NCBI GenBank assembly: GCA_016180195.1
Contig: JACPBS010000004.1
Location: forward strand, 17,485 to 81,484
Origin: Candidatus Woesearchaeota archaeon
Lineage (GTDB): Archaea > Nanobdellota > Nanobdellia > Woesearchaeales > UBA10216
Length of the DNA: 64,000 nucleotides
Direction: 5' to 3'
Shown one piece after another: positions 1 to 64,000 of the stretch. Numbering within the stretch: position 1 is the first letter of the stretch; the number at the start of each line of letters is the position of its first letter. A program made the position numbers and the translations under genes. A model generated the notes under the pieces. That model did not search any database, was not told the origin of the DNA, and worked only from the letters and a program-made list of their open reading frames with translations.

Positions 1-95
1 GACCTGTTATATGCCACAACTTCATGATTTTTCGAAAGCAGCCTTAGTGCTATGTTTTTGCCCATTCTTCCCAGACCGATTATTCCGATTTTCAT

Positions 96-1211
96 TTAGT
101 CCTCCTTAAACCTGATGATTTTTTTGATAGTTTCCTCGCGGCTCTTTGAAAAAGCAAGCTTGTATTCATCCAGATGATAGATGTTTGTTATTATTTTTTC
201 AATTGCATCAGGTTTTTTTGCATGTATCTCTTCAATATGCTTCAATGCCACCTCGAAGTGTTCCTTTTGTGAGTTCACGCTTCCCATTATGATCAAGTTT
301 TCCCTCACTATTTTGTGCACCATTCCTTTTATGTTGAAGCATAGCTCTTCAGATCCCTTTGGTATGCCGAGGAAAACATAGATTGCGTTTCTTTTCATTA
401 GCTCTATCAGGTCTATGACCATTTGTGTTGCACCTGTTGCTTCTATTACAAGGTCCACTTTGCCTATTTCTTCTTTTAGTATGTTGACATTCTTATTTCT
501 TATATCCACGTATTTTGCACCGAATTCAGTTGCCAGCCTTGCCTTTGCATCTGTATTGTCCCTTCTTCCTAGAACATGTGTTTCTATTCCCTGATTCCTT
601 AATAATGCTATTGCTGACATTCCAACTGAGCCCATTCCGAATACAACTGCTTTTGTTTTCCTGAACTCGTGGGTTGGAATCCTTTTTTGCGCATTCATTA
701 CCTGCTGCAATGCCTTTTCAACTATGCTGAACGGTTCTGCCAGCACAGCCACATTGACAATCCCTTCAGGCACCTTGACAATGTACTCATCTTCCTCCAC
801 AAAGAACTCGGAGAAGTATCCGTGAAGCTTGTGTTGGCCGGCTGCCGTGTATTGTCCTGTCTCGCAGAAATCGCTTCTTCTTGACTTGCAAGGCGCGCAA
901 ATTCCACACCCATGCCGAGGTATCAGGGCAACATGATCTCCCTTCCTGAATCTTGTTTGCTCTCCTGTTTCCACGATTTTCCCAATGGCTTCGTGTCCGA
1001 GTATCAGCTTGTCTTCCCCTGGCGGGCTGTCAACAAGGCTGTTTTCTATTATGTCAATGTCAGTTCCGCATATTCCTGCATCAAGCATCTTTATGCATGC
1101 CTGGTTTGGCTTTGTTACCTGCGGCTTTTCGATAAGAAAGATTTCAGGCTCTTTTTTTCCTTTTCGTACCCCTATCGCCCGAATCTTCATAGCCAATGGG
1201 CCTTTTTCCAT
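96..1211 (-). CDS. Zn-dependent alcohol/sugar dehydrogenase of the medium-chain dehydrogenase/reductase (MDR) family
   Basis: 371 aa. Has GHEAIG-type catalytic Zn motif, structural Zn Cys cluster (CGICAPCKSRRSDFC) and a Rossmann GxGxxG (VFGMGSVGM). Confidence 0.7.
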   Translation of the reverse strand: MEKGPLAMKIRAIGVRKGKKEPEIFLIEKPQVTKPNQACIKMLDAGICGTDIDIIENSLVDSPPGEDKLILGHEAIGKIVETGEQTRFRKGDHVALIPRHGCGICAPCKSRRSDFCETGQYTAAGQHKLHGYFSEFFVEEDEYIVKVPEGIVNVAVLAEPFSIVEKALQQVMNAQKRIPTHEFRKTKAVVFGMGSVGMSAIALLRNQGIETHVLGRRDNTDAKARLATEFGAKYVDIRNKNVNILKEEIGKVDLVIEATGATQMVIDLIELMKRNAIYVFLGIPKGSEELCFNIKGMVHKIVRENLIIMGSVNSQKEHFEVALKHIEEIHAKKPDAIEKIITNIYHLDEYKLAFSKSREETIKKIIRFKED

Positions 1212-1264
1212 TTTTTTAAAGTTATTGCAAAGGGTTTATAAATATTCAATTCCCTTTTTTAAGA

Positions 1265-2995
1265 ATGAAGAACTCCGAGGTTGCAAAGATTCTTTACGAT
1301 ATTGCCGATCTTCTTGAGCTTCAGGCAGTGCCTTTCAAGCCCATGGCTTACAGGAAGGCTGCTAGGAGCATTGATGAGCATCCTGAAGATATTGATCAGG
1401 TTTATGCAAGTTCAGGTATTAAGGGCCTGATGGGTATCCCGGGGATAGGAAAGGGTATAGCTGTGAAGATTGAGGACTTGTTGAAGACCGGGAGAATGAG
1501 GTATTATGATGACCTCAGGTCAAGGTTTCCACCGCATATTTCTTCTTTGATTGAGGTTCCTGGGCTTGGGCCAAGGAAGGTTAATGTGCTTCATGAAAAG
1601 CTGAGGATAAGCAGCATAGAAGACCTGGAAATGGCTGCAAATGAACACAGGATTTCCGCAATAAAAGGATTTGGGAGGAAGTCTGAGGAGGATATTTTGA
1701 AGGGGATTGCATTGTTCAGGGCTGGCCAGAAGAGGATGCTTCTGTTTTATGCATTTCCTGTTGCTTCTGAAATTGAAAAGCGAATTGGCTCCCTTGATTT
1801 CGTGAAGAAGGCTGTTGTTGCTGGTTCGTTCAGGAGAAAAAACGAGACCATAGGCGATCTAGACATACTTGCAGTCTCATCCTATCCTGACAAGGTTGTC
1901 TCTTATTTCATTAATATGCCTGAAGTTGACCGGGTTCTTTCCAAGGGAAGCACCAAGAGCAGCATCTTGCTCAGGAACGGGCTTCAGGTTGATCTGAGGA
2001 TTGTTGGAGAGGGAAGCTTTGGATCTGCCCTGCAGTATTTCACAGGTGACATAAGGCACAACGTAAGGCTTCGCGAAATCGCTTCCAGGAAAGGATTAAA
2101 GCTCAATGAGTATGGGCTGTTTGACAAAAAAAACAGGTTTTGTGCAGGCAGATCTGAAAAGGAGGTTTACAATTATCTGGGCTTGGAGTACATTGAGCCT
2201 GAACTTAGGAATGACCGCGGTGAAGTTGAGGCATCTTTGAAAGGAAGGCTTCCGAAACTCCTGCAATATGGGTCGATAAGGGGGGATCTTCATGTGCATA
2301 CCAAGATGAGCGATGGCACGGCAGGCATCAGGGAAATGGCTGATGCTGCCCGTGATTTGGGTTATGAATATATTGCCATCACAGACCATTCGGTTTCGGA
2401 GAGGATAGCTTCAGGTTTGCCCGAGGAACGGATGAGCACTTGGCTTTCAGAGATAAGGAGGTTTGCAAGGTCTTATGAGGGGCTGAAGATACTTGCAGGG
2501 TCTGAGGTGAGCATAAGGGCTGACGGAAGCTTGGATTACATTGATAGTTTGCTTAAAAAGATGGATTTCGTTGTTGCGTCTATCCACTCTAGGTTTAAAA
2601 GCGGCAGGAAAGAGATGACCGCACGCATTATTTCTGCATTGGAAAATGAGCATGTTGATGTTCTTGCGCATCCTACGGGTAGGCTGATTTACAGGAGGGA
2701 CCCCTTGGACTTCGATCTTAAGGCAGTCTTCAGGTCAGCAGTGGATAATGGTGTATGCCTGGAAATCAATTCTCAGGCTGACAGGATGGACCTTAAGGAT
2801 GTTCATGTCAAGGAGGCAAAGGATATGGGAGCTCGGTTTGTAATTAGCACTGACTCTCACAGCGTTCATGAACTGAAGAACATGTGGATTGGCGTCTCAA
2901 TCGGCAGGAGGGGATGGCTTTCTGCGGATGATGTTATAAATACAAGAAAATTCAGGGATTTTGTCAGGATTCTAGGGAAGGGCAGGCTTCCCTGA
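1265..2995 (+). CDS. polX: DNA polymerase X family with C-terminal PHP phosphoesterase domain
   Basis: 576 aa. N-terminal helix-hairpin-helix motifs (GIPGIGKGIA, VPGLGPRKV), pol-beta-like nucleotidyltransferase core (GSFRR...GDLDIL) and PHP motif HVHTKMSDG...ITDHS. Confidence 0.85.
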   Translation: MKNSEVAKILYDIADLLELQAVPFKPMAYRKAARSIDEHPEDIDQVYASSGIKGLMGIPGIGKGIAVKIEDLLKTGRMRYYDDLRSRFPPHISSLIEVPGLGPRKVNVLHEKLRISSIEDLEMAANEHRISAIKGFGRKSEEDILKGIALFRAGQKRMLLFYAFPVASEIEKRIGSLDFVKKAVVAGSFRRKNETIGDLDILAVSSYPDKVVSYFINMPEVDRVLSKGSTKSSILLRNGLQVDLRIVGEGSFGSALQYFTGDIRHNVRLREIASRKGLKLNEYGLFDKKNRFCAGRSEKEVYNYLGLEYIEPELRNDRGEVEASLKGRLPKLLQYGSIRGDLHVHTKMSDGTAGIREMADAARDLGYEYIAITDHSVSERIASGLPEERMSTWLSEIRRFARSYEGLKILAGSEVSIRADGSLDYIDSLLKKMDFVVASIHSRFKSGRKEMTARIISALENEHVDVLAHPTGRLIYRRDPLDFDLKAVFRSAVDNGVCLEINSQADRMDLKDVHVKEAKDMGARFVISTDSHSVHELKNMWIGVSIGRRGWLSADDVINTRKFRDFVRILGKGRLP

Positions 2996-3482
2996 AATCA
3001 GGGCAGCAGTCTCCGTATGTTTGGCACCTGTTGTCGCAATAGCAGTTATCTTCTGATTTTGCACCGCAGTACCCGGAACAGCTCTTTGTCTTTATGGTCT
3101 CCACTACCTTCACCTTTACCACGCAAATGTTCTTTTCGCATTCAGAGGTCATCGGGCATTCTTCGCTGGTCTGGCACCTTATTGGCTCCAGCCCGGGGGA
3201 TGAGCCCGCTACGGCTCCTGTTATTTCGTTCTCAAGCCAGTTTCCTTCGGGCTCAGACATGTCAATTGCACAGTAGCCCTGAATGCAGCTTCCCTGCACG
3301 CAATCGGATTGCGTTTTGCAATTAAGCTCGGAATTAAAAAATGCGCCAGTTAAAGTGTCATTCCTTAAGTCGATGAAAGCAAGCCCGGCTGCGGACAGGA
3401 AGGTTATGCCCAGTATCCACAGAAAGGGGTTGTTTATGTCCACCTTTTGTTTTTTTTGCGCACCTTTTTTCATGAGTTTCAA
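2964..3482 (-). CDS. Membrane-anchored cysteine-rich extracellular protein with C-terminal somatomedin-B-like domain
   Basis: 172 aa. N-terminal TM helix (FLWILGITFLSAAGLAFI), two Cys-rich modules, and C-terminal CSGYCGAKSEDNCYCDNRCQTYGDCCPDFREAC, which matches the SMB pattern C-x-C-x3-C-x5-CC-x-D-F-x3-C. Overlaps polX 3' end convergently by 32 nt. Confidence 0.55.
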   Translation of the reverse strand: MKLMKKGAQKKQKVDINNPFLWILGITFLSAAGLAFIDLRNDTLTGAFFNSELNCKTQSDCVQGSCIQGYCAIDMSEPEGNWLENEITGAVAGSSPGLEPIRCQTSEECPMTSECEKNICVVKVKVVETIKTKSCSGYCGAKSEDNCYCDNRCQTYGDCCPDFREACPSLES

Positions 3483-3486
3483 TTGG

Positions 3487-4125
3487 TTAAGGTTGTTTAT
3501 TAATCTTTTGTAATTCCTGCTTTGTTCTTGTTGAGAGCCTGTGAGCCCGGTAAATTTGTTCAGGCATCTTATGGGGAGGCCTGAGGCTTTTCTTCACCAT
3601 TTCTATGCTCGCCTGGATGCTTACCCTGTGCCCTGGGCTGATATATACTGGCTTGCTGTATTCCCTTGTCCTTAATTCAAAGCCCCTGATCTCGTTGTTG
3701 AAGGTCACTTTTCCGTCAGGCTCAATCTCGCCGCAAAGCAGTGTTTTTGCCACGCCTATTGTTGGTATGTCAAGCATTATTCCGATGTGTGAAGCCAGGC
3801 CTATCCTTAGCGGATGGAGTATTCCATGCCCTTCAACTATCATCAGGTCAGGCTTGTTTTTCAGCTTGCTGTACGAGTCCTTTATCGCACTACCTTCGCG
3901 AAAAAACCTGTACCCCGGAATATAGGGGAAACTTGAATCCGTAACTGATACCTGCTCTTCTACCTTATTCATATCGCTGTCAAGCAGGACTATTGCTGAT
4001 ATTACTTTTTTCCCTATGAATGCCTGCTGAACACCGCCGATCAAATCAGCTTTTTTGAAATCATCCCTGGTTAGCACTCTTGTGGCCATTTCAATCTGTT
4101 CCCGGTTGTATTTCTGAAGGTTCAT
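3487..4125 (-). CDS. nfi: Endonuclease V
   Basis: 212 aa. Has the conserved PYIPGYRFFREG motif (YIPG..FRE) and HPLRIGLASHIG. Confidence 0.8.
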   Translation of the reverse strand: MNLQKYNREQIEMATRVLTRDDFKKADLIGGVQQAFIGKKVISAIVLLDSDMNKVEEQVSVTDSSFPYIPGYRFFREGSAIKDSYSKLKNKPDLMIVEGHGILHPLRIGLASHIGIMLDIPTIGVAKTLLCGEIEPDGKVTFNNEIRGFELRTREYSKPVYISPGHRVSIQASIEMVKKSLRPPHKMPEQIYRAHRLSTRTKQELQKINKQP

Positions 4126-4135
4126 TTTGAAAGCA

Positions 4136-4235
4136 TGGGCCCACCCGGAGTTTCGTGTGTATCAGTTTACCACAAGTTCGAACCGGGGACCCTCACCCTG
4201 TGAAGGTGATGTCATTGCCGCTAGACCATGGGCCC
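4136..4235 (-). tRNA. tRNA-Val(CAC) with a ~27-nt insertion (putative non-canonical intron) in the T-loop
   Basis: Reverse complement reads GGGCCCA-TG-GTCT-AGCGGCAA-TGAC-A-TCACC-TTCACAG-GGTGA-GGGTC-CCCGG-TTCGAAC-[27 nt]-CCGGG-TGGGCCC-A. It has a perfect 7-bp acceptor stem, a 5-bp anticodon stem and a 5-bp T stem. The anticodon loop is TTCACAG, giving anticodon CAC. The 27 extra nt lie between T-loop and 3' T-stem. Confidence 0.65.
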
Positions 4236-4316
4236 AATAAAAGAGCAGACAAGAAAAAGGCATATAAGAATTTTTTGGCAGAAATAATTAAATATTTCAC
4301 CGTTTCCTGTTTTATC

Positions 4317-4700
4317 ATGCCTTATTCGAGCATTCTTGTATGTATTAGCAACCCGCGGCATGGTGAGGAGATGGCCAGGCTCGCCCTCTCTGTTTCAGCC
4401 AGGGAAAGAAAAATCGTGTTCCTTCGTGTTTGCGGGCACATAGATGATGCTGTTGTCAGGGAATTCGACAGGGACCTGGCTTTTATGGATGGCGGGCCTG
4501 TGAGGTTTGAGAAGCGGATCGTTGAGTCCGACGATCCTGCGAGGACTATACTTGATGTCGCTGCAAGGGAGAATTCAGACCTTATCATTATCGGCTCAGC
4601 AGCCCATAAGGGGGTGATAAACAGGGTTGCGGGCAGCATTTCCTTCAAGTTGATGAAGGGTTCTAATGCTGCGGTGGTTGTGGTTAGGTCAAGAATCTAG
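4317..4700 (+). CDS. Universal stress protein (UspA family)
   Basis: ORF track starts at 4155 but that overlaps the tRNA. The internal ATG at 4317 gives MPYSSILVCISNP..., a typical Usp N-terminus, and a C-terminal ATP-binding motif IIIGSAAHKG...GS. Confidence 0.65.
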   Translation: MPYSSILVCISNPRHGEEMARLALSVSARERKIVFLRVCGHIDDAVVREFDRDLAFMDGGPVRFEKRIVESDDPARTILDVAARENSDLIIIGSAAHKGVINRVAGSISFKLMKGSNAAVVVVRSRI

Positions 4701-5842
4701 CGGCTGAACAATATGGCCTTCAATGTTTCCTTCCCAAGCAGAACTGTGCGTTCTTCATCTGTTTTGAACCCGTATTTTTCTGCGCTTTTCTTAAGCAGAT
4801 CCGTGTTCCGGGCCAGAAGCCCTATTTTTCCGTTCTTTGAGATTATGTATTGAGCTTGGTAGAACAACTCGTTGTTTAGCTTTTCAACGAATTTCTCTCC
4901 GATTCTTTTTGATGACTCTGGCGGGTTCGTTATTAACCTGTCTATTTCCCCTTCTGAAAATTTTGTATCGAGCCATTCAATATCGAGCCTGCTGAATGAG
5001 ATGCTCTTGTTTACACCGGCCAGCTTCGCATTTTTTTGCGCCGCGGTTATGCTGGGCATTGAAGAGTCAATGCCGATGATCCTTCGTTTCTGGGACTCGT
5101 TTTCCTGTGAGTCTATTTTTTCATAAAAAGTTTCCCAGTCCTCGTTATCAAGCGGCTTTAGGTGCTTGAATGCCAGGGCCTCCTTCCGGTAGAAGTTTAC
5201 TGGCTTTCCAGTCTGGTATAATGCTGCCTCTATTGGTATGATTCCTGATTTTGTGAACGGATCTATCAGGGAATTTGTTTTTTTGGTGCCTGAGAACCTG
5301 AGCATGCAATATGCCATAGTTCCTTTTAGGGCTGCAGGGTGTGCGAATATCCTGTAGTCCCTTTTGCTCAGGTCTATTCCGCTGAAGTCAATTCCGATAT
5401 AGCCTTTTTGGTTAAGTATATGTATGAAGAAAATGAGGTCCGGGCTTTCAAAGTTTACGTCCTTGTTTGTCTTCTCTTTTATCAGCCTGCTGGTTTCCGC
5501 GGAAAGGTCCTGGCTGTTGAAGGAATGCTCTCCTGTCCTTATGCAGGATACCTTGAAGGATGTCCCGTCTGAAATCCATTGCGAAAGGTCCGTTTCAGAA
5601 AGGATGCCTTTTATCGAAGAGACAGCAGAGCTCAGCTCATTGTTAACCGAAAATTGGCCTAGCAGGTGAAGCGACTTGATGGCTGACTGGGACTTGTACG
5701 TGAAAGCGCAGAGGTCTGTGAATTTCCTGTACTCGAATATGGAGACTGATTCATCTGTCGCCGGGCTTGATCCTATCATTTCCTCGACTTCTCTTGAAAG
5801 GATGTCTTCAAATCCCCTGTGCGTTATTGATATTCCTTTCAT
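4697..5842 (-). CDS. THUMP-domain RNA (guanine-N2/adenine-N6 type) methyltransferase, likely tRNA m2G methyltransferase
   Basis: 381 aa. N-terminal THUMP-like region, methylase core with motif I (GIDSSMPSI) and catalytic NPP motif (LITNPPESS). Confidence 0.6.
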
Positions 5843-8283
5843 GCCGGGTGGTTGTTCCCCTCGTTCGGGACTATTGCTGCCGCCACCACCTTGTCATTTT
5901 GATCGAGCTTCATTATCCTCACGCCCTGTGTGTTTCGGCCTATCTCGGAGATGTCTTTTGCAGTTATCCTTATGCCTATTCCCTTCTTGCTGATTATCAT
6001 AAGGTCGTCAGATTCGGATACAGATTTTATGACCGCAACCTTTCCATTTCGTTCATTTGTCTGTATGTTGATGACGCCAAGGCCGCCCCTGTTTATGAGC
6101 CTGTACTCGTCAACCTTTGTCCTTTTGCCATATCCATTCTCGGTTATGGTCAGCAGGCTTTTCTCAGCGACTACCATTCCGATTACTTCATCGCCCGATT
6201 TCAGCCTTATTCCCCTCACACCCTGTGATGATCTTCCTGTCTCCCTTACATCGGACTCGTTGAACCTTGCCGCAAGGCCGTTCTTTGTGGCTATTATTAC
6301 TTCCCTGTTCATCTCTGTAAGCTCTACGCCAACAAGCTTGTCGTTTTCATCGAGCGTGATTGATATTATCCCTCCTTTTCTTGGCTTCGAGTATTCTGAA
6401 AGGCTTGTTTTCTTGATAACCCCGTTTTTGGTTGACATTAGAAGCCCGTATTTTCCATCAAACTCCTTTACCGGGATGTATGCTGTTATCTTCTCGTCCT
6501 CAAGGTCCAGCAGGTTGACAATGGCCTTGCCCATTGCAAGCCTTGATGCCTCAGGTATCTTGTAAACCTTCAGCCAGTGGGCTATGCCCTTGTCTGTGAA
6601 GAAGAGTATGTAGCTGTGGGTATTTGCGTAGAATATGCTTTCTACGAAGTCCTGCTCGCCTATTTCCGCGGCTATGATTCCTTTCCCGCCCCTTTTTTGC
6701 TGCCTGTATGCGTCAAGTGACAGCCTTTTAATGTATCCATTGTGGGTTATTGTTACTACAGCATCCTGGGATGGGATAAGGTCCTCAATCTCAAAATCCT
6801 CGACGCCTTCACCTATCTCTGTCCGTCTTGGATCCGAATATTTCTGCTTGAGCTCTGTTGTTTCGTTTTCTATTATCTCGAGTATTCTTTTATCATCTGA
6901 AAGTATCTCCTTCAGGTGGTTTATGAGTTTTGTAAGCTCTTCGAATTCGAGCTTGACTTTTTCCTGCTCAAGCGAAGCGAGTCTTTGGAGCTTTATTTCA
7001 AGTATTGCACTTGCCTGCTTATCAGAAATGCTGTATTGGGAGATGAGCCCTGTCTTCGCAGCAGCTGCATCCCTTGATTTTCTTATCAGGATGATGACAT
7101 TTTCGATGTTCTTTAGCGCGATAATTATTCCTTGAAGTATATGTGCCTTCTCCTCTGCTTTTTTCAATTCGAAGGATGTTCTTCTCCTTACAACATGTTG
7201 CCTGTGCCTTATGAAGCTCTGGATAACTTCCTTCAGGTCAAGGGTCCTGGGCTCATTGTTCTGGAGCGCGATCATCATTATTCCGAATGTTGTCTCCAGC
7301 TTTGTGTGCGTGAACAGCTGGTTCATTACAACTTCCTGGTTTGCATCCTTTTTCAGCTCTATGACTATCCTCAGGCCTTCCTTGTCGCTTTCATCCCTGA
7401 GATCAGATATTCCCTGGATTTTTTTCTCCCGTATCAGGTCTGCCATTTCCTCGATGAGCTGCGATTTGTTGACCTGGAAAGGTATCTCGTTGACTATCAT
7501 TCTTTGCCGATCCTTGTTTTTTTCAACAGATATCTTTGCCCTTATTGTTATTAGGCCCCTGCCTGTCTTGTAAGCCTGCCTGATTCCTGCATTTCCGCAT
7601 ATTATGCCTCCGGTGGGGAAGTCAGGCCCTTTAATGTGATGCATCAGCTCATCCATGCATATCTCCGGGTTTTTGATAGTTGCAATTACGGCATCGGCAA
7701 CCTCCTTGAAATTGTGGGGAGGGATGTTCGTTGCCATTCCCACCGCGATCCCTGAGCTTCCGTTTATCAGCAGGTTAGGTATCTTGGAGGGGAGCACAAG
7801 AGGTTCTTCCAGGCTTGCATCGAAATTCGGGACAAAATCAACTGTCTCTTTTTCAATATCTATTAGTAGCTCCTCCGCTATCCTGGAAAGCCTTGCTTCA
7901 GTATACCTTATTGCGGCTGCTGAGTCGCCGTCTATGCTTCCCCAGTTACCTTGCCCGTCTATGAGGGGGTACCTTAATGAGAAATCCTGTGCCATTCGCA
8001 CCATTGTATCGTACACTGCTGATTCTGAGTGAGGATGGTACTTCCCAAGGCAGTCACCTATTATCCTTGCGCTTTTCCTGTACTGCTTGTTGTGCAACAG
8101 GCCGAGGTCATGGTACATTGCATAAAGCACGCGCCTTTGGACAGGTTTCAGGCCGTCCCTTAAATCTGGAAGTGCTCTTGCAACAAGGACAGACATCGCA
8201 TAGTCCAGGTATGATGTCTTCATTTCCTGGGAGATCTCCCTGTTCAGTATGCTGACCGCTGCTTTAGTAGTTTCAGAATTCAT
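5839..8283 (-). CDS. gyrA: DNA gyrase subunit A
   Basis: 814 aa. Has the [29 protein letters not shown] signature and C-terminal beta-pinwheel repeats. No gyrB adjacent in window. Confidence 0.9.
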
Positions 8284-8332
8284 TTTTCAGTCAGTAAAAC
8301 CGAAAAATTTGCTGGTTTAAAAAGCTTTGGAA

Positions 8333-8440
8333 TCAGACCTTTTTCTTCATGAACGCGTACTGCATTGCCATGCTCAGCCTGCCTATTATCACTCCGATAA
8401 TGAATACCAGGAAATAAATGAAAAGATCCAAGCCGTCCAT
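8333..8440 (-). CDS. Candidate small hydrophobic peptide (35 aa) immediately upstream of gyrA
   Basis: MDGLDLFIYFLVFIIGVIIGRLSMAMQYAFMKKKV: single TM helix plus a basic tail. Not in the ORF track, which has a length cutoff. Speculative. Confidence 0.2.
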   Translation of the reverse strand: MDGLDLFIYFLVFIIGVIIGRLSMAMQYAFMKKKV

Positions 8441-8472
8441 TTTTTCCTGTTTCTATGCTAGCTTAATAAACT

Positions 8473-9156
8473 TTACCTGGCCAGATATCCCCTGGTCAGC
8501 TGTATGCTTTCCACGCTTTGATCGTTGGGTGTCAATGAGGCGGCAAGAATTCCCCTTGGCATTGAGTCGCCTAATATGTATGTGCTGACATTGAAGCCCG
8601 CATTAATCAGCTTTTCTCCCTTTTCGGAAAGGTCTGCCCTTACATGTAAGAGTTCCTGCTTCCTTGCACTTTTGTAGGCAATGTTTTTCCAGCGTATCGG
8701 CGGGCTATAGACGAGGCTGCACCTTGTCCTGATGGCTGCATTGACAACCTCATCCTCAAATCCACTGGGTTTGTCCGCTATCAGCGTTGTGCCTGTGTTT
8801 ACAAGGCCCCATCTTACAATTTCATCCAAATCCGCGTTGAGGAAACTTGTGCGGGATTGGAATGTTCTCGAAATAATGTTTGCAACCCTTACTGCTTTCT
8901 CCTTCGGGTCTGTTGCCAATGCTTCCCCTGTCAGGTAGCTTGCGAAAATAGAAGGTATTGCTGTGCCGCATCCAACTTCAATAATCCTTCCAGCGATTCT
9001 TGACGCACTATAAGCCATGTTGAGGGCTGTATAAACATCCAACTCCGCTATTTCCGTTATTGTATCTTCGGGCCATTCAACACGCGTGGAAATTGCCCGA
9101 ATATTAACTGGCAGAACATAGCTTAGGATTCCTGAATAAAGCTGATTTATGGCCAT
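8473..9156 (-). CDS. Class I SAM-dependent methyltransferase (MTS-like small domain)
   Basis: 227 aa. Motif I IIEVGCGTAIPS, acidic motif II, and a possible amino-methyltransferase motif IADKPSGF. Confidence 0.55.
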   Translation of the reverse strand: MAINQLYSGILSYVLPVNIRAISTRVEWPEDTITEIAELDVYTALNMAYSASRIAGRIIEVGCGTAIPSIFASYLTGEALATDPKEKAVRVANIISRTFQSRTSFLNADLDEIVRWGLVNTGTTLIADKPSGFEDEVVNAAIRTRCSLVYSPPIRWKNIAYKSARKQELLHVRADLSEKGEKLINAGFNVSTYILGDSMPRGILAASLTPNDQSVESIQLTRGYLAR

Positions 9157-9278
9157 AATAAGGGATTTTCAGCCTATGTTTTATTTCTTTTTGAAAATAT
9201 TATTCTTAAAAGAATATTTCAGTCAAAAAATATTATAAATAGGTTCAATAGCGCATTTGGAATAGGTGAAATTCAAAA

Positions 9279-10466
9279 ATGTCTGATCTTGTCATGCATT
9301 CTTTTGAGGCTGGAAGGAGAGGGAAGCCTGATGAGCTGGAAAGCCAGCTGGCAAACCTTATAGGCGCCTATTTCCTGGAAATAGATAACAATTCAAGGTT
9401 TGACTTGAGGGTTTGCGGAGGAATTTCCAATTCCCGTCCTGTTGTCCGTGTTTCAGGCGAGGTTACCGAGTCGCTAATTAGACCTGGGCTAAAAGAAGAC
9501 TTGACAGGGATTATTGCAGCCCATTACAACAAAATCCATCTGACACGGCATGATCCCGAATTTTTCGTTTTAGAAACCAGTTTGGTGAAGCCGCAGTCTT
9601 TTAAGCTGCATTCAAATGGCCACGCAGGTGATTCTGGCAATCCTATTGCAGCTGCTTATTCAGACTCTCCATTAAACCTTCCGTGGGAAAGGTATTTAGC
9701 AGTTTCAATCAGGAATATTATTGATGATATATTCCAGGGTGGTGGCAATATACCGGAATACGTCAAAACTACTTCAGGCAGGTCTATTGAAGGCTTGCTT
9801 GCAGACGGAAAGGTGGGAGTTGATGTGATTTATGAAGGGGCTAAAATAAGAGGTGTTAATGGGATTACAATAGCTGTTCAGCATGAGGAACATTTGAAAA
9901 TAAGTGATCTAAGGAAAAAGCTTGAAAACGTCGTATTCAGCTATTTGAATCTTTTGGGAGATGCATATAAGGTCGATTTTGGGGTGCCTTCTGTTGTAAT
10001 CAACGGGCTTGGTGATTGGAATGTCGGGGGCTGGCAGGTTGATGAGGGCAGCAGGGAGGCAAAGCCATATAGGGACGGATTTGCCAGTTATGGGGTTGTC
10101 GAGGACTCCTTTACCGGGGAGGATCCGAGCAAGCCTTCAGGGACAGGCACCATTATAGCGTGGAATATAGCCAGGCAAATCATGAAAAATGGCTTAGCCG
10201 ATTTCGCAAGAGTTATGCTTGGTTATAGGATTGGGCGTGAGGATGTCATTGTCAATGTTTATACGGGCAATTCAGCCAAGATCTCCCAGGATTCGATTCA
10301 CGAGTGGGTAAATGATAATTTTCAGCTTCGATTGTCTGATGCTGTCCGTGTTTTCGGAATGAAAAGCCCGGAAATTTACAGAAGCATTGCTGAAGCATCG
10401 GATTATTTCCATTCGAGAAGTTTCCCTTGGAACAGGTATTCTTTGGAACGCCGATTAACAGGCTAG
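9279..10466 (+). CDS. S-adenosylmethionine synthetase, archaeal type
   Basis: 395 aa. By recollection, local similarity to archaeal MAT blocks: [14 protein letters not shown] vs [39 protein letters not shown] vs [37 protein letters not shown] vs GKIYNILANLIA. Confidence 0.55.
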   Translation: [395 protein letters not shown]

Positions 10467-10598
10467 ATTTTTCTCGACAGGAAATGATTTTCCGCAGTAC
10501 ACGCATTCCTTTCTTTTTCCCTTCGATTTTTGGTCAGTTGCCTTGTACTTCATCCTGTTTAGGCAATGCGGGCACTTGAGGGTTATTGGGCTGTTCAT
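10455..10598 (-). CDS. Candidate small zinc-ribbon protein (47 aa)
   Basis: MNSPITLKCPHCLNRMKYKATDQKSKGKRKECVYCGKSF has CPHC...CVYC. Taken from the internal Met of the 92-aa ORF at 10455..10733. Overlaps scpB 3' end in another frame. Confidence 0.3.
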   Translation of the reverse strand: MNSPITLKCPHCLNRMKYKATDQKSKGKRKECVYCGKSFPVEKNLAC

Positions 10599-11163
10599 TT
10601 TTGTTCTCAGTCTCGCCAGGCGCGCTATCCTGAACGGTTTCTTGGGTTTGTTGCTGGCTTGGCTTGATTTTTTCGTTGAACTTCCTGAACTTGTCCTTGA
10701 CTTCCTGCTCGTTATGGACATCGAAATAGTCATAGAACCGCTGAGTGAGCTTTATCAGCTGGGTTCTTCCATGTTTTTCCCTTGAGATGAACCCTGCTTT
10801 CTCAAGTTCGCCCATGTGGTCGTATGCCTTGTTTGTCCTTATCTTTATTATGTCCGACTGCAGGACCGGGGCTTTCCATGCTATAGCCGCAAGCGTCTCA
10901 ATCATTGTTTTTGTTAGCTCTGTATGGGGCACTATTTTCCGCACGATGGGAGAGAAATGTTCCCGGACCATGAATTTCCAGAATTCGCCCTCATCCATTA
11001 CAGCAAGGGATGAATCCTTCTCAGCGTATTCCTTCTTCAGGGCTGCAAGGGCCTCAAGCGCCTCTTCCCTGCTTGCCTTGCATAGCTTCGCTATGTGGTC
11101 CAACGCTATCTTCTTCCCGGTCGAGAAAAGGATCGCCTCAACCTTGTTTTTAAGCAGTTGCAT
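10534..11163 (-). CDS. scpB: Segregation and condensation protein B-like (ScpB), low-complexity acidic/Q-rich tail
   Basis: 209 aa. N-terminal winged-helix block VEAILFSTGKKIALDHIAKL...EALEAL typical of ScpB. Confidence 0.55.
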   Translation of the reverse strand: MQLLKNKVEAILFSTGKKIALDHIAKLCKASREEALEALAALKKEYAEKDSSLAVMDEGEFWKFMVREHFSPIVRKIVPHTELTKTMIETLAAIAWKAPVLQSDIIKIRTNKAYDHMGELEKAGFISREKHGRTQLIKLTQRFYDYFDVHNEQEVKDKFRKFNEKIKPSQQQTQETVQDSAPGETENKNEQPNNPQVPALPKQDEVQGN

Positions 11164-11731
11164 TTTTTAGCGCGTAATTGTCCCCTGACTTTGTCAGAAT
11201 GTTCTCCTGGACGTACTTGTCAAGGAATGGCCTTAGCTGGTCAGGCACTATTCCGACTGACATTGAAATGAGGTCAATGGACTTTTCGCCTTCCCTTAAT
11301 GTAAAGGTTAGGGCGATTTTCAGAAGGTTATTGGCATTCCTTTCCAGGATCATGTTGGATGCATTCGAATTTTTCAGCTTGCTGTCTGTTTCATGGAGCA
11401 TTAATAGTAGATCATTGAAGAATGATGTCAGGTCATTCTGTTCCATTATGATCTGTTCCGGGTCAATGAATTCGATTGATGATGGCATGTAATTGAAGCA
11501 GAAGTTAAGTATGGACTCATAATCATTGAATTCTGCCTCGATTTCCGAGAATGTGTTGAATATGCCTGAATTTTCCTTGGCATTGTGCATCTTGCAGTGC
11601 CTGATATTAATTCCGTCCTCTTCACGGAGTTTTTTTACCACAAGCGCCATTGTCTTCTCAACATAATCCTTCGGCTTCCCCGCTATCTCTATTATCGCCC
11701 TTGAGGATAATTTTATCCTTTTTTTTCCCAT
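11150..11731 (-). CDS. Hypothetical protein, upstream partner of scpB (operon position of ScpA/kleisin but not recognisably ScpA)
   Basis: 193 aa. No recognisable motifs. 14-nt overlap with scpB start. Confidence 0.35.
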   Translation of the reverse strand: MGKKRIKLSSRAIIEIAGKPKDYVEKTMALVVKKLREEDGINIRHCKMHNAKENSGIFNTFSEIEAEFNDYESILNFCFNYMPSSIEFIDPEQIIMEQNDLTSFFNDLLLMLHETDSKLKNSNASNMILERNANNLLKIALTFTLREGEKSIDLISMSVGIVPDQLRPFLDKYVQENILTKSGDNYALKNATA

Positions 11732-11803
11732 ATGTTTTGTTTAGGAAACATGTTTAAAAAATTTATGCAATAAGTTTATAATTCCAGTCGAAAGGCTGTT
11801 TTA

Positions 11804-12184
11804 ATGGAAGGCGTTTTCGGGAAGGCAACTCTTAAGGATGTCGCTGCAATAGGCAGGATGACCGGGAACCCGGAGCAGGAAGTATTTAGCTCAATTAGGG
11901 ATTATTTTGTCGCAAAAGTGTCAGGAAGTGTTGTTGGCTGCATCGCCGTCCGTTTCCTGGAGAAGGACACGGCTGAGATAAGGGATCTTTTCGTAATGGA
12001 GCGGAATAGGAACTGCGGCATAGGTTCCAGGCTCTTGGAGCTGGCTTTGTTCGAGTCAAGGACCATGGGGGCGGACCAGGCGGTTATTGCCGTTGATGAG
12101 CCCGGATTTTTTCTTGGGAAGGGTTTCGTGAAAAAGGATGGCAGCATCAGCTTCGATCTTTCCAGGGTTGATTACCCTTTCTAG
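11804..12184 (+). CDS. GNAT family N-acetyltransferase
   Basis: 126 aa. Acetyl-CoA binding motif RNRNCGIGSRLLE (Q/RxxGxG/A). Confidence 0.7.
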   Translation: MEGVFGKATLKDVAAIGRMTGNPEQEVFSSIRDYFVAKVSGSVVGCIAVRFLEKDTAEIRDLFVMERNRNCGIGSRLLELALFESRTMGADQAVIAVDEPGFFLGKGFVKKDGSISFDLSRVDYPF

Positions 12185-12186
12185 TG

Positions 12187-12819
12187 TTATTGTTTAAGGG
12201 CTTCCAGGGCTTTTGCCGCATCCTTCTCATTCACGACAAAAAGGGTGTCAGTCCAGCAACTCATGCTCTCCACTATATTTATCCCCCTGTCGCCAAATAC
12301 CGAATATAGGTATGCTATCACGCCGGGTGTCTCCTCTATTTCCTGAGGGCTTTTCACTATTATTTGCGTGAGGCCGTTGTTTATTTTGATTATTTCCCTG
12401 CTGAATTGCTTCTTTATGGTTTCAAGGAATTCCGATCCGGTTATTATCGTGACTGTATTCGCCCCTTCTATTATGTGTAATGTTTCCCTTTTCTTTTTTA
12501 TCTCCTTTTCAAGGTCTATCAGGCTGTTATGGTAAAGCCCTTTTTCCATTACAACCGCCATTATCCTGTCTTTTATCTCGATTTTGCTGTTTTTCAGTAT
12601 GTTGATTATCGCTTTTTCCTGCCCTGCCTCTCCCTTCTTTTTAGCAGCATACCTTCTGCATGCTATCAGTATCGCATCAAATTTTTTTATACCCAAATCG
12701 TGGCCAATTTGCCTGGACAGCGCAGAATAGTTTACCAAACCTTTTCTGATGCAGTCCCTGATGCTTGGCCTTTCACAGATGTATTTCTCGGTTAATTTTG
12801 TTATGTTCATAGCTACCAC
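12187..12819 (-). CDS. Putative regulator with N-terminal HTH and C-terminal ACT domain (COG2150-like)
   Basis: 210 aa. C-terminal PGVIAYLYSVFGDRGINIVESMSC is an ACT-like ligand-binding fold. Confidence 0.4.
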   Translation of the reverse strand: MVAMNITKLTEKYICERPSIRDCIRKGLVNYSALSRQIGHDLGIKKFDAILIACRRYAAKKKGEAGQEKAIINILKNSKIEIKDRIMAVVMEKGLYHNSLIDLEKEIKKKRETLHIIEGANTVTIITGSEFLETIKKQFSREIIKINNGLTQIIVKSPQEIEETPGVIAYLYSVFGDRGINIVESMSCWTDTLFVVNEKDAAKALEALKQ

Positions 12820-12847
12820 CGCAACAACTAACCAACAGCTATATAAT

Positions 12848-12892
12848 TGTTTTGTTTAGGACATTTTTGTCTATTTTGTCCTGTTTCAGGTA
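12848..12892 (+). repeat. 45-bp direct repeat, copy 1 (upstream of PIN/UPF0175 cassette), contains inverted repeat AGGACA-N13-TGTCCT
   Basis: attgttttgtttaggacatttttgtctattttgtcctgtttcagg. Its 42/45-identical partner is at 13819..13863. Confidence 0.85.
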
Positions 12893-12981
12893 ATCGGTTC
12901 CTCCAATGGAACAGAATGGAACCTTTGGTACGCCAACGGATGAAAATAAGGTTTCAGGTACTTTGGAGGATCTTGTAGTGT

Positions 12982-13539
12982 ATGCACAAAAAATTGTTTA
13001 AGAAACATTTTTATATTACAAAAGTACATCATTGTATTACATTGAAAAAGGCATTGGTTTTTGACACATCAACACTCATATTGCTGGCAAAAGCAACTAT
13101 TTTAAGGAATTTTGCAGGCTTCAATAGAATCACAATAACAAAAGAAATTATTTCGGAGGTCTTTTCAAAAGAAGGAGCAGAGGATGCAAAGATCATAAAA
13201 AAGCTTATTGCGGAAGGCCGGATAATTGAGGACATTGCCCCGGATACGGATTTAGGAATTGATTTCATGTTAGGGGAAGGTGAAGCCAAAGCCCTGAGCT
13301 TTGCTTTGAAAAGAAAAATCATATTGGCAACTGATGATTTGCGGGCAATTAGGGCATGCAAAGTGCTTGATGTAAGGTTTATTACCGCAATTCATTGCCT
13401 TATATCACTTTACAACAACAAAGCAATCGATCAGAGATTGGCTCTTGAGAAGTTGAAGACACTTGAAAAATACGGCAGGTATTCGGCTTCGATAATAAGG
13501 GACGCAAGAAGGATAATCGAAGGTGGAAAAAATGGCTGA
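12982..13539 (+). CDS. PIN-like nuclease domain protein (DUF3368-type), toxin-like partner of UPF0175
   Basis: 185 aa from ATG 12982. Alternative TTG at 13042 gives MKKALVFDTSTLILLAK, a typical PIN N-terminus. Conserved acidic residues D(27)/E/D(ATDD). Confidence 0.55.
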   Translation: MHKKLFKKHFYITKVHHCITLKKALVFDTSTLILLAKATILRNFAGFNRITITKEIISEVFSKEGAEDAKIIKKLIAEGRIIEDIAPDTDLGIDFMLGEGEAKALSFALKRKIILATDDLRAIRACKVLDVRFITAIHCLISLYNNKAIDQRLALEKLKTLEKYGRYSASIIRDARRIIEGGKNG

Positions 13540-13816
13540 TGTGGTAAGTTTCAGGTTTAAAAGTCACGAGCTTGAGCACATAAATAAGCTATCGGCAGCA
13601 AGAAAAACAGATAAGACGACTGCTGCAAGGGAGCTTATAGAATACGGCTGGATATACTATGTTATTCAGCAATACAAGGAAGGGAAGCTCTCATTGGAAA
13701 GAACGGCAAAGGAGCTGCATATTTCAGTCGGAGAGCTGATTGATTTGCTTGCAGATTTCGGGATAAAATCGCCAATTGCTTTTGAGGATTATCTTGAAGG
13801 TCTGAAGAACATTTGA
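13523..13816 (+). CDS. UPF0175 family antitoxin-like protein
   Basis: 97 aa. C-terminal KLSLERTAKELHISVGELIDLLADFGI matches the UPF0175 signature SLGKAAELAG.S...F...L...GI. Overlaps PIN gene by 17 nt. Confidence 0.6.
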   Translation: MEKMADVVSFRFKSHELEHINKLSAARKTDKTTAARELIEYGWIYYVIQQYKEGKLSLERTAKELHISVGELIDLLADFGIKSPIAFEDYLEGLKNI

Positions 13817-13818
13817 TT

Positions 13819-13863
13819 ATTGTTCTATTTAGGACATTTTTGTCTATTTTGTCCTGTTTCGGG
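13819..13863 (+). repeat. 45-bp direct repeat, copy 2 (2 nt after UPF0175 stop; promoter region of next gene)
   Basis: attgttctatttaggacatttttgtctattttgtcctgtttcggg. Confidence 0.85.
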
Positions 13864-13900
13864 CGATACGCTTTTAAGCACCTATCTAATCCAGAGAAAA

Positions 13901-14476
13901 ATGAAAGCAACCGGAGGATGGGTATACGGGCCAGCTACACGTGAGAGCTGTCAGTACAGGGGCAAGCTCGTGAAGGGTTACGGTTTTGGTAAGGGAGGAC
14001 TAGAGGTATTCGTCTCCGCTAATGAATACGCCCAGGCTGATGGGATTCTCGGATATGTTTACGGTCTAATCCTCAACGAATCAGTTATTGGAGATTCAGG
14101 CAAAAAATGGCAGGTCATGTACTCCGAGCAGTTTAAAACGATCGAGGCAATTCCTAAATCAGACCCGTTTGGTTTTCGAAAAGAGGGGGAAATTTATGGA
14201 AATGCAAGCCTTTCACCCGAGAAATGCTACGGCACCGGGAGCTATCCGTATGGTGGCCCTTATGCATCTCAAGGCGAACTTGAAGATCTTTTGTGGCTGA
14301 GGGATAATTTCCCTGGCTTGCCTATTCCAGAATATGTTGCCAAGGATATGCACAGGTGCTTTTCTAAAGCAATCGAATCCCTCGTCTTCGCCAAAAGCAT
14401 AAAGGTAGTTCGTCTTCCAAAGTTCATGGATGCGGCCATGCTTGATCCATCAGGCATTAAGATATCCTCGAATTAG
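13901..14476 (+). CDS. Hypothetical protein
   Basis: About 191 aa from internal Met (MKATGGWVYGP...). The ORF track start at 13820 would run through the repeat. Gly/aromatic-rich, no recognised motif. Confidence 0.4.
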   Translation: MKATGGWVYGPATRESCQYRGKLVKGYGFGKGGLEVFVSANEYAQADGILGYVYGLILNESVIGDSGKKWQVMYSEQFKTIEAIPKSDPFGFRKEGEIYGNASLSPEKCYGTGSYPYGGPYASQGELEDLLWLRDNFPGLPIPEYVAKDMHRCFSKAIESLVFAKSIKVVRLPKFMDAAMLDPSGIKISSN

Positions 14477-14484
14477 GTGTAAAA

Positions 14485-14988
14485 ATGATATCATTCAGGA
14501 AAGCCAACCAAGGGGATGCAAGGGCAATATGCAGCCTGATTTCCTCTTACCAGTTCAACAGAGATGGAACTGGAAGCCTTATCAGCATGCATGAGGCAGG
14601 GATTGTTGCTGTGATTGGGCAAAGCGGTGTTTTTGTTGTTGCTGAAAATGGAGAAGGTATAGTTGGTTGTTGTTCAATAGTTGAATATCCTATCAACGGA
14701 GAACGGTCTGCAGAAGTAAGGTCTCTTTCAGTTAGGAAGGAGTTCCAGTTGCAGGGTATTGGCAGTAAACTTGTGGGTTTATGCAAAGTTGAGGCTGAAA
14801 GTATGGGTATATCTGCTTTATACGCTCTGGTTCAACCTGAAAGACTCGAATTTTTCACAAAGCAGGGATTTGACCATGTTTATTTTCCCCAAGAAAAGAT
14901 CTGGAGGGATTGCTATAGGTGCCCTCGATATGGAAACAATTGCAACGAAATTCCTTTGGTCAATATAAATGGGGTGAATCAGAAATGA
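14485..14988 (+). CDS. GNAT N-acetyltransferase with C-terminal Cys cluster; possible short-form amino-acid (glutamate) N-acetyltransferase given arg context
   Basis: 167 aa. Motif A QLQGIGSKLV. C-terminal CYRCPRYGNNC. Stop overlaps argG start (ATGA). Confidence 0.55.
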   Translation: MISFRKANQGDARAICSLISSYQFNRDGTGSLISMHEAGIVAVIGQSGVFVVAENGEGIVGCCSIVEYPINGERSAEVRSLSVRKEFQLQGIGSKLVGLCKVEAESMGISALYALVQPERLEFFTKQGFDHVYFPQEKIWRDCYRCPRYGNNCNEIPLVNINGVNQK

Positions 14989-16229
14989 ATGATTACAAGA
15001 AGGTTGCATCTTTTGAAGCGGAAAAAGGCAAGGTAAAGAAGGTTGTGCTGCTTTATTCGGGCGGCCTTGACACTTCTGTGATGCTCAAGTGGATTCAGGA
15101 TGAGTATAAAGCAGAAGTTATAGCACTTACTGTTGACCTTGGCCAGCAGGCTGAGGATTTGAATGCAATACGGGAGAAGGCTTTGAAGCTTGGTGCGAAA
15201 AAAGCTCATGTTATTGATGCCAAGGACGAATTTGCAGATAGCTATATTGCTAAAGGAATTAAGGCAAATTCTTCTTATCAGGGCGCATATCACCTTGCAA
15301 CTGCAATTGGCAGGCCTTTGCTTGCAAAGATTGCTGTTGAGATTGCTGAAAAGGAAGGGGCAGACACAATTGCGCATGGCTGCACAGGAAAGGGCAACGA
15401 CCAGGTAAGGATTGATGCAACTGCAATCACTTTGAACCCGAAAATCAAGATACTTGCACCTGTCAGGGAATGGGCTATGGGAAGGGATGAGGAGATTGAA
15501 TATGCAAAAAAGAACAACATCCCCGTTCCAGTTACTAAGGAAAAGCCTTACAGCTATGATGAGAACATGTGGGGCTCAAGCGCAGAATCCGGGGAGATTG
15601 AGGAGCCTGATGTGATTCCTCCACTAAACAAGATCTTGAAGATTTGCAATCTTCCTGAAAATGCTCCGGACAGCCCTGAGTACGTTAAGCTGGGTTTTGA
15701 AAAGGGGATTCCCGTCTTGCTGAATGGGAAAAAAATGAAGCTTTCACTGCTTATTGATGCGTTGGCTAGGATCGGTGCAAACCATGGCATCGGGATCAGC
15801 TACCATATTGAGGACCGTGTTGTTGGCCTGAAAAACCGTGACCTGTATGAAATGCCTTCTGCAACAATAATAATTGCAGCCCATAAAAATCTGGAGAAAT
15901 ACGTCTGCACAAGGCAGGAAAACGAGTTCAAGACCCTTGTTGATGAGAAATGGGCCTATCTTTGCTATGGCGGGTTATGGCTTGAGCCTTTGATGAATGA
16001 ATTGAATGCTTTCTGTGACAAGGTTAATGAAAAGGTGAATGGAACGGTGACTGTGAAGCTCTTCAAGGGCAAGGTTGACGTTGTTGCTATTGAGTCTGAT
16101 TTCGCATTGTACGACAAGAAGCTGGTCACTTTCATGAAAGACCGCACATTCAACCAGAATGCAAGTGCAGGATTCATTGAGCTCTGGAGCCTTCAGATGA
16201 AGCTGGCAAACCAGGTGAAGAAGAAATGA
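14985..16229 (+). CDS. argG: Argininosuccinate synthase
   Basis: Start taken at internal ATG 14985 (MNDYKKVASFEAEKGKVKKVVLLYSGGLDTSV: PP-loop SGGLDTS). Conserved argG blocks throughout. Confidence 0.9.
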   Translation: MNDYKKVASFEAEKGKVKKVVLLYSGGLDTSVMLKWIQDEYKAEVIALTVDLGQQAEDLNAIREKALKLGAKKAHVIDAKDEFADSYIAKGIKANSSYQGAYHLATAIGRPLLAKIAVEIAEKEGADTIAHGCTGKGNDQVRIDATAITLNPKIKILAPVREWAMGRDEEIEYAKKNNIPVPVTKEKPYSYDENMWGSSAESGEIEEPDVIPPLNKILKICNLPENAPDSPEYVKLGFEKGIPVLLNGKKMKLSLLIDALARIGANHGIGISYHIEDRVVGLKNRDLYEMPSATIIIAAHKNLEKYVCTRQENEFKTLVDEKWAYLCYGGLWLEPLMNELNAFCDKVNEKVNGTVTVKLFKGKVDVVAIESDFALYDKKLVTFMKDRTFNQNASAGFIELWSLQMKLANQVKKK

Positions 16230-16522
16230 CAGGGATAGGATTGACAGTGATGGAATTGGCTGATATGCTGTTTTATTCAGCCGAAAAAGGGAATTTGCCG
16301 AGGAGTGACTTGGATATTTTGATATTAAATCCTTCAATTGCCGAATCAGTCATGGCTAGAATTTCAAATGGTTATGAGGTTGAAAGGATAATTGAAAGCC
16401 ATTGCCAGACTTATAATGCTGGATCTCCTGAATATAATCTGATGGTACAGAAAGCTGCAGTGGATGCTTTGTATAGCCTCAATAAAGCCTATAGAGATCA
16501 TAGCCAAATTAATTCATTTTAA
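16226..16522 (+). CDS. Hypothetical small protein between argG and argH
   Basis: 98 aa. Overlaps argG stop by 4 nt. No recognisable domain. Confidence 0.3.
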   Translation: MTGIGLTVMELADMLFYSAEKGNLPRSDLDILILNPSIAESVMARISNGYEVERIIESHCQTYNAGSPEYNLMVQKAAVDALYSLNKAYRDHSQINSF

Positions 16523-16572
16523 AGGGATAGATTTATATCGGCAACTGTTAAGGAAGGAAAAGGTGATTCGCT

Positions 16573-17745
16573 ATCAAGCTTTGGAAAAAGGAAGGGCCTG
16601 ATATCAACAGGGAGATTGAGAAGTTCTGTGTTGGGAACGAGCACTTAATAGATCAAAAGCTGGTGAAATATGACTGCATTGCCAGCATTGCTCACGCAAG
16701 GATGCTTAACAAGATGGGGGTTTTGAGCAGCACCGAGCTAAGGCAGCTTATTTTTGCATTGGAGGAGATCATCAGTCTGGATAATGAAGGGAAATTTTCC
16801 ATAGCTATTGAGCAGGAGGACTGCCACACGGCAATTGAGAATTATCTTACTGGAAAGCTGGGGGATGCTGGAAAGAAGATCCATGCGTGCAGGTCAAGGA
16901 ATGATCAGGTTATTGCAGCATTAAGGCTTTATGAGAAGGAAGAGTTGAGAGAGGTTGGGAAACTTGTACGGAATTTAATTTCGGCAATTACGAACTTTAG
17001 CAGCCGAAACTCAGGGATTCCACTCCCAGGCTACACTCATTTGAGGAAGGCGATGCCTTATTCTATTGGAAGGTGGGCTGAGTCATTCTCAGAGTCTTTG
17101 CAGGATGATATCTTGCTGCTGGATTCTGTTTCAATGCTGATCGATCAGAATCCCTTAGGCAGTGCTGCTGGCTTCGGGGTTCCAATTTTTAAAGTTGACA
17201 GGGAATTCACTGCAAGGCAGCTTAAGTTTGGCAGGGTTCAAAAGAACACTCTGTACGTTCAGAATAGCAGGGGAAAGTTTGAGCTTGCAATTTTGGATGC
17301 CCTCAATCAAGTAATGCTGGATATTAACAAGCTTGCCACAGATATGTGGCTCTTTACTTCTGCAGAATTTGGGTTTATTGAGCTTCCCAAGGAATTCTCA
17401 ATGGGCAGTTCGATAATGCCCCAGAAAGTAAATCCCGACGTGGTTGAGCTTCTGAGGGCAAAGGCAGGCGTGATGAAAGGGCATAGGGACAGCATCAATA
17501 GCATGATCCTGAACCTTCCTTCAGGATATAACGGCGATTTCAAGCTCACAAAGCAGCCTTTGATTGAGGGGTTTGAGCTGGCAAAGTCCTGCATCAGCAT
17601 AATGACTTTGGTGATCGGGGGCTTGAAGGTGAACGAGGGAAGATGCAAGGCCGCAATGACGCCTGAATTGTTTGCAACTGAAAAGGCTCTGGAGCTTGTT
17701 AAGAAGGGAGTTCCTTTTAGGGATGCTTACAGGAAAATGGGTTAG
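16573..17745 (+). CDS. argH: Argininosuccinate lyase; conserved N-terminus lacks a canonical start codon
   Basis: ORF track begins at GTG 16663, but the in-frame upstream translation IKLWKKEGPDINREIEKFCVGNEHLIDQKLVKYDCIASIAHARML matches the ArgH N-terminus (MKLWGGRF...SIAHA.ML). Signature HACRSRNDQVIAALRL is present. An in-frame TGA sits at 16564, and the only codon at the Met position is ATC (16573). Confidence 0.8.
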   Translation: MKLWKKEGPDINREIEKFCVGNEHLIDQKLVKYDCIASIAHARMLNKMGVLSSTELRQLIFALEEIISLDNEGKFSIAIEQEDCHTAIENYLTGKLGDAGKKIHACRSRNDQVIAALRLYEKEELREVGKLVRNLISAITNFSSRNSGIPLPGYTHLRKAMPYSIGRWAESFSESLQDDILLLDSVSMLIDQNPLGSAAGFGVPIFKVDREFTARQLKFGRVQKNTLYVQNSRGKFELAILDALNQVMLDINKLATDMWLFTSAEFGFIELPKEFSMGSSIMPQKVNPDVVELLRAKAGVMKGHRDSINSMILNLPSGYNGDFKLTKQPLIEGFELAKSCISIMTLVIGGLKVNEGRCKAAMTPELFATEKALELVKKGVPFRDAYRKMG

Positions 17746-17840
17746 GCTGTTATTTCTTTTAATGAAACTTTTTTTAGGTCCTGGCAAAAATTATCGATTT
17801 TTTCAGGATTGAAATTCCTGGAATAAAAACTTCAATAAAA

Positions 17841-18057
17841 ATGTTGTGTCAAGTACCCCGGGCTAAAGCCCAGGGCGTGTTCTTGAGCACACAAATCAAG
17901 CTTTGCTTGATTGTGCCCATTTGAGCTATGCTCAAATTGGGTCTCAGAAATTGTCAAGCTTTGCTTGATTGTGCCCATTTGAGCTATGCTCAAATTGGGT
18001 CTCAGAAATTGCTCGTCCTTACTGCGCACTAAAGTGCCACAGATTACGTCGAGAGCA
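17841..18057 (+). repeat. Hairpin-rich intergenic repeat, family A copy 1 (contains a perfect 58-bp tandem duplication, 17896-17953 / 17954-18011)
   Basis: About 150 bp near-identical to 40241..40405. Built from consecutive palindromes: GGGCTaaAGCCC, AATCAAGCtttGCTTGATT, CCCATTTGAGCtatGCTCAAATTGGG, GCACTaaAGTGC. Confidence 0.85.
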
Positions 18058-18113
18058 ATTTCTGACATTTCAATTCTGAATTTTCCCATCAATTCCACAA
18101 CAGTATTAAGGAT

Positions 18114-19481
18114 GTGAAACATTTATCTTTTTGCATGGCAAGTTTTGGTATCGATACAATCATCAGGCGTTATTATCCATTTGCTCTTGGCGCTCTTGTT
18201 TTTATCATGTCCAATTGCTCCCCTTATAAGCAATTAACTCCTGTTTCTTCAGCTGTGGAAAACTACACCGTACCGCCTGCTAATACAGTTCCAAGCGAGA
18301 CCCCAACTCCTTTTTACTCTCTTTTTGCACCTTTTCTTTTTGATGGACCCCCTTCACCTACATCTACTCCGGAGAAAAAGCTCGTTTTTTCCCCCCAGTT
18401 TTATAACGGAAGCAGGCACGTCACGCCCACGGTTACACCTTCAATTACACCAAAACCTGTTCCGCCAACACCAACACAAGCTCCAAGCCTTTGTTATGAC
18501 ATGAATGGAAAAAGCCCTTCTGAGAAATCTGAATACCTTGTTAAGCTGTCCTCTCCTGTCGAATTCAACCAGAAGAGGGTTGGGATGAACCACAACTTTC
18601 GTGCCCCGACAGGGGGTTTCAACCCATTACATCAGGGCGCTCCAAATTCGGGGTGGGCAAGGTTTGTTTTCATCGTCAATGAGGGTAACCTGGATGAGGC
18701 TTTTGGTTTTTATGACCTGTATTTTTATGATTTGGCAATATTCAGGATAAAGCCGCTGGTTGTATTCAATACCCAGTCGCATATAAGCAACTATTGGTCT
18801 CACCTTAATTCCAAAGCTGAGTGGGATGAGTATGTTGCCGGCTACACAGATCAGCTTGGAAAACTTCTTGACAGGTATGGGTATGCAATAGCAGGAATTG
18901 AGCTGGGGAATGAGAATGATTTCCATAGTTCATACATCCCGCCTGAGAGGTATGCTGCCCTGCTCAAGAGCGCATCTGCAAAGATTGATGATTTTAACTC
19001 AAGAAAATCTTCGCGTATTTTGAAGATTTCAGGAGGCCTGGTAACCGGCTCGAGTGCTTTGGAATATCTTATGCATGTGAGGGATGCAATTGGCGGAGAT
19101 TTGCCTGTTGACGTAATTGCATACCATCTTTATGGGTACAGGATTGATGGTTACAATTTTAAATATCCTGAATGGGGATGGAATGGTTCGCCTGAAAGCG
19201 TGAATTCGATCCTGGATTCCTTTAGGAATGCGGGGTTTAGAGAGCCTTTCATGATAACTGAGGCTGGCATCCAGGAAAAGAATCCGGCAAGGCAAAAGGA
19301 CAGGGCAGATTGGTATGATGCCCTGGCAAGATACCTGTTCGAGTATAGAAATGATGTGGACTCTCTGATTTTTTTCGCAGGCTCGGACATTAATGAGGAC
19401 GGGTTTGGCTTTGTAGACACAGCATGCAATGTGTACAGGGAAATGTGGGATGGTTATCTTGGACTTTTAGAAAGGTATTGA
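18114..19481 (+). CDS. Secreted/lipid-anchored glycoside hydrolase, clan GH-A (GH5-like) TIM barrel with Pro/Thr-rich linker
   Basis: 455 aa. N-terminal hydrophobic segment with Cys (FIMSNCSP), PT-rich linker, acid/base-like motif GIELGNEND and nucleophile-like motif MITEAG. Confidence 0.5.
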   Translation: MKHLSFCMASFGIDTIIRRYYPFALGALVFIMSNCSPYKQLTPVSSAVENYTVPPANTVPSETPTPFYSLFAPFLFDGPPSPTSTPEKKLVFSPQFYNGSRHVTPTVTPSITPKPVPPTPTQAPSLCYDMNGKSPSEKSEYLVKLSSPVEFNQKRVGMNHNFRAPTGGFNPLHQGAPNSGWARFVFIVNEGNLDEAFGFYDLYFYDLAIFRIKPLVVFNTQSHISNYWSHLNSKAEWDEYVAGYTDQLGKLLDRYGYAIAGIELGNENDFHSSYIPPERYAALLKSASAKIDDFNSRKSSRILKISGGLVTGSSALEYLMHVRDAIGGDLPVDVIAYHLYGYRIDGYNFKYPEWGWNGSPESVNSILDSFRNAGFREPFMITEAGIQEKNPARQKDRADWYDALARYLFEYRNDVDSLIFFAGSDINEDGFGFVDTACNVYREMWDGYLGLLERY

Positions 19482-19484
19482 GTT

Positions 19485-20402
19485 TTAAGATTTCTCGAAG
19501 AAGCCTGCAAAATGCTGTGATTCTTGAACAGCCTTCTCAAGGTTTCCTGTTGCGAATATCTCAACAAGCGCAGATAGTTTTTTCAGTTGGGTCAGGTAAT
19601 CTCCATGTGCCTCGCTTGTTCTTTTGAGTTGCATTTCAAGCCCCTCATAAAAGCGGATTAAGCCATAATCATCCGTTTCTTTTATTGTCTCTTTGGGAAG
19701 CCTTCCATTTACAAACATACCTACTCTGGCATCGTAATCCATATTCAACGCTTCAGGATACAATGCATGCGTTTGTATCCTTCCATAGCCATCCCTGACT
19801 TGGATTGCCCATTGCCTGTTCCCATCAACTTTTTCATTTCTTTCTGCAGAAACAGCCTTGACATACATCTCAAGCATGGTTTCAGCCACGTTTTCAAATG
19901 CGTGGGCTCCATTCAATTGTGCACTTCTTGAAAAACACGATTGGTTGGCAAGTTTTCTTCCTGAACCTTCAATCGCGCCTCCGACAGCCTCAATAAAATA
20001 ATCGCAAAAATCAAGCGTGACCACCTCAAGGGGGTATTTTGCCTCGCCTATTTTCGGGAACAAAAAATGTTCGATACGTTCCCTTTTAGGTCCGGATATC
20101 ACCAGCTTTTGTGCCTCCAGGTATAGATTCATTTTCTTATAAATGCCCTTGATGCGTTTCGCAAATTGGGTTGGAGTCCTGATTGATCCCCAATGGCGCA
20201 TGCTAACTGCAGCTTCCGCTGTTATCCTGATGAACCCTGTTCCAGCGAGCAGGTAAGAGCCATCCGAAAAGACCTTTTGCCCAACTTCTATTTTAGACGG
20301 GTCGTTTACAAATATCACCCTACTGTCTGAAACCATAACTACTGAATCCAGGGATTTTCCATTATGCTGTATTGAGGCCTTCGATGCAATAACAATAGTC
20401 AT
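19485..20402 (-). CDS. Hypothetical protein (N-terminus MTIVIASKAS... weakly reminiscent of Ntn-hydrolase/proteasome-like Thr N-terminus)
   Basis: 305 aa. No firm motif. Convergent with the GH gene. Confidence 0.35.
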   Translation of the reverse strand: MTIVIASKASIQHNGKSLDSVVMVSDSRVIFVNDPSKIEVGQKVFSDGSYLLAGTGFIRITAEAAVSMRHWGSIRTPTQFAKRIKGIYKKMNLYLEAQKLVISGPKRERIEHFLFPKIGEAKYPLEVVTLDFCDYFIEAVGGAIEGSGRKLANQSCFSRSAQLNGAHAFENVAETMLEMYVKAVSAERNEKVDGNRQWAIQVRDGYGRIQTHALYPEALNMDYDARVGMFVNGRLPKETIKETDDYGLIRFYEGLEMQLKRTSEAHGDYLTQLKKLSALVEIFATGNLEKAVQESQHFAGFFEKS

Positions 20403-20533
20403 TAGCTATTTAGAAGTGGTGATTTTAATATAAATTTTGTTTTGGATTTTTTACGGCATTCATTTCCAAAAAAAAAGCATTGGGTCCATGAAACAGGGAA
20501 AATTTTTAAAGTTCAATCTTATTTTCGCTTTCT

Positions 20534-21463
20534 TTGATGGGTTTCAAAAACAGGGACATTATTTCTATAAGGGACTTTTCCAAGGCAGAGTTGTTGCACG
20601 TGCTTGATGTCGCGGCGGATATCGAGAGGAACGGAACAGGCTCTTTTTCGCAGCTGCTGAAGGGTAAAATCCTGGCCTCCCTTTTTTTTGAGCCTTCGAC
20701 AAGGACGCGGCTTAGTTTTGAGGCTTCAATGCACCGCTTGGGGGGAAGCGTTATCGGGTTTTCTGAGCCGGAGACAACATCTATCGTTAAAGGTGAGACT
20801 GCTCATGACACCATCAGGATTGTTGATGGTTATTGTGATATAATGGTAATGAGGCATCCTGAGTCAGGTTCTGCGACAAAAGCCGCCGAAGCAGCAAAAA
20901 ATCCTGTGATTAACGCGGGCGACGGTGCTAATGAGCACCCTACCCAGACATTTGTTGACCTGTATACGATTAGAAAAACAAAAGGTAGCCTTGAAAGGCT
21001 CAGTATAGGTTTCTTAGGGGATCTTAAGTATGGACGGACTGTTCACAGTCTTTCCCACGCACTGTCTCACTTCAGTCCTGATTTGTATTTCATTTCACCC
21101 GAATCATTGGCTCTGCCTGATAGGCTCATAAGGGAGCTTGAATCATCCAGGATCAAGATTGTGGAGGAGGAGAACCTTTCAAGGGTCAGTAGGCAGCTTG
21201 ACATACTTTATGTTACCCGTATCCAGAAGGAACGGTTCCTTGATGAGGGGGAGTATGCAAAGGTCAAGGGATTTTACAAGCTCGACAAGGAATTCCTGAA
21301 ATCTGCAAAGCCGGACTTGAAGATTCTCCATCCCCTTCCAAGGGTGGATGAGATCAATCCGCGTCTTGATTCAGAGAAGCAAAGCATTTACTTTGAGCAG
21401 GCACATAATGGAATCCCTGTAAGAATGGCCCTGCTTGGTTTGGTATTGGGCTGCTTCGAATAA
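20534..21463 (+). CDS. pyrB: Aspartate carbamoyltransferase catalytic subunit
   Basis: 309 aa. Has STRTR (FFEPSTRTRLSFE), HPTQ and HPLP motifs. Confidence 0.9.
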   Translation: MMGFKNRDIISIRDFSKAELLHVLDVAADIERNGTGSFSQLLKGKILASLFFEPSTRTRLSFEASMHRLGGSVIGFSEPETTSIVKGETAHDTIRIVDGYCDIMVMRHPESGSATKAAEAAKNPVINAGDGANEHPTQTFVDLYTIRKTKGSLERLSIGFLGDLKYGRTVHSLSHALSHFSPDLYFISPESLALPDRLIRELESSRIKIVEEENLSRVSRQLDILYVTRIQKERFLDEGEYAKVKGFYKLDKEFLKSAKPDLKILHPLPRVDEINPRLDSEKQSIYFEQAHNGIPVRMALLGLVLGCFE

Positions 21464-21502
21464 ATAACTTTATATATTATTTCCGGCTTTTTCTTTTTTT
21501 TA

Positions 21503-22567
21503 ATGGCTTATATTGAATTAGAGGACAAAACTAGGTTTGAAGGCTTCTCTTTTGGTGCAGATAACTCGGTTTCAGGCGAGGTAGTGTTCAACACTGGTAT
21601 GGTGGGATATCCGGAAAGCCTTACGGATCCCAGCTACAGGGGCCAGATTCTTGTTCTTACTTATCCTTTGGTTGGCAATTACGGTGTTCCCAGAAACGAT
21701 ATTGACCGGTTAGGAATTCCAAGGAATTTCGAGTCAGGAAAAATCCAGGTTAGCGGCCTTATTGCCGCGGATTATTCAGGCAACTATAGCCATTGGAACG
21801 CTGTGAAAAGCCTCTCGCAATGGCTGAATGAGGAAGGCATTCCTGCTTTGACCGGGATTGATACCCGTATGCTGACAAAGAAGCTTCGTGAAAAAGGGGT
21901 TATGCTTGGGAAGATCGTGAATTTCGGCGACGTGAAACTTGATGACCCTAATTTGAGGAATCTTGTGGATGAAGTTTCAGTTAGTGAAAAAATAACATAT
22001 AGCTGCGGCGGAAGAAAAAAAGTTCTTCTGGTTGACTGCGGCGCCAAGAACAACATAACAAGATGCCTGATAAAAAGAAACTGCGGGGTGATAAAAGTGC
22101 CCTGGGATTATGATTTTCTTGCGGATAAAGAGCTTGATTTCGACGGCATCGTGATAAGTAACGGCCCTGGAGACCCTAAGATGTGCAGGAAGACAATAAG
22201 AAATGTTTCAGCTGCGATGAAAAAGGAAATCCCGATATTCGGAATATGCCTTGGAAACCAGCTGCTTGCATTGGCAGCGGGCGGAGACACTTACAAGCTG
22301 AAGTACGGGCATAGGAGCCAGAACCAGCCATGCATAAATAAGGAGACCGGGCGCTGCTACATAACTTCGCAAAACCACGGGTTCGCTGTTGACATGAAAA
22401 CGATGCCATCTGGATGGGATGAATTTTTTGTGAATGGGAATGACGGAACAAACGAGGGAATGATGCATAAGGATAAGCCATTCATGTCTTGCCAGTTTCA
22501 CCCGGAAGCTTCCTGCGGTCCGGTTGATACGGAATTCCTTTTTGATGATTTTTTGAGGTTGCTATGA
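21503..22567 (+). CDS. carA: Carbamoyl-phosphate synthase small (glutaminase) subunit
   Basis: 354 aa. Type-1 glutamine amidotransferase catalytic Cys in GICLGNQLLALA. C-terminal HPE. Confidence 0.9.
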   Translation: MAYIELEDKTRFEGFSFGADNSVSGEVVFNTGMVGYPESLTDPSYRGQILVLTYPLVGNYGVPRNDIDRLGIPRNFESGKIQVSGLIAADYSGNYSHWNAVKSLSQWLNEEGIPALTGIDTRMLTKKLREKGVMLGKIVNFGDVKLDDPNLRNLVDEVSVSEKITYSCGGRKKVLLVDCGAKNNITRCLIKRNCGVIKVPWDYDFLADKELDFDGIVISNGPGDPKMCRKTIRNVSAAMKKEIPIFGICLGNQLLALAAGGDTYKLKYGHRSQNQPCINKETGRCYITSQNHGFAVDMKTMPSGWDEFFVNGNDGTNEGMMHKDKPFMSCQFHPEASCGPVDTEFLFDDFLRLL

Positions 22568-23337
22568 CAAGCATTGCGAGGCTTTACGAAAAGAACGCAT
22601 TTATGCTTCCACCAATGAAGAGTCTGATTAGGCAGAAAATAATGAAAGGCGACTTTGTTGTAGATGCAGGTTGTGGAACTGGAGTGTATTCCGATATTCT
22701 AAGGAAGAAAGTGGGAGAACGAGGCAAGCTACTTGCAGTTGACAGGGACAAATCAATGGTTCAGTATTGCAAAAAGAAGCATCCAGACGTCGAAACTAAG
22801 CAGTTGGAAATAGAAAAACTGTCAAGGATTGTTAAAAACGCGGATGTTGTTTTTGCGAGCCTCGTCCTTCAGTTTTCAAGGCCCGAAGCAATAGCTGAAA
22901 TTCGAAAGGTGCTTAAGAAAGGCGGGAAACTTATATTCTCAATACCTCTTTACAGGACGGGGATAAACATTGCTATTGACAAACAAACCAAAAATTTTAT
23001 GGATGAACTGATAAGCAGGATGAATGAACAGGCAAAAAACATCGGCTGCAATAAGAAGGTTGCAGTAGAATATTCAAACACCAGGGAACAGCAGTTAAGG
23101 AAACTTCTAAATAAGAGCAGGTTTCGGATTTTGGAGTGGGTTGTTGTTCCGGTTGAGAAATCTGATTTCAATTTCATGAAAGAGTATTATAAGATTCCCT
23201 GGAGAAGCAGGAAAATGCTGGATCTTCCGTTCAGGTTAAGGTACAAGATTATTACTGATGCAATGAAGCTTGCTTTCAAAAAATATCCCAAATTCATGAT
23301 AACCCGTTATTATTTGTTTGGAGTTGCCCAAAAATGA
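22564..23337 (+). CDS. Class I SAM-dependent methyltransferase (Methyltransf_11-like)
   Basis: 257 aa. Motif I VVDAGCGTGVYS. Inserted between carA and carB. Confidence 0.6.
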   Translation: MTSIARLYEKNAFMLPPMKSLIRQKIMKGDFVVDAGCGTGVYSDILRKKVGERGKLLAVDRDKSMVQYCKKKHPDVETKQLEIEKLSRIVKNADVVFASLVLQFSRPEAIAEIRKVLKKGGKLIFSIPLYRTGINIAIDKQTKNFMDELISRMNEQAKNIGCNKKVAVEYSNTREQQLRKLLNKSRFRILEWVVVPVEKSDFNFMKEYYKIPWRSRKMLDLPFRLRYKIITDAMKLAFKKYPKFMITRYYLFGVAQK

Positions 23338-23843
23338 GTGAGGAAATGATTGATGTTGTGGATGATGAAGATAATATTGTCGGGATAGCTGATAGGGGAA
23401 AAATAATTGAAAAGGGTTTAACCCACAGGACATCATTTGTCATAGTTCTTGATCATTTCAAGAGGTTCCTCATCCAGAAAAGGTCGAGTTCAAAGAAGAT
23501 ATTTCCTGGATGCCGGGATTTGGGTGCTGCGGAAACCGTGTCAAGCGGTGAGTCTTACGAGCATGCTGCAATAAGGGCTTTGGAAGAGGAGCTTGGGATA
23601 AAAGGGTATACTGTGAATGAATTAACTATGCTTTTCGAAGTGAGATTCAGGTCCCCTTCTTACAGAACAAATACGCGGGTTTTCAAGCTGATGTACACCG
23701 GCCGAATAAGTATCCAGACAGACGAGGTGGATGAAATAAGGAATGCAAGCTGTTCTGAAATAGACGATCTGATTTCCAAAGGTGTTTTTGCGCCTGATGG
23801 TGCATTGATATTCAAAAGGATCCAAAATGGAAGAATTGATTGA
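23334..23843 (+). CDS. Nudix hydrolase (paralog 1)
   Basis: 169 aa. Degenerate Nudix box GESYEHAAIRALEEELGI. Confidence 0.65.
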   Translation: MSEEMIDVVDDEDNIVGIADRGKIIEKGLTHRTSFVIVLDHFKRFLIQKRSSSKKIFPGCRDLGAAETVSSGESYEHAAIRALEEELGIKGYTVNELTMLFEVRFRSPSYRTNTRVFKLMYTGRISIQTDEVDEIRNASCSEIDDLISKGVFAPDGALIFKRIQNGRID

Positions 23844-23872
23844 TTTTGTGGATGAAATAGTTAAGCTTTCAG
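23827..23872 (+). pseudogene. Truncated 5' fragment of a third Nudix paralog, interrupted by repeat B1
   Basis: Encodes MEELIDFVDEIVKLSG, homologous to the N-termini MSEEMIDVVDDEDNIV and MEEMVDIVDEKDKV of the flanking Nudix genes. Overlaps the stop of Nudix 1 in operon fashion, then runs into the repeat at about 23873. Confidence 0.35.
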
Positions 23873-24100
23873 GTAACAAAAATCCGCCGCTCGGAGCTAT
23901 CCTCTCACTTCAATGGCGGATCCCAATTCGAACAGAGTTCAAATGGGCCAAATCACAAAGTGATTTGGGTTTTGGAACAATACACAAATTGAGCAAAGCT
24001 CAATTGTGCCCAATCGCAAAACGATTTGGGAATTTCGCCCTAAAGGGCGGAATTTCGCCCTAAAGGGCGGGGCTTTGAACCCAAGGCGAAATTTATTTGT
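23873..24100 (+). repeat. Hairpin-rich intergenic repeat, family B copy 1 (contains 20-bp tandem duplication 24031-24050 / 24051-24070)
   Basis: Palindromes ATCCGCC...GGCGGAT, CCAAATCACaaaGTGATTTGG, ATTGAGCaaaGCTCAAT, CCCAATCGcaaaaCGATTTGGG, CGCCCtaaaGGGCG. Shares a 28-nt block with 33623-33648 and a 30-nt block (inverted) with 39543-39572. Confidence 0.8.
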
Positions 24101-24160
24101 AAGGAGAATTTTACTCCCGATGGATTTTATTGAAAAATATTTTGGAAAAGGTGATGTGGA

Positions 24161-24655
24161 ATGGAGGAAATGGTTGACATAGTGGATGAGAAAGATAAGG
24201 TTATTAGTACCACAACAAAGAGGGAAATGGTTGAGAACGCGCTGCTTCACAGGGCGGCCAGGGTGGTATTGCTGAACAGCAAGGGAGAGGTTCTGGTCCA
24301 GAAGCGTTCTGAAAAGAAGAAAGTCTATCCGGGATGCTGGGATATTGGCGTTGCCGAAACCGTGCAGTCAGGCGAAAGCTTTGAGGAAGCCGCAACAAGG
24401 GGCTTGAACGAGGAGATGGGAGTCTCGGATGTTATCGGCGACTTCCTTTTCAAGACAAAATTCCTGTCAAAGGACAACAACGTCATCTACAAGGTTTTCG
24501 AGGCTTTTTATGACGGGGACGTGAAGGTTCAGGAGGAAGAGGTTGACGAGGCAAGGTTTGTGCCATTGGATGGTGCGATAAGCATTGCCAATCTGGAGAA
24601 ATTTTCGCCAACAGGGAAATTTATCCTGGATAAGTATGTTGAAATGAAAAGATGA
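24161..24655 (+). CDS. Nudix hydrolase (paralog 2)
   Basis: 164 aa. Nudix box GESFEEAATRGLNEEMGV (E-x7-R-x-U-x-EE-x-GU). Confidence 0.7.
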   Translation: MEEMVDIVDEKDKVISTTTKREMVENALLHRAARVVLLNSKGEVLVQKRSEKKKVYPGCWDIGVAETVQSGESFEEAATRGLNEEMGVSDVIGDFLFKTKFLSKDNNVIYKVFEAFYDGDVKVQEEEVDEARFVPLDGAISIANLEKFSPTGKFILDKYVEMKR

Positions 24656-27600
24656 CTTTAACAATTGGCCATAGGGGAGCTGGAAAACTGGAGCCTGAAA
24701 ATACCTTAAAGGCGATCAGGAAGGCAATCGAGCTCGGGCTGGACCAGGCTGAGATCGACTTGAGGCTGACAAAAGACGGCAGGCTTGTTGTTTTCCATGA
24801 CTACTCTACTGAAAGGATCAGTGCAAAAAAGATCATGTTGAGGGACCTTGATTTCTCAGAGCTGAAAAAAATCAAGCCAGACATCCCTTCTTTGGAGGAA
24901 GTCTTTGATGCGGCTGATGGAAAGGTAAGTCTGAGGATTGATGTCAAGGAGGACATCGCAGAGGAGCTTTGCCGATTTCTGAAGATGAATGGTTTTGAAG
25001 ATTGTGTTGTAATGTTCAGGAACGTGGACGAGCTGAGGAAAGTGAAAAAGCTTCTGCCGGGAATCGAGACAGCTTTCCTTGTTACGGATCCAAGCATAGA
25101 TCCAATAGCTGGAGCGAAGGAAGCGAATGCGGACGGGATCCATCTTGGAAGCAAATGCATTAGCAAGAAGGTAATTGATGCTGCAAGAACGGAAGGTTTG
25201 AGAATGGCTATAGGTGATTTTAGCACAGTTGGGGATATCAGGCAAGCGTTGGAATTCAACCCTGATTGCATCAGCAGCGAGAGGCCTGATTTGTTGGTCG
25301 GAATCATAAAGAATAAAAGAAATAAATTGAAGAAAATCTTGGTCATTGGTTCGGGTCCGATAAAAATCGGAGAAGCTGGGGAATTTGACTATTCTACTAG
25401 CCAGTGCCTAAAAGTTTTGAAGGAAGAGCACATTACTACCGTACTTGTCAATCCAAACATAGCCACCATCCAATCAGATAAGAAGATGGCGGACAAAATC
25501 TACTTCCTCCCGATTACTCCATACTTTGTTGAGAAAATTATCGAAAAAGAAAGGCCTGATGGAATCCTGCTTAGCTTCGGAGGGCAGACAGCGCTCAACT
25601 GCGGCGTGGCATTGCATGATTCAGGAATCCTTGAGAAATACTGCGTAAGTGTGCTGGGAACCCCTGTTGAAACGATAAATGCGACAGAGGACAGGGAGTT
25701 GTTCGTGCGGAAATTAAATGAAATAAGCCTGAAAACGCCAAAAAGCTTCGCTGTAAAAAGCGTGCAAAATGCAATCATCGCCGCAAGTAAGATAGGCTAC
25801 CCGTTAATCATCCGTTCCGCTTATGCTCTTGGCGGTTTGGGAAGTGCCATTTGCAGGAATGATGATGAGCTTGAGGAAGCGTCAAGGAAGGCTTTTGCAA
25901 GCGCTCCTCAGATCCTGGTTGAGGAATATCTTGAGCATTGGAAGGAAATAGAGTATGAGGTTGTCCGTGACAGATTTGATAACTGCATCACCGTTTGCAA
26001 CATGGAGAATTTTGACCCGATGGGCATCCATACTGGCGAGAGCATAGTAGTGGCGCCAAGCCAGACCCTGTCAAATTCCGAATACCATAAATTGAGGGAA
26101 ATTTCAATCAGGCTTATCAGGCATCTTGGCATAGTTGGTGAATGCAATGTGCAGTTTGCATTGGACAGGAACAGCGAGGATTACAGGATTATTGAGGTTA
26201 ATGCCCGCCTTTCAAGGAGCTCTGCCCTGGCCAGCAAGGCAACAGGCTACCCCCTTGCGTTTGTTGCTGCAAAGCTCGCCTTGGGCTATGGCCTTGCAGA
26301 GATAAATAACTCCATCACAAAATCAACAATTGCATGCTTTGAGCCGGCCTTGGATTATGTTGTCGTTAAGATCCCGCGGTGGGATTTGAAGAAATTCAGG
26401 AACGTGTCAAGGAGCATAGGGAGTTCCATGAAGTCAGTTGGAGAGGTTATGGCTATCGGGCGCAGATTTGAGGAGGCTTTGCAGAAGGCATTGAGGATGC
26501 TTGACATTGGTGCTTATGGTTTGGTCTGCAACGAGCCAGTATGTGCTGATCATGATATCGAGCACGAACTCGCAAATCCAACTGACGAGAGGATTTTCAC
26601 AGTGGTTGAGGCTATAAGGAAAGGTTACAGCCCTGAAAAAATAAGCAGTCTTTCAGGGATTGATTGCTGGTTCCTGGAAAAAATAAAGAACGTCGTTGAT
26701 CTTGAATCTGAATTGAGGCATTATAAGGATATTGCCTGTATCGGAAAGGAATTGCTGATGAGGGCAAAGCAGTTTGGATTTTCTGACAAGCAGCTATCCT
26801 TGATGTTTAATGTTGATTATACGGAAGTTATGAAAATCCGTGAATCAATGGGGATCAAGCCAGTTGTAAGGCAGATTGACACATTGGCAGCCGAATACCC
26901 TGCAAAAACTAATTATCTGTACCTTACCTATAATGGAGGTGAGGATGACATTGATTTCACAGGAAAAAGGAAAAAGATCATTGTTCTTGGATCAGGAGTT
27001 TACAGGATCGGGAGTTCTGTTGAGTTTGACTGGTGCTGCGTGAATGCGGTTTTTACACTAAGGGATCTGGGGTATGAGACGATTATGGTTAACTACAACC
27101 CCGAAACAGTCAGCACTGATTATGATGTCTGTGACAAGCTGTATTTTGATGAGATCTCTTTTGAGGCCGTGGTTGAGGTTTGCAGGAAGGAAAACCCGTT
27201 TGGCGTTATTATATCAATGGGCGGGCAGATCCCGAACAACATCGCGGTTAAGCTGCACAAGGCAGGGGTGAATGTTTTGGGGACGAGCCCTCAAAGCATT
27301 GACATGGCAGAGGATAGGCACAAGTTCTCTAAGCTTCTTGACGAGCTCGGGATAGATCAGCCAAAATGGAAGGAACTCACGGATTTTTCTGAGGCAAGGC
27401 TGTTTGCGAACAGGGTCGGGTATCCGGTTCTTGTCAGGCCTTCTTATGTCCTCAGCGGTGCTGCCATGAATGTGGCTTTCAATGATGATGACCTAGAGAC
27501 TTACCTTACAAGGGCTTCAAGGGTAAATCTTGACTATCCTGTGGTCATAAGCAAGTTCATGGTGAACTCAAAGGAAATTGAAATTGATGCTGTCGCAAGG

Positions 27601-28518
27601 CAGGGTATTATTGTTTCAGAGGCGATTTCTGAGCACGTTGAAAACGCGGGGGTCCATTCAGGGGATGCAACCATGATTTTTCCAGCAGTGAGGCTTTATC
27701 CTGAGACAGTTGAAAAGGTGAGGAGGATATCTTCGACTGTTGCTTCCAGTCTTAATATTTCTGGTCCATTCAATATCCAGTTCCTTGCAAAGGATAATGA
27801 GGTGATGGTGATTGAATGCAATCTGAGGGCCTCAAGAAGCTTTCCATTTGTTTCCAAGGTGAAGATGAATAACCTGATAGAGACCGCTACAAGGGCTATA
27901 GTCGGGGCTGATGTGGACCATGAAAAGCCAAAGGAAATACGTTATGTGGGGATTAAATCCCCGCAGTTCTCTTTTTCAAGGCTTTTGGGAGCAGACCCTG
28001 TTCTTTCGGTGGAGATGGCCTCAACCGGGGAAGTTGCTTGCCTGGGCTCTGATGTTTATGATGCATTCCTGAAGGCCATCCTGGCTGCAGGGTTTAAGAT
28101 GCCTAGAAAGAACATTCTCCTCAGCATCGGCGGGGATGAGAACAAGCAGAAATTTATCCCTTATGCCCGGAAGCTCGTGGAAAAGGGGTATTCGATTTTT
28201 GCAACTGACAATACTTCGAAAATGCTAGATGAAAGCGATATAGCAAATGTGCTGCTTCATAAGATCCATGAGGGAAAGTCGCCGAATATAAGCGAATATC
28301 TCACGAATGAGAAGCTGGACACGGTTATAAATATACCAAGCGGCTCTGGCAATAATACCAAAAGGAAGGCAAGGGACGGCTATATAATAAGGCGTGCTGC
28401 CGCAGACTTCGGCATTCCGTTAATAACAAATATTCAGCTTGCAATGCTGCTTGTTGATGCCTTGTGTTCCCTGAAGATTGATGCGCTTGATATCAGGGCA
28501 TGGGATGAATATAATTAA
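24652..28518 (+). CDS. carB: Carbamoyl-phosphate synthase large subunit with an in-frame N-terminal glycerophosphodiester phosphodiesterase (GDPD) domain
   Basis: 1288 aa continuous ORF. Residues 1-215 carry GDPD motifs (IGHRGAG, ENTLKA, EIDLRLTKDG, VVFHD, C-terminal GIISERPDLL). From LKKILVIGSGPIKIGEAGEFDYS onward it is canonical CarB with two ATP-grasp halves and an MGS-like C-terminal domain. An in-frame TTG at 25327 could give stand-alone CarB (MKKILVIGSGP). Confidence 0.85.
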   Translation: MTLTIGHRGAGKLEPENTLKAIRKAIELGLDQAEIDLRLTKDGRLVVFHDYSTERISAKKIMLRDLDFSELKKIKPDIPSLEEVFDAADGKVSLRIDVKEDIAEELCRFLKMNGFEDCVVMFRNVDELRKVKKLLPGIETAFLVTDPSIDPIAGAKEANADGIHLGSKCISKKVIDAARTEGLRMAIGDFSTVGDIRQALEFNPDCISSERPDLLVGIIKNKRNKLKKILVIGSGPIKIGEAGEFDYSTSQCLKVLKEEHITTVLVNPNIATIQSDKKMADKIYFLPITPYFVEKIIEKERPDGILLSFGGQTALNCGVALHDSGILEKYCVSVLGTPVETINATEDRELFVRKLNEISLKTPKSFAVKSVQNAIIAASKIGYPLIIRSAYALGGLGSAICRNDDELEEASRKAFASAPQILVEEYLEHWKEIEYEVVRDRFDNCITVCNMENFDPMGIHTGESIVVAPSQTLSNSEYHKLREISIRLIRHLGIVGECNVQFALDRNSEDYRIIEVNARLSRSSALASKATGYPLAFVAAKLALGYGLAEINNSITKSTIACFEPALDYVVVKIPRWDLKKFRNVSRSIGSSMKSVGEVMAIGRRFEEALQKALRMLDIGAYGLVCNEPVCADHDIEHELANPTDERIFTVVEAIRKGYSPEKISSLSGIDCWFLEKIKNVVDLESELRHYKDIACIGKELLMRAKQFGFSDKQLSLMFNVDYTEVMKIRESMGIKPVVRQIDTLAAEYPAKTNYLYLTYNGGEDDIDFTGKRKKIIVLGSGVYRIGSSVEFDWCCVNAVFTLRDLGYETIMVNYNPETVSTDYDVCDKLYFDEISFEAVVEVCRKENPFGVIISMGGQIPNNIAVKLHKAGVNVLGTSPQSIDMAEDRHKFSKLLDELGIDQPKWKELTDFSEARLFANRVGYPVLVRPSYVLSGAAMNVAFNDDDLETYLTRASRVNLDYPVVISKFMVNSKEIEIDAVARQGIIVSEAISEHVENAGVHSGDATMIFPAVRLYPETVEKVRRISSTVASSLNISGPFNIQFLAKDNEVMVIECNLRASRSFPFVSKVKMNNLIETATRAIVGADVDHEKPKEIRYVGIKSPQFSFSRLLGADPVLSVEMASTGEVACLGSDVYDAFLKAILAAGFKMPRKNILLSIGGDENKQKFIPYARKLVEKGYSIFATDNTSKMLDESDIANVLLHKIHEGKSPNISEYLTNEKLDTVINIPSGSGNNTKRKARDGYIIRRAAADFGIPLITNIQLAMLLVDALCSLKIDALDIRAWDEYN

Positions 28519-28595
28519 GGAAAATGCAAATTTTTAATATGCACCAACACCAATAGGCACAATCTTTTTATTTTATTCTCTTTTCAGCTTCATAA

Positions 28596-29516
28596 ATGGC
28601 TAATGTTGATATCAGGACTAACATACTGAATATAGAGCTAAAGAACCCGACTATCTTGGCATCAGGGATCATGGGCGTATCAGGATCCTCATGTGTTTAC
28701 GCGGCAAGGAATGGCGCTGGTGCTGTTATACCCAAATCCATAGGGCCTTCTGAAAGGCAGGGCCACAGCAATCCCATAATTACGCAGTTCGAATCAGGTT
28801 TTCTTAATGCAGTCGGTCTTCCAAATGCAGGAGTGGACAGCAGCCTTGATGAGATAAGGTTTGCAATGGATAATGCAGGTGTTCATGTATTTCCAAGCTT
28901 TTTCGGCGGAACAAAAGAGGAATTCGGGTTGGTTGCAGAGAAAATTTCAGCCTTGAATCCCCCGCTTATGGAGGTTAACCTTTCCTGCCCGAATACTGCT
29001 GATGATTTCGGGATTTCATTTGCATTGTCAGAGAATGACGCGCATGACGTAATTAGCATTGTGAAGTCAAGGACAAAGATTCCTGTAATTGCAAAGCTCG
29101 CCCCGAATGTCCCTGATATAAGGCGCATTGCAAGGGCTGTTGAGGAGGCTGGAGCTGATGCAATAACCGCTGTCAACACAATGCCGGGCATGATTATTGA
29201 TGTTAAGGCTGCTAAGCCAATCCTTTACAACAAGTGTGGGGGCATTAGCGGTCCTGCCTTGAAGCCTGTTGCAGTGAAGTGCATTTATGATGTCTTTGAA
29301 TCAGTTAATATCCCTGTGATTGGCGTTGGCGGCGTTAAATCAGGAGAGGATGCTGCTGAGATGATTATGGCAGGCGCGGTTGCTGTCGAGATAGGCTCTG
29401 GGATTTATTACAGGGGCATTGACGTATTCAGGAAGGTAAGTGATGAGCTTCGAATGTTCATGGAAGAGAACGGCTATGATAAAATCAAAGATATGGTCGG
29501 GGTTGCGCATAAATGA
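28596..29516 (+). CDS. pyrD: Dihydroorotate dehydrogenase catalytic subunit (class 1B)
   Basis: 306 aa. FMN/substrate motifs (NAVGLPN, LSCPN, GVGGV). Confidence 0.85.
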   Translation: MANVDIRTNILNIELKNPTILASGIMGVSGSSCVYAARNGAGAVIPKSIGPSERQGHSNPIITQFESGFLNAVGLPNAGVDSSLDEIRFAMDNAGVHVFPSFFGGTKEEFGLVAEKISALNPPLMEVNLSCPNTADDFGISFALSENDAHDVISIVKSRTKIPVIAKLAPNVPDIRRIARAVEEAGADAITAVNTMPGMIIDVKAAKPILYNKCGGISGPALKPVAVKCIYDVFESVNIPVIGVGGVKSGEDAAEMIMAGAVAVEIGSGIYYRGIDVFRKVSDELRMFMEENGYDKIKDMVGVAHK

Positions 29517-30319
29517 AGATGGAAAAGCCAGTTATTTATAGGATAAAAAGGACTGTTGACGAGGCTGAATGCATAAAATCATTTTTTTTCAGCGGCAAAA
29601 TTAATTACAGGCCCGGCCAGTTTGTGATGGTATGGATTCCGGGCGTGGATGAGAAGCCTTTTGCTGTAAGCTATCTTTCAGGAGATGAATTTGGAATAAC
29701 CGTTGCTGAGGTTGGGAATTTTTCTGGAAATCTATGCAGGCTCAAGGCTGGCGACATGATTGGTATAAGGGGTCCTTATGGAAAGGGTTACAATCTTGAT
29801 GGCGAGTTGAGAAGCATTGCTGTTGTTTCTGGAGGTCACGGCGCTGCTTCGCTCATGACGCTTGCTGAGGAGGCGGTCAGGAAAGGAATCATGGTCAGAT
29901 TCATCCTGGGGGCAAGGTCGAAGGATAAGCTGCTTTACATGCAGCGGCTTGTTGATCTTGTTGGCAGGGAGAATCTTATTATCACCACTGATGACGGCAG
30001 CATGGGCGCCAGAGGGTTCGTTACAGAAGCCCTTAAGCAGGTCATCAGTGATGGAAGGATTGGCATGATCTTTGCCTGCGGCCCTGAAAAGATGCTTAAG
30101 GCAGTTGCAGAAATGGGTGTTCAGAATAAGATTAAGGGAGAGCTTAGCATGGAGCGATACATGAAGTGCGGATTCGGCATTTGCGGGCATTGCTGCGTTG
30201 ACACTACCGGGATTAGGGTTTGCGTTGAGGGTCCTGTTCTGGATTTTGAGTCGGCTTTGAAGATTAAGGAGTTCGGGACTTATAGGAGGACCATATCAAG
30301 CAGGAAGGAGAAGATCTAG
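29513..30319 (+). CDS. pyrK: Dihydroorotate dehydrogenase electron-transfer subunit
   Basis: 268 aa. FAD/NAD-binding ferredoxin-reductase fold and C-terminal 2Fe-2S Cys cluster CGFGICGHCCV. Confidence 0.8.
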   Translation: MKMEKPVIYRIKRTVDEAECIKSFFFSGKINYRPGQFVMVWIPGVDEKPFAVSYLSGDEFGITVAEVGNFSGNLCRLKAGDMIGIRGPYGKGYNLDGELRSIAVVSGGHGAASLMTLAEEAVRKGIMVRFILGARSKDKLLYMQRLVDLVGRENLIITTDDGSMGARGFVTEALKQVISDGRIGMIFACGPEKMLKAVAEMGVQNKIKGELSMERYMKCGFGICGHCCVDTTGIRVCVEGPVLDFESALKIKEFGTYRRTISSRKEKI

Positions 30320-30377
30320 CGCCGAAGCAGCTTATTATGAACAATATTTATAAAACTATTTCTCAAATTGCATTCTA

Positions 30378-31088
30378 ATGAAAGCCCCCTACAGGTCAAT
30401 TGCCCCGTTTTACGATCTTCTTTACTCTTATAAGGATTATGAAAGGGAGTGTGAGGAGCTAAGGGGCCTGATATCCAGATACAAGAGATCGAATGGCAAA
30501 GCACTGCTGGATGTTGCATGCGGTACAGGGAGCCATCTTGAATATTTTGAGAACTGGTTCAGCTGCACTGGAATTGACAGGAGCGGTGAGATGCTCGCCA
30601 TTGCCAGGAAAAAGCTTTCAAGAGCGCAGCTAAGAAAAGGGGACATGGCCTGTTTCAGGTTAGGAAGAAAGTTCGATATAATTACCTGCATGTTCAGCGC
30701 AATAGGATATGCAAGAACTGTTAGCATCCTGGAAAAGGCAATAGCGAACATTTCCTCGCACCTTAAGAGAGGAGGTGTGGTATTTATCGAACCTTGGCAT
30801 GCCCCTGAAGACTTTAAGGCTGGCATGCCATTCATGCTCAACTATGATAGCCCTGATATAAAGGTATCCAGGCTTAACGTATCTAAAGTAAGATCGAATA
30901 TCTCAGTTCTTGACATGCATCATTTGGTTGCGGAAAAGGGGAAAGATGTTAAGTACGTGTTTGAGAGGCATGAGCTTGGCTTGTTCAAATTTTCAACGAT
31001 AACCGCCATCATGGAGGATGCTGGGCTTGATGTTAGGCTGGTAAAAAGCCACGTTTTCTCCAGGGCGATGTTCATAGGGGTAAAATGA
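30378..31088 (+). CDS. SAM-dependent small-molecule methyltransferase, TylM1/DesVI-like architecture
   Basis: 236 aa. By recollection, blocks PFYDLLY, LDVACGTGSHLEYF, FDIITCMFSAIGY and VFIEPWHAPEDF match the TylM1 sugar N,N-dimethyltransferase family layout. Confidence 0.55.
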   Translation: MKAPYRSIAPFYDLLYSYKDYERECEELRGLISRYKRSNGKALLDVACGTGSHLEYFENWFSCTGIDRSGEMLAIARKKLSRAQLRKGDMACFRLGRKFDIITCMFSAIGYARTVSILEKAIANISSHLKRGGVVFIEPWHAPEDFKAGMPFMLNYDSPDIKVSRLNVSKVRSNISVLDMHHLVAEKGKDVKYVFERHELGLFKFSTITAIMEDAGLDVRLVKSHVFSRAMFIGVK

Positions 31089-32386
31089 TTCTTATCAGGA
31101 ATTGCAGGGTGCTTGTCGAAAACAAGTCATGTAAAAAAAGCATAGTTATAGGTGATTCAGGCAGGATAGAAAAAGTAGTATCTCCATCTTCTGTGAAATC
31201 TGCAGACATGGTTGTCGATGCTGGAGGATGTTTTGCGATCCCTGGAGCGATTGATGTTCATGTTCATTGCCGGGAGCCAGGAATGACCCATAAGGAGGAT
31301 TTTAATTCCGCGGGAAAGGCGGCGGCAGCAGGGGGAATTACAACCATCCTGGACATGCCTAATACATCACCTGCAACGACGACGGTGAAGCTGCTGGAAG
31401 AGAAGAGGCTGGCGGCTGCCGGGAAATGCCTGGCGAATTATGGCCTTTATTTGGGCGCTACTCCGGATAATGCTGGTGAAATAATGGCCGCAACCAATAT
31501 AGCGGGAGTCAAGGTTTATATGGGCTCTTCAACCGGAAATCTTCTTGTTACAGGCGATAAAGAGCTTGGGGGTATTTTCAGCAGCGGAAAGAGGATTGCG
31601 GTTCACGCGGAAAATGAAGCCATGATCCGGGAGAATGCGGATAAGTTCAGGGACTTGAATGATGTTTCAGTTCATGGCAGGATCAGGAATAATTTATCTG
31701 CTGCTGTAGAGGTTGAGCGTGCTATCAACCTTGCCAGGAAAAATAATGCAATCCTTCATATTTGCCACCTGTCAACAAGTGAGGAGACTCGAATTTTAAA
31801 AAACAGCAGATCAAAAAGCATCTCATGTGAAGTAACTCCTCATCATTTGTTCCTGACAGCGGAAAAAGCGGAAGAGCTTGGCAATTATTCTAAAGTAAAT
31901 CCGCCATTAAGAAAAAAGGCCGATGTAGTTTCCTTATGGGAAGGCCTATCATCAGGAATCATCGATATGATAGCTACTGATCACGCCCCCCATTTAAGGA
32001 AGGAAAAGGATCTGCCTTTTTTTGACGCGCCTTCCGGTGTTCCTGGACTGGAGACTATGCTTCCTTTGATGCTTGATGCGGTGGGCAAGGGCAGGATTTC
32101 TCTCCAGCAGCTTGTCGCGCTAACTTCCGGCAACCCGGCTGATATCTTCAAGATGAGGGGAAGGGGCCATATCCTTCCAGGATTTTATGCGGATATCGTC
32201 ATTGTTGACCTGAAGAAAGAAAAAACAATAAAAAACGATGATTTGTTCACTAAGTGCGGCTGGTCGCCGTTTGACGGATGGAAATTAAGGGGAAGCGTTG
32301 AAGCGACTATAGTCAATGGGAATATTGTGTTTAAGGAAGGCGGGATTCATGACGGCGTTAATGGGCAGGAGGTTGTTTTTGAATGA
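31085..32386 (+). CDS. pyrC: Dihydroorotase
   Basis: 433 aa. Metal-binding DVHVHCREPG and DHAPH. Confidence 0.8.
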   Translation: MILIRNCRVLVENKSCKKSIVIGDSGRIEKVVSPSSVKSADMVVDAGGCFAIPGAIDVHVHCREPGMTHKEDFNSAGKAAAAGGITTILDMPNTSPATTTVKLLEEKRLAAAGKCLANYGLYLGATPDNAGEIMAATNIAGVKVYMGSSTGNLLVTGDKELGGIFSSGKRIAVHAENEAMIRENADKFRDLNDVSVHGRIRNNLSAAVEVERAINLARKNNAILHICHLSTSEETRILKNSRSKSISCEVTPHHLFLTAEKAEELGNYSKVNPPLRKKADVVSLWEGLSSGIIDMIATDHAPHLRKEKDLPFFDAPSGVPGLETMLPLMLDAVGKGRISLQQLVALTSGNPADIFKMRGRGHILPGFYADIVIVDLKKEKTIKNDDLFTKCGWSPFDGWKLRGSVEATIVNGNIVFKEGGIHDGVNGQEVVFE

Positions 32387-32889
32387 AGATAGGCGTTATA
32401 TCCGATACCCATGATCAGCAGAAGATGATTATTGAAACAATCAGGATTTTTAACATTGAGAAGGCAGATCTGGTTATTCATTGTGGTGATTGGGTTTCGC
32501 CTTTTTCTGCTGCGAGGTTCAGGGATTTGAATTGCAGCATAAAAGGCATTTTCGGCAATAATGATGGGGATAAAAAAGCACACAGGGAAAGAAATAAATT
32601 CATAGAATACCATGATGAAAAAATGGAACTGGAGATTGGCGGAAGAAAGGTTTTCGTGGTTCATGGGGATGACGGCAAAGTTGTTCACGACGCGATTTCT
32701 TCCGGCAAGTATGATGCTGTTTTTTCCGGCCATACGCACGTTCCCCATGTAAAGAAGATGGGAGATACATTGTGGGTGAATCCCGGAAGCCTGGTTGACG
32801 GGACGTATGATGAAGTTTCTGGGATGAGCATTGCTTTTTACTCTACAGGCGATAACAGCGCAATAATCCAAAGACTTGGAGGTGGATGA
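32383..32889 (+). CDS. Metallophosphoesterase (MJ0936/YfcE-like, calcineurin fold)
   Basis: 168 aa. Has motif series DTHD, GDWV, GNND (GNNDGD), GHTH. Confidence 0.7.
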   Translation: MKIGVISDTHDQQKMIIETIRIFNIEKADLVIHCGDWVSPFSAARFRDLNCSIKGIFGNNDGDKKAHRERNKFIEYHDEKMELEIGGRKVFVVHGDDGKVVHDAISSGKYDAVFSGHTHVPHVKKMGDTLWVNPGSLVDGTYDEVSGMSIAFYSTGDNSAIIQRLGGG

Positions 32890-33530
32890 TGTCAGGCGAA
32901 AAAATTGCAGCATTGCTTTTAAATTCGGGTGCTGTTATGCTCAGGCCGAAGCAGCCATTCAGGTATGCCTCTGGTCTTTCGGGCCCTATCTACTGTGATA
33001 ACAGGATTCTTCTTTCAAGGCCTCATGAAAGGAAGGTGATTGTAAATGCCTTCATTGAGTTGCTAGAGGGGGATAAGCCAGATGTGATTGCGGGTGTTGC
33101 CACAGGAAGCATTGCCTGGGCTGCAATGGTTGCGGATAAGCTTGGGAAGCCGATGGTTTACATTAGGAAGGAATCGAAGGATCATGGTAAGGGCAACCTT
33201 ATTGAGGGTGTTCTTGATTCAGGGCAGGAAGCTGTCGTCGTTGAGGATTTGGTTACTACAGGAGGCAGTTCCCTTTCAGCGGTTTCTGCTGCAAGAAATC
33301 ACGGTGCTGTTGTCAAGAAATGCCTCGCCATCTTCACTTACGGGCTTGAGTCCTCGAAAAAAGGTTTTAACAATGCAGGATGTCAGCTGATTACCCTTAC
33401 TGATTTTGACACCCTTGTCAAGGTTGCATTTAAAAGTGGTTTCATTAGCAGTGATGACCGCGCCATCCTGATGGAATGGAAAAGCGATCCTGAAGGGTGG
33501 GGAAGAACAGCATCCCAAAATAGGTTTTGA
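32886..33530 (+). CDS. pyrE: Orotate phosphoribosyltransferase
   Basis: 214 aa. PRPP-binding motif VVVEDLVTTGGS. Confidence 0.8.
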   Translation: MMSGEKIAALLLNSGAVMLRPKQPFRYASGLSGPIYCDNRILLSRPHERKVIVNAFIELLEGDKPDVIAGVATGSIAWAAMVADKLGKPMVYIRKESKDHGKGNLIEGVLDSGQEAVVVEDLVTTGGSSLSAVSAARNHGAVVKKCLAIFTYGLESSKKGFNNAGCQLITLTDFDTLVKVAFKSGFISSDDRAILMEWKSDPEGWGRTASQNRF

Positions 33531-33559
33531 CTATTTTTGGGTTTGTTGCAGCGTTTTTC

Positions 33560-33700
33560 TCTTAGTGCCAACAACGGTTGGCGAGCCAATGGATGCCCCA
33601 TCCGGGGTGGCGAGAAGCTCCCAAATTGAGCAAAGCTCAATTGTGCCCGAAGCAAAAAAGCGTCCAACCATTATTGTTGGACAATCAGAAATTTCACTCA
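33560..33700 (+). repeat. Hairpin-rich intergenic repeat, family B copy 2 (partial)
   Basis: Contains aaattgagcaaagctcaattgtgccc (33623-33648), identical to 23986-24011, plus hairpins GCCAACaacgGTTGGC, CCCCatccGGGG and GTCCAACcattattgTTGGAC. Confidence 0.7.
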
Positions 33701-33874
33701 GAATGCAAATTAAATATGTCATCGTTGCCTTGACGACTTCCCTCTTATTGTTTGTTGTCGGCTGTACCAAGTAGTCCGTTCTTATGGAAGGCTGCAATAA
33801 GCTGACTTATGAAGCAAAAAGCCACATTACTTGGTCTTTGTCTGTTGCTGCAAAGCGTTATCCAAGAACAAATG

Positions 33875-34579
33875 TTAATATGCACCGCTGGACATGTACA
33901 TCATCCTTTTCTTTTCATCCATCCTTTCTATTGCATACCTTAGCATCGTCCTTGGCATGCGCTTGTGGTGATTTTCCAGGAATTTGTCCAGTTTTTTTTG
34001 GTCTCTTTTTCCTATTTCCCGAAGCATCCACCCGACTGCCTTGTGTATCAGGTCATGCTTATCGCCTAGCATCATTTCTGAAATCTTAAGCGTGTCGTTG
34101 AATTGATTTTCCCTGATGTAGCGGAATGTGGCTATTATTGCTATCCTTCTTTCCCAAACATTTCGGGATTCTGCCATCTTGTATAGCAGGCCCTTGTCTT
34201 TATCCAGCAGATAATCCCCTATGATCTTTTCTGAGGATAAATCAACCAGATCCCAGTTGTTTATTCTACCTCTGTTTTTGATATAGAACTCAAAGATCAT
34301 CCTTTTGTCATCCTTTCTTTTATATTTGCCAATAAGTATCAGCAGTGCTGTAAGCCTGTGCTCATGTATCCTGCTTGATATAAGTTTTTGCAGCTCATTC
34401 AGGCTAATTTCCTTGTATTTTGCGGCAAGTTTTCTTTGGTTTGGCACGGTTATCCCCAGGAATTTGTCTCCTTCACCATACTCGCCTTTTCCAGTTTTGA
34501 AGAATTTTTGAAGCAGTATTGCCTTTTTCCTGTCAGAATTTTGCTGCATCTCACTTATTAGCTTGTCAATCATGATCAT
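33875..34579 (-). CDS. DNA alkylation repair protein (AlkD/AlkC-like HEAT-repeat glycosylase family)
   Basis: About 235 aa from internal ATG at 34579 (MIMIDKLISEMQQNSDRKKAILLQKFFKTGKGEYGEGDKFLGI...WDLVD.S). The ORF track N-terminal extension (to 34858) is probably untranslated. Confidence 0.65.
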   Translation of the reverse strand: MIMIDKLISEMQQNSDRKKAILLQKFFKTGKGEYGEGDKFLGITVPNQRKLAAKYKEISLNELQKLISSRIHEHRLTALLILIGKYKRKDDKRMIFEFYIKNRGRINNWDLVDLSSEKIIGDYLLDKDKGLLYKMAESRNVWERRIAIIATFRYIRENQFNDTLKISEMMLGDKHDLIHKAVGWMLREIGKRDQKKLDKFLENHHKRMPRTMLRYAIERMDEKKRMMYMSSGAY

Positions 34580-34627
34580 CCTTGTTTCAGTTAACTTTAT
34601 AAAATTGCTCCAAGATAAGAGCATGCA

Positions 34628-35203
34628 ATGAAGCCAAAGATAGGTGTCATGGGGTCTGCGGTAGAAAAGGGAACGGGCGGAAAGATCACTAGCTCGGTGA
34701 AGAAGCTTAGCTATCAGGTTGGCAGGGAAATCGCAAGGCATAACTGCATTCTTGTTAATGGCGCTTGCCAAGGTATTCCTTATGATGCGTCCCGCGGGGC
34801 AAAGGATAATGATGGATTCGTGATCGGGATTTCTCCAGCAGGCAATCTTGAGGAGCATGTTAGGAGATACAAGTTTCCAACAGAGTGCTATGATGTCATC
34901 ATTTTCACTGGTTTTGGTTTCAAGGGGAGGAACGTCGTTAATGTTACTAATTGCGATGCTGTCATCATCATTTCGGGCCGCGTCGGGACCCTTAATGAGT
35001 TCACGATAGCGTATGATGAGGGCCAGATAATCGGGGTTTTGACTGGCTCAGGCGGGATTGCTGATCACATAAAGCAGATGATAAGGATTATGAACAAGAA
35101 AACCGGGGCGTGCGTTATCTTCGACAGGGATGCTCACAGCCTGGTGAAGAGGCTTCTTAGGGAGATTGCGAAGCGAAATAAAGTGATTAATCTCAGGGTA
35201 TAG
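34628..35203 (+). CDS. LOG/SLOG-family Rossmann-fold nucleotide-binding protein (TIGR00725-like)
   Basis: 191 aa. Has IGVMGSA...GACQGIPYDASRGA...GISP...FGFKGRN...ISGRVGTLNEF, a LOG-like PGGxGTxxE motif. Confidence 0.55.
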   Translation: MKPKIGVMGSAVEKGTGGKITSSVKKLSYQVGREIARHNCILVNGACQGIPYDASRGAKDNDGFVIGISPAGNLEEHVRRYKFPTECYDVIIFTGFGFKGRNVVNVTNCDAVIIISGRVGTLNEFTIAYDEGQIIGVLTGSGGIADHIKQMIRIMNKKTGACVIFDRDAHSLVKRLLREIAKRNKVINLRV

Positions 35204-35235
35204 CAACATTTATATTTGCTTTTCTTCTTTTTATT

Positions 35236-36084
35236 GTGATGGACTTTCCCGGAATTCTTGAGAAAAAGGCCGAGGATTGCGGCAACATAATATGCCTCGG
35301 AATGGACCCTGTGATTGAACGAATTCCCGTTGAGGAGAAAAGCATTCAAAGGAAAATAGTTAAGTTCTATTCGGGTATTGTTTCTGCTGCTTTGGCAGAG
35401 AATGTAAGGCCTGCTGCGGTGAAGCCGAACTATGCATTCTTTGCACAGTACGGATTCCCCGGGCTGCGTGCTCTGAAAAGCGTCATAAGGCTTTGCGCCA
35501 GGAATAAGCTGTTAGTCATTCTTGACGCAAAGAGGGGTGATGTTGGCAGCACCAGCCAGGCTTATGCGCGTGAGGTTTTTGGGTTCTGGAAGGCTGATGC
35601 GGTTACTGTTTCCCCCTACATGGGCTTTGACAGCGTTGAGCCTTTCCTTGCTTACTGCAATAAAGGAAAAGGTGTTTATGTTCTTGTGAAGACCTCGAAC
35701 AAGGGCTCGTTCGATTTCCAATCCCTCGATTGTGGGGGCAGCAACTTGTTCATGAGGGTTTCAAGGAAGATTATCGAGTGGCATCGTGATGGCATTTGCG
35801 CGGTTGCTGGTGCTACAAGCTTAACTGAGCTTTCTGATGTATGCGGATTTTTCGCCGGATCCGGGAAGAAAATACCTCTGCTCATTCCAGGCGTTGGCGC
35901 TCAGGGAGGCTCTGCGCGGGACGTTGTTGCTGCATTGAAGTCTTCAGGTAGCAGCATCGGCATGCACAGGATCAACAGCAGCAGCTCAGTCAACTATGCT
36001 TATGAGAAGGAAGGCTCGTCAGACTTTGCAGGCGCTGCCGCGAGGGAATTGAAGAGCCTGGTCGGTGAAACCCGTGGCTTTTAA
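35236..36084 (+). CDS. pyrF: Orotidine 5'-phosphate decarboxylase (type 2, long form)
   Basis: 282 aa. Conserved LDAKRGDVGST and lysine/aspartate triad context. Confidence 0.8.
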   Translation: MMDFPGILEKKAEDCGNIICLGMDPVIERIPVEEKSIQRKIVKFYSGIVSAALAENVRPAAVKPNYAFFAQYGFPGLRALKSVIRLCARNKLLVILDAKRGDVGSTSQAYAREVFGFWKADAVTVSPYMGFDSVEPFLAYCNKGKGVYVLVKTSNKGSFDFQSLDCGGSNLFMRVSRKIIEWHRDGICAVAGATSLTELSDVCGFFAGSGKKIPLLIPGVGAQGGSARDVVAALKSSGSSIGMHRINSSSSVNYAYEKEGSSDFAGAAARELKSLVGETRGF

Positions 36085-36316
36085 TGTTATATCTGGAAAA
36101 ATCGTATTTGTTCTTGGCCTGGCCAATATTCTCGGCATTTTTTTGGTATTTTTTTCGTGCAGGTGCCTGGTCGGGGCGGGGATGTTCAGCAGGCTTATGG
36201 AGAATAGGTGGTACAGGGGCTTTTATTCAAAGCATTGCCTTTTTTGGTGGATTTTCCTTCTGAGCGTTGCCGCTCACGCCATTTTGTCTTTTTATGTTTT
36301 CGGGTTTCCTTTTTAG
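36065..36316 (+). CDS. Candidate small membrane protein (2 TM)
   Basis: 83 aa, hydrophobic. Overlaps pyrF end and purA leader. Weak. Confidence 0.25.
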   Translation: MKPVAFNVISGKIVFVLGLANILGIFLVFFSCRCLVGAGMFSRLMENRWYRGFYSKHCLFWWIFLLSVAAHAILSFYVFGFPF

Positions 36317-36353
36317 GGAAAGAAATATAAAAGGCCCCCTGATTTTCAGGTTG

Positions 36354-37670
36354 ATGAACAGGGTCGTGATAGGCGCATATTGGGGGGATGAGGGAAAGGG
36401 CAAGATTGTTGACCTGCTTGCTTCTGATTCTGATTGGGTTGTGAGGTTTAACGGCGGTGATAACGCAGGCCATACAATTTTGGTCAATGGAAGAAAGGTT
36501 GTTCTTCACATACTGCCTTCAGGTGTGCTTCAGGGCAAGAATGCTGCGATAGGCCCTGACGTGTTCTTTAACCCGAAATCTTTTTTTGCGGATATCAAAG
36601 AGGTTGAGAGCAAAGGCTTCAGGCTGGCTGGCAGGGTTGTTGTGGATGATCGGGCTCATGTGATAATGCCTTACCATATTGCTCTTGACATGAGCCATGA
36701 GAATTCAGGAAGAAGGATCGGAACTACCGGGAAGGGTATAGGTCCTGTTGCTAAGGACAAGGCCTCTAGGAGGGAGGACATTACAATCCATGATCTTTTA
36801 TTTGACATAGGAAAAATCCGGGAGGTTGTCGCTGCCAAGGAGAATGAGCTTGTAAGGAATGGCATTATCTGCCAGGGTGAAGCAGACGATTATGCTGAGA
36901 GCCTTGTCAGGGAGTATTCCTCTTATGCTTCCCTGTTGAAGCCGTTTGTTGGTAATGTCATGTACATTCTTAATAACGCATTGGCAACAGGCCAATCCAT
37001 CCTTGTTGAGGCTGCCCAGGGCACTCTTCTTGACATAGTGCATGGCACAAGGCCTTTTGTGACGAGCTCTAACACAACATCAGGCGGTGCGTTTGCGAAT
37101 CTTGGCCTTAATCCGAAGCTGTTCAGGATAATTGGCATCGTAAAGGCTTATCCCACAAGGGTTGGTGAGGGCCTTTTTCCTACAGAGATGGATGATGAGT
37201 TTGGAAAGCAGGTTCAGATGGACGGGTTTGAGTTTGGGGCGACAACAGGCAGGGTGAGGCGCATTGGGATGCCTGATTTTGTGGCTCTTAGTTATTCTGC
37301 TGCTGTCAATGGCGTTGACGAATGGGTTGTTACTAAGCTTGATGTTCTTGCAGGAAAGGAGTTCACCGCCGCAGTTTCTTATGAGAAGGATGGGCAGGTC
37401 TCATCAGAATTCCCTTCGAGGCTTGATGGGTGGAAGCCTGTTTATAACGGGAGGACATATTACTTTGATAAGTTCTCAGAGGACCAGGCAATGGCCATGG
37501 TCGAGATGGGTTTTGATGCGCTTCCTGACGGCATCAAGGATTTCCTCAAGGACCTCGTAATGCATACAAGGGTTCCTGTAAGCATGGTGAGCCTTGGGCC
37601 TGAGAGGGGTGTTACAGTCATTAAGAATGTTCTTGAACGCACAAAAGGCTGGCTTGATGGACCTCGTTAA
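36354..37670 (+). CDS. purA: Adenylosuccinate synthetase
   Basis: Internal ATG 36354 gives MNRVVIGAYWGDEGKGKIVD (P-loop GDEGKGK). GTP-binding TTGKGIGP and substrate loop GATTGRVRR. Confidence 0.85.
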   Translation: MNRVVIGAYWGDEGKGKIVDLLASDSDWVVRFNGGDNAGHTILVNGRKVVLHILPSGVLQGKNAAIGPDVFFNPKSFFADIKEVESKGFRLAGRVVVDDRAHVIMPYHIALDMSHENSGRRIGTTGKGIGPVAKDKASRREDITIHDLLFDIGKIREVVAAKENELVRNGIICQGEADDYAESLVREYSSYASLLKPFVGNVMYILNNALATGQSILVEAAQGTLLDIVHGTRPFVTSSNTTSGGAFANLGLNPKLFRIIGIVKAYPTRVGEGLFPTEMDDEFGKQVQMDGFEFGATTGRVRRIGMPDFVALSYSAAVNGVDEWVVTKLDVLAGKEFTAAVSYEKDGQVSSEFPSRLDGWKPVYNGRTYYFDKFSEDQAMAMVEMGFDALPDGIKDFLKDLVMHTRVPVSMVSLGPERGVTVIKNVLERTKGWLDGPR

Positions 37671-38268
37671 GATTGAAAATGTGATTATCAGCGTTTACGA
37701 TAAGCGCGGGGTATCTGAGCTAGCTAAGGAGCTTGTGAGGATTAATCCTTCGATAACCATAATAAGCAGCGGCGGGACTTTCAGGGAACTGCAAAAATCT
37801 GTTGCTTCAAACCTTGTTGATGTTTCCGAATACACTGGTTTCCCTGAGATGCCGGGAGGCCTCGTAAAGACCCTTCATCCTAAGGTTCATGGCGGCATCC
37901 TTGGCAATGAGGAGCAGGTGCAATACATGTCAATGCATGGCATTAAGAAGATTGACCTGGTTGTTGTTAACCTTTATCCTTTCAGGGCAGCTTCTGAAAA
38001 AGGAAGCTTTGAGGAGGCAAGGACAAACATAGACATTGGCGGAGTAAGCCTTATCGAGGCTGCATGCAAGAACTTCCTTAGGGTTGCTGTCATTTCTGAT
38101 CATTGCGATTATGATGAGTTTTTGGATGAGCTAAAGCAGCTTAACGGCTGCTCGGGGCTGTCAACAAGGTTAAAACTTGCAAAGAAGGCAATTTCCCGCC
38201 TATCTGATTACCTTTCCAATATCAGCATTTATTTTCAGAAACTGAACATTGAAGAAGTAAAAAAATGA
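37657..38268 (+). CDS. purH: PurH N-terminal half: IMP cyclohydrolase (MGS-like) domain as separate ORF
   Basis: Internal ATG 37657 gives MDLVKIENVIISVYDKRGVSELAKELV...ISSGGT...LVKTLHPKVHGGIL, the IMPCH domain. Stop overlaps the next ORF start (ATGA). Confidence 0.7.
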   Translation: MDLVKIENVIISVYDKRGVSELAKELVRINPSITIISSGGTFRELQKSVASNLVDVSEYTGFPEMPGGLVKTLHPKVHGGILGNEEQVQYMSMHGIKKIDLVVVNLYPFRAASEKGSFEEARTNIDIGGVSLIEAACKNFLRVAVISDHCDYDEFLDELKQLNGCSGLSTRLKLAKKAISRLSDYLSNISIYFQKLNIEEVKK

Positions 38269-39500
38269 ACAAGGACTACAAGAAATCATACAAGACGATA
38301 GTTACAGACCATTTCCCGGAGACATTGAAGGTTTCTCTTGGAGGGAGGGAAATAACTTACAGGAAGAAATTGTGGAATTTAGGTAATGAAACTGTCGGGC
38401 TGAGGTATGGTGAGAATCCTGGCCAGGAGGCTGCTTTGTATGAGGCTGAGAATGCCAGTCTTGTTCTTGGCGAGTGCACTTATGTTTATGGGGATCCCCT
38501 TGTTAGCGGGATTTCAGAATCGGATATTCTTCAGGTTGGCAAGCATCCCAGCATGAACAACCTTACTGATGTTGATGCTGCCCTGAATATTTTGAGGTAT
38601 TTTGACAGGCCGACCGCGGTCATAATAAAGCACAACAACCCGAGCGGCGTTGCTTCGAGGGAGAGCATTGCTGATGCCTACACTGAAGCGAATCTTTGCG
38701 ATTCAATTGCTGCTTTCGGCGGGGTTGCTGTTTTCAACAGGGATGTTGACCGCGAAACCGCTTTAAGGATAGAGAAGAATTATCTGGAGGTTGTTTGCGC
38801 TCCTGGTTTTGACGAGGATGCACTTGAACTACTAAAGCAGAAAAAAAACCTGAGAATCATAAGGATAGGTAACATTGCAAACCTGAAGAAATTCTCAAGG
38901 TTTATTGATTTCAGGCCTTTGATGGATGGTGGATTGATACTTCAGCAATCGCTTCTTAATACAGTAAAAAGCACGAGTGATTTGGCGGTTGCCACTTCAA
39001 CCTTTGAAGGCAAGGAACACGCAATAAAAAGAAAGCCTGATGAAGCAGAGTATCGAGATCTGATTTTCGCTTGGAGGGTGCAGCAGGGGGTCACCAGCAA
39101 TTCTGTTATCTTTGTGAAGGATGAGTCAACCGTCGCAATAGGCACTGGAGAGCAGGACCGTGTTGGTGTTGCCAAGATTGCTGCTTTCAAGGCTTATGAG
39201 AAGTATGCTGCACGCCTGTCATTAGAAAAGTATGCAACCCCTTATTGGCTGCTTGATTCTGCTGAAAAGAAAAGTCTTATCGACAAGGAGGTTGAAAATG
39301 CTAAGGGCAACATATCAGGATCTGTCATGTCATCAGATGGCTTTTTCCCGTTTGCAGATACAGTTGAGGTTGCCGCAAGATACGGTGTCACAGCTATTGT
39401 TCAGCCCGGCGGATCCCTGAGGGATCATGAGAGCATTGAGGCCTGCAACAACCACAATATCAGTATGGTATTCACTGGCCAGAGGGCTTTCAAGCATTAG
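38265..39500 (+). CDS. purH: PurH C-terminal half: AICAR formyltransferase domain as separate ORF
   Basis: 411 aa. AICARFT blocks (GLRYGENPGQ, IKHNNPSG, SDGFFPF). Confidence 0.8.
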   Translation: MNKDYKKSYKTIVTDHFPETLKVSLGGREITYRKKLWNLGNETVGLRYGENPGQEAALYEAENASLVLGECTYVYGDPLVSGISESDILQVGKHPSMNNLTDVDAALNILRYFDRPTAVIIKHNNPSGVASRESIADAYTEANLCDSIAAFGGVAVFNRDVDRETALRIEKNYLEVVCAPGFDEDALELLKQKKNLRIIRIGNIANLKKFSRFIDFRPLMDGGLILQQSLLNTVKSTSDLAVATSTFEGKEHAIKRKPDEAEYRDLIFAWRVQQGVTSNSVIFVKDESTVAIGTGEQDRVGVAKIAAFKAYEKYAARLSLEKYATPYWLLDSAEKKSLIDKEVENAKGNISGSVMSSDGFFPFADTVEVAARYGVTAIVQPGGSLRDHESIEACNNHNISMVFTGQRAFKH

Positions 39501-39530
39501 CTACAATGAATTTCGCGGTTCAAATCCTCG

Positions 39531-39572
39531 ACCTTTAGGGCAAGGATAGCTCCGAGCGGCGGATTTTGTTAC
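39531..39572 (-). repeat. Family B repeat fragment (inverted), abutting HepT stop codon
   Basis: Reverse complement gtaacaaaatccgccgctcggagctatcct matches 23873-23903. Followed by a CCTAAAGG hairpin. Also contains the T-loop-like string GGTTCAAATCC (39517-39527). Confidence 0.65.
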
Positions 39573-39844
39573 TTTCTCCTTTCCAAATTCGACAATACCT
39601 TTTTTAGTTTCTGCTTCAGGTTTGGAATTTCTTTTTTAATCGCTGCCCAAACAAGATCATAGTCAGTTCCAAAATACGCGTGGATTAACCTGTCTCTCAT
39701 TCCGGACATGGATTTCCATTGGATTTCTTTGTATTGGTTTTTTATTTCTTCAGGCATGTATTTGGCAGCTTCTCCGATTATCTCGAATTTCCTTATAACT
39801 GCACTTGAAGTTTTCTCATCATTCTTCAGCTCCTCAAGGGTCAT
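39569..39844 (-). CDS. HepT-like toxin (DUF86, HEPN superfamily)
   Basis: 91 aa. HEPN R-x4-H-x-Y motif in MRDRLIHAYF. Confidence 0.7.
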   Translation of the reverse strand: MTLEELKNDEKTSSAVIRKFEIIGEAAKYMPEEIKNQYKEIQWKSMSGMRDRLIHAYFGTDYDLVWAAIKKEIPNLKQKLKKVLSNLERRK

Positions 39845-39915
39845 TTCTCCAATAAAGCTTTGAATCGAATCAATTGCTTACAAGATGTCCTTTACGAAAA
39901 GTTTAGAATCCCTTT

Positions 39916-40228
39916 TCATATCATGATAACCCCTTTGGTGATGCTATCTTTTAATTCAGGCCTTATTCCTCTTTCCGAAACGACATCCACCTTCATTTTT
40001 AGTTTTTCTTCAAGATAATTGCCTAAACCATTAAAATCAAAGAGGGTTGCATCGGTGTTAAACTTAACGAGAATATCTAAATCGCTGTTTTTTTTGTTGG
40101 CCTCTTGCAAAAGATCCGAAGATGCCAAGTTCCTTAACTTTATATCTTTTCTTTAGTTTAGGCATGTTTGATTCCAACGTATTTCGAATTTGTTGTAGAT
40201 TCTTCATTTTCACTGTTTTATCGTACAT
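39916..40228 (-). pseudogene. MNT-type minimal nucleotidyltransferase (antitoxin partner of HepT) disrupted by a frameshift in an A8 homopolymer
   Basis: One frame encodes MYDKTVKMKNLQQIRNTLESNMPKLKKRYKVKELGIFGSFARGQQKK. The adjacent frame continues NSDLDILVKFNTDATLFDFNGLGNYLEEKLKMKVDVVSERG.... The GS-x-ARG and DLD motifs are split across a T8 run at 40088-40095 (A8 on the coding strand). Seven A would give an intact 103-aa MNT. Confidence 0.7.
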
Positions 40229-40240
40229 TACTTGTTATAA

Positions 40241-40405
40241 AAATCTTGCTATGTGTCAAGAACCCGGGCTAAAGCCCAGGGCGTGTTCTTGAGCACACAA
40301 ATCAAGCTTTGCTTGATTGTGCCCATTTGAGCTATGCTCAGATTGGGTCTCAGAAATTGCTCGTCCTTACTGCGCACTAAAGTGCCACAGATTGCGTCGA
40401 GAGCA
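40241..40405 (+). repeat. Hairpin-rich intergenic repeat, family A copy 2
   Basis: Near-identical to 17841-18057 but with a single copy of the 58-bp unit. Lies in the purF upstream region. Confidence 0.85.
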
Positions 40406-40479
40406 CAAATAAACGCTTGGCGTTTATTGTGCAATAAACCGAAGCATTTTCCGCGTTGTATTAGGGGTGTTTTTGATTT

Positions 40480-41890
40480 GTGTGGTATTTTTGCGGTAAT
40501 TGGTAGCAGTCAGGCAGCCGCAGAGCTGTATATTGGCTTGACTCATCTTCAGCATAGGGGTCAGGATGCTGCAGGGATTGCTGCTTCTGACCGCTCAGGC
40601 GGTCTTAGGATTTTCAAGGGCAAGGGGCTTGCCCTGGATATTTTCAGCGAGGAAACAATACGCGATCTGGGCGGGTTTATGGGCATTGCCCATAATCGTT
40701 ACCCGACTGCTGGAGTTGGTGACTCTACCGAATACCAGCCTTTTTCTGATGGCGAGGTTTCAATTGCTTTTAATGGAAATATCATTAATTATCCGAGCTT
40801 GAAATCTGCAATTGAGCAGCAGGGCAGGAAATTCTGTTCTAGCTCTGATGGCGAGCTTCTGCTTTGTATTTTTGCGGACGCTTACAGGAAGGGCGGGTTT
40901 TTCCATGCTGTAAGGGAAGTCCAGGAGAAACTTGTTGGAGGGTATTCTGTTGTGGGTGTTGTTGAGGGGAAGGGGATTTTTGCCTTCAAGGACCCTAATG
41001 GGATAAGGCCATTGATAATGGGTAGACGGGGTGGCCCTGATGTAGGTTATGCTTTCGCTTCTGAAAGCATTGCTTTGTCAGTTGATGGTTATAATAGTTT
41101 GCGCGATTTGAGGAACGGCGAAGCTGTTTTTGTTGGAAGCGATTTGAAGATTGAATCTAAGGTTATTATTGGCAGGGATCATGCCCCTTGCATCTTTGAG
41201 TACGTATATTTTTCCTCTGTTGAGTCTGTTCTCAACGGAATGCCTGTTTATAGTGTGAGGAGAGGGCTTGGAAAGGCTTTGGCTAATAAGGTTAAGGAGC
41301 TTTGGCCTGATATGGGGATTGATGTTGTCATACCTGTTCCTGATACTAGCAGGCCTGCCGCTGTTTCGCTTGCGCAGTCTCTTGGGGTTCCTTATGAGGA
41401 GGGTTTGGTGAAGAACAGGTATATTGGCCGTACTTTTATCATGCCATCGCAGAAGATTAGGGAAAGCGCCCTGAAGGTTAAGCTTAAGCCTATCGAGTCA
41501 GTAATAAGGGGAAAGAACGTGATGGTTGTTGATGATTCCATTGTGAGGGGAACCACTTCAAGAAGGATCGTCAGGCTTCTGAGGGATTTCGGGGCGAGGA
41601 AGGTTTTCCTCCTGAGCACTTTTCCTCCAATAAGGCATCCTTGTGTTTACGGGATTGATTTTACCAATGAGAATGAGCTTATTGCTCATGGAAAAACAAT
41701 TGATGATGTTGAGAGGGAGATTGGTGCTGATAGGCTTGTGTATATGGATCCTGATGCTTTGGGAAGGATCGTTGGAATAAATGGCATCTGCATGGCTTGT
41801 CTTAACGGCATTTATCCCACTTCCATGGATCATGCAAGGGAGATGCAGGAGCAGAGGCTGAAGGATAAGGGGAGGATGGTGGAAGGATGA
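40480..41890 (+). CDS. purF: Amidophosphoribosyltransferase
   Basis: The longest ORF starts at 40334 but runs through the repeat. The TTG at 40480 gives M-CGIFAVIG with the catalytic N-terminal Cys of class II glutamine amidotransferases. PRTase motif VMVVDDSIVRGTT. C-terminal Cys ligands of a 4Fe-4S-type PurF (CMACLNGIYP). Confidence 0.85.
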
Positions 41891-43188
41891 AGGTTCTCTT
41901 GGTCGGTTCCGGGGCCAGGGAGAATGCGATTTCTGATGCCCTTATCGCCGGGCAGGCTGATGTTTTCGCCTTCATGTCCAACAGGAACCCGGGCATTTGC
42001 AGGTACTGCAGGAAATTCGAAATAGGGGATGTAAAGGATGTGCTTTCAATCTGTAAGTTTGCCTTAGCTTCAAAACCTGATTTGGCTGTTATCGGTCCCG
42101 AAGCTCCTTTGGCTGCAGGTGTTGTTGATGAGTTGCATAAGATCGGCGTTAGCTGCTTTGGCCCGACTAGGGAGCTTGCGCAGCTGGAATCCAGCAAATC
42201 ATTCACAAGGTGTCTGCTTGAGAAATACAACATCAATGCAAGCCCGGAATTCAGGATTTTTACAAGGAAAAGTCCTGAAGCTGAGATAAGGTCTTTTTTA
42301 AGGGACCTGGGTGAATATGTGATCAAGCCTGACGGGCTCACGGGTGGCAAGGGTGTTAAGGTTTTTGGCGAGCATATTGATAATGACGATGATGCAGTTG
42401 ATTACTGCAATGAGATCTTTGGCAACAATTCTTCAGTTGTAATTGAGGAGAAGCTTGATGGTGAGGAATTCAGCCTGCAGTCAATTACCGACGGAAAAAC
42501 AGTTATAGACTGTCCTCCTGTTCAGGACCATAAGAGGGCTTTTGATAATGACATCGGGGCAAATACCGGAGGCATGGGCAGTTATGGCTGCGAGGATCAT
42601 CTTCTTCCCTTCCTGAAACGCGAGCACATAGATCACGCACACAATATCACAGTTCAAGTTGCCTCGGCTTTGAAAAAGGAGATCGGCCCTTACAAGGGGG
42701 TGATGTATGGCGGGTTCATCCTCACTAAGAAGGGAGTGAGGCTTATAGAGTACAATGCGAGGTTTGGAGATCCTGAAGCGATGAATGTGATTCCTCTGAT
42801 GAAGACCAACTTCGTGGATGTCTGCAATGCGGTTATCAATTCAGAGCTGCATAAGATTGAATTCAGGAAATTGGCATCTGTTTGCAAGTATGTTGTTCCT
42901 GAAGGCTATCCGGAAAATCCAAGACCTGGAAGGATTGAAGTTCCGGCAAGCGCGCCTGCCTTAACATTCTACGCTGCCGTTGATGAGAAGGCAGATGGCA
43001 TTTATGCCACGAAGTCAAGGGCAGTTGGATTTGTCGGCATGGCGCCGGGCATTGAGGAGGCTGAACGCATCGCTGAGCAGGCTGCTTCAAGGGTAAAAGG
43101 ATTCGTTTTCCACAGAAAGGATATCGGAACAAGAGCGCTGCTGCAGAAAAGGATTGCGCATATGAAAGGCATTATGGAGGGAAAATGA
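41887..43188 (+). CDS. purD: Phosphoribosylamine-glycine ligase
   Basis: 433 aa. ATP-grasp fold with GARS N-terminal, ATP-grasp and C-terminal domains. Confidence 0.9.
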   Translation: MKVLLVGSGARENAISDALIAGQADVFAFMSNRNPGICRYCRKFEIGDVKDVLSICKFALASKPDLAVIGPEAPLAAGVVDELHKIGVSCFGPTRELAQLESSKSFTRCLLEKYNINASPEFRIFTRKSPEAEIRSFLRDLGEYVIKPDGLTGGKGVKVFGEHIDNDDDAVDYCNEIFGNNSSVVIEEKLDGEEFSLQSITDGKTVIDCPPVQDHKRAFDNDIGANTGGMGSYGCEDHLLPFLKREHIDHAHNITVQVASALKKEIGPYKGVMYGGFILTKKGVRLIEYNARFGDPEAMNVIPLMKTNFVDVCNAVINSELHKIEFRKLASVCKYVVPEGYPENPRPGRIEVPASAPALTFYAAVDEKADGIYATKSRAVGFVGMAPGIEEAERIAEQAASRVKGFVFHRKDIGTRALLQKRIAHMKGIMEGK

Positions 43189-44462
43189 GAAGGGATGAGC
43201 TTTTTGGTCCTCTTAACGATAAGTCTGCAAAGATCATGCTGTTGGGCTCTGGTGAGCTTGGGAAGGAGATCATCATCGAGGCAATGAGGCTGGGAATTGA
43301 GACTATTGCCGTTGACCGGTATGAAAACGCTCCGGGTCAGCAGGTTGCCCACAGGGCTTATACTGGAAACATGAAGGATCCCTTGTTTCTAAAGGGGATT
43401 GTTGAAAAGGAGAAGCCTGATGCAATTATTCCTGAGATTGAGGCGATTAATCTTGACGTGCTTTTTGAGCTGGAGAAATGTGGATTTAACGTTATTCCAA
43501 ACGCAGCTGCAACGCACGCAGCGATGCAGAGGGAAAGGATAAGGGAGCTTATCTCGAAAAAAGCAGGTGTTCCGACTTCGAAATACCTTTACGCAGACAC
43601 ACTTGATGAGTTGAAGGATGCCTGCGAAAAGTTAGGCTATCCGTGCTGGGTCAAGGCCATCATGTCTTCTTCCGGCCAGGGGTCGATGTTTGTTGAAAGT
43701 GAAGCTGATATAAAGAAGGCTTTTGATAATTCAAGGGCCAGGGCAAGGGGCTCGGGTGAAAGGATGATTGTTGAGGAACATATTCCTTTTGACATAGAGG
43801 TTACTGAGCTTGCAGTGAGGCATTATGATGGGAACGGGCACATCGTAACATCTTTTCCCAAGCCGGTTGGCCATTACCAGATTGATGGGGATTATCATTC
43901 AAGCTGGCAATGTGCCGAGGTTAGCGAGAGCGTTGAGAGGGAGATCTACAGGACTGCCGAGAAGATAACTTCTGCTTTGGGTGGTGTGGGCCTTTTCGGG
44001 TGTGAGCTTTTTGTGAAGGATGGCAAGGTTTATGGCAACGAGTGCTCTCCACGGCCTCATGACACGGGCATGGTTACCCTTGCAACCCATCAGGCAACTT
44101 TGTCAGAGTGTGGATTGCACGTGAGGGCTGTTTGCGGGCTTCCTGTTCCCAGCGTGAAGCAATCGGGATTTAATGTTATTTTGCCTGTGAAGAACGGGGC
44201 GTCTCATGTTATTTTGTCTCCGTGCGAGGGCAGCCATCCTGTGATGAGGAACCTTTGGCAGGCTTTGGGGAATGATGTGTCTTTTTTTGCTTTTGGCAAG
44301 CCTGATGCTCATTTTGGCAGGAGGATGGGGCTTGTTGTTGCTTTGGATGATGATGTGGGGAAGGCGAAGGTGAAGGCTGAGAGGGCTGCCCATATGATTG
44401 AAATGAGGACTTCGCAGCAGGGCTGGGCTGGGCAGCATGACAGGAAGTTCCACCTGCTATGA
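43185..44462 (+). CDS. purT: Formate-dependent phosphoribosylglycinamide formyltransferase (PurT, ATP-grasp)
   Basis: 425 aa. N-terminus KIMLLGSGELGKEIIIEAMRLGIETIAVDRYENAPGQQVAHRAY closely follows the PurT consensus. Confidence 0.8.
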   Translation: MRRDELFGPLNDKSAKIMLLGSGELGKEIIIEAMRLGIETIAVDRYENAPGQQVAHRAYTGNMKDPLFLKGIVEKEKPDAIIPEIEAINLDVLFELEKCGFNVIPNAAATHAAMQRERIRELISKKAGVPTSKYLYADTLDELKDACEKLGYPCWVKAIMSSSGQGSMFVESEADIKKAFDNSRARARGSGERMIVEEHIPFDIEVTELAVRHYDGNGHIVTSFPKPVGHYQIDGDYHSSWQCAEVSESVEREIYRTAEKITSALGGVGLFGCELFVKDGKVYGNECSPRPHDTGMVTLATHQATLSECGLHVRAVCGLPVPSVKQSGFNVILPVKNGASHVILSPCEGSHPVMRNLWQALGNDVSFFAFGKPDAHFGRRMGLVVALDDDVGKAKVKAERAAHMIEMRTSQQGWAGQHDRKFHLL

Positions 44463-45145
44463 CAAGGAAGGATCCTTTGAAGGTGGCCGCATTTGTCTCA
44501 GGTTCCGGGACAAACCTTAGGCGAATTATTGAGCTTCAGGAAAGCCTTGGTGGTCAAAGCCCTTTTGTGGTTGCTTTGGTGTTTACAGATACGAAGGACA
44601 TTGGAAGATGTAATGCGAAGGCAATCGCAGCCGAATACAACATTCCTTTTATAGAAAAGGATATTAAGGATTATTATGGAAAGCGTGGATATCCTGATAC
44701 AAAAAACATGGTGATACGTGAGGATTATGACAGGGAAACTGCATCTGTATTGAGAGTGCATGGCATTGATCTCATCGCGATGTGTGGCTATTTGAGCATA
44801 GTGACTAGCCACATTTATTCAGGCTTCGTTACCCTGAATATACATCCTGGTGACTTGACTAGGACTGATCAAAATGGGAAAAGAATATATGCTGGCTGTA
44901 TTGGCGTTAACTGCATCAGGAAGGCCATTGAGAATGGCGAAAGAGAGGTGAGGTCCACTGTCCATTTTGTTAATGGGGAGTTGGATGGAGGGGCTGTAAT
45001 TGCTCTTTCAGATCCTGTTTTGGTTTCAGGGGGCGACAGTGCATCCCTGTTGGAAGAACTGAAAAGGAAGGAATGGATTATTTATCCTGAAGTGATCAGG
45101 AGGTTGGCTGGTGGAGTGTTGAGGAAAAATGGCATTGGGGTCTGA
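44459..45145 (+). CDS. purN: Folate-dependent phosphoribosylglycinamide formyltransferase
   Basis: 228 aa. Has VAAFVSGSGTNL, NIHPGDL and catalytic His/Asp context. Confidence 0.8.
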   Translation: MTRKDPLKVAAFVSGSGTNLRRIIELQESLGGQSPFVVALVFTDTKDIGRCNAKAIAAEYNIPFIEKDIKDYYGKRGYPDTKNMVIREDYDRETASVLRVHGIDLIAMCGYLSIVTSHIYSGFVTLNIHPGDLTRTDQNGKRIYAGCIGVNCIRKAIENGEREVRSTVHFVNGELDGGAVIALSDPVLVSGGDSASLLEELKRKEWIIYPEVIRRLAGGVLRKNGIGV

Positions 45146-45704
45146 ATTCAAGAAAATAAAGAAGGATGGCTTGAGGCCTTATTTCCTTGATGTTAGGAAC
45201 AGGCTTGGGAAAGGGTTTGTTCATTCCAGGAGCTTGCAGGTCCAGAAGAGGTTTTCAGGCCTTGTGGAGTATAGCGAGGCAGATACCATAATGTTCTATT
45301 GTTCTACTGGTAATGAGGTTGAAACAAGGAAGGCTATTGGTGATGCGCTCAAGCTGAAAAAACGGGTTGTTCTCCCTGTTTGCGATATTTACATGAGGAT
45401 GATGAAGCCTGTCCAGTTTGGCAGGCTGAAAAAAGGGCCTCTCGGAATCCCTGAGCCTTCTGGCAAGGAGATTAACATCGATGAGATTGACATAGTGGTT
45501 GTTCCTGTTGTTTCCTTTGATGAGGAATGTGACCGTCTGGGGAGGGGTCTTGGCTATTATGATAATTTCCTGAGGGGGTTAAAGGCGGTTAAGGTCGGTT
45601 TTGCTTTCGATTGCCTTAAGACGGATAATGTTCCGAGGGAGGATCATGATATTCAGCTTGACAAGATAGTTACAGAATCCAGGGTTATTGTTGCAAAAAA
45701 ATGA
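45129..45704 (+). CDS. 5-formyltetrahydrofolate cyclo-ligase (MTHFS)
   Basis: 191 aa. 5-FTHF cyclo-ligase family blocks (VVLPV...GRLKKGPLGIPEP...VVVPVVSFDEECDRLGRGLGYYD). Confidence 0.7.
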   Translation: MALGSEFKKIKKDGLRPYFLDVRNRLGKGFVHSRSLQVQKRFSGLVEYSEADTIMFYCSTGNEVETRKAIGDALKLKKRVVLPVCDIYMRMMKPVQFGRLKKGPLGIPEPSGKEINIDEIDIVVVPVVSFDEECDRLGRGLGYYDNFLRGLKAVKVGFAFDCLKTDNVPREDHDIQLDKIVTESRVIVAKK

Positions 45705-46270
45705 GCGAGTCTTTAGATTTTGGAATAAGAGGTCTTCAAAAGCAAGTGTTCACTATCCTTTTTTTTTCATCCTTGGCTTTTATATTGGTTTTTTCGGTGC
45801 TCCACATCCTGTCTTTGACTAAGTATTTTTTTCTTGGTATTCTTTTGGCGGTTCATTCTGTTTCTTGCTATTTTTTGAAGGGACTTAAGAGAAATCATAT
45901 AGGCATTGAGCTAATAACCCTAATTACTGTTCTTGCCGGGGTTGCTTATGGTGCAAAGGCAGGTGCTGCATTCGGGGCGTTGTCAATAGCTGCTGATTAT
46001 GTTTTTTCAGGCAGGATTTCATATTTCAGCCTGGTGACAATACCTTCATATGCGCTTATAGGCGTCATTTCAAGCCTGTTAGCTTCAACAAGCTTGCCTG
46101 TTCTCGGTGTTTTGATGGCAGTCATTTACAATGTGGCAACTTCCATCATTATTTTCTGTTTTCTCGGCGGCGATCTTGACAAGTGCATCAGGTTTGGTGT
46201 TACGGCTGTTGCATTCAATTTTCTGATATTCAGCAGCTTTGCTGGCGCATTGCTGTCTTTGATGGTTTAA
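45701..46270 (+). CDS. Integral membrane protein, ECF-transporter S-component-like (candidate folate/C1-vitamin binding component)
   Basis: 189 aa with about 5-6 TM helices. Sits between MTHFS and glyA. Function inferred only from context. Confidence 0.35.
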   Translation: MSESLDFGIRGLQKQVFTILFFSSLAFILVFSVLHILSLTKYFFLGILLAVHSVSCYFLKGLKRNHIGIELITLITVLAGVAYGAKAGAAFGALSIAADYVFSGRISYFSLVTIPSYALIGVISSLLASTSLPVLGVLMAVIYNVATSIIIFCFLGGDLDKCIRFGVTAVAFNFLIFSSFAGALLSLMV

Positions 46271-46280
46271 AAAGTAAAGG

Positions 46281-47615
46281 GTGGGAAAAATGAGCAGAAA
46301 AGACAGGCTTAGGAAAGCTGATCCTGAGGTTTTCAATGCTATCAGGAGCGAGCTTAGGAGAAGAAAGGAGGGCCTTGAGCTTATTCCTTCTGAGAACATT
46401 ACAAGCAAGGCTGTTCTGGAGGCTTTGGGGTCTATATTGACTGACAAGTATTCGGAAGGTTACCCTGGAAGAAGGTATTATGGTGGTAATCAGTTCATTG
46501 ATGTTGTTGAGAATCTGGCTATTGAAAGGGCGAAAAAGGCGTTTGGCGTTCCTTACGCGAATGTCCAGCCGTATTCAGGAAGCCCGGCTAACATGGCAGT
46601 TTATTTTGGTGTCCTCAGTCCGGGGAATGTGGTGATGGGCCAGAATCTTCTGGACGGAGGCCACTTGACTCATGGCTGGAAAACAAATTTCTCGAGCCTG
46701 TTCTACAAGAGTATTCCTTATCATGTGAAAAAGGACGGCTATATTGACCTTGAGGAAGTGGAGAGGCTCGCGAAGGAAAATAAGCCCAAGCTTATTTGGT
46801 GCGGCGCAACATCTTATCCGAGGGAATTTCCTTTCGAGGCTTTGGGCAGGATCGCTGATGATGTTGGCGCTTATTTCGCATGTGATATTGCTCACATTGC
46901 CGGGCTCATCATTGGGGGGGCGCATAAAAGCCCTGTTCCGTTCGCTCATATCATTACAACCACGACTCACAAAACTTTGAGAGGTCCAAGGGGCGGTATA
47001 ATTATGGTGACTGAGAAGGGTTTAAAGAAGGACCCTGAACTTCCTAACAAGATAGATAAGGCAATTATACCTGGGTTGCAGGGTGGCCCTCATAATCATC
47101 AGACTGCGGCAATCGCTGTTGCCTTGGCTGAAACACTTAAGCCTGAGTTCAGGGATTATGCATCTCAGGTGGTTAAGAATGCAAGGGTGTTGGCCTATGA
47201 GCTTATGCAGAGGGGGCTCAAGCTGGTTTCAGATGGAACTGATAACCATATGATGCTTGTTGACCTGACTTCAGAGGGTCCGGGCACAGGGGTTTTCTTC
47301 CAGGAGGCTCTTGACATGGCGGGTATCACTGTGAACAAGAATACGATTCCCGCAGATCCTTCATCCCCCTTTTATCCGAGCGGGATCCGGCTTGGTTCTC
47401 CGACAGTTACAACCCAGGGCATGAAGGAGGATGAGATGAAGCTGATTGCCGGATTTATTGCAGAGGTATACTCAGAAGTGAAGAAATACAGGTTGCCTGA
47501 GGGTGACAAGAAGGAATACCTGGCGACGTTCAGGCAGGAAATCAGGAGAAACCGGACGCTGAAAAGGATAAGGAACGAGGTAAAATCTTTGGCCAAGAAA
47601 TTCGAGATCTATTGA
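46281..47615 (+). CDS. glyA: Serine hydroxymethyltransferase
   Basis: 444 aa. PLP-lysine motif [14 protein letters not shown]. Confidence 0.9.
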
Positions 47616-47616
47616 G

Positions 47617-48465
47617 ATGGCAACGATATTAGATGGGAAAAAAACTGCGGAAAAAATCAGGAATGGGCTTGCAGAAAGGATTAAAGGGGTGAAACCAGGG
47701 CTTGCGGTTGTTCTGGTCGGAAACGATCCTGCATCAGTTACTTATGTTGCATCAAAGGAAAAGGCTTGCTCGGAGATTGGCATTTTTTCTGAAATCCACA
47801 GGCTCCCCGAATCTGCAAAACAGCAGGAGTTGATAAGCCTGGTTAAAAAGCTTAGCTCCGAAAGCAGGATCCATGGCATTCTGGTCCAGCTTCCTCTGCC
47901 ACCAAATGTCGACAAGGATGAAGTCATAGAATCAATAGCTGTTGAAAAGGATGTTGATGGATTCACCCGGCTTAATATGGGAGGGCTTGCTTCTGGACGC
48001 AAATGCATTTTTCCCTGCACACCGAAAGGCATCATAAGGCTTCTTGATGAGTATGGCATTCCTATCGAGGGAAAAAATGTCGTTGTGATTGGAAGAGGGC
48101 AGTCTGTTGGAAAGCCACTTGCCCTGATGCTGATTAACAGGAGCGCTACCGTAACAGTTTGCCACAGCAAAACAAAAAATCTGGAAGATCATGCAAAGAA
48201 AGCGGACATTTTGATAGCAGCTGTTGGAAAACCCGATTTCATAACAGCGGATATGATTAAGGAAGGCGCTGTTGTAATCGATGTCGGAATAAACAGGATT
48301 AACGGAAGGCTTTGCGGCGATGTTGATTTCGAATCAGTTAAGAAAAAGGCTGGCTTCATAACCCCTGTCCCGGGAGGAGTTGGCCCGATGACTGTTGCCA
48401 TGCTTCTTGAGAACACCGTTGAATGCTTTGAAAGATCAGAACATTCCAAAACCAATAAAAACTAG
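47617..48465 (+). CDS. folD: Bifunctional methylene-THF dehydrogenase/methenyl-THF cyclohydrolase
   Basis: 282 aa. Conserved YVASKEKAC and GVGPMTVAML. Confidence 0.9.
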   Translation: MATILDGKKTAEKIRNGLAERIKGVKPGLAVVLVGNDPASVTYVASKEKACSEIGIFSEIHRLPESAKQQELISLVKKLSSESRIHGILVQLPLPPNVDKDEVIESIAVEKDVDGFTRLNMGGLASGRKCIFPCTPKGIIRLLDEYGIPIEGKNVVVIGRGQSVGKPLALMLINRSATVTVCHSKTKNLEDHAKKADILIAAVGKPDFITADMIKEGAVVIDVGINRINGRLCGDVDFESVKKKAGFITPVPGGVGPMTVAMLLENTVECFERSEHSKTNKN

Positions 48466-48482
48466 CCGGTAAAGCCAGAATC

Positions 48483-49511
48483 ATGGCAACCTATAAGGAC
48501 TCGGGTGTTGATATCGACGCTGCTGATTCTGCAAAGGAACTCATCAAAGGGTATGTCAGATCAACCTTCACAAAGGATTCCATAAACAATGCAGGTTTCT
48601 TCTGCGGCGGCATTAAGCTTGATCTTGGCGGTTATAATGATCCTGTTCTTATGGCCAGCACTGATGGCGTCGGGACGAAGATGATGATTGCAAGGATGAT
48701 GAACAGGTTCGATACAGTTGGTTTCGATCTTGTAAATCATTCCGCAAATGACCTGATTACTTCCGGGGCAAAGCCCCTGATCTTTCTTGATTACATAGCT
48801 TCTGAAATGGTTGACCCGAAAATCGCATCAGAATTGGTTAAAGGTGTTGCTGCGGCCTGCAAAAAGCTCGGGATGGTTTTGGTTGGGGGTGAAACCGCCC
48901 AGATGCCCGGCGTTTATGTCAAAGGCGAGACTGATCTTGCAGGAACGATAGTTGGAATTGTTGAAAAATCCGGGATTATAGATGGCAGCAGCATAAAGGA
49001 GGGTGATTCTCTTGTAGGGATTGCCTCAAATGGCTTGCATACCAACGGGTATTCGCTTGCCAGAAAGATATTGTTTGATCATTGCGGTTTTGGTGTTAAT
49101 GATTATTTTGCCGAACTTGGAGGAAGTTTGGGTGATGTTTTGCTTGAGCCCCATCGCGACTACGTGAGCACTATTTTTGAATTGAGTGCCGTGGTAAAAA
49201 TCAAGGGCATTGCTCACATAACGGGCGGGGGCATCACCGATAACCTTCCAAGGATTCTTCCAAAAGGCCTCGGGGCTGTGATAAGTACAAACAGCTGGGT
49301 GGTTCCTCATGTTTTCAGATTTCTCCAGGAAAAGGGGGATGTTCATTTTGACGATATGTTCCGCACTTTTAACATGGGGATTGGCATTATTGTGGTTGTG
49401 GACAAATCCGATGTTCCTGTAATCGTTGACAGGTTGAAAAGGATGGGGGAAAAATCATGCATAATGGGCTCAGTGGTCAGGGGAAAGGGTGTGAGCTATG
49501 TTGAGGGTTGA
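48483..49511 (+). CDS. purM: Phosphoribosylformylglycinamidine cyclo-ligase (AIR synthetase)
   Basis: 342 aa. Conserved DGVGTK and GGETA blocks. Confidence 0.9.
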   Translation: MATYKDSGVDIDAADSAKELIKGYVRSTFTKDSINNAGFFCGGIKLDLGGYNDPVLMASTDGVGTKMMIARMMNRFDTVGFDLVNHSANDLITSGAKPLIFLDYIASEMVDPKIASELVKGVAAACKKLGMVLVGGETAQMPGVYVKGETDLAGTIVGIVEKSGIIDGSSIKEGDSLVGIASNGLHTNGYSLARKILFDHCGFGVNDYFAELGGSLGDVLLEPHRDYVSTIFELSAVVKIKGIAHITGGGITDNLPRILPKGLGAVISTNSWVVPHVFRFLQEKGDVHFDDMFRTFNMGIGIIVVVDKSDVPVIVDRLKRMGEKSCIMGSVVRGKGVSYVEG

Positions 49512-52320
49512 AATCTATCCTAAGGGAAGGGATTTCCGCGGTGATGCGTTGAAAAAATCTCTTTATGAAGATTTAGGGATAGATTGCAGCTGCGTGGCCG
49601 TTGCCGATGTTTACAGCATTGACGGGATTAATGATAGTGAGAAAGTCGTTGCTGAGCTTTTTTCTGATCCGCTGGTTAATGAGTGTTTTGATGGAAACAG
49701 GAGTTTTAGCTCATCCTGGATAATCGAAGTCGCGTATAAGAAGGGAGTCCAGGACCCTTCAGAGCTTAGTGCTCTTCGGGCGCTGCAGGATATCGGGGAA
49801 ATGCCTTCTTCAGTCAAGGCATCTAAAAAGACAATAATTGCGGGAGTTTCCGAAGCTGAAGCAAAAAGAATTGCGTTGTTCATCGCTAATCCTGTGATCC
49901 AGGAATATAAGCTCGGATTTGAAAAGGTTTCTTTGGTCGATAAGCCATACGTTTTTTCCGAAAGCCAGATCTCGATTGTTGAGATAATTGGAAGGAATGA
50001 TTCGGATCTGGTTGAGATCAGCAGGAAAGGTCTTCTCTCGCTGAACATTGAGGAAATGAGGGCGATACGGGATTATTTTTTAGGGCTTGGGAGGAATCCG
50101 ACTGATGGCGAGATCGAGACGATTGCGCAGACCTGGAGCGAGCACTGCAAGCACAAGACTTTCAGTTCAATAATAGATTACTCCGAAAATGGAAGGACTG
50201 TTGTCATTGACGGCCTGTTCAGCAGCACCATTGTAGCCGCAACCAAAAAGATCAGGAAAGATTGGCTTGTTTCTGTTTTCAAGGATAATGCCGGCATCAT
50301 CAAGTTTGATGAGAACAATAATCTGGCTTTCAAGGTAGAGACTCATAACCATCCTTCTGCACTCGACCCTTATGGTGGGGCTGGAACTGGTATCGGGGGA
50401 GTTATCAGGGATATTCTTGGAGCCGGCCTTGGGGCGAATCCGATCTTCAACACCGATGTTTTTTGTTTTGCCAGCCCGGATTATTCTGGGGAAATCCCGG
50501 GGAAGATTCTGGCGCCTAAAAGGATAATGAAAGGTGTTGTCTCTGGTGTCAGGGATTATGGCAACAGGATGGGAATACCCACGATCAACGGCTCCATCAT
50601 CTTCAATGATGATTTTCTCGGTGCACCTCTTGTTTTCTGCGGGACCTGCGGCTTGATTCCTTCAGGACTGGAGAAGAAGCGGGCATCCCCTGGGGAACTT
50701 ATTGTCGTTGTCGGGGGAAGGACTGGGAGGGACGGCATTCACGGTGCTACTTTCAGTTCCGCTGTTCTTGACGAGTCTTCTCCTGCAAGCGCTGTGCAGA
50801 TCGGGAATGCTATTGAGGAGAAGTGCACGATGGATGCTCTTTTGCGTGCAAGGGATAGAGGGCTTTATAGTTGCGTAACAGACTGTGGGGGAGGCGGGTT
50901 TAGCTCTGCAATTGGTGAGATGGCTGCCGGGTGCGGTGCTGTTGTTTATCTTGAGAAAGCTCCCTTGAAATATGAAGGCATGTCTCCATGGGAAATATGG
51001 ATTTCCGAGTCGCAGGAGAGGATGATCATTTCTATTCCAAAGAGGAATCTTGATAAATTCCTGGCTGTTTGCAGGGTCGAGGAAGTAGATGCTTTTGTGA
51101 TAGGTGAATTAAATGACACGGGGAAGCTAGTGGTTAAATATAACGGAAAAAATCTTGTTGACCTTGACATGGATTTCTTGCACAACGGATTGCCGAGAAG
51201 AAGAAGGATTGCGTCGTGGAAAGCCCCGGTATTGTCCGAGCCTGAACTCCCTGAAAAAGGTGATTATTCTGATGTTCTTATTAAGCTCATTTCTCATCCC
51301 ACAATAGCGAGCAAAGAATGGGTTATTAGGCAGTATGATCATGAAGTGCAGGCTTCGACTGTAATCAAGCCTCTTGTTGGGGCTTTTAATGACGGCCCGG
51401 GTGACGCTTCTGTTGTCAAGCCGCTATCCAGCTCGATCAGGGGCGTTGTTGTTGCACACGGCATAAATCCTCTTTTCAGCATGATTGATCCTTATTGGAT
51501 GGCGGCCTCGGCTATTGATGAAGCTATGAGGAACATAGTTTCGGTGGGAGGCAACCCAGGCCATACTGCAATTCTCGACAATTTCTGCTGGGGAAGCGTG
51601 AATGATGAAAGCCTTGGGAGGCTTGTTAGGGCTTCAAAGGCATGTCATGATTTCTCGATTATGTTCGATATTCCTTTTATTTCAGGAAAGGACAGCCTGC
51701 ATAACGAGTTCGTTATCGGAGACCGGAAGATAAGCATTCCTGACACCCTTCTTATTTCTGCAATCTCTGTCATTGGTGATGTGGGAAGATGTGTTACCAT
51801 GGATGCAAAGAAAGCAGGAAATAGTGTTTACATTGTCAGCAGGACTTATGATGAGCTTGGAGGCAGCTATTATTACGGGCTTTACGGTGAGACAGGGAAA
51901 AATGTCCCTATTGTAAGGGAAAATGCAAGGATTGCCTTTGAAAGGATTCATTCTGCGATCTCCGGCGGTCTTGTAAGGAGTTGTCACGACTGTTCTGAAG
52001 GAGGGATTGCTGTTTCTGCTGCTGAAATGGCTTTCTCAGGGAATCTGGGAATGAGTATTTCCCTGGATAAGGTTCCGTTTGAAGGCAAGTCAAGGGACGA
52101 CAAGGTTCTTTTCTCCGAATCTAATAGCCGTTTTATTGTTGAGGTCGAAAAAGGCATGGAGGAAAAATTCGAGTCTGCAATGGAAGGTGTGGAGGTGGCT
52201 AGGATAGGGGAAATTACTGCTGGCCGCGATTTTATTGTTCACGGTTTGGATGGAAAAATAGTGGTTAACGCAGCCATTTCAAGCCTTAAGAATTCATGGC
52301 AGGGTACGTTCAGATGGTGA
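49498..52320 (+). CDS. purL: FGAM synthase II (PurL) with N-terminal PurS-like module(s) fused
   Basis: 940 aa. Residues 1-75 are PurS-like (MLRVEIYPKGR...DPLVNE), with a second PurS-like segment ending ANPVIQEYKL. The rest is small-type PurL. Confidence 0.85.
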   Translation: MLRVEIYPKGRDFRGDALKKSLYEDLGIDCSCVAVADVYSIDGINDSEKVVAELFSDPLVNECFDGNRSFSSSWIIEVAYKKGVQDPSELSALRALQDIGEMPSSVKASKKTIIAGVSEAEAKRIALFIANPVIQEYKLGFEKVSLVDKPYVFSESQISIVEIIGRNDSDLVEISRKGLLSLNIEEMRAIRDYFLGLGRNPTDGEIETIAQTWSEHCKHKTFSSIIDYSENGRTVVIDGLFSSTIVAATKKIRKDWLVSVFKDNAGIIKFDENNNLAFKVETHNHPSALDPYGGAGTGIGGVIRDILGAGLGANPIFNTDVFCFASPDYSGEIPGKILAPKRIMKGVVSGVRDYGNRMGIPTINGSIIFNDDFLGAPLVFCGTCGLIPSGLEKKRASPGELIVVVGGRTGRDGIHGATFSSAVLDESSPASAVQIGNAIEEKCTMDALLRARDRGLYSCVTDCGGGGFSSAIGEMAAGCGAVVYLEKAPLKYEGMSPWEIWISESQERMIISIPKRNLDKFLAVCRVEEVDAFVIGELNDTGKLVVKYNGKNLVDLDMDFLHNGLPRRRRIASWKAPVLSEPELPEKGDYSDVLIKLISHPTIASKEWVIRQYDHEVQASTVIKPLVGAFNDGPGDASVVKPLSSSIRGVVVAHGINPLFSMIDPYWMAASAIDEAMRNIVSVGGNPGHTAILDNFCWGSVNDESLGRLVRASKACHDFSIMFDIPFISGKDSLHNEFVIGDRKISIPDTLLISAISVIGDVGRCVTMDAKKAGNSVYIVSRTYDELGGSYYYGLYGETGKNVPIVRENARIAFERIHSAISGGLVRSCHDCSEGGIAVSAAEMAFSGNLGMSISLDKVPFEGKSRDDKVLFSESNSRFIVEVEKGMEEKFESAMEGVEVARIGEITAGRDFIVHGLDGKIVVNAAISSLKNSWQGTFRW

Positions 52321-53075
52321 ATGCAATTGTATTGAGGGGTTTCGGAATTAACTGCAACAATGAGACTGAATGCGCATTAAAGCTTGCCGGCGCAAATACT
52401 GCACAGGTGCATGTAAATGAGCTTATTGGAGGAGAAAAGCAGCTTTCAGAATTCCAGATCCTTGTTATTCCAGGAGGTTTTAGCCATGGCGATGATTTGG
52501 GTGCAGGAAGGATACTTGCGAACCAGATTAGGCATTCGCTAAAATCGGAAATGCAGGATTTCATAGCCAGAGGCAATCTTGTTGTGGGCATTTGCAATGG
52601 CTTTCAGGTTTTGGTAAAAACAGGCTTCTTGCCAGGGAACTGCAACGCAACCCTTGCGAACAATGACTCGGGCCGATTTGAGGACAGATGGGTAACAGTA
52701 AAGTCTTCTTCGGATAACTTATTCACTAAGGGAATCAAGAGCATGTACATTCCTGTTAATCATGGTGAGGGAAAGTTTGTTGCTGGCGAGGAAGGCTTAA
52801 GGCTGCTGGAAAAAAATGATCAGGTGGCGTTCAGATATTGCGACGAACTGTTAAATGAATCATCCTGTTATCCAATAAACCCAAATGGCTCCCTTCTGAA
52901 TATAGCTGCCATTACAAGCAAAGAGGGGAATGTTTTGGGTATAATGCCTCACCCGGAGAAATTTATTTCGCGGCTTCAGCATCCTAGGTGGACTCGCGAA
53001 AGCCTTCCTGATGAGGGTGACGGCCTGGCTTTGTTCAGGAACATGGTTGAGTATGCTGAGAAAAAGCTTTTCTAG
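52314..53075 (+). CDS. purQ: FGAM synthase I (glutaminase subunit PurQ)
   Basis: ATG 52314 gives MVNAIVLRGFGINC. GATase catalytic GICNGFQVL and C-terminal HPE. Confidence 0.85.
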   Translation: MVNAIVLRGFGINCNNETECALKLAGANTAQVHVNELIGGEKQLSEFQILVIPGGFSHGDDLGAGRILANQIRHSLKSEMQDFIARGNLVVGICNGFQVLVKTGFLPGNCNATLANNDSGRFEDRWVTVKSSSDNLFTKGIKSMYIPVNHGEGKFVAGEEGLRLLEKNDQVAFRYCDELLNESSCYPINPNGSLLNIAAITSKEGNVLGIMPHPEKFISRLQHPRWTRESLPDEGDGLALFRNMVEYAEKKLF

Positions 53076-53348
53076 AGCTTTCGGAAAAGTTATAGAAAAA
53101 AATATAAATAATTATTAATTCCCTGTATAAAATGTACTTGACGGCCTGATTATAACGTAAGATATTACGGTCCTTGGGGGGTTCCTACTCGTGGAAGAAA
53201 GGGAGGGCCTAGCCTTGCTGAAAGGATAGTTTCCAATCCCGGATACGCGATAGGAGAGCATTTATCCACTTTGGAAGGCCAGAGTTCTTGTTGTGGCGGC
53301 GGAAAAGCATATAATACATTGGAGAATGCTATTGAAATTGCTAGAAGG

Positions 53349-53412
53349 GCTCCTTTCAAGGATTATAGAAATCGCAGTAACTAATTTTATTGCTCAAGTG
53401 GGTTTAATGCCC
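53349..53412 (+). repeat. 64-bp direct repeat, copy 1 (9 nt beyond HEPN stop)
   Basis: gctcctttcaaggattatagaaatcgcagtaactaattttattgctcaagtgggtttaatgccc. 63/64 identical to 54584-54647. Confidence 0.9.
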
Positions 53413-53421
53413 TGTCATAAT

Positions 53422-53928
53422 CTAATGATTTGATTGCATCAGCTCTTCTGCCTTATTGATGAAGTCCAAAACCTTGTTTTCGTATTCTTCTATTGTTTCA
53501 TTGTTGAATTTTATCGTTGTTGCATAGCTTGCATCATGCCTGTCATCTTTAAGCTGTGTGTAGAGCTCAGCATCTTCCTTGCTTATGGAAAGCTCGTTTA
53601 GCAGCTTTGCCTCTTCTCTTGTTATCGCATACTCTTTGATGAGTAGGAGTATTGTCGCATAGTGGTTCTTTGATGTGTACTTTTTTCTTGTTATCAAAGC
53701 CAATGCAGAATGGTACAGTGAGTAGTACAATGTTACGACAAGCCAGTCATTGAACTTGTGCTGCTCTTTGTTGAGCTTATAGAACTCCATGTTATGCCTT
53801 GCTTTTTTCAGGTGTGATTGGGCTAGCTCAGGGTTGCTTCCTATTTTCCTTATGTGCTTTTTTTCCGTGAAAAAGACAATTTCCTGCTCAAGGAATTTCT
53901 TGTCGGAGAACAGCTTATTGATATCCAT
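53422..53928 (-). CDS. HEPN-domain protein (toxin-like partner of MNT)
   Basis: Likely start at the internal ATG at 53928 (MDINKLFSDKK...). The ORF track extends to 54003. HEPN-type R-x4-H motif context (KKARHNMEFY). Confidence 0.6.
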   Translation of the reverse strand: MDINKLFSDKKFLEQEIVFFTEKKHIRKIGSNPELAQSHLKKARHNMEFYKLNKEQHKFNDWLVVTLYYSLYHSALALITRKKYTSKNHYATILLLIKEYAITREEAKLLNELSISKEDAELYTQLKDDRHDASYATTIKFNNETIEEYENKVLDFINKAEELMQSNH

Positions 53929-54490
53929 CCAATTGTACCTCGTAAAAGCTTTGTTCTTTATGGATTGGAAATCCTGTCTTTCTTGCCTGAATGATGATGT
54001 CATCTTTATTATCCTTGAATTGGGATATTGTTGCGTTGAAAAGTGATAAAGGATGCTTCGAGGTTATTTCGGCCTCTTTCTTATTTATCGACAAGTCTGG
54101 CTTTTTTCCTGATACGACAAGAATGTCAATGTCGCTTTCATTTGTTTCCTCTTTTCTTGAAGCAGAGCCGAAGAGGATTATGGTGAAGATGTTTTCAGGG
54201 ATATTCTTCAGGAAGTTTTTGAGCGGTACTTTTACGTTTGGGCTCAGGCTGTTGAATTTTCGCATTGCTATCTCGGAGAATTTGAGGGCAAAGAGTTTTT
54301 TGTCCTTTATCTTATAGAAGGTGTTTGCCTTGGTCTTTTCTTCATCCAGGACGTTTGCTTTGGTGAGCTTTTCCAGGGCGTTTTGCAGGGAGCTATGGGA
54401 GAGTATTGTGTGCTCCTTGATCTGGTTGTAATAGAGCTTAGGCTGCTTTAGCTCAAAAAATGCCTCGTATATCTTCTCTTCTGCGTTCAT
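53915..54490 (-). CDS. MNT-type nucleotidyltransferase with N-terminal winged-helix domain
   Basis: 191 aa. Nucleotidyltransferase motifs ILFGSASRKEETNESDIDILVV. Confidence 0.75.
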   Translation of the reverse strand: MNAEEKIYEAFFELKQPKLYYNQIKEHTILSHSSLQNALEKLTKANVLDEEKTKANTFYKIKDKKLFALKFSEIAMRKFNSLSPNVKVPLKNFLKNIPENIFTIILFGSASRKEETNESDIDILVVSGKKPDLSINKKEAEITSKHPLSLFNATISQFKDNKDDIIIQARKTGFPIHKEQSFYEVQLDGYQ

Positions 54491-54583
54491 TTTGTGATTG
54501 TAAGCGATTGATATTTAAATGCTTTACCAATTTTTGGTATAAGTTTACCATATTTTGGTATTGATTCATGTTTTGCCTGAAGT

Positions 54584-54647
54584 GCTCCTTTCAAGGATTA
54601 TAGAAATCGCAGTAACTAATTTTATTGCTCAAATGGGTTTAATGCCC
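54584..54647 (+). repeat. 64-bp direct repeat, copy 2 (93 nt upstream of MNT start; overlaps the last codons of ORF 54629..55141)
   Basis: gctcctttcaaggattatagaaatcgcagtaactaattttattgctcaaatgggtttaatgccc. Confidence 0.9.
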
Positions 54648-55141
54648 CTGAGTTCAAGCAAGGTGAGTGTGCTTACCCCTGTTGCAAGGACATTTAATAA
54701 TACTAGTTCATATGCTTGTTTAGTCAAATTCGATTCAGAATCCTGCAGTCGGTAATTCGCCATTTGCAGCATATTCAATGTGTCTAAAGGGGTGAATGAT
54801 TCGTTTGTTTCATGTTCTGCAAGCTTTGAATCTGCCATGTAAAGCATGTTTTCAAGACCATCTCTGCCAGTATCCGGCATTTTTGTTAATGCTTTGTATA
54901 TATTTCCCCTTGCTTTTTCTATTGCTGCGATCGAGATGCTTTTTCCCGTGTAATATTCTAATAGCTCAGACCTAGCATGATCAATCTCGATCCGGGTTTG
55001 CTTTCCACGGTCTAGTTGTTGTGCTATGTAATCAACAGGCGGTTTGAAGAATGCCAGCGAAGCATATATAACTCCTGCAGTGCCTAATATTGTTGCTGTT
55101 GTCGTTAAAGCTTTTCTTGCATCCATAATAATCACTTTCAC
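54629..55141 (-). CDS. Hypothetical membrane-anchored protein
   Basis: 170 aa. N-terminal TM segment (TTTATILGTAGVIYASLAFF). No known motif. Confidence 0.4.
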   Translation of the reverse strand: MKVIIMDARKALTTTATILGTAGVIYASLAFFKPPVDYIAQQLDRGKQTRIEIDHARSELLEYYTGKSISIAAIEKARGNIYKALTKMPDTGRDGLENMLYMADSKLAEHETNESFTPLDTLNMLQMANYRLQDSESNLTKQAYELVLLNVLATGVSTLTLLELRGIKPI

Positions 55142-55293
55142 ATGTATTCCATGCTTTCGATTAACCTGTTCAGGTCAATGCATGATATTCCTTTTGCCTT
55201 TCAGCTTTCTTTAGGAACTGATTTCCTTCTTTTCGCGGAATTCATTTTAGCCCCGTTTTCGCAGCGAACACAAGCCGGTTCGTTTTTTTTATC

Positions 55294-56361
55294 TCATTTT
55301 GTCATTTCGTTGTATCTTATTGCTAATTCCTTTGCCCTTTCATGCCTGATTTTAGTCGCAAGTGCTGCAGCTATCCTTATTACCCTTGGATCGTCGCTTT
55401 GAGCAAATAGATCAACGGCTTTTGCATGTTGCCCAGCCCTCTCTGCAAAAAGTCCTGCCGTGTAAAAATCCCCCTGTATCTCGCATACTTTTATGCGCAA
55501 CAGGTAATCCCCGCTCTCACGCGCAATGTTGGAGGCTTTGTCCAGTAACCAGTGTTTTTCTTTGCCATTTGCTTTTTCCGATGCGGTGAAGCAGTAGTCA
55601 ATTGCCCTTTCATAAAACCCTGCCTTACCTGATAGTTCTGCGGCTTCTTCAAAATTTCCTGAGGATTCATATTTTTCCAGGATCTCTGTCAGGTATTCTT
55701 CAGGTATTGTTGTCCTGCCAGCCAGTTCTATCGCTATTGCTTGTGCATTTTCCTTGGGCAGCGCCGAAAGTAGCGGGGTTACATCAACAGCTTCCCATAA
55801 TGTTCTTTCAAGGCCATGACACTGCATGGATATGTCTTCTGCAACTCTCATCAAATCCGGATCCTCTGAGCGGGATGCATATTTAGTTGCTGTATCAATG
55901 CTTTCCCTGGCATCTTGGATTTTCCTGATCATTGCTAGGGATAGGGAGGCTCGTCCTATTTTCTTTATCTGGTCTGCATTACCTGTTTCATATTCAGTTG
56001 TAAGATAAAAAAGAAGAGGGCTCATCGAATTCCATGTTGTTAAATGTGCCAGATTTTTTGATACGTCACCGCTCATGCGAACTGCTATCTCCTCAACATA
56101 GAATTTTCCAAGAAGTTCCCCAATTCCTTCAATTGATGGATCTATTTGATGATTCCTTGCCAGTTCATTAAAATCGCTTATTTTGGGCTTATAAGCCCGT
56201 GATTCAAATTCGGCTGCACATTCGATAAATCTTCTTGCCCTGTCTTCAAGTGGCATGTCCGGTTCTGATTTTTCTGTTATGAACCTTTTCGATCTCCAAC
56301 GTGATGGGTGTCTTTTGGATGCTTCGATTTCTTCTCTTGTCAGTTTACTCATTAAACTCAC
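55294..56361 (-). CDS. Hypothetical alpha-helical (TPR-like) protein
   Basis: 355 aa. Predicted all-alpha repeat architecture. No catalytic motif recognised. Confidence 0.4.
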   Translation of the reverse strand: MSLMSKLTREEIEASKRHPSRWRSKRFITEKSEPDMPLEDRARRFIECAAEFESRAYKPKISDFNELARNHQIDPSIEGIGELLGKFYVEEIAVRMSGDVSKNLAHLTTWNSMSPLLFYLTTEYETGNADQIKKIGRASLSLAMIRKIQDARESIDTATKYASRSEDPDLMRVAEDISMQCHGLERTLWEAVDVTPLLSALPKENAQAIAIELAGRTTIPEEYLTEILEKYESSGNFEEAAELSGKAGFYERAIDYCFTASEKANGKEKHWLLDKASNIARESGDYLLRIKVCEIQGDFYTAGLFAERAGQHAKAVDLFAQSDDPRVIRIAAALATKIRHERAKELAIRYNEMTK

Positions 56362-56485
56362 CTTTGTTACTTAATAATGACGGCAAAACAGCAAATCATA
56401 TAATCTTAACCCTTATAAATTATAATTTAAATTAAAATTATAATCTTAGGGAAATTTTATATATTAAGGCAGTTCAACCTGGAAC

Positions 56486-57397
56486 ATGAAGCGAAAGATA
56501 ATACAGCTTGCGAACACCACATATGTAGTCTCCCTTCCATTAAAGTGGGTAAAAGCCCATGGTGTCCGGAAAAAAGATGAGGTGGAAGTAGCTGAGGAAG
56601 GCCGAAAAATAACAGTTTCACTTCTCGGCGAAAAAGAGCCTCTGCCGGTGGGAACAGTTATTGACGTGAGCGGGCTTGGACGTAGGATTGCTGAGTGGTC
56701 AATAGCAGCGGCTTATAAAAGGGGCTTTGACGAGATAAAGGTATTTTACAAGGGAGACCAGATAAAGTTTATCCTCAATTACGTTAGGGACATGCTTTTG
56801 GGTTTTTTCGTTACAGAGCAGACCGAGGATTACTGCGTTTTGAAGATCGTGTCAAGGGAAACTGGTTCAGAATTCAATAACCTGTTAAGGAGGGCTTTTC
56901 TTGTAGGCATCGAGCTTGCTGAAAGCAGCCTTGATCTGATCAGCAAGGGAAAGTATGATGCGCTTGCAGACCTTCTACATCTGGAAAAGACAAATAACCA
57001 ACTGACCTTGACCTGTCAGAGACTGGTCAGGAAAGGGTTTATAAGCGAAAATCCAAACGAGCTTTTCCTGGTTGCATGGCATCTTGAGAACATTGTTGAT
57101 GATTACAGGGATATGTGCATTCACCTGTCAACCACTGAAAAACCGAGGGTATCGAAAGAAATTTTGGAAACCTATTCAGAAGTCAACGGTTATTTCAGGA
57201 GCTATTACGATCTTTTCTACTCATTCAACCTGAAAAGTCTTGATGATCTGGACAGGAAAAGAGACATTATTGTTAAAAAAATCAGTAAAATGGATGGTTT
57301 TGTTTTGAATTGCCTTTCATCGATAACAAGGAAATTATCTGTTCTTTCAGCAACAATCATGTCCATTAATCTGGCTGATAAGCCTGAAGATTTCTGA
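56486..57397 (+). CDS. PhoU-like phosphate-uptake-regulator family protein with N-terminal AbrB/SpoVT-type swapped-hairpin domain
   Basis: 303 aa. N-terminus IIQLANTTYVVSLPLKWVKAHGVRKKDEVEV is AbrB/MazE-like. The remainder is a PhoU-like helical repeat. Confidence 0.55.
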   Translation: MKRKIIQLANTTYVVSLPLKWVKAHGVRKKDEVEVAEEGRKITVSLLGEKEPLPVGTVIDVSGLGRRIAEWSIAAAYKRGFDEIKVFYKGDQIKFILNYVRDMLLGFFVTEQTEDYCVLKIVSRETGSEFNNLLRRAFLVGIELAESSLDLISKGKYDALADLLHLEKTNNQLTLTCQRLVRKGFISENPNELFLVAWHLENIVDDYRDMCIHLSTTEKPRVSKEILETYSEVNGYFRSYYDLFYSFNLKSLDDLDRKRDIIVKKISKMDGFVLNCLSSITRKLSVLSATIMSINLADKPEDF

Positions 57398-58667
57398 CAA
57401 CATTATCTCTCGTCAAAAAGGGAGCTTTCGAGTGCCTGAAAAAGGACTCGAGATTCCCTCCCAAAGCGGAGCTTGCGTTTGCTGCGGTGTTGAAGTTCAT
57501 TCCTATCATGTTTCCCACTCCAACTGCCCGATTTACAATTTCAATGTATTTTTCATCACAAGGTTTGTAACTTCCTTCAATCAGCTCCTTCATTATCTGA
57601 GTATACTCCGGGCAAAGGTCTCCTGCCCTCCTTATGCCCAAGAAAAATTTTGCTGTTATATAGTTTTCATTGAAGCTCCTGCCCATTTTTGCAGCTGCTT
57701 CAAATCCTTTGTGCTTGCTGATTAAGCCGAGATAAGCACCCATTGCTTGGCAAAAATAGCTTGCATCCATGAATGGATGTTGTCCCCTTACAGAGCTTAT
57801 TGCCCTGATAAAGTCATCAGGGCCTGCTGAAAGCTCATCCGCCCTGTCAAGATCTATATGGCGTATTGACCTGGTTAGTACAAATGCAGCATAGTCCTGC
57901 GTTATCATGCCTTCGTTCAGCATCCCTAAAACCTCGAACGCCGAACAATATTGATATCCCATTAATTGAGTTATGATTTCATTATCAAGCATTACATTCT
58001 GCAGGTCAGCGTCCCTCATCCTGTATCCTGCATTTTGTGACAGGCATTTCCCTATCCTGTCAAGCTCAGCTACAAGCCCATCCCTTGATACTCCCATTCC
58101 TGAAAAAATCCTGTCGCTTATCCCGTAGTGGTCAATCAGCCTCGTAAAGCTTTCTATCAGCTTTGATGAGTAGCTGCATGGGCTTGCCTGGACAGGAAGT
58201 TCAAGGAACTGGAAAACAACCAGGTCTTCAAGTAGCCTTGTTGTAAGTCGATTGGCCACGTTGACCGCATGGGGATTTTTTAGCAGCCCTTGTTTTTGGG
58301 CTGCAGTCAGGAACGAAATTACATCATGGCCATCTATCAGCTCCATTTCAAGCGTTTGCCTAGTGACAGCAATTACCCTCGGCGGGTTTAGCCCTGCTTG
58401 ACCGCATGCTTTGTAAACCTCCTCAAATGCACATGCTCTTTCCTCTGAGCCATACTCTTTCTGCACGCATGGCTCTCTGAACTTAAGGTGGAAAATCCGT
58501 GAATCCCCTGTAGGCTGTTGAATTGCAGCCGTCTTGGTCCTAACAACCTTCCCCGTTGTTCCCCCTCTCAAAACTATTCCGAACTCTGCACTTGATGGAT
58601 CGCTTCCTACCTCTACGTAAGACCCGTCCGGATTTTTCTTTGAGTCTTGAAACAAACCAGTCAACAT
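57366..58667 (-). CDS. Putative atypical protein kinase-like / phosphotransferase fold protein
   Basis: 433 aa. Kinase-catalytic-loop-like YRMRDADLQNVMLD (compare HRDLKPEN). Otherwise unrecognised. Confidence 0.35.
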   Translation of the reverse strand: MLTGLFQDSKKNPDGSYVEVGSDPSSAEFGIVLRGGTTGKVVRTKTAAIQQPTGDSRIFHLKFREPCVQKEYGSEERACAFEEVYKACGQAGLNPPRVIAVTRQTLEMELIDGHDVISFLTAAQKQGLLKNPHAVNVANRLTTRLLEDLVVFQFLELPVQASPCSYSSKLIESFTRLIDHYGISDRIFSGMGVSRDGLVAELDRIGKCLSQNAGYRMRDADLQNVMLDNEIITQLMGYQYCSAFEVLGMLNEGMITQDYAAFVLTRSIRHIDLDRADELSAGPDDFIRAISSVRGQHPFMDASYFCQAMGAYLGLISKHKGFEAAAKMGRSFNENYITAKFFLGIRRAGDLCPEYTQIMKELIEGSYKPCDEKYIEIVNRAVGVGNMIGMNFNTAANASSALGGNLESFFRHSKAPFLTRDNVVRNLQAYQPD

Positions 58668-58748
58668 TTACCACTTAATAGTTACACTAATATTTAAGCC
58701 TTTCGCAAAATAATTCAATTTAAAAACATCGGTTTTTTATCCATAAAA

Positions 58749-59504
58749 ATGGGAAAGATCCTGGTTGTTTTCGGCAGCAAAAGCAACAAGCCTGTCTATG
58801 ATAGAGTAATTGCCTGCCTTAAGCGCCTTGGTGCGGATTTTGAGTTCAGGGTATGTTCTGCTCACAGGACCCCTGAGGTGCTTGACAAAATGCTGAAGGA
58901 GGATTATTCGGTTGTGATTGCAGGAGCAGGTTTGGCAGCCCATCTTCCAGGTGTCATCGCCTCGAAGACAACGGCCCCTGTTATCGGAATACCTTGCAGA
59001 GATAATTTCGGTGGAATGGATTCTCTGTTGTCTATAATCCAGATGCCTCCGGGAATCCCTGTTCTTTCTGTCGGGATAGGCCTGGCAGAGGATGCTGCAG
59101 AATCCGCTGCCAAAATATTGGACCCTCCGGATGGTGTTTCGATTGTATCTAAAGCGCCTTATTCTGAAAAGGCGGCTGAAATTCTGGAAATGCTGGATGT
59201 TCAATATAAGCTTTCAGGTTCTTTAAATAGCAAATGCATAAATTTGAGATTTGAGGATCTCAATCATATCAGCGAAGCTGATGAAAGCGAGGCTCTGACC
59301 ATCAACTGCCCTGTCTCCGAGAATGTTCATGAAGGTATTTTAAATCTTTCAAAAATTAAGTCAGGGCTTTGGGTAGGCCTTAACCGTGCTGAGAATGCTG
59401 CTATCGCGGCAGCAGAGATACTGGGTAGGAAGAGGGAGCTCGATGGGTACAGGAAACAGGCTGCTTCTGCTGTAATTGATGACGACAGGGTGGAAAGATG
59501 CTGA
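58749..59504 (+). CDS. purE: N5-CAIR mutase / AIR carboxylase catalytic subunit (PurE) with about 90-aa C-terminal extension that looks like a degenerate partial PurE repeat
   Basis: Core ILVVFGSKSN...SAHRTPE...GIPVLSVGIGLAEDAAESAAKIL. The extension repeats the last block (GLWVGLNRAENAAIAAAEILG). Confidence 0.75.
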   Translation: MGKILVVFGSKSNKPVYDRVIACLKRLGADFEFRVCSAHRTPEVLDKMLKEDYSVVIAGAGLAAHLPGVIASKTTAPVIGIPCRDNFGGMDSLLSIIQMPPGIPVLSVGIGLAEDAAESAAKILDPPDGVSIVSKAPYSEKAAEILEMLDVQYKLSGSLNSKCINLRFEDLNHISEADESEALTINCPVSENVHEGILNLSKIKSGLWVGLNRAENAAIAAAEILGRKRELDGYRKQAASAVIDDDRVERC

Positions 59505-60157
59505 AAGCCGTTATTTTTGACCTTGACGGGGTATTGATTGATTCGCTTGATCTTCATTATGTTTCATGGAAAAAAATGCTTGCAGATGATGGAATTTCAA
59601 TCACAAAGTCCGATTTTTCGCATGTGTTCGGGATGACGGGCAATGATATCCTGAGGGGATTTTATTCAAAGGCCAAAAAGAATCTTGATGAAAGCGCTTT
59701 GAAGGAAAAAATTGACAAAAAGAATGCCTTTTTCCGGGAGTTTGCTGCTAGCATGCTCAAGCCTTCAATAGGCTCTGTTCAGTTGCTGGAAGGTCTGAAA
59801 ACAGCTGGAGTGAAGGCAGCAATTGGGACTTCAGCACCGGGAAAGAATGTCGAGTTCTACCTTGAAAAAACAGGTCTTGGGAAATATTTCAGCGGATATG
59901 TTTGCGCTGACCACATAAAGAAGGGGAAGCCTGACCCGGAAGTTTTCCTCAAAGCTGCGCAGGTGTTGAATGAAAAGCCTGAGGATTGTGTGGTTGTTGA
60001 GGATGCCCTGCACGGGATTGAGGCTGCAAAGCGTGGTGGTATGAAGGCTGTTGCCGTTGCTTCAACAAATGAAAAATCCGCATTGGCAGGGTCGGATCTT
60101 GTCGTAGATAATTTGGCCGAGCTTGGTGTTGAAAAGCTCAGGAGACTGTGGAAATGA
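59498..60157 (+). CDS. HAD-superfamily hydrolase (beta-phosphoglucomutase-like subfamily IA)
   Basis: 219 aa. Motif I AVIFDLDGVLIDS, motif II T, motifs III/IV K...EDALHG. Confidence 0.75.
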   Translation: MLKAVIFDLDGVLIDSLDLHYVSWKKMLADDGISITKSDFSHVFGMTGNDILRGFYSKAKKNLDESALKEKIDKKNAFFREFAASMLKPSIGSVQLLEGLKTAGVKAAIGTSAPGKNVEFYLEKTGLGKYFSGYVCADHIKKGKPDPEVFLKAAQVLNEKPEDCVVVEDALHGIEAAKRGGMKAVAVASTNEKSALAGSDLVVDNLAELGVEKLRRLWK

Positions 60158-61122
60158 TTTCAGAACATTTACTGAAGCAGCAGCTTGGCTTCACTCTTGA
60201 GAGGACTGACTTGAAGATCGGACAGAGGATAGAAGGCAAGGTGAGGGATTGCTACATATCCAAAGGAAAAAGGATCATAGTATGCACAGATAGGCTTTCC
60301 GCATTCGATGTTGTTCTTTGCACTCTCCCGTTCAAGGGACAGGTTCTTAACCAGCTTTCTGCTTTCTGGTTCGGAAAAACAAAGTCGATAATCCCCAATC
60401 ATGTTATCGATGTGCCTGACCCGAATGTTACTGTTGCAAGGGACTGCACGCCTATACCTGTAGAATTTATTGTCAGGGGCTACATAACAGGGGTTACAAA
60501 GACCTCTTTATGGTATAACTACAGCAACGGTTCCCGTGAATACTGCGGGCACAGGCTTCCTGATGGGCTGAGGAAAGACCAGAAATTGAATGTGCCGATA
60601 GTTACCCCTACGACCAAGGCTGAAAAGGGCCTTCATGATGAGCTTGTTTCAAGGGACTCAATCATAAAGAGGGGTATTTTGGATGGTGACGAGTTTGACA
60701 CAATTGCCGAGATAAGCTTGAAGCTGTTTGAGCTTGGCAGCAGGCTGGCTGCAAGGAATGGGATCATCCTTGTTGATACCAAGTATGAGTTCGGCAGGGA
60801 CCATGAGGGTGAGATCACGTTGATTGATGAAATCCATACGCCTGACAGCTCAAGATTCTGGTTCAGGGAAACTTACCAGGAGATTTTCAAAAAAGGGGAA
60901 GAGCAGATGAAAATCGACAAGGAGTATGTGAGGAAATGGCTTGCTGAATCAGGTTTTACCGGTGATGGAGCACCTCCGAATATACCTGACGATGTCAAGG
61001 TCGAGGGAGCAAGAAGGTATATCGAGGCATTTGAATGCATTACAGGGGAAAGTTTCGAGTCAAAGGCGGGTAATGTAAGCAGCCGCATCGCCAGGAACCT
61101 GGAAAAAGGAGGCTATTTGTGA
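60148..61122 (+). CDS. purC: SAICAR synthetase (long form)
   Basis: 324 aa. Conserved SAICAR synthase blocks (DRLSAFD, LVDTKYEFG). Confidence 0.85.
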   Translation: MEMISEHLLKQQLGFTLERTDLKIGQRIEGKVRDCYISKGKRIIVCTDRLSAFDVVLCTLPFKGQVLNQLSAFWFGKTKSIIPNHVIDVPDPNVTVARDCTPIPVEFIVRGYITGVTKTSLWYNYSNGSREYCGHRLPDGLRKDQKLNVPIVTPTTKAEKGLHDELVSRDSIIKRGILDGDEFDTIAEISLKLFELGSRLAARNGIILVDTKYEFGRDHEGEITLIDEIHTPDSSRFWFRETYQEIFKKGEEQMKIDKEYVRKWLAESGFTGDGAPPNIPDDVKVEGARRYIEAFECITGESFESKAGNVSSRIARNLEKGGYL

Positions 61123-62507
61123 TGGACCGGTTTGATTCAATAAGCCCTTTGGACTTCAGGTATTATGCTGGAAACAGGGAGCTTTTTGGCTCCATGAACA
61201 GTTATCTTTCAGAGGCCGCCTTCATAAGATACCAGCTTTTGGTCGAGGCAAAGCTTGTTGAGGCCCTGGCTGATTTCGGGGTTTGCAAAAAGGAAGTTTC
61301 AGATGATGTCGCAAATGCATGTTCAGGCATTACTGCAAAGGAGGTATACGATGAGGAGGAAAGGGTCGGACACGATGTGAGGGCTTTGGTGAACTGTATT
61401 AGGAAAAGGGTTTCTGATGAGTCAAAGCCTTTTGTTCATTTCTCTGCAACATCCTCGGACATAATTTGCACTGCAGATGCCGCACGTTTAAGGGAAGCTG
61501 CAAAGGCTTTATTGTTGCCTCAGCTTATGGAATTGGAAAAAACCCTGATATGCATTGCACGGAGGGAGAAAGGCACAATACAGATTGGAAGGACTCATGG
61601 GCAGCATGCGGAGCCGATTACTTTTGGGTTTGCAATTTCAGAGTATGTAAGCAGGCTGGGCAGCAGGCTTCTGGAAATTGAAAAAGCGGCATCCGGACTT
61701 CGGGGTAAGATGTCTGGCGCGGTTGGAAACTATAATGCTTCCTCATTATTCATTGATGACCCTGAAAAGTTTGAGGCTGCTGTCCTTTCAAAGCTGGGAC
61801 TTTCCCCATCCACTCATTCAACTCAGATAGTGGAGCCCGAGTTCGTAGCTGATTACATGCACGCTGTAGTATCCGCTTTCAGCGTTATTGCAAACCTGGC
61901 TGACGACATGCGCCACTTGCAGCGTTCAGAGATCGCAGAGGTTGCGGAATCATTCGGCCAGTCCCAGGTCGGCTCGAGCACGATGCCTCATAAGAGGAAT
62001 CCGATAAATTTCGAGAACGTCAAGTCAATGTGGAAGGCTTTCATGCCCCGCATGACAACAGTTTATCTTGATCAGATCTCAGAACACCAAAGGGACCTTA
62101 CAAATTCCGCCAGCTCAAGGTTCGTGACCGAGCTTGTTGCTGCCCTTGTCCTGTCCGCGAATAGAATGAACAGGATAATGTCAAGGCTTGTTGTGGACAA
62201 GGAAAGCATGAAGAAGAACTTGGATCATTCAAGGGGCATGATTTCAGCAGAGCCCGCTTATTTGCTTCTTGCTGCTTACGGCCATCCTGATGCCCATGAG
62301 TTTGTCAGGAAGCTTACATTGAAGGCAAGGAATGGGAAGGAATTCTCTGAGCTGTTTTTTTCTGAGGCTGCCCCTTATGTCAGCAAAATGTCTGAAATGC
62401 AGGTTGCTATTTTAAAAAATCCCGAGCTTTACATCGGCATAGCTTCCAAAAAAACCGAGGCGGTCTGTGATTATTGGGAGAATATGTTTGAACCGAAACA
62501 TGTGTGA
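61119..62507 (+). CDS. purB: Adenylosuccinate lyase
   Basis: 462 aa. Fumarate-lyase signature GSSTMPHKRNP. Confidence 0.9.
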   Translation: MMDRFDSISPLDFRYYAGNRELFGSMNSYLSEAAFIRYQLLVEAKLVEALADFGVCKKEVSDDVANACSGITAKEVYDEEERVGHDVRALVNCIRKRVSDESKPFVHFSATSSDIICTADAARLREAAKALLLPQLMELEKTLICIARREKGTIQIGRTHGQHAEPITFGFAISEYVSRLGSRLLEIEKAASGLRGKMSGAVGNYNASSLFIDDPEKFEAAVLSKLGLSPSTHSTQIVEPEFVADYMHAVVSAFSVIANLADDMRHLQRSEIAEVAESFGQSQVGSSTMPHKRNPINFENVKSMWKAFMPRMTTVYLDQISEHQRDLTNSASSRFVTELVAALVLSANRMNRIMSRLVVDKESMKKNLDHSRGMISAEPAYLLLAAYGHPDAHEFVRKLTLKARNGKEFSELFFSEAAPYVSKMSEMQVAILKNPELYIGIASKKTEAVCDYWENMFEPKHV

Positions 62508-62577
62508 GCAATCCCGCTTTAAGGCCTCATTTTCCGCTTTTTGAATCACTAACCTTATATAAAAGTTCCAAACTACC

Positions 62578-63594
62578 TTGAACATGGGGAGCCGGGGTTT
62601 TAAGATAGCCACCATAGGCAGCCATTCTGCCCTTCAGATTCTAAGGGGGGCAAAGGACGAGGGTTTTGGAACTATTGCTGTTTGTGAGAAGGAAAGGGAT
62701 GAGCCTTACAGGCATTTCGGGGTTGCTGACAGGATAATTCTTCTGGATTCCTTCAAGAAATTCATGGAGATCGAGAATGATCTTATTTCTGAAAATTCAA
62801 TAGTGATACCCCACGGGACATTCCTAGATGCGGTCACTACCGAAAAAATCGAGCTCCTTAAGGTGCCTTATTTCGGCAACAAGAAGATTCTGAAGTGGGA
62901 GGTTGACAGGGCCATGCAGAGGGAGTGGCTCAGGAAAGCAGGCCTTACATTGCCCAGGATTTTCAGGGGCCCTGATGATATTGATGTCCCGGCTATAATC
63001 AAGTTTTATGGCGCTAAAGGCGGTAAAGGCTTTTTCCTGGCAAAGAGCCGCGATGAATTCGACAGGAAGATTGAGGAGCACAAGGGTAAGGCCTACATAA
63101 TCCAGGAGTATATTGTTGGAGCCCCCATATACATACATTACTTTTATTCGCCGTTGAGTGGAGAGATTGAGCTGATGAGCTTTGACAAAAGGTATGAGAG
63201 CAACGTGGATTCTATTGGCAGGATTGCTGCCAAGGACCAGCTGGATATGGGTCTCGACACTTCTTATAACATCACAGGAAATGTTCCTCTTGTTGTCCGG
63301 GAATCGCTTCTGCCGAAGATTTTCGAGATGGGCCGTGCTGTTATTGAGGCTTCAAAGAAGATCGAGAAGAGAGGCATTTTCGGCCCTTTCAGCCTTGAGA
63401 CTGTTATTACCCCTGACCTGAAATTTTATGTTTTCGAGATTTCAGCGAGGATAGTTGCAGGCACCAACCACTACATATCCGGAAGCCCTTACACTGCTTT
63501 GAAATACAAGGAACCTATGAGCACAGGCAGGAGGATTTCCAGGGAGATAAGAAACGCAATAGCATCAGATCAGCTCTGTAAGGTGCTGGGATAG
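62578..63594 (+). CDS. purP: 5-formaminoimidazole-4-carboxamide ribonucleotide synthetase (archaeal PurP, ATP-grasp)
   Basis: 338 aa. N-terminus KIATIGSHSALQIL and the ATP-grasp layout typical of PurP. Confidence 0.75.
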   Translation: MNMGSRGFKIATIGSHSALQILRGAKDEGFGTIAVCEKERDEPYRHFGVADRIILLDSFKKFMEIENDLISENSIVIPHGTFLDAVTTEKIELLKVPYFGNKKILKWEVDRAMQREWLRKAGLTLPRIFRGPDDIDVPAIIKFYGAKGGKGFFLAKSRDEFDRKIEEHKGKAYIIQEYIVGAPIYIHYFYSPLSGEIELMSFDKRYESNVDSIGRIAAKDQLDMGLDTSYNITGNVPLVVRESLLPKIFEMGRAVIEASKKIEKRGIFGPFSLETVITPDLKFYVFEISARIVAGTNHYISGSPYTALKYKEPMSTGRRISREIRNAIASDQLCKVLG

Positions 63595-63630
63595 AGGGGA
63601 AAGACATTGGCAGAGCCAAACTTGGGAAAA

Positions 63631-64000
63631 ATGATAAAGGCAGTTATTTTTGATTTGGATGGCGTAATAATTGACACTAAGGAGCTTCACTATCTTGCTT
63701 GGAAAAAGTTCTGGGCCAAGAGGGGCATTGAACACACGTATGATGACTTTATAAAAAAATTCGGAATTCCAAACCAGGATATTTTCAAGGAATTGTATGA
63801 GAATATGGGTGTTGATGAATTAAATGATCTATGTGAGGAGAAGGAAGTTTATTTTAGGGAATTGTCAGAAGGCAAGCTAATGCCTATGAAAGGGGCAGCA
63901 GGGCTCATCAAGAGTTTGAAAAAGGAAGGTTACAAGATTGCTTTAGGTACTTCCTGCCAGAAAAGCAACATTGAATTCATTATGAAACAGATAGGCTTGA
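63631..64000 (+). CDS. HAD-superfamily hydrolase, paralog of 59498..60157 (3' truncated by window end)
   Basis: MIKAVIFDLDGVIIDTKELHYLAWKKFW...: HAD motif I. Confidence 0.6.
   Translation, partial: MIKAVIFDLDGVIIDTKELHYLAWKKFWAKRGIEHTYDDFIKKFGIPNQDIFKELYENMGVDELNDLCEEKEVYFRELSEGKLMPMKGAAGLIKSLKKEGYKIALGTSCQKSNIEFIMKQIGL

What the first reader, a model, noticed from the sequence alone, without database searches (positions are those of the whole stretch)
17841..24100. Family of hairpin-rich intergenic repeats with compensatory stem substitutions (A copies 17841-18057 and 40241-40405; B copies 23873-24100, 33560-33700, 39531-39572)
Five intergenic elements are built from strings of short perfect palindromes. 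They share flanking blocks but differ in stem sequence in a base-pair-preserving way. Family A has acaaatCAagctttgctTGattgtgccc (17891-17918), and family B has acaaatTGagcaaagctCAattgtgccc (23984-24011). The flanks acaaat / gtgccc are identical. The 8-bp stem changes CA to TG on one arm and TG to CA on the other, and the loop changes ttt to aaa. The following hairpin also keeps the outer CCCA...TGGG while changing its inner stem (tttgagc/gctcaaa vs atcg/cgat). This covariation argues that the elements act as structured RNA, or as a palindromic protein-binding DNA site, under selection rather than being random debris. They sit downstream of argH, pyrE and purH and upstream of purF, all in an otherwise compact operonic region. 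They may be a small structured ncRNA, a terminator/processing module or a MITE-like element.
Basis: seen in the sequence. Interest (0 to 1): 0.75.

Follow-up and report, generated by a model that had tools for sequence, protein, structure and literature searches.

The report
Mobile double-hairpin repeats in an archaeon
The intergenic hairpin strings are real and are built from a small palindromic DNA module (two abutting hairpins, each with one bulged base) that has been inserted here and there in the genomes of some Woesearchaeota archaea, much like the REP/BIME repeats of bacteria, rather than being a conserved regulatory RNA of these genes.

Summary
The window comes from a Candidatus Woesearchaeota MAG, and four intergenic gaps in its arginine/pyrimidine/purine operon hold mosaics of hairpins.

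The recurring core is a unit: a 3-bp foot CNC/GNG, one bulged A, a variable 6-9 bp stem starting A[A/G/T]T, and a 3-7 nt loop. Units come as abutting inverted pairs ("double hairpins", DH), so both DNA strands show the same pattern and fold equally well.

Covariation is strong: 99% of pair cells are paired, and 8 of 10 pairs change on both sides. A search fixing only the feet returned, among archaeal contigs, only copies with complementary but different stems.

The elements behave as inserted DNA:
- They are absent from syntenic loci of relatives.
- They vary in presence between close relatives.
- One 51-nt DH exactly interrupts one copy of a duplicated sequence, with no target duplication.
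- DHs sit nested in the loops of other units.
- Two composite copies are 98% identical.
- They occur in co-directional, convergent and divergent gaps.
- Orthologous copies show uncompensated decay, and wobble pairs are almost absent.

Best reading: REP/BIME-like selfish palindromic DNA. The mobilising enzyme was not found, and an RNA role is not excluded.

The parts
17835..18066 (+). Composite element A1. Modules in order: AT-rich leader ATAAAAAT; hairpin X; double hairpin; 58-nt internal duplication; long closing hairpin Z.
17850..17885 (+). Hairpin X: CAAGTAC-CCGGGC-TAAA-GCCCAGG-GCGT-GTTCTTG. TAAA-loop module, present in A1 and A2.
17890..17915 (+). Unit U(+): CAC-A-AATCAAGC-TTT-GCTTGATT-GTG, with a bulged A on the 5' arm.
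   Evidence: 34.3 bits
17916..17941 (-). Unit U(-): reads CCC-ATTTGAGC-TAT-GCTCAAAT-T-GGG on the + strand, with a bulged T on the 3' arm. It abuts the previous unit, and the two form a double hairpin.
   Evidence: (33.2 bits)
17954..17999 (.). Second, 5'-truncated copy of the double hairpin, created by the 58-nt tandem duplication. It holds a partial U(+) at 17954-17973 and a U(-) at 17974-17999.
18000..18066 (+). Module Z: a 13-bp outer stem (TCAGAAATTGCTC / GAGAGCAATTTCTGA) enclosing the GCAC-TAAA-GTGC hairpin.
23873..24100 (+). Composite element B1. Modules in order: ATCCGCC...GGCGGAT hairpin; two double hairpins; tandem CGCCC-TAAA-GGGCG hairpins.
23922..23968 (.). Degenerate double hairpin. 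It holds a U(+) with one C.A mismatch (23922-23947) and a perfect hairpin with no bulge (23948-23968).
   Evidence: 22 bits
23983..24030 (.). Double hairpin: U(+) CAC-A-AATTGAGC-AAA-GCTCAATT-GTG (23983-24008) plus U(-) CCC-AATCG-CAAAA-CGATT-T-GGG (24009-24030).
24031..24070 (+). Two tandem copies of a 20-nt unit (AATTTCGCCCTAAAGGGCGG), each holding a TAAA-loop hairpin. Independent short-read assemblies of this organism break here.
33514..33541 (-). Unit-like hairpin CCC-AAAATAG-GTTTTGA-CTATTTT-T-GGG. It overlaps the stop codon of the phosphoribosyltransferase (pyrE-like) gene.
33560..33700 (+). Composite element B2. A homologous composite in another Woesearchaeota contig (L048) lacks the unit at this position.
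33620..33645 (+). Unit U(+) with a mixed foot, CCC...GTG (one C.T mismatch), and the same inner stem-loop as the unit at 23983.
   Evidence: 24.7 bits
39543..39572 (-). Reverse-complement fragment of the left edge of B1 (AACAAAATCCGCCGCTCGGAGCTATCCT). It directly follows the HepT stop codon.
39569..40230 (-). HepT toxin gene plus a decayed nucleotidyltransferase antitoxin gene. This is a variable cassette between purH and purF, flanked by the repeat modules.
40241..40403 (+). Composite element A2: hairpin X (40257-40291), a double hairpin, and a truncated Z module. It is 98% identical to A1.
40296..40347 (.). Double hairpin of A2: U(+) at 40296-40321 and U(-) at 40322-40347. The latter has one T.G pair.
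40404..40431 (+). Solitary unit CAC-A-AATAAACGC-TTG-GCGTTTATT-GTG, a third inner-stem variant on the same foot.

Best explanation
The elements are mosaics of selfish palindromic DNA modules, the archaeal counterpart of bacterial REP/BIME (REPIN-like) repeats.

The basic module is a roughly 25-nt imperfect palindrome: foot CNC/GNG, one extrahelical A, then a variable stem and loop. It normally occurs as an abutting inverted pair of about 50 nt, a double hairpin.

Shown here: these modules are gained and lost as discrete pieces without target duplication. They land in intergenic DNA and in the loops of pre-existing hairpins. They accrete with other small hairpins into 150-230 nt composites, which can themselves be copied (A1/A2).

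Inferred: they are moved as folded single-stranded DNA by a structure-specific enzyme acting in trans. A HUH/Y1 transposase of the RAYT or IS200/IS605 kind is the obvious candidate. It would read the conserved foot and bulged base and tolerate any stem sequence that pairs.

Under this reading the 'compensatory' stem differences arise in two ways. Only copies with an intact hairpin are propagated, and arm-to-arm templated correction probably keeps palindromes perfect. They would not reflect selection on an RNA that serves the flanking arg/pyr/pur genes. Any effect on transcripts (3'-end protection, operon punctuation) would be a by-product.
For: Host:
- Window proteins are NCBI Woesearchaeota entries on a 170.5-kb contig. 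The archaeal PurP gene is present.

Unit pattern:
- Of 54 bulged hairpins, 42 have a CAC, CCC or CGC foot and 47 have a bulged A. The inner stem starts AAT, AGT or ATT in 42.
- A U(+) is always directly followed by a U(-).
- Both strands of a double hairpin fold with the same energy, -17.2 kcal/mol.

Structure without ascertainment bias:
- A search fixing only the feet found 9 archaeal hits, all with complementary but different stems, plus 2 bacterial non-palindromic hits.
- Among foot-only matches in 278 kb, 35 of 49 have the first four inner pairs all Watson-Crick. Adding short-stem and large-loop copies gives about 44 of 49 by my reading of the list. Only about 3 are non-palindromic.
- 99.1% of 425 pair cells are paired, 8 of 10 pairs change on both sides, and 0 of 500 shuffles reach this.

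Insertion behaviour:
- The covariance model finds 49 units in the window and carrier loci. It finds none below E=0.5 in 76 kb of the syntenic operon of relatives with 72-74% identical PurF.
- The double hairpin after the FeS-assembly gene in L002 is absent at the orthologous site of genomes with 92-95% identical FtsZ.
- In L022, a 36-nt direct repeat has one intact copy and one copy split exactly by the 51-nt double hairpin, with at most 1 nt duplicated.
- Double hairpins sit nested in the loop of an outer unit in L011, twice.
- A1 and A2 are 98% identical at unlinked sites.
- A homologous composite in L048 lacks the unit present in B2.
- Elements occur in co-directional, convergent and divergent gaps.

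DNA rather than RNA:
- No one-sided (wobble) changes apart from 3 apical cells.
- Orthologous copies L022 and L025 differ by uncompensated substitutions.
- There is no Rfam match.

Literature:
- REP dimers with different stems, 1-5 bp spacing, complementary changes, and insertion into palindromes are described for bacteria (PMC3733652).
Against: - No transposase, integrase or HUH gene lies in the window or in about 430 kb of held sequence. The whole genomes could not be searched, so the mobilising enzyme is purely inferred.
- RAYT-type proteins have been reported only from bacteria (PMC6006769, Table 1).
- Unlike classical REPs, almost every copy has its own stem, so recent burst amplification is evident only for the A composite.
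- In the window all units lie in a co-directionally transcribed operon. They would be transcribed there, so an RNA-level effect cannot be excluded.
- The empty-versus-filled site evidence rests on one locus (L022/L025).
Confidence: 0.55

Rival explanations
1. The hairpins act as structured RNA. They would be transcribed within the operon mRNA and bind an archaeal RNA-binding protein or block exonucleases. This would punctuate or stabilise segments of the polycistronic transcript, or element A would be a small RNA gene.
For: - All window units lie between co-directional genes of one long operon.
- The predicted folds are very stable.
- The invariant bulged A and the foot suggest specific recognition.
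- Both A copies are preceded by ATAAAAAT, which could be a TATA-like box.
- L001 and L002 carry a double hairpin 5-11 nt after a stop codon.
Against: - The elements are absent from the same gaps in relatives with conserved gene order.
- They are also found between divergent genes, 16-45 nt upstream of start codons.
- The pattern is reverse-complement symmetric, which an RNA motif has no reason to be.
- Wobble pairs are virtually absent.
- One orthologous pair shows uncompensated decay.
- There is no Rfam family match. The only weak hit is HEARO at 24.7 bits against a gathering score of 83.
Confidence: 0.17
2. The double hairpins are recombination sites of the integron attC type, or another tyrosine/serine recombinase site. 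Small cassettes such as toxin-antitoxin pairs would be inserted at them into the operon.
For: - The logic resembles attC: conserved foot, extrahelical base, variable and sometimes branched apex.
- The HepT/MNT cassette lies between a B fragment and A2.
- The purH-purF gap holds different small genes in each relative.
Against: - There is no RYYYAAC/GTTRRRY core.
- The stems are about 11 bp, not the 20 or more of attC.
- Units come in inverted pairs.
- No integrase lies in the window.
- Relatives have variable cassettes at the same gaps without any units.
- The other cassette in the window is flanked by unrelated 75-nt direct repeats.
Confidence: 0.07
3. The units are double-stranded DNA binding sites, or cruciform-forming sites, for a chromosomal protein (gyrase, a nucleoid protein or a regulator). 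They would be maintained by the host for chromosome organisation, as proposed for some BIMEs.
For: - The pattern has dyad symmetry.
- The location is strictly intergenic.
- The sequence is conserved only at the feet.
Against: - Presence varies between close relatives, and copies decay.
- A duplex-binding protein would not require the inner arms to be complementary to each other.
- The single-base bulge has meaning only in an extruded or single-stranded form.
Confidence: 0.1
4. The hairpins are chance or compositional debris with no shared origin.
For: Other hairpins in the same gaps share no sequence.
Against: - There is 5- to 27-fold enrichment over shuffles.
- The foot alone predicts inner complementarity.
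- Covariance-model scores reach 35 bits.
Confidence: 0.01

Closest known systems
Bacterial REP sequences, their inverted dimers (BIMEs/REPINs) and RAYT transposases
   Same: - Imperfect palindromes of about 25 nt with a stem irregularity.
- Strictly intergenic.
- Occur as closely abutting inverted dimers whose partners may have different stems.
- Family members show complementary changes.
- Clustered into mosaics with other motifs.
- Found inserted within other palindromes.
- No target-site duplication.

(PMC3733652 and PMC6006769, compared.)
   Different: - No GTAG or CGTC tag. The conserved part is the paired foot CNC/GNG plus a bulged A.
- The host is a DPANN archaeon.
- Nearly every copy has a unique stem, rather than hundreds of near-identical copies.
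- No RAYT gene was seen, though whole genomes were not searchable.
Subterminal hairpins of IS200/IS605 elements and their miniature derivatives (PATEs)
   Same: - Imperfect hairpins with an extrahelical base, read as single-stranded DNA.
- No inverted terminal repeats and no target duplication.
- The family is present in archaea (PMC6006769).
   Different: - The left-end and right-end hairpins of these elements are in direct orientation on one strand (own knowledge of IS608).
- Here the two hairpins are inverted relative to each other and abut with no cargo.
- No conserved flanking tetranucleotide is evident.
Integron attC sites
   Same: Function depends on the folded single strand, with a conserved foot, extrahelical bases and a variable terminal structure (own knowledge).
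   Different: - The core sequences are absent.
- The units are much shorter.
- They are paired and nested.
- No integrase is present.
Double-hairpin elements and palindromic repeat families of organelle genomes (Allomyces mitochondria, Volvox organelles)
   Same: Small mobile modules made of hairpins that colonise intergenic DNA and each other (own knowledge for Allomyces; PMC2670323 abstract for Volvox).
   Different: The sequence is unrelated and the host is different. No homology is implied.

Membership tests
REP / BIME (RAYT-associated) | A short imperfect palindrome repeated in intergenic regions, often as inverted dimers | tested here: met
   49 units were found in 135.5 kb. All are intergenic, and a U(+) is directly followed by a U(-).
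REP / BIME (RAYT-associated) | A conserved GT[AG]G (or CGTC) tetranucleotide at the foot of the hairpin | tested here: not met
   The feet are CAC, CCC or CGC, paired with GTG, GGG or GCG. The flanks are not conserved.
REP / BIME (RAYT-associated) | A cognate tnpA-REP (RAYT) gene in the genome, itself flanked by REPs | not testable with these tools
   None was found in the window or in about 430 kb of held loci. The complete MAGs could not be scanned.
REP / BIME (RAYT-associated) | High copy number of near-identical copies within one genome | tested here: inconclusive
   Only A1/A2 (98%) and the 27-mer shared by B1/B2 are near-identical. Most units have unique stems. Only 64 kb plus 9 kb of this genome was seen.
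IS200/IS605-derived miniature elements (PATE) | Two subterminal hairpins in the same orientation on one strand, with specific cleavage tetranucleotides | tested here: not met
   The hairpins are always in inverted orientation with the bulges outward. No conserved flank is present.
Classical MITE | Terminal inverted repeats plus a target-site duplication | tested here: not met
   The L022 filled-versus-intact repeat shows at most 1 nt duplicated. A1 and A2 have no terminal inverted repeats or duplications. The only 'terminal repeats' are the 7-nt feet of the double hairpin itself.
Integron attC | RYYYAAC / GTTRRRY cores, a single long hairpin, and a linked integron integrase | tested here: not met
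   The cores are absent, the stems are about 11 bp, and no integrase is in the window.
Any curated RNA family (Rfam 15) | A match at or above the gathering score | tested here: not met
   There were 0 matches in the window and 19 loci. The best sub-threshold match is HEARO at 24.7 bits against 83.
Transcription-terminator or 3'-UTR element | A fixed position downstream of genes, in the sense orientation | tested here: not met
   The units are also found between divergent genes, close to start codons.

The most novel reading that the evidence does not exclude
The double hairpins are the substrates of an undescribed archaeal system. A structure-specific single-strand DNA enzyme would recognise a 3-bp foot plus one extrahelical adenine and move or copy 50-nt double hairpins, preferentially into the loops of existing hairpins. 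That would be the first REP/RAYT-like repeat-enzyme pair in Archaea, and its recognition rule would differ from GTAG/CGTC REPs. The hyper-variable yet perfectly paired stems might further indicate an arm-templated diversification or correction step.
Probability: 0.3. Interest if true: 0.7.

Novelty: new variant of a known kind. Interest (0 to 1): 0.55.

Why it matters
DPANN archaea have small, streamlined genomes and almost no experimentally studied mobile DNA. A self-propagating 50-nt double hairpin with a simple recognition rule would matter in several ways:
- It would add a REP-like class to Archaea.
- It would explain why assemblies of these genomes break at such sites.
- It would give a searchable signature (model R1) for finding the enzyme that moves it.
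- It cautions that clean base-pair covariation among dispersed repeats does not by itself show an RNA gene.

Tried and rejected
- **tRNA or tRNA-fragment origin.** ARAGORN finds none in the window and only one unrelated tRNA in L003.
- **Known RNA family.** Nothing reaches a gathering score. The weak HEARO hit is far below threshold and there is no IscB nearby.
- **Viral or plasmid origin.** Two generalised double-hairpin patterns give 0 hits in IMG/VR.
- **Cross-phylum distribution.** MAG labels said Methanosarcinales and Thaumarchaeota. The 'Methanosarcinales' contig L002 encodes an FtsZ 95% identical to Woesearchaeota FtsZ, so the label is unreliable. I claim only Woesearchaeota-like hosts.
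- **argH truncated by A1.** Rejected. DPANN ArgH homologues are all about 391-398 aa and align over the full ORF.
- **Metagenome scan with the exact-feet pattern.** Only 3 real copies among 24 hits, because the feet vary (CAC, CCC, CGC), so the pattern was too narrow.
- **Fetching more of this genome.** Only about 9 kb more was obtained upstream, and it contains no clear further unit (one weak 15.6-bit match). Two look-ups failed on start-codon choice and one on a protein returned by the homology search.


Full report
**What is in the window**

The quoted sequences are present at the stated coordinates. The window belongs to a Candidatus Woesearchaeota MAG. Four of its proteins are exact NCBI entries (MBI2133089, MBI2133094, MBI2133120, MBI2133130) on a 170.5-kb contig. 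It encodes the archaeal PurP enzyme.

The region is a long, mostly co-directional arginine/pyrimidine/purine operon: argG, argH, pyrB, carA, carB, pyrD/K/C/E, pyrF, purA, purH, purF, purD and onward (synteny). Hairpin-rich elements fill four gaps:
- after argH (A1, 17835-18066);
- between two NUDIX genes upstream of carB (B1, 23873-24100);
- after the pyrE-like gene (B2, 33560-33700);
- between purH and purF (a B fragment, a decayed HepT/MNT toxin-antitoxin pair, A2 at 40241-40403, and a solitary unit at 40404-40431).

A1 and A2 are 98% identical over 104 nt. A1 carries a 58-nt internal tandem duplication. The predicted folds are far more stable than shuffles for three of the four elements, with z-scores of -8.2, -6.5 and -4.5. 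B2 is weaker at -2.3.

**The repeating unit**

A census of hairpins with one bulged base was run on the window plus related loci. It found 54 in 135.5 kb, against 2-10 in Markov shuffles. Of these, 42 have a CAC, CCC or CGC foot, and 47 of the 54 have a bulged A. This defines the unit:
- foot C-N-C paired with G-N'-G;
- one bulged A;
- an inner stem of 6-9 bp beginning A[A/G/T]T;
- a loop of 3-7 nt.

Units occur as pairs. A unit on the + strand is directly followed, with 0 nt spacing or a 2-4 nt overlap, by a unit on the - strand, so the two bulges face outward. The reverse complement of such a double hairpin (DH) obeys the same pattern. Both strands fold with identical energy, for example -17.2 kcal/mol for the A1 DH.

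**Is the covariation real?**

My hairpin census required pairing, so it cannot test pairing. Two tests did not require it.
1. The genome-collection scan fixed only the feet (CACAAAT..ATTGTGCCCA..TTGGG). It returned 11 loci. All 9 archaeal ones had perfectly complementary inner arms of different sequence, and the 2 bacterial ones were non-palindromic chance hits.
2. Foot-only matches in 278 kb gave 49 hits. In 35 of them the first four inner pairs are all Watson-Crick. With short-stem and large-loop copies added, about 44 are paired by my reading, and about 3 are non-palindromic.

On a covariance-model alignment of 49 hits (44 distinct), 99.1% of 425 pair cells are paired. Eight of 10 pairs show changes on both sides, in 112 cells. 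No shuffle or slid structure approaches this. That alignment is fitted to the model, so it leans towards the structure.

The same inner stem-loop, AATTGAGC-AAA-GCTCAATT, occurs with three different feet: CAC/GTG (window 23983), CCC/GGG (L006) and the mixed CCC/GTG (window 33620). The mixed form is a half-converted intermediate.

**Evidence that these are inserted DNA modules**

- **Absent from relatives.** The syntenic operon of related Woesearchaeota (PurF 72-74% identical; L036-L039, 76 kb) has no unit. The best model hit there is E=0.54, against 49 hits at E of 0.002 or lower in carriers.
- **Variable between close relatives.** In L002 a DH lies 5 nt after the stop codon of a FeS-assembly gene upstream of ftsZ. 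Genomes with 92-95% identical FtsZ lack it at that site, while the rest of the intergenic region aligns.
- **A precise indel.** In L022 a 36-nt sequence (GACnTTTTTAGCGAAAAA|GCTCAACCAAAAAACA) is directly repeated. One copy is intact. The other is interrupted exactly by the 51-nt DH, with at most 1 nt duplicated. The related contig L025 shows the same arrangement.
- **Nesting.** Twice in L011, the second hairpin of a DH carries another complete DH in its loop. A third outer unit, seen in the flank of the L005 match, encloses two inner hairpins that lack the CNC foot.
- **A unit missing from a homologous composite.** A composite homologous to B2 in another genome (L048) lacks the unit that B2 has, and instead carries a DH at a different point.
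- **All types of gap.** DHs lie in co-directional, convergent and divergent gaps, some 16-45 nt upstream of start codons.
- **Decay.** The L022 and L025 copies differ by uncompensated stem substitutions. L008 and L034 share flanks and one hairpin, but the apex of the other hairpin is wholly replaced and is still a palindrome.

**DNA or RNA?**

The reverse-complement symmetry, the near absence of wobble pairs, the occurrence in promoter-side gaps and the lack of positional conservation all point to the DNA level. Only 3 apical cells of 425 show a one-sided change.

No Rfam family reaches threshold in the window or 19 loci. The best sub-threshold hit is HEARO at 24.7 bits against a gathering score of 83.

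In this window every unit lies inside a transcribed operon. A secondary effect on mRNA cannot be excluded and was not testable.

**Mechanism**

The following steps are shown:
- discrete gain and loss;
- no target duplication;
- nesting in loops;
- copying of composites;
- a foot and bulge that are conserved while the stem is free to vary as long as it pairs.

The following steps are inferred. A trans-acting enzyme specific for folded single-stranded DNA recognises the foot and the extrahelical base. The precedents are RAYT on REPs and IS200/IS605 TnpA on its imperfect hairpins. The perfect pairing is maintained because only intact hairpins are propagated, possibly helped by arm-templated correction.

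No such enzyme gene lies in the window or in about 430 kb of held sequence. The complete genomes could not be searched. According to PMC6006769, only the IS200/IS605 subclass of Y1 transposases is known in Archaea, and the REP-associated subclasses are bacterial.

**Comparison with known systems**

The closest match is bacterial REP/BIME. PMC3733652 describes REP dimers 1-5 bp apart, heterodimers with different stems, complementary changes within families, and REP dimers inserted inside palindromes. All of these are seen here.

The defining GTAG/CGTC tag is absent, and the cognate transposase is untested. I therefore do not file the element as a member. It works like a REP/BIME but is a distinct variant in a DPANN archaeon.

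It fails the tests for three other families:
- PATE/IS200-type miniature elements, because the hairpins are inverted, not direct;
- classical MITEs, because there is no TSD and there are no TIRs;
- attC, because there are no cores and no integrase.

**Host range**

MAG labels suggested Methanosarcinales and Thaumarchaeota hosts. The 'Methanosarcinales' contig L002 encodes an FtsZ 95% identical to Woesearchaeota proteins. Only a Woesearchaeota-like host range is supported. No copy was found in viral contigs.

**Verdict**

The elements are REP/BIME-like mobile palindromic DNA with a new recognition pattern, and the mobilising enzyme is unknown. Interest is moderate (0.55), and the finding is a new variant of a known kind.

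Noticed in passing
window 53338-53412 and 54573-54647 (with genes at 53422-54003 and 53915-54490 on the - strand): Two 75-nt direct repeats (95% identical) flank a HEPN-like plus nucleotidyltransferase gene pair inserted after purQ. It looks like a small integrated cassette with duplicated attachment sequence, and it is unrelated to the double hairpins.
   Followed up: partly
window 39569-40230 (- strand): A HepT toxin gene is followed by a nucleotidyltransferase antitoxin gene broken by several stop codons. The same purH-purF gap holds different small genes or toxin-antitoxin pairs in each related genome, so it is an insertion hotspot.
   Followed up: partly
L002 4256-4560 (reverse strand); L047 ~9700-10000; L048 ~6600-6868; L050 ~9750-10000: The region upstream of ftsZ keeps two hairpins with the identical loop TTGGCG and different stems (GTTTTG/CAAAAC and CACTTG/CAAGTG) in all four Woesearchaeota genomes. 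This may be a conserved operator or leader structure.
   Followed up: no
L001-L003 (CAYJXD, CAZDCW) and L008 (JACPBJ): MAGs labelled 'Methanosarcinales' and 'Thaumarchaeota' carry the elements. The L002 FtsZ is 95% identical to Woesearchaeota FtsZ, so at least that bin label is wrong or the contig is mis-binned.
   Followed up: partly
window ~24074 (L043-L046 start there): Short-read assemblies of this organism from four sequencing runs all break inside the tandem TAAA-loop hairpins of B1. The repeats fragment assemblies.
   Followed up: no
window 16570-17745: argH is the short DPANN form of about 395 aa that ends right after GVPFRDAYRKMG. Its reading frame continues upstream of the first GTG (…KLWKKEG…) with no canonical start codon in sight.
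   Followed up: partly
window 12843-12890 and 13816-13863: A 48-nt repeat (92% identical) contains an AGGACA...TGTCCT inverted repeat. It lies in the intergenic DNA beside two genes, just upstream of the divergently oriented ORF 12187-12819 (- strand) and overlapping the start of ORF 13820-14476 (+ strand).
   Followed up: no
window 17861-17870, 18026-18037, 24038-24047, 24058-24067, 40267-40276: A second recurrent module: 4-5 bp GC-rich stems closed by the same TAAA loop (GGGC-TAAA-GCCC, GCAC-TAAA-GTGC, CGCCC-TAAA-GGGCG). It again shows different stems with a constant loop.
   Followed up: no
L022 1309-1326, L007 ~2497-2512 (reverse strand), L011 1771-1796 and 1940-1967: Hairpins with the foot CTTTT(T)...(A)AAAAG recur next to double hairpins. 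L022 and L007 have the same CTTTTTAGC(G)AAAAA immediately 5' of the same DH variant. This is a possible preferred target or companion module.
   Followed up: no

What the first reader, a model, noticed from the sequence alone, without database searches (positions are those of the whole stretch)
24652..25400. Glycerophosphodiester phosphodiesterase domain translationally fused (no stop codon) to the N-terminus of CarB
The ORF beginning at ATG 24652 encodes a complete GDPD domain, with HRG, ENT, E-D and HD motifs and the C-terminal ERPDLL block. It continues without a stop into the canonical CarB start [22 protein letters not shown], giving 1288 aa against roughly 1050-1070 for typical CarB. An in-frame TTG at 25327 could still initiate a normal [11 protein letters not shown] CarB, so the locus may make both a fusion and a stand-alone enzyme. 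A GDPD-CarB fusion is not a known architecture. The GDPD start overlaps the stop of the upstream Nudix gene (ATGA), so it is read as part of the same transcript.
Basis: seen in the sequence. Interest (0 to 1): 0.6.

Follow-up and report, generated by a model that had tools for sequence, protein, structure and literature searches.

The report
Real GDPD–CarB fusion gene in Woesearchaeota
In this uncultured Woesearchaeota archaeon, a small phosphodiesterase gene has lost its stop codon and merged in frame with the large subunit of carbamoyl-phosphate synthetase, and a second related genome has the same merger, so it is a real and previously undescribed fusion of two operon neighbours, not an error.

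Summary
ORF 24652..28518 (+) encodes 1288 aa: a complete GDPD domain (aa 1-220, catalytic residues intact) followed directly by a full-length CarB (aa 221-1288).

A second MAG from a different WGS project carries the same fusion (1284 aa, 78% identity) in the same carA-Nudix-Nudix-GDPD::carB context. Its junction sequence differs and has no start codon ahead of CarB. A sequencing error is therefore very unlikely.

NCBI annotates the window gene as a 1104-aa CarB starting at Met185, inside the GDPD domain, so the fusion is hidden in the public record.

In nine related loci, carA and carB are separated by a variable set of Nudix, GDPD, methyltransferase and HAD genes joined by ATGA stop/start overlaps. 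The same GDPD subfamily is fused to a downstream Nudix gene in other relatives. GDPD signatures suggest the two CarB fusions arose independently.

Best reading: a neighbour-gene fusion made as one bifunctional polypeptide, with no evidence yet of a mechanistic link to CarB. Nothing supports a separate start at TTG 25327.

In passing: relatives without the fusion carry a homing-endonuclease-like ORF between GDPD and carB, and 19-38-nt inserts in the carB 5' end that fit archaeal bulge-helix-bulge introns.

The parts
21503..22567 (+). carA, the glutamine amidotransferase small subunit and obligatory partner of CarB. It is encoded separately, 2 kb upstream.
   Evidence: Pfam CPSase_sm_chain plus GATase. 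The same position is occupied in L005, L006, L008, L009, L010, L012 and L013.
22564..23337 (+). Class I SAM-dependent methyltransferase, a member of the gene set lying between carA and carB.
   Evidence: Pfam Methyltransf_31/11/25. No specific NCBIfam equivalog reaches its cut-off. Homologous genes occupy this position in L008 and L010.
23334..23843 (+). Nudix hydrolase 1, of the YfcD/IDI-like type.
   Evidence: Pfam NUDIX E 2.5e-11. Best NCBIfam match is YfcD at 87 bits, below its cut-off of 152.
24161..24655 (+). Nudix hydrolase 2, of the YfcD/IDI-like type. Its TGA overlaps the fusion gene's ATG as ATGA.
   Evidence: Pfam NUDIX E 2.4e-18. A GGTGA Shine-Dalgarno motif precedes its start, -9.5 kcal/mol.
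24652..28518 (+). The whole GDPD::CarB fusion ORF, 1288 aa plus the stop codon.
   Evidence: The homologous 1284-aa fusion is P0122, at L005 10001-13855.
24652..25311 (+). GDPD domain, aa 1-220, a UgpQ-like TIM-barrel phosphodiesterase. Catalytic and metal-binding residues H7, R8, E34, D36, H49 and K99 are present. The third metal ligand is Asp97 instead of Glu.
   Evidence: Pfam PF03009. Full-length alignment to PDB 2pz0, E 2e-22. Invariant columns in the alignment of 10 GDPDs. dN/dS 0.13-0.21.
25312..25335 (+). Junction NKRNKLKK, aa 221-228. The end of the GDPD C-terminal helix runs directly into the basic N-terminal leader of CarB. It contains the in-frame TTG at 25327 (Leu226). There is no stop, no ATG or GTG, and no Shine-Dalgarno motif.
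   Evidence: The CarB models begin to match at aa 221-222. Stand-alone GDPDs end 5-10 residues after RPDLL.
25312..28515 (+). CarB portion, aa 221-1288. It has two ATP-grasp halves, an oligomerisation domain and an MGS-like allosteric domain. It is uninterrupted.
   Evidence: TIGR01369 1519 bits and PRK05294 1329 bits. Pfam domains.
28596..30319 (+). pyrD (28596..29516) and pyrK (29513..30319), downstream consumers in the pyrimidine pathway.
   Evidence: Pfam DHO_dh, DHODB_Fe-S_bind and NAD_binding_1.

Best explanation
The locus encodes one bifunctional polypeptide of about 143 kDa.

**How it is made (inferred).** Translation starts at ATG 24652, coupled to the upstream Nudix gene through an ATGA overlap. 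It runs through a catalytically intact UgpQ-like glycerophosphodiester phosphodiesterase domain (aa 1-220). With essentially no linker it continues into a complete CarB, which works with the separately encoded CarA (21503..22567). The carbamoyl phosphate would feed the arginine genes upstream and the pyrimidine genes downstream.

**How it arose (inferred).** GDPD was the gene immediately upstream of carB in a tightly packed operon. The ancestral GDPD stop and carB start overlapped as ATGA, the state still visible in relative L001. A small frame-restoring indel, such as loss of TG, removes both the stop and the start and joins the two reading frames.

**What the fusion most likely means (inferred).** It fixes co-expression of two operon neighbours. 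It is probably not a new catalytic mechanism. The GDPD domain probably acts with the neighbouring Nudix hydrolases on a phosphodiester or nucleotide-diphosphate metabolite.

**What is shown.** The open reading frame, both intact domains, conservation of the fusion in a second genome, and the conserved gene set between carA and carB. The translation product, the enzymatic activities and any functional coupling are not shown.
For: **The gene itself**
- A single ORF with full-length GDPD and CarB matches.

**The second example**
- P0122 (GCA_053533055.1, contig JAIYNU010000012.1) is 1284 aa, 78% identical over 100% of the query, and has PF03009 plus all CarB domains.
- It sits in the same carA-Nudix-Nudix-fusion context, with the same ATGA overlap to the upstream Nudix gene.
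- Its junction...ERPDLFARQKPKKILVLGSG, has no ATG, GTG or TTG before the KK. CarB there can only be made as the fusion, or badly truncated.

**Independence of the two records**
- The window protein is MBI2133116.1, on a 170,554-bp contig. That is a different project from JAIYNU.
- Synonymous sites between the two fusions are saturated (pS 0.72-0.77).

**The GDPD domain is functional-looking**
- It is under purifying selection (pN 0.16-0.20; dN/dS 0.13-0.21 where it can be calculated).
- Its catalytic residues are invariant across 10 homologues.

**Operon context**
- Nine related loci have Nudix, GDPD, methyltransferase or HAD genes between carA and carB, usually with 4-nt overlaps.

**Neighbour fusions recur in this group**
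- GDPD::Nudix occurs in P0390 (67% identical to the window GDPD) and in P0244.
- A Nudix-Nudix fusion occurs in L013.

**The N-terminus of CarB tolerates fusions**
- Many long proteins have the CarB N-terminal homology starting at residue 370-740. This is consistent with the CAD/CPS1-type GATase-CPSase fusions known from eukaryotes (established knowledge).

**No sign of an internal start**
- There is no Shine-Dalgarno pairing at TTG 25327 (-0.1 kcal/mol). The median for window genes is -3.0, and 31% of them reach -6 or lower.
Against: - There are no expression, proteomic or read-level data. Both examples are metagenome-assembled genomes.
- Only two genomes carry the fusion. The closest relative by CarB identity (L001, 83%) has a stand-alone GDPD with a stop codon.
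- Only about a third of genes in the window use a Shine-Dalgarno motif. Its absence at TTG 25327 therefore does not exclude internal initiation.
- ATG 24652 itself also lacks a Shine-Dalgarno motif (-1.5 kcal/mol).
- The third metal ligand is Asp97 instead of the usual Glu. P0122 and P0390 have HH in place of HD. GDPD activity is therefore assumed, not demonstrated.
- No biochemical logic connects glycerophosphodiester hydrolysis to carbamoyl-phosphate synthesis.
Confidence: 0.75

Rival explanations
1. Two products. Besides the read-through fusion, a stand-alone CarB ([11 protein letters not shown]...) is initiated internally at TTG 25327, from the same mRNA or from an internal promoter, and this is the physiologically relevant CPSase subunit.
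For: - TTG 25327 is in frame, and it lies where CarB models start to match (aa 221-222 of the fusion).
- Most window genes lack a Shine-Dalgarno motif, so initiation without one is common here.
- The A/T-rich Lys codons upstream could mimic an archaeal TATA box (inference).
Against: - There is no Shine-Dalgarno pairing (-0.1 kcal/mol).
- The A/T-rich stretch lies at -23 to -8 from the TTG, too close for a leaderless transcript starting at that codon (inference).
- In L001 the homologous TTG is the third codon (MSL...) of the old carB frame, not its start.
- L005 has no ATG, GTG or TTG ahead of KKILVLG, yet keeps the gene under strong purifying selection (CarB dN/dS about 0.06). The fusion form must therefore be functional at least in that genome.
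- Even if the TTG is used, the GDPD frame still has no stop, so the fusion is made as well.
Confidence: 0.2
2. Assembly or sequencing artefact. A 1-nt indel in the A-rich stretch 25305-25326 falsely joins a normal GDPD gene to a normal carB that starts at TTG 25327.
For: - The junction is A-rich: aaagaataaaagaaataaa.
- Both alternative frames hit TAA within five codons of the end of the GDPD domain, so one indel would give two ordinary-looking genes (own reading).
Against: - An independent MAG from another project has the same fusion with a different, non-homopolymeric junction and no possible carB start.
- The hypothetical carB start would be a TTG without a Shine-Dalgarno motif. Relatives with separate carB genes use GGAGG/GGTGA plus ATG or GTG.
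Confidence: 0.03
3. The public annotation is right. The gene is a CarB starting at Met185 (1104 aa, MBI2133116.1), and the upstream 184 codons are a decaying GDPD pseudogene remnant.
For: NCBI's pipeline called the gene this way.
Against: - The frame is open from ATG 24652, which overlaps the upstream gene's stop.
- The Pfam GDPD match is full length, 1-243 of 244.
- The catalytic residues are invariant and dN/dS is 0.13-0.21.
- Met185 lies inside the seventh or eighth beta/alpha unit of the barrel, and no known CarB has that 41-aa leader.
- The gene call for P0122 in the collection includes the GDPD domain.
Confidence: 0.03

Closest known systems
CAD / CPS1 / URA2-type carbamoyl-phosphate synthetases (GATase domain fused N-terminally to the CarB-like synthetase)
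   Same: An enzyme domain from the same operon or pathway is joined to the N-terminus of the CarB synthetase through a very short linker. This shows that the CarB N-terminus tolerates fusions. Long proteins whose CarB N-terminal homology starts at residue 370-740 appear.
   Different: Here the fused partner is a GDPD phosphodiesterase with no known role in carbamoyl-phosphate synthesis. CarA stays a separate gene 2 kb upstream. The fusion is limited to two MAGs.
Stand-alone cytosolic UgpQ-like GDPDs (e.g. PDB 2pz0, 4oec, 1o1z, 1v8e)
   Same: The domain length is the same (about 225-250 aa). The catalytic residues correspond to H7, R8, E34, D36, H49 and K99 in window numbering. The alignment to 2pz0 is full length, E 2e-22.
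   Different: There is no stop codon, so the C-terminal helix continues into CarB. Asp replaces the third metal-binding Glu. The domain scores far below the cut-offs of all NCBIfam GDPD equivalogs (65 against 264 for PRK09454), so its substrate cannot be assigned.
GDPD::Nudix fusions in related uncultured archaea (P0390, 397 aa; P0244)
   Same: P0390 belongs to the same GDPD subfamily (67% identity to the window domain; P0244 is only 39% identical). In both, the GDPD lies at the N-terminus, its stop is lost, and it is joined without a linker to whichever gene lies downstream in the carA-carB gene set.
   Different: The downstream partner is the Nudix hydrolase, not CarB.
Unfused arrangement in relatives (L001, L006/L007: GDPD - endonuclease-like ORF - carB; L009, L010, L013: GDPD - Nudix - ... 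- carB)
   Same: The operon and the orthologous genes are the same. The GDPD stop overlaps the next start as ATGA.
   Different: GDPD ends with its own stop. In L001 and L006 a 464/480-aa homing-endonuclease-like ORF separates it from carB, and the carB 5' end carries short intron-like inserts that are absent from the window.

Membership tests
CarB, carbamoyl-phosphate synthase large subunit (TIGR01369 / PRK05294) | Full-length match above the curated cut-off | tested here: met
   TIGR01369 scores 1519 bits against a cut-off of 1027, model positions 2-1051 of 1052. PRK05294 scores 1329 bits against 599.
CarB, carbamoyl-phosphate synthase large subunit (TIGR01369 / PRK05294) | Duplicated preATP-grasp plus ATP-grasp halves, an oligomerisation domain and a C-terminal MGS-like allosteric domain | tested here: met
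   Pfam CPSase_L_D1 (2 stretches), CPSase_L_D2 (2 stretches), CPSase_L_D3 at aa 639-716 and MGS at aa 1168-1259.
CarB, carbamoyl-phosphate synthase large subunit (TIGR01369 / PRK05294) | Partner CarA encoded in the genome or locus | tested here: met
   carA at 21503..22567, with CPSase_sm_chain plus GATase.
CarB, carbamoyl-phosphate synthase large subunit (TIGR01369 / PRK05294) | ATP- and bicarbonate-dependent carbamoyl-phosphate synthesis | not testable with these tools
   Needs an enzyme assay of the recombinant fusion together with CarA.
GDPD / GP-PDE family (Pfam PF03009) | Domain match above the gathering threshold, over the full length | tested here: met
   90.3 bits against 23.6, profile positions 1-243 of 244, aa 7-213.
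GDPD / GP-PDE family (Pfam PF03009) | Catalytic His-Arg, the second catalytic His, and the Glu/Asp/Glu metal ligands plus Lys | tested here: inconclusive
   H7, R8, E34, D36, H49 and K99 are present and invariant in 10 homologues. The third metal ligand, Glu in 2pz0 and most homologues, is Asp97 in the window, L001, L005 and P0390. This is conservative, but its effect is unknown.
GDPD / GP-PDE family (Pfam PF03009) | Assignment to a characterised subfamily (UgpQ, GlpQ or lysophospholipase D equivalogs) | tested here: not met
   The best hit, PRK09454, scores 65 bits against a cut-off of 264, and only the N-terminal 70 residues match. The substrate is therefore unknown.
Genuine translational gene fusion (single polypeptide) | No in-frame stop and no frame change between the two domains | tested here: met
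Genuine translational gene fusion (single polypeptide) | The fusion is conserved in an independent, diverged genome | tested here: met
   P0122 / L005: 78% identity, saturated synonymous sites, a different junction sequence, and a different WGS project.
Genuine translational gene fusion (single polypeptide) | The fusion polypeptide is detected, by a junction peptide or by full-length size | not testable with these tools
   No proteomic or transcriptomic data are available.
Archaeal bulge-helix-bulge (BHB) introns (side observation in relatives, not in the window) | A 4-bp central helix flanked on each strand by a 3-nt bulge, with cleavage between bulge nucleotides 2 and 3 (rule as stated in PMC2738675) | tested here: met
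   At the GE|FDYSG site, L001, L013, L006 and L009 read [GGCG][AG|A][GUGC]-loop-[GCAC][CGCC][UA|U or AU|U]. The predicted cuts fall on the exon borders deduced from the protein. In-silico splicing restores the CarB N-terminus in six loci. At the GSGAL|KIG site, and in L008 and L012, the central helix is 3 bp plus a G.A pair.
Archaeal bulge-helix-bulge (BHB) introns (side observation in relatives, not in the window) | Outer flanking helix (strict hBHBh' form) | tested here: inconclusive
   The inner helix is always present. The outer helix is displaced by internal loops, as in the relaxed HBh'-like form (manual inspection).
Archaeal bulge-helix-bulge (BHB) introns (side observation in relatives, not in the window) | Spliced mRNA or cleavage by the splicing endonuclease demonstrated | not testable with these tools
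   Needs cDNA or metatranscriptome reads, or an in-vitro EndA assay.

The most novel reading that the evidence does not exclude
The fusion is a Rosetta-stone signal. On this reading the GDPD domain, together with the YfcD/IDI-like Nudix hydrolases and the methyltransferase always wedged between carA and carB in these Woesearchaeota, forms a functional module with carbamoyl-phosphate synthetase. It might couple turnover of a scavenged glycerophosphodiester or nucleotide-diphosphate metabolite to arginine and pyrimidine synthesis, or regulate CPSase. The fusion would then have been selected twice independently, in the window lineage and in the L005 lineage, for that reason.
Probability: 0.15. 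Interest if true: 0.6.

Novelty: new variant of a known kind. Interest (0 to 1): 0.4.

Why it matters
- **The public record hides the fusion.** The annotation (MBI2133116.1) starts CarB inside the GDPD barrel, so the domain architecture cannot be seen there. The gene model should be corrected.
- **It links a conserved, unexplained gene set to CPSase.** Nudix, GDPD and methyltransferase genes sit between carA and carB in host-dependent DPANN archaea. The fusions GDPD::CarB, GDPD::Nudix and Nudix::Nudix are the only functional hint available for these genes.
- **It is a clean natural example of fusion from an ATGA overlap.** A single small indel turns ATGA-overlapped operon neighbours into a multidomain protein, apparently twice for the same gene pair.
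- **It shows CarB function survives an unrelated N-terminal domain.** A 25-kDa domain joined with no linker is tolerated, which is useful for engineering.
- **The comparison turned up what may be the more important lead.** Relatives carry intron-like inserts that fit the BHB rule, plus a homing-endonuclease-like ORF, at the 5' end of carB. In the papers I searched, archaeal pre-mRNA splicing is documented only for cbf5.

Tried and rejected
**Searches that gave nothing useful**
- Scans of genome contigs and metagenome contigs with the GDPD domain returned only unrelated GDPDs: Niallia at 27% identity, and Ga0181388 at 34% next to a MutS-like gene. This lineage is not in those collections.
- Exact look-ups of the 1288-aa protein and of P0121 found no contig on record.
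- Rfam found nothing in the window. It found nothing relevant in L001 or L006, so the inserts in relatives are not recognisable group I or II introns or known ribozymes.
- ARAGORN found no tRNA in the window.

**A caveat about the word-indexed protein search**
- It did not return P0122 when queried with the GDPD domain alone or with aa 1-300, although P0122 is 70% identical there.
- Absence of further fusions in those two searches is therefore weak evidence.
- The exhaustive HMMER search of 1.84 billion representatives also found no protein spanning both parts. However, clusters at 50% identity could hide fusions behind an unfused CarB representative.

**Candidates checked and dismissed**
- Short CarB fragments with 40-70-aa N-terminal extensions (P0268, P0274, P0302, P0312, P0341 and others) were checked as possible fusion fragments. 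They are over-extended ORF calls with no GDPD similarity.

**Alternative explanations for the inserts in relatives**
- Programmed frameshifting or ribosomal bypass was considered and rejected.
- Insert lengths are 38, 36, 35 and 34 nt at one site and 20, 20, 23, 19, 32 and 29 nt at the other. They follow no consistent rule modulo 3.
- The inserts contain in-frame stops, and there are no matching take-off and landing codons.

**Other**
- The idea that the N-terminus of the endonuclease-like ORF is a degenerate copy of the CarB N-terminus remains only suggestive. MAFFT did not align it convincingly.
- Structure prediction was not run. The tool returns no inter-domain confidence, and the sequence evidence for both folds is already unambiguous.
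Full report
**1. The observation**

The window contains a single ORF, 24652..28518 (+), starting with ATG and encoding 1288 aa.
- Pfam places a full-length GDPD domain at aa 7-213: profile positions 1-243 of 244, E 2.7e-25, 90 bits against a cut-off of 23.6.
- All CarB domains follow: two preATP-grasp/ATP-grasp halves, the oligomerisation domain and the MGS-like domain.
- NCBIfam TIGR01369 matches aa 222-1270 to model positions 2-1051 of 1052, at 1519 bits against a cut-off of 1027.
- The sequence reads ...[46 protein letters not shown]... with no stop.
- TTG 25327 is in-frame codon 226.
- ATG 24652 overlaps the TGA of the upstream Nudix gene as ATGA.

Every factual element of the finding is correct.

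**2. Source and public annotation**

The CarB part is 100% identical to GenBank protein MBI2133116.1. That record is named 'carbamoyl-phosphate synthase large subunit [Candidatus Woesearchaeota archaeon]', is 1104 aa long, and lies on a 170,554-bp contig. The model starts at Met185 of the ORF (MAIGDFSTVGD...), inside the GDPD barrel. The fusion is therefore hidden in the public record.

**3. Is it real?**

The decisive result is a second example.
- P0122 is 1284 aa, 78% identical over 100% of the query, and has PF03009 plus all CarB domains.
- It lies on JAIYNU010000012.1 (GCA_053533055.1), in the context carA-Nudix-Nudix-GDPD::carB-...-pyrD-pyrK. It has the same ATGA overlap with the upstream Nudix gene.
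- Its junction is different and shorter...ERPDLFARQKPKKILVLGSGAITIGQAGEFDF. At the DNA level there is no ATG, GTG or TTG before the KK. CarB can only be made there as a fusion.
- Synonymous sites between the two genomes are saturated (pS 0.72-0.77). Non-synonymous divergence is low: CarB dN/dS is about 0.06. For the GDPD domain pN is 0.16-0.20 and dN/dS is 0.13-0.21 where it can be calculated.

Two diverged genomes from different WGS projects keep the joint frame open and both domains under purifying selection. An indel artefact is very unlikely.

**4. The GDPD domain**

- The best solved relative is 2pz0. The alignment is full length, E 2e-22.
- In an alignment of ten homologues, H7, R8, E14, N17, E34, D36, H49 and K99 are invariant.
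- The third metal ligand, Glu in 2pz0 and most homologues, is Asp97 in the window, L001, L005 and P0390.
- No NCBIfam GDPD equivalog is reached (65 bits against 264), so the substrate is unknown.

**5. Operon context**

- Upstream lie argG (14919..16229), argH (about 16573..17745), a carbamoyltransferase (20534..21463), carA, a methyltransferase and two YfcD/IDI-like Nudix genes.
- Downstream lie pyrD, pyrK and a dihydroorotase-like amidohydrolase.
- In nine related loci, carA and carB are always separated by a variable set of methyltransferase, Nudix (1-3 copies), GDPD or HAD genes, mostly joined by 4-nt overlaps:
  - L005: Nudix-Nudix-GDPD::carB.
  - L001 and L006: Nudix-GDPD-X-carB.
  - L009: GDPD-Nudix-carB.
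  - L010: MT-Nudix-GDPD-Nudix-Nudix-carB.
  - L008: MT-Nudix-carB.
  - L012: Nudix-Nudix-carB.
  - L013: Nudix::Nudix-GDPD-Nudix-HAD-carB.

The association of GDPD with carB is therefore old and operon-based. The fusion occurs where GDPD happens to be the immediate upstream neighbour.

**6. Fusions recur in this gene set**

- P0390 (397 aa, complete ORF on L011) has a GDPD 67% identical to the window's. It is joined without a linker to a Nudix domain: ...MPDLLVTLIKFRENHEEFVDVVDESD..., where HEEFVDVVDE corresponds to the usual Nudix N-terminus MEEMVDIVDE.
- P0244 has the same architecture.
- L013 has a Nudix-Nudix fusion.

With an ATGA overlap the downstream frame is offset by one nucleotide. 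Loss of TG, or an equivalent indel, removes the stop and the start and joins the frames in one step (inference).

**7. One origin or two?**

- Shared derived characters in the GDPD alignment group the window with L001: FHDYSTER and a 4-residue deletion before IP.
- They group L005 with P0390: FHHESTDGIS and the xEPIP insertion.
- Each CarB-fused GDPD thus has a sister that is not fused to CarB.
- The two junctions also differ in structure. The window keeps the whole GDPD C-terminal helix and joins the 'LKKILV' form of the CarB N-terminus. That form resembles L001's GDPD end plus the start of its ORF X (KIISKGKK* / MSLRKI...).
- L005 has a shortened helix joined to the 'KPKKILV' form, which resembles L001's present carB start (MNVEKPKKVLLL).

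Two independent fusions are the more parsimonious reading (inference, moderate confidence). CarB identities (83, 80 and 83%) do not resolve the three genomes.

**8. One product or two?**

- Pairing to the anti-Shine-Dalgarno sequence is -0.1 kcal/mol upstream of TTG 25327 and -1.5 upstream of ATG 24652.
- 31% of 55 window ORFs reach -6 or lower, against 12% of background positions.
- A Shine-Dalgarno motif is therefore not obligatory here, and internal initiation cannot be excluded. Nothing positively supports it, and L005 lacks any equivalent start.
- I put the probability of a substantial stand-alone CarB in the window organism at about 0.2. Even then, the fusion is still made.

**9. How common is it?**

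- An exhaustive HMMER search with aa 1-300 against 1.84 billion cluster representatives found no protein matching both parts. Apart from the stand-alone GDPD P0001, the best hit scored 142 bits, and every hit covers either aa 1-226 or aa 221-300.
- Among the best 120 CarB homologues, only P0122 carries PF03009.
- No paper in the library mentions such a fusion.
- Caveats are listed under Tried and rejected.

**10. Mechanism and meaning**

- *Shown:* one ORF, two intact domains, conservation in a second genome, and conserved operon neighbours.
- *Inferred:* translation from ATG 24652 coupled to the Nudix gene; a bifunctional protein of about 143 kDa that binds CarA; GDPD activity on an unknown phosphodiester, probably in concert with the Nudix enzymes; an origin by loss of an ATGA overlap.

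CarB N-terminal fusions are tolerated in CAD/CPS1-type enzymes (established knowledge, consistent). I see no biochemical reason for channelling between the two activities. The most likely meaning is fixed co-expression of operon neighbours. Repeated, apparently independent fusion leaves some room (about 0.15) for a real functional link.

**11. Side observation in relatives (not in the window)**

*The inserted ORF.* In L001 and L006/L007 the GDPD has its own stop. A 464/480-aa ORF then follows.
- The two ORFs share a conserved N-terminal stretch of about 50 aa.
- Their middles differ: LAGLIDADG_3 in L001, three HNH_repeat units in L006.
- Both read in frame into the first 17 codons of carB.

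*The short inserts.* In L001, L013, L006 and L009 the carB 5' end is interrupted twice: after GSGAL (34-38 nt) and after KIGEAGE (19-23 nt). In L008 and L012 it is interrupted once, at the second site, by unrelated inserts of 32 and 29 nt.
- Flanking codons differ at synonymous positions, so the exons are under coding constraint.
- Every insert fits the BHB rule, for example [GGCG][AG|A][GUGC]-loop-[GCAC][CGCC][UA|U]. The predicted cuts, between bulge nucleotides 2 and 3 (rule quoted from PMC2738675), fall exactly on the exon borders.
- In-silico splicing restores ...[19 protein letters not shown]... in all six loci.
- The literature found here documents archaeal pre-mRNA splicing only for cbf5 (PMC2738675; reference list of PMC12397907).

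This is a lead, not a proven result. The window, L005 and L010 have uninterrupted carB 5' ends.

**12. Verdict**

The finding is real and correctly interpreted. It is a new domain architecture, a new variant of a known kind (CPSase large subunit with an N-terminally fused enzyme domain). It most likely arose by fusion of operon neighbours. Interest is moderate at 0.4. It is not mechanistically surprising, but it corrects a public annotation and points to an unexplained conserved gene set. It also led to a potentially more novel intron and homing-endonuclease phenomenon in sister lineages.

Noticed in passing
L001 2393-2430 and 2454-2473; L013 3888-3922 and 3946-3964; L006 10167-10202 and 10226-10245 (same in L007); L009 5792-5825 and 5849-5871; L008 5867-5898; L012 3786-3814: The carB 5' ends of six related Woesearchaeota loci are interrupted by inserts of 19-38 nt that carry stop codons or shift the frame. 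There are two fixed sites, GSGAL|KIG and GE|FDYSG. All inserts fit the archaeal bulge-helix-bulge rule, and the predicted cuts fall exactly on the exon borders. In-silico splicing restores the CarB N-terminus. They may be new archaeal mRNA introns; only cbf5 is documented in the literature found. The window's carB has none.
   Followed up: partly
L001 1009-2403; L006 8735-10177; L007 4415-5857: A 464/480-aa homing-endonuclease-like ORF lies between GDPD and carB. It has a LAGLIDADG_3 domain in L001 and three HNH_repeat units in L006. Its start overlaps the GDPD stop as ATGA, and it reads in frame into the first 17 carB codons. The first 50 or so residues, and blocks of the underlying DNA, are conserved between the two, although the middle domains are unrelated. 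The N-terminus (..RKICENFGSS..AGIEF..FDAYS..AHAELL) may be a degenerate copy of the CarB N-terminus, but this is not established.
   Followed up: partly
window 24652-25204 (codons 1-184 of the fusion ORF): The public GenBank model for this gene (MBI2133116.1, 1104 aa) starts at Met185, inside the GDPD domain. The first 184 codons are therefore left unannotated and the fusion is hidden.
   Followed up: yes
window 23826-24160: The 318-nt gap between the two Nudix genes is not empty. It opens with a 40-nt copy (78% identical) of the start of Nudix gene 2, translating as MEELIDFVDE. It contains two 46-nt repeats (23924-23969 and 23985-24030). It also has an exact 20-nt tandem duplication, GGAATTTCGCCCTAAAGGGC x2 (24029-24068), with a palindromic core. 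It looks like a decayed third Nudix paralogue overwritten by small repeats. In L005 the two Nudix genes abut.
   Followed up: partly
window 16562-16680 (start of argH): Homology to ArgH of L005 and L006 begins at about 16576, 29 codons upstream of the first canonical start (GTG 16663). The open frame there has no ATG, GTG or TTG. A GGTGA Shine-Dalgarno motif (16562-16566) is followed 6 nt later by ATC (16573), at the position of the relatives' Met-Ala-Lys-Leu-Trp. This suggests either a non-canonical ATC start or an N-terminally truncated ArgH.
   Followed up: partly
L011 106-1299 (P0390); P0244; L013 830-1855: There are other fusions among genes of the carA-carB gene set. GDPD::Nudix occurs in P0390 (397 aa) and in P0244 (489 aa, whose tail looks unrelated or chimeric). 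A Nudix::Nudix fusion of 341 aa occurs in L013.
   Followed up: partly
P0204 (1216-aa CarB homologue): This CarB homologue contains several exact internal tandem duplications of 40-50 residues, for example [47 protein letters not shown] twice. This is most likely an assembly artefact in that contig.
   Followed up: no
window 18114-19481 (+) and 19485-20402 (-): Two sizeable ORFs (455 and 305 aa) lie between argH and the carbamoyltransferase gene and have no Pfam match at E <= 1e-5. The 455-aa protein has a Pro/Ser/Thr-rich N-terminal region.
   Followed up: no

What the first reader, a model, noticed from the sequence alone, without database searches (positions are those of the whole stretch)
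39916..40228. HepT/MNT module whose MNT gene is frameshifted in an A8 homopolymer
The MNT nucleotidyltransferase motifs are split between two frames. One frame reads ...ELGIFGSFARGQQKK and the next reads NSDLDILVKF.... They are split exactly at a run of eight A (T8 on the plus strand, 40088-40095). Seven A would restore a 103-aa MNT with GS-x-ARG and DxD in order. The HepT partner (39569..39844) is intact. An antitoxin inactivated at a slippery homopolymer is notable because HepT would be unopposed if expressed. The candidate explanations are a sequencing error, a decaying module, or slippage-dependent (phase-variable) expression.
Basis: seen in the sequence. Interest (0 to 1): 0.5.

Follow-up and report, generated by a model that had tools for sequence, protein, structure and literature searches.

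The report
Decaying HepT/MntA toxin-antitoxin pair

Summary
The frameshift is real. T8 lies at 40088-40095 (A8 on the coding strand) and separates the GS motif from the DxD motif of an MNT/MntA gene. Per-run Logan assemblies of five SRA runs match the window at 100%. Four of them span the tract, so a consensus error is very unlikely.

1. HepT is not intact. Its true ATG (39919-39917) overlaps the MNT stop as ATGA, and codon 14 is TAA (39880-39878). Homologs have GAA or GAT there. The 91-aa ORF is a remnant that starts at internal Met27 and lacks helix alpha1.

2. A7 restores the frame but gives GS-X9-DXD. All 114 homologs that matched the motif, and the published family definition, have GS-X10-DXD. 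Only A10 gives that spacing and the usual 97 aa. The net lesion is therefore -2 nt.

The other residues are well conserved, so both lesions look recent. No intact allele was found in the protein database. No close homolog has a long A run or a frameshift at this site.

Best reading: a recently pseudogenised class I (type VII) HepT/MntA module in a variable purH-purF gap. Phase variation and programmed slippage are not supported. Interest is low.

The parts
39916..40228 (-). mntA (MNT nucleotidyltransferase antitoxin) pseudogene. The family-type start is ATG 40207-40205; an upstream in-frame ATG lies at 40228-40226. The stop TGA is at 39918-39916.
   Evidence: Pfam PF01909 and PF18765 hit the joined protein. 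It is 74-76% identical to 97-aa homologs.
40088..40095 (-). A8 homopolymer (T8 on the + strand), the site of the frameshift. A7 gives GS-X9-DXD and 96 aa. A10 gives GS-X10-DXD and 97 aa.
   Evidence: The DNA alignment places a 2-nt gap here relative to four intact homologs.
40112..40117 (-). GS codons of the GS-X10-DXD motif, in the upstream frame.
   Evidence: Translation. Motif definition from PMC7641770.
40075..40083 (-). D-L-D codons (the DXD part of the motif), in the downstream frame.
40064..40066 (-). TAA that ends the frameshifted 5' MNT fragment (54 aa from ATG 40228, 47 aa from ATG 40207).
39569..39919 (-). hepT (HEPN RNase toxin) pseudogene of 116 codons. Its ATG 39919-39917 overlaps the MNT stop as ATGA.
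   Evidence: With codon 14 filled, Pfam PF01934 covers profile positions 1-120 of 120 at 6e-30. It is 72-78% identical to 117-aa homologs.
39878..39880 (-). Premature in-frame TAA at codon 14 of hepT. It aligns with GAA or GAT in homologs.
   Evidence: TAA is an ordinary stop here, ending 14 of 58 long ORFs.
39842..39844 (-). Internal Met27 codon.
   Evidence: Met27 is the family consensus residue inside the protein.
39674..39697 (-). RX4HXY motif (R75-D-R-L-I-H80-A-Y82), still intact.
   Evidence: Invariant columns in alignment A1. Motif and the equivalent Y82 of Thermococcus cleftensis HepT in PMC7641770.
40235..40243 (-). TTTTTATAA, a possible archaeal TATA box about 30 nt upstream of ATG 40207. 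This is inference only.
   Evidence: Read from the sequence. Not tested.

Best explanation

In a working module, MntA (a minimal nucleotidyltransferase with a GS-X10-DXD motif) AMPylates the tyrosine of the RX4HXY motif of the HepT RNase and so neutralises it. This mechanism is established for the family, not shown here.

Here the toxin gene has a G-to-T change that turns a GAA-type codon 14 into TAA, in the middle of helix alpha1. The antitoxin gene has lost a net 2 nt in an A-rich QQKK(T/S/N) stretch. That leaves A8 and puts GS and DXD in different frames.

Loss of an antitoxin is tolerated only when the toxin is harmless. The likely order is therefore toxin knock-out first (or at the same time), then drift of the now useless antitoxin by replication slippage in the homopolymer. 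This order is inferred.

The locus does nothing today. There is no unopposed toxin.
For: Shown:
- The A8 tract splits the MNT motifs.
- hepT has an in-frame TAA at codon 14, and the 13 codons before it still carry the family's invariant K2, R3, L7, F8 and D11.
- TAA aligns with GAA/GAT in homolog DNA.
- TAA ends 14 of 58 long ORFs in the window, so it is not recoded.
- All 114 of 114 motif-matched homologs have 5 residues between GSxxRG and SDxD, that is GS-X10-DXD. This is the published defining motif (PMC7641770). It also holds in the solved structures 1WOT and 5YEP.
- A7 gives X9 and A10 gives X10. The A10 version scores higher: Pfam 55.3 vs 48.8 bits, NCBIfam MntA 44 vs 37 bits.
- Both lesions are reproduced at 100% identity in per-run assemblies of five SRA runs.
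- The best database relatives of the repaired proteins are only 74-78% identical, so no intact allele is on record.
- An AF2 model of a 78%-identical homolog (pLDDT 91) places alpha1 at residues 5-23. Its best fold matches are S. oneidensis HepT chains, TM about 0.66.
- In L. pneumophila HEPN, alpha1 is part of the dimer interface (PMC11586414).
- The purH-purF gap holds different cargo in each related genome.
Against: - The order of the two mutations is inferred, not observed.
- The RX4HXY motif and most conserved residues are intact. HepT deviates at only 1 of 54 strongly conserved columns. Residual activity of a Met27-initiated 91-aa product therefore cannot be excluded by sequence alone.
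- All assemblies come from what looks like a single strain (100% identity over up to 6.7 kb). They show reproducibility, not independent evolution.
- Consensus assemblies cannot reveal minority tract lengths.
- The ancestral DNA at the tract (A10, or A9 plus a second deletion, or A7 plus one insertion) cannot be decided.
Confidence: 0.85

Rival explanations
1. The extra base is a sequencing or assembly error at the homopolymer, and the real genome carries an intact MNT.
For: Homopolymers are classic error sites. I could not inspect reads or learn the sequencing platform.
Against: - Four separately assembled runs from two accession series carry A8, with 0 mismatches and 0 gaps.
- Nine other A/T runs of 8-9 nt lie in frame inside long ORFs of the same window.
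- A one-base error cannot restore the family's GS-X10-DXD spacing. Two bases are missing.
- The neighbouring hepT carries an independent nonsense substitution, which is not a homopolymer artefact.
Confidence: 0.03
2. The tract is a contingency (phase-variable) switch. Replication slippage turns MntA on and off in the population.
For: A8 is long enough to be hypermutable (general knowledge; Baranov et al. 2005, PMC1088944).
Against: - No length variant appears in any assembly.
- The four nearest homologs have interrupted A-rich codons here (CAAAAAAGA, CAAAGAAAG, CAGAAAAAG), with no long run and no frameshift.
- The nearest in-frame state, A7, gives a non-canonical X9 spacing.
- The partner toxin is already truncated, so switching the antitoxin has no evident purpose.
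Confidence: 0.04
3. Expression is rescued by programmed recoding, either transcriptional slippage on A8 or +1/-2 ribosomal frameshifting, which yields some full-length MntA.
For: Slippage can be productive on eight A's in some IS elements (PMC1088944). The shift needed is +1 or -2 within an A run.
Against: - Programmed cases are recognised by conservation of the run and of the two-ORF layout among homologs. Here 114 of 114 motif-matched homologs are single ORFs with X10 spacing, and none of the four examined at DNA level has the run.
- The tract is below the usual 9-nt threshold.
- No slow codon or stop follows the run; the next codon is CAG.
- Rfam finds nothing in the region.
Confidence: 0.05

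Closest known systems
[quoted passage not shown] 2020, PMC7641770)
   Same: - Gene order is MNT then HepT, with an ATGA overlap.
- Pfam families are PF01909 and PF01934.
- The RX4HXY motif is present, with Tyr82 at the same number as in the T. cleftensis toxin.
- The predicted HepT fold matches S. oneidensis HepT chains (TM about 0.66).
- Both proteins are small.
   Different: - Both genes are broken here: a frameshift between GS and DXD, and a nonsense codon 14 in hepT.
- Sequence similarity to the characterised pairs is low (about 14% identity in the fold match).
- NCBIfam equivalog scores are 44 and 38 bits against a cut-off of 60.
- No activity can be assumed.
Uncharacterised 97-aa MNT / 117-aa DUF86 pairs of Woesearchaeota and Nanoarchaeota MAGs (for example P0125/P0015 on GCA_053533115.1, locus L030)
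   Same: They are 72-78% identical in both proteins, with the same operon layout, overlap and lengths once the window's genes are repaired.
   Different: Those copies are intact single ORFs with GS-X10-DXD. They sit in unrelated genomic contexts, for example next to a Fic gene or a deaminase gene.
'Pseudo-pseudogenes' rescued by polymerase slippage at poly(A) tracts (Baranov et al. 2005, PMC1088944)
   Same: A frame-disrupting indel lies inside an A run in a coding sequence.
   Different: The run is only 8 nt, it is not conserved in homologs, and the gene has no evident remaining role because its partner is also disrupted.

Membership tests
Class I HepT/MntA (type VII TA) | The antitoxin carries a contiguous GS-X10-DXD motif. 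| tested here: not met
   GS (40112-40117) and DLD (40075-40083) are in different frames. A7 repair gives X9 and only A10 gives X10. All 114 of 114 motif-matched homologs have X10. Definition from PMC7641770.
Class I HepT/MntA (type VII TA) | The toxin carries an RX4HXY motif. | tested here: met
   R75-DRLI-H80-A-Y82 lies at 39674-39697(-). These columns are invariant in alignment A1.
Class I HepT/MntA (type VII TA) | Neighbouring PF01909 and PF01934 genes, with MNT upstream. | tested here: met
   Pfam scores: HepT 103.8 bits repaired, 91.3 bits for the remnant; MNT 48.6-55.3 bits repaired. ATGA overlap at 39916-39919.
Class I HepT/MntA (type VII TA) | Both reading frames are complete. | tested here: not met
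   Frameshift at 40088-40095 and TAA at 39878-39880.
Class I HepT/MntA (type VII TA) | NCBIfam equivalog score at or above the cut-off (NF047752 MntA, NF047751 HepT; 60 bits). | tested here: not met
   44 bits (A10 repair) or 37 bits (A7 repair) for MntA, and 37.8 bits for HepT. These are the best hits but fall below the cut-off.
Class I HepT/MntA (type VII TA) | HepT RNase toxicity, and neutralisation by MntA-dependent AMPylation. | not testable with these tools
   This needs expression and biochemistry.
Programmed transcriptional slippage or ribosomal frameshift gene | The slippery run and the two-frame layout are conserved among homologs. | tested here: not met
   Homolog DNA has interrupted A-rich codons and single ORFs. 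Criterion from PMC1088944.
Phase-variable contingency locus | Tract-length polymorphism between or within populations. | tested here: inconclusive
   Four assemblies all show A8. They are consensus sequences of what looks like one strain, and reads were not available.

The most novel reading that the evidence does not exclude
The module is attenuated rather than dead. Occasional RNA-polymerase or ribosome slippage on A8 would make trace amounts of MntA (with X9 or X10 spacing). Re-initiation at Met27 would make an alpha1-less HepT that keeps its RX4HXY site. Together they would give a low-dose, stochastically expressed toxin-antitoxin pair in a DPANN archaeon.
Probability: 0.03. Interest if true: 0.45.

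Novelty: new member of a known kind. Interest (0 to 1): 0.1.

Why it matters
It matters little beyond correct annotation. Both ORF remnants (the 91-aa 'HepT-like' ORF and the 70-aa 'NTP_transf_2' ORF) are called as genes in public assemblies, and they should be flagged as pseudogenes.

The case is a small, clean example of how a toxin-antitoxin module can decay without killing its host. The toxin carries its own disabling mutation, so a broken antitoxin next to an apparently whole toxin ORF should prompt a check of the toxin's true start.

It also shows that restoring the frame is not the same as restoring the gene. Motif spacing (GS-X10-DXD) identifies the ancestral tract length.

Tried and rejected
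- Exact-pattern scans for the tract region, allowing A7 to A10, found nothing in genome contigs or metagenome contigs. No population variants could be recovered that way.
- A second metagenome scan for the neighbouring hairpin repeat also found nothing.
- Rfam gave no match at gathering threshold over the whole window, and only chance-level hits at E up to 5 over 39500-40520. No tRNA genes were found.
- A profile search of PDB sequences with the HepT alignment gave no hit at 1e-3. The link to solved HepT structures came only from the fold comparison.
- Stop-codon reassignment for the TAA was considered and rejected. TAA ends 14 of 58 long ORFs.
- The split purH (37594-38268 plus 38265-39500) was considered as a second frameshift, which would have suggested an error-prone assembly. 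This was rejected because the same two-gene layout occurs in six related MAGs.
- dN/dS was not attempted. At about 75% amino-acid identity to the nearest relatives, synonymous sites are likely saturated.

Full report
**Observation.** The + strand has eight T at exactly 40088-40095, which is A8 on the coding minus strand. Upstream of the run, one frame reads MYDKTVKMKNLQQIRNTLESNMPKLKKRYKVKELGIFGSFARGQQKKQRFRYSR* (54 aa, 40064..40228). Downstream, another frame reads ...NSDLDILVKFNTDATLFDFNGLGNYLEEKLKMKVDVVSERGIRPELKDSITKGVIMI* (39916..40128). The joined protein hits Pfam NTP_transf_2 (PF01909) and Polbeta (PF18765) well above the gathering score. The core observation, an MNT nucleotidyltransferase split at a homopolymer, is correct.

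Reading the minus strand upstream of the 91-aa 'HepT' ORF in the same frame gives MKRDSKLFVKDIL*AIDSIQSFIGEMTLEEL....
- The ATG at 39919-39917 overlaps the MNT stop codon (ATGA, 39916-39919). This is the layout of every intact homologous pair examined.
- With codon 14 filled in, the 116-aa protein covers the whole Pfam HepT-like profile (positions 1-120 of 120, 6e-30). The 91-aa ORF covers only positions 15-120.
- In a 26-sequence alignment, the 13 codons before the stop keep the family's invariant K2, R3, L7, F8 and D11. The residues after it keep A15, I19 and F22.
- Homologs are 112-124 aa, mode 117. The single 91-aa entry among the best 120 is this locus itself, seen only in Logan assemblies.
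- At DNA level the TAA (39880-39878) aligns with GAA, GAA and GAT in three intact relatives. One G-to-T change explains it.
- TAA is a normal terminator in this genome, ending 14 of 58 long ORFs.

**What the truncation removes.** An AlphaFold2 model of a 78%-identical homolog (pLDDT 91.4) places helix alpha1 at residues 5-23. The stop falls inside alpha1, and a restart at Met27 would delete the whole helix. The best fold matches are the S. oneidensis HepT chains of 7BXO, 5YEP and 6M6W (TM about 0.66, probability 1.0). In the L. pneumophila HEPN toxin, alpha1 is part of the dimer interface and contacts the Tyr loop (PMC11586414). That the remnant is inactive is an inference from these facts, not a measurement.

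**The frameshift is a net loss of two bases, not a gain of one.**
- Class I HepT/MntA pairs are defined by GS-X10-DXD in the antitoxin and RX4HXY in the toxin (Yao et al. 2020, PMC7641770).
- Of the 120 listed homologs, 114 matched the motif pattern. All 114 have exactly five residues between GSxxRG and SDxD, which is X10. The same spacing is seen in the solved MNT structures 1WOT and 5YEP.
- Rebuilding the gene with different tract lengths gives these results: A7 gives 96 aa with GS-X9-DXD. A10 gives 97 aa (the modal family length) with GS-X10-DXD. A6, A8, A9 and A11 are out of frame.
- MAFFT places a 2-nt gap in the window against four intact relatives. Those read CAGCAAAAAAGATCAAGC, CAGCAAAGAAAGTCAAGC and CAGCAGAAAAAGACAAGT at this site.
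- The A10 repair scores higher than the A7 repair: Pfam 55.3 vs 48.8 bits, NCBIfam MntA 44 vs 37 bits.
- Whether the path was A10 to A8, or two separate 1-nt losses, or a codon loss followed by an insertion cannot be decided.

**Is it an artefact?** Exact-protein look-ups recovered the locus in per-run Logan assemblies of SRR12113385, SRR12113390, SRR12113419, SRR12113422 and SRR4343428. Every contig is 100% identical to the window over its full length, up to 6,676 nt, with no gaps. Four contigs span the A8 tract and all five span the TAA. Nine of the 12 A/T runs of 8 or more in the window lie in frame within long ORFs, so the assembly has no general homopolymer problem. A consensus error is therefore very unlikely. 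There are two caveats: the five runs evidently sample one strain, and I could not see reads.

**Organism and context.**
- The flanking AICARFT (purH C-terminal) protein finds its best relatives (61-70% identity) in Candidatus Woesearchaeota MAGs. The TA homologs carry Woesearchaeota, Nanoarchaeota and Aenigmarchaeota names.
- In L011, L012 and L015, purH is followed by purF. L014 has purF further downstream. The purH-purF gap holds unrelated cargo: small ORFs without Pfam hits in L011 and L012, and other small ORFs (not scanned) in L015.
- In L010 no purF was found, but directly downstream of purH there is a different wHTH-MNT gene with a 132-aa partner.
- None of these loci has this HepT/MNT.
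- The module therefore lies in a variable, insertion-prone spot, which fits a mobile selfish element that arrived and is now decaying.

**How recent are the lesions?** HepT departs from strongly conserved columns at only 1 of 54 positions (I85T). MNT departs at 5 of 58, against 0-2 for most homologs. That is a mild hint of relaxed constraint on the antitoxin. Overall both lesions look recent.

**Mechanism.**
- Established for the family: MntA AMPylates the Tyr of RX4HXY and thereby silences the HepT RNase.
- Shown here: both genes are interrupted. The RX4HXY site (39674-39697) is intact but sits in a product lacking alpha1. GS and DXD cannot be in one polypeptide without a +1 or -2 shift.
- Inferred: the toxin was disabled first or at the same time, because losing the antitoxin of a live toxin is counter-selected. 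The A-rich QQKK stretch then suffered replication slippage. Ribosomes now stop at TAA 40066-40064, about 145 nt before the hepT start, so translational coupling is lost as well.

**Rivals.**
- Phase variation: no variant was seen, homologs have no long tract, and the partner toxin is dead.
- Programmed slippage: the criterion of conservation among homologs (Baranov et al. 2005, PMC1088944) is not met, the run is 8 nt rather than 9 or more, and no stimulatory context is evident.
- Neither rival can be strictly excluded without reads or RNA, so together with the error hypothesis they keep about 12% of the probability.

**Comparison and novelty.** This is a pseudogenised member of the very abundant class I/type VII HepT/MntA family. 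Its closest relatives are uncharacterised DPANN pairs at about 75% identity. It scores below NCBIfam's equivalog cut-offs and fails the intact-ORF and contiguous-motif tests. It should be filed as a HepT/MntA-derived pseudogene pair, not as a functional system. Nothing about it is mechanistically new.

**Verdict.** Interest is low (0.1).

Noticed in passing
window 40252-40405 and window 17849-18057: A hairpin-rich intergenic element of about 150 nt lies between the MNT start and purF. The stretch has 5-6 stem-loops, with an MFE of -82 kcal/mol over 252 nt. A 98-99% identical second copy lies upstream of the gene at 18114, and that copy contains an internal partial tandem duplication. There is no Rfam match, no copy in the related loci, and no exact match in the metagenome collection. 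Three of the five Logan contigs of this locus end inside it (about 40289-40292). It may be a MITE-like repeat or an unknown small RNA.
   Followed up: partly
window 53422-54490 (-): A second, apparently intact pair of the other (class II-like) kind is present. It consists of a 191-aa wHTH plus nucleotidyltransferase protein (PF18765/PF01909) followed by a 193-aa HEPN-domain protein (PF05168, a weak hit just under the gathering score). The two ORFs as listed overlap by 89 nt, which is probably a start-codon artefact.
   Followed up: partly
window 37594-39500 (+): purH is encoded as two genes: an MGS/IMP-cyclohydrolase part of about 203-224 aa and an AICARFT part of 411 aa, with an ATGA overlap at 38265-38268. 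The same split occurs in six related Woesearchaeota MAGs, so it is a natural arrangement and not a frameshift.
   Followed up: yes
L010 5251-6185 (-); L011 7263-7790; L012 7280-7693; L015 7240-8115: The space just downstream of purH differs in each related Woesearchaeota genome. L010 carries a different wHTH-MNT (179 aa) plus a 132-aa partner in the same position and orientation as the window's module. This suggests an insertion hot spot for such modules.
   Followed up: partly
L032 1501-2163 and L033 1501-2029: A 72%-identical MNT homolog (P0131, 106 aa) has no detectable HepT in the 208-342 nt that remain downstream on its contigs. It sits directly after another MNT/HEPN pair. It may be an orphan antitoxin, that is, another decay state of the same family.
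   Followed up: no
window 36267-43188: This DPANN-type archaeon appears to carry a run of purine-biosynthesis genes. Precomputed Pfam annotations on the Logan contigs support adenylosuccinate synthase and purH. The purF assignment rests on 60-70% identity to the downstream gene in related MAGs. The ORF at 41887-43188 looks like purD by eye only. From general knowledge such pathways are often missing in DPANN genomes. The assignments beyond purH were not checked with profile searches.
   Followed up: no
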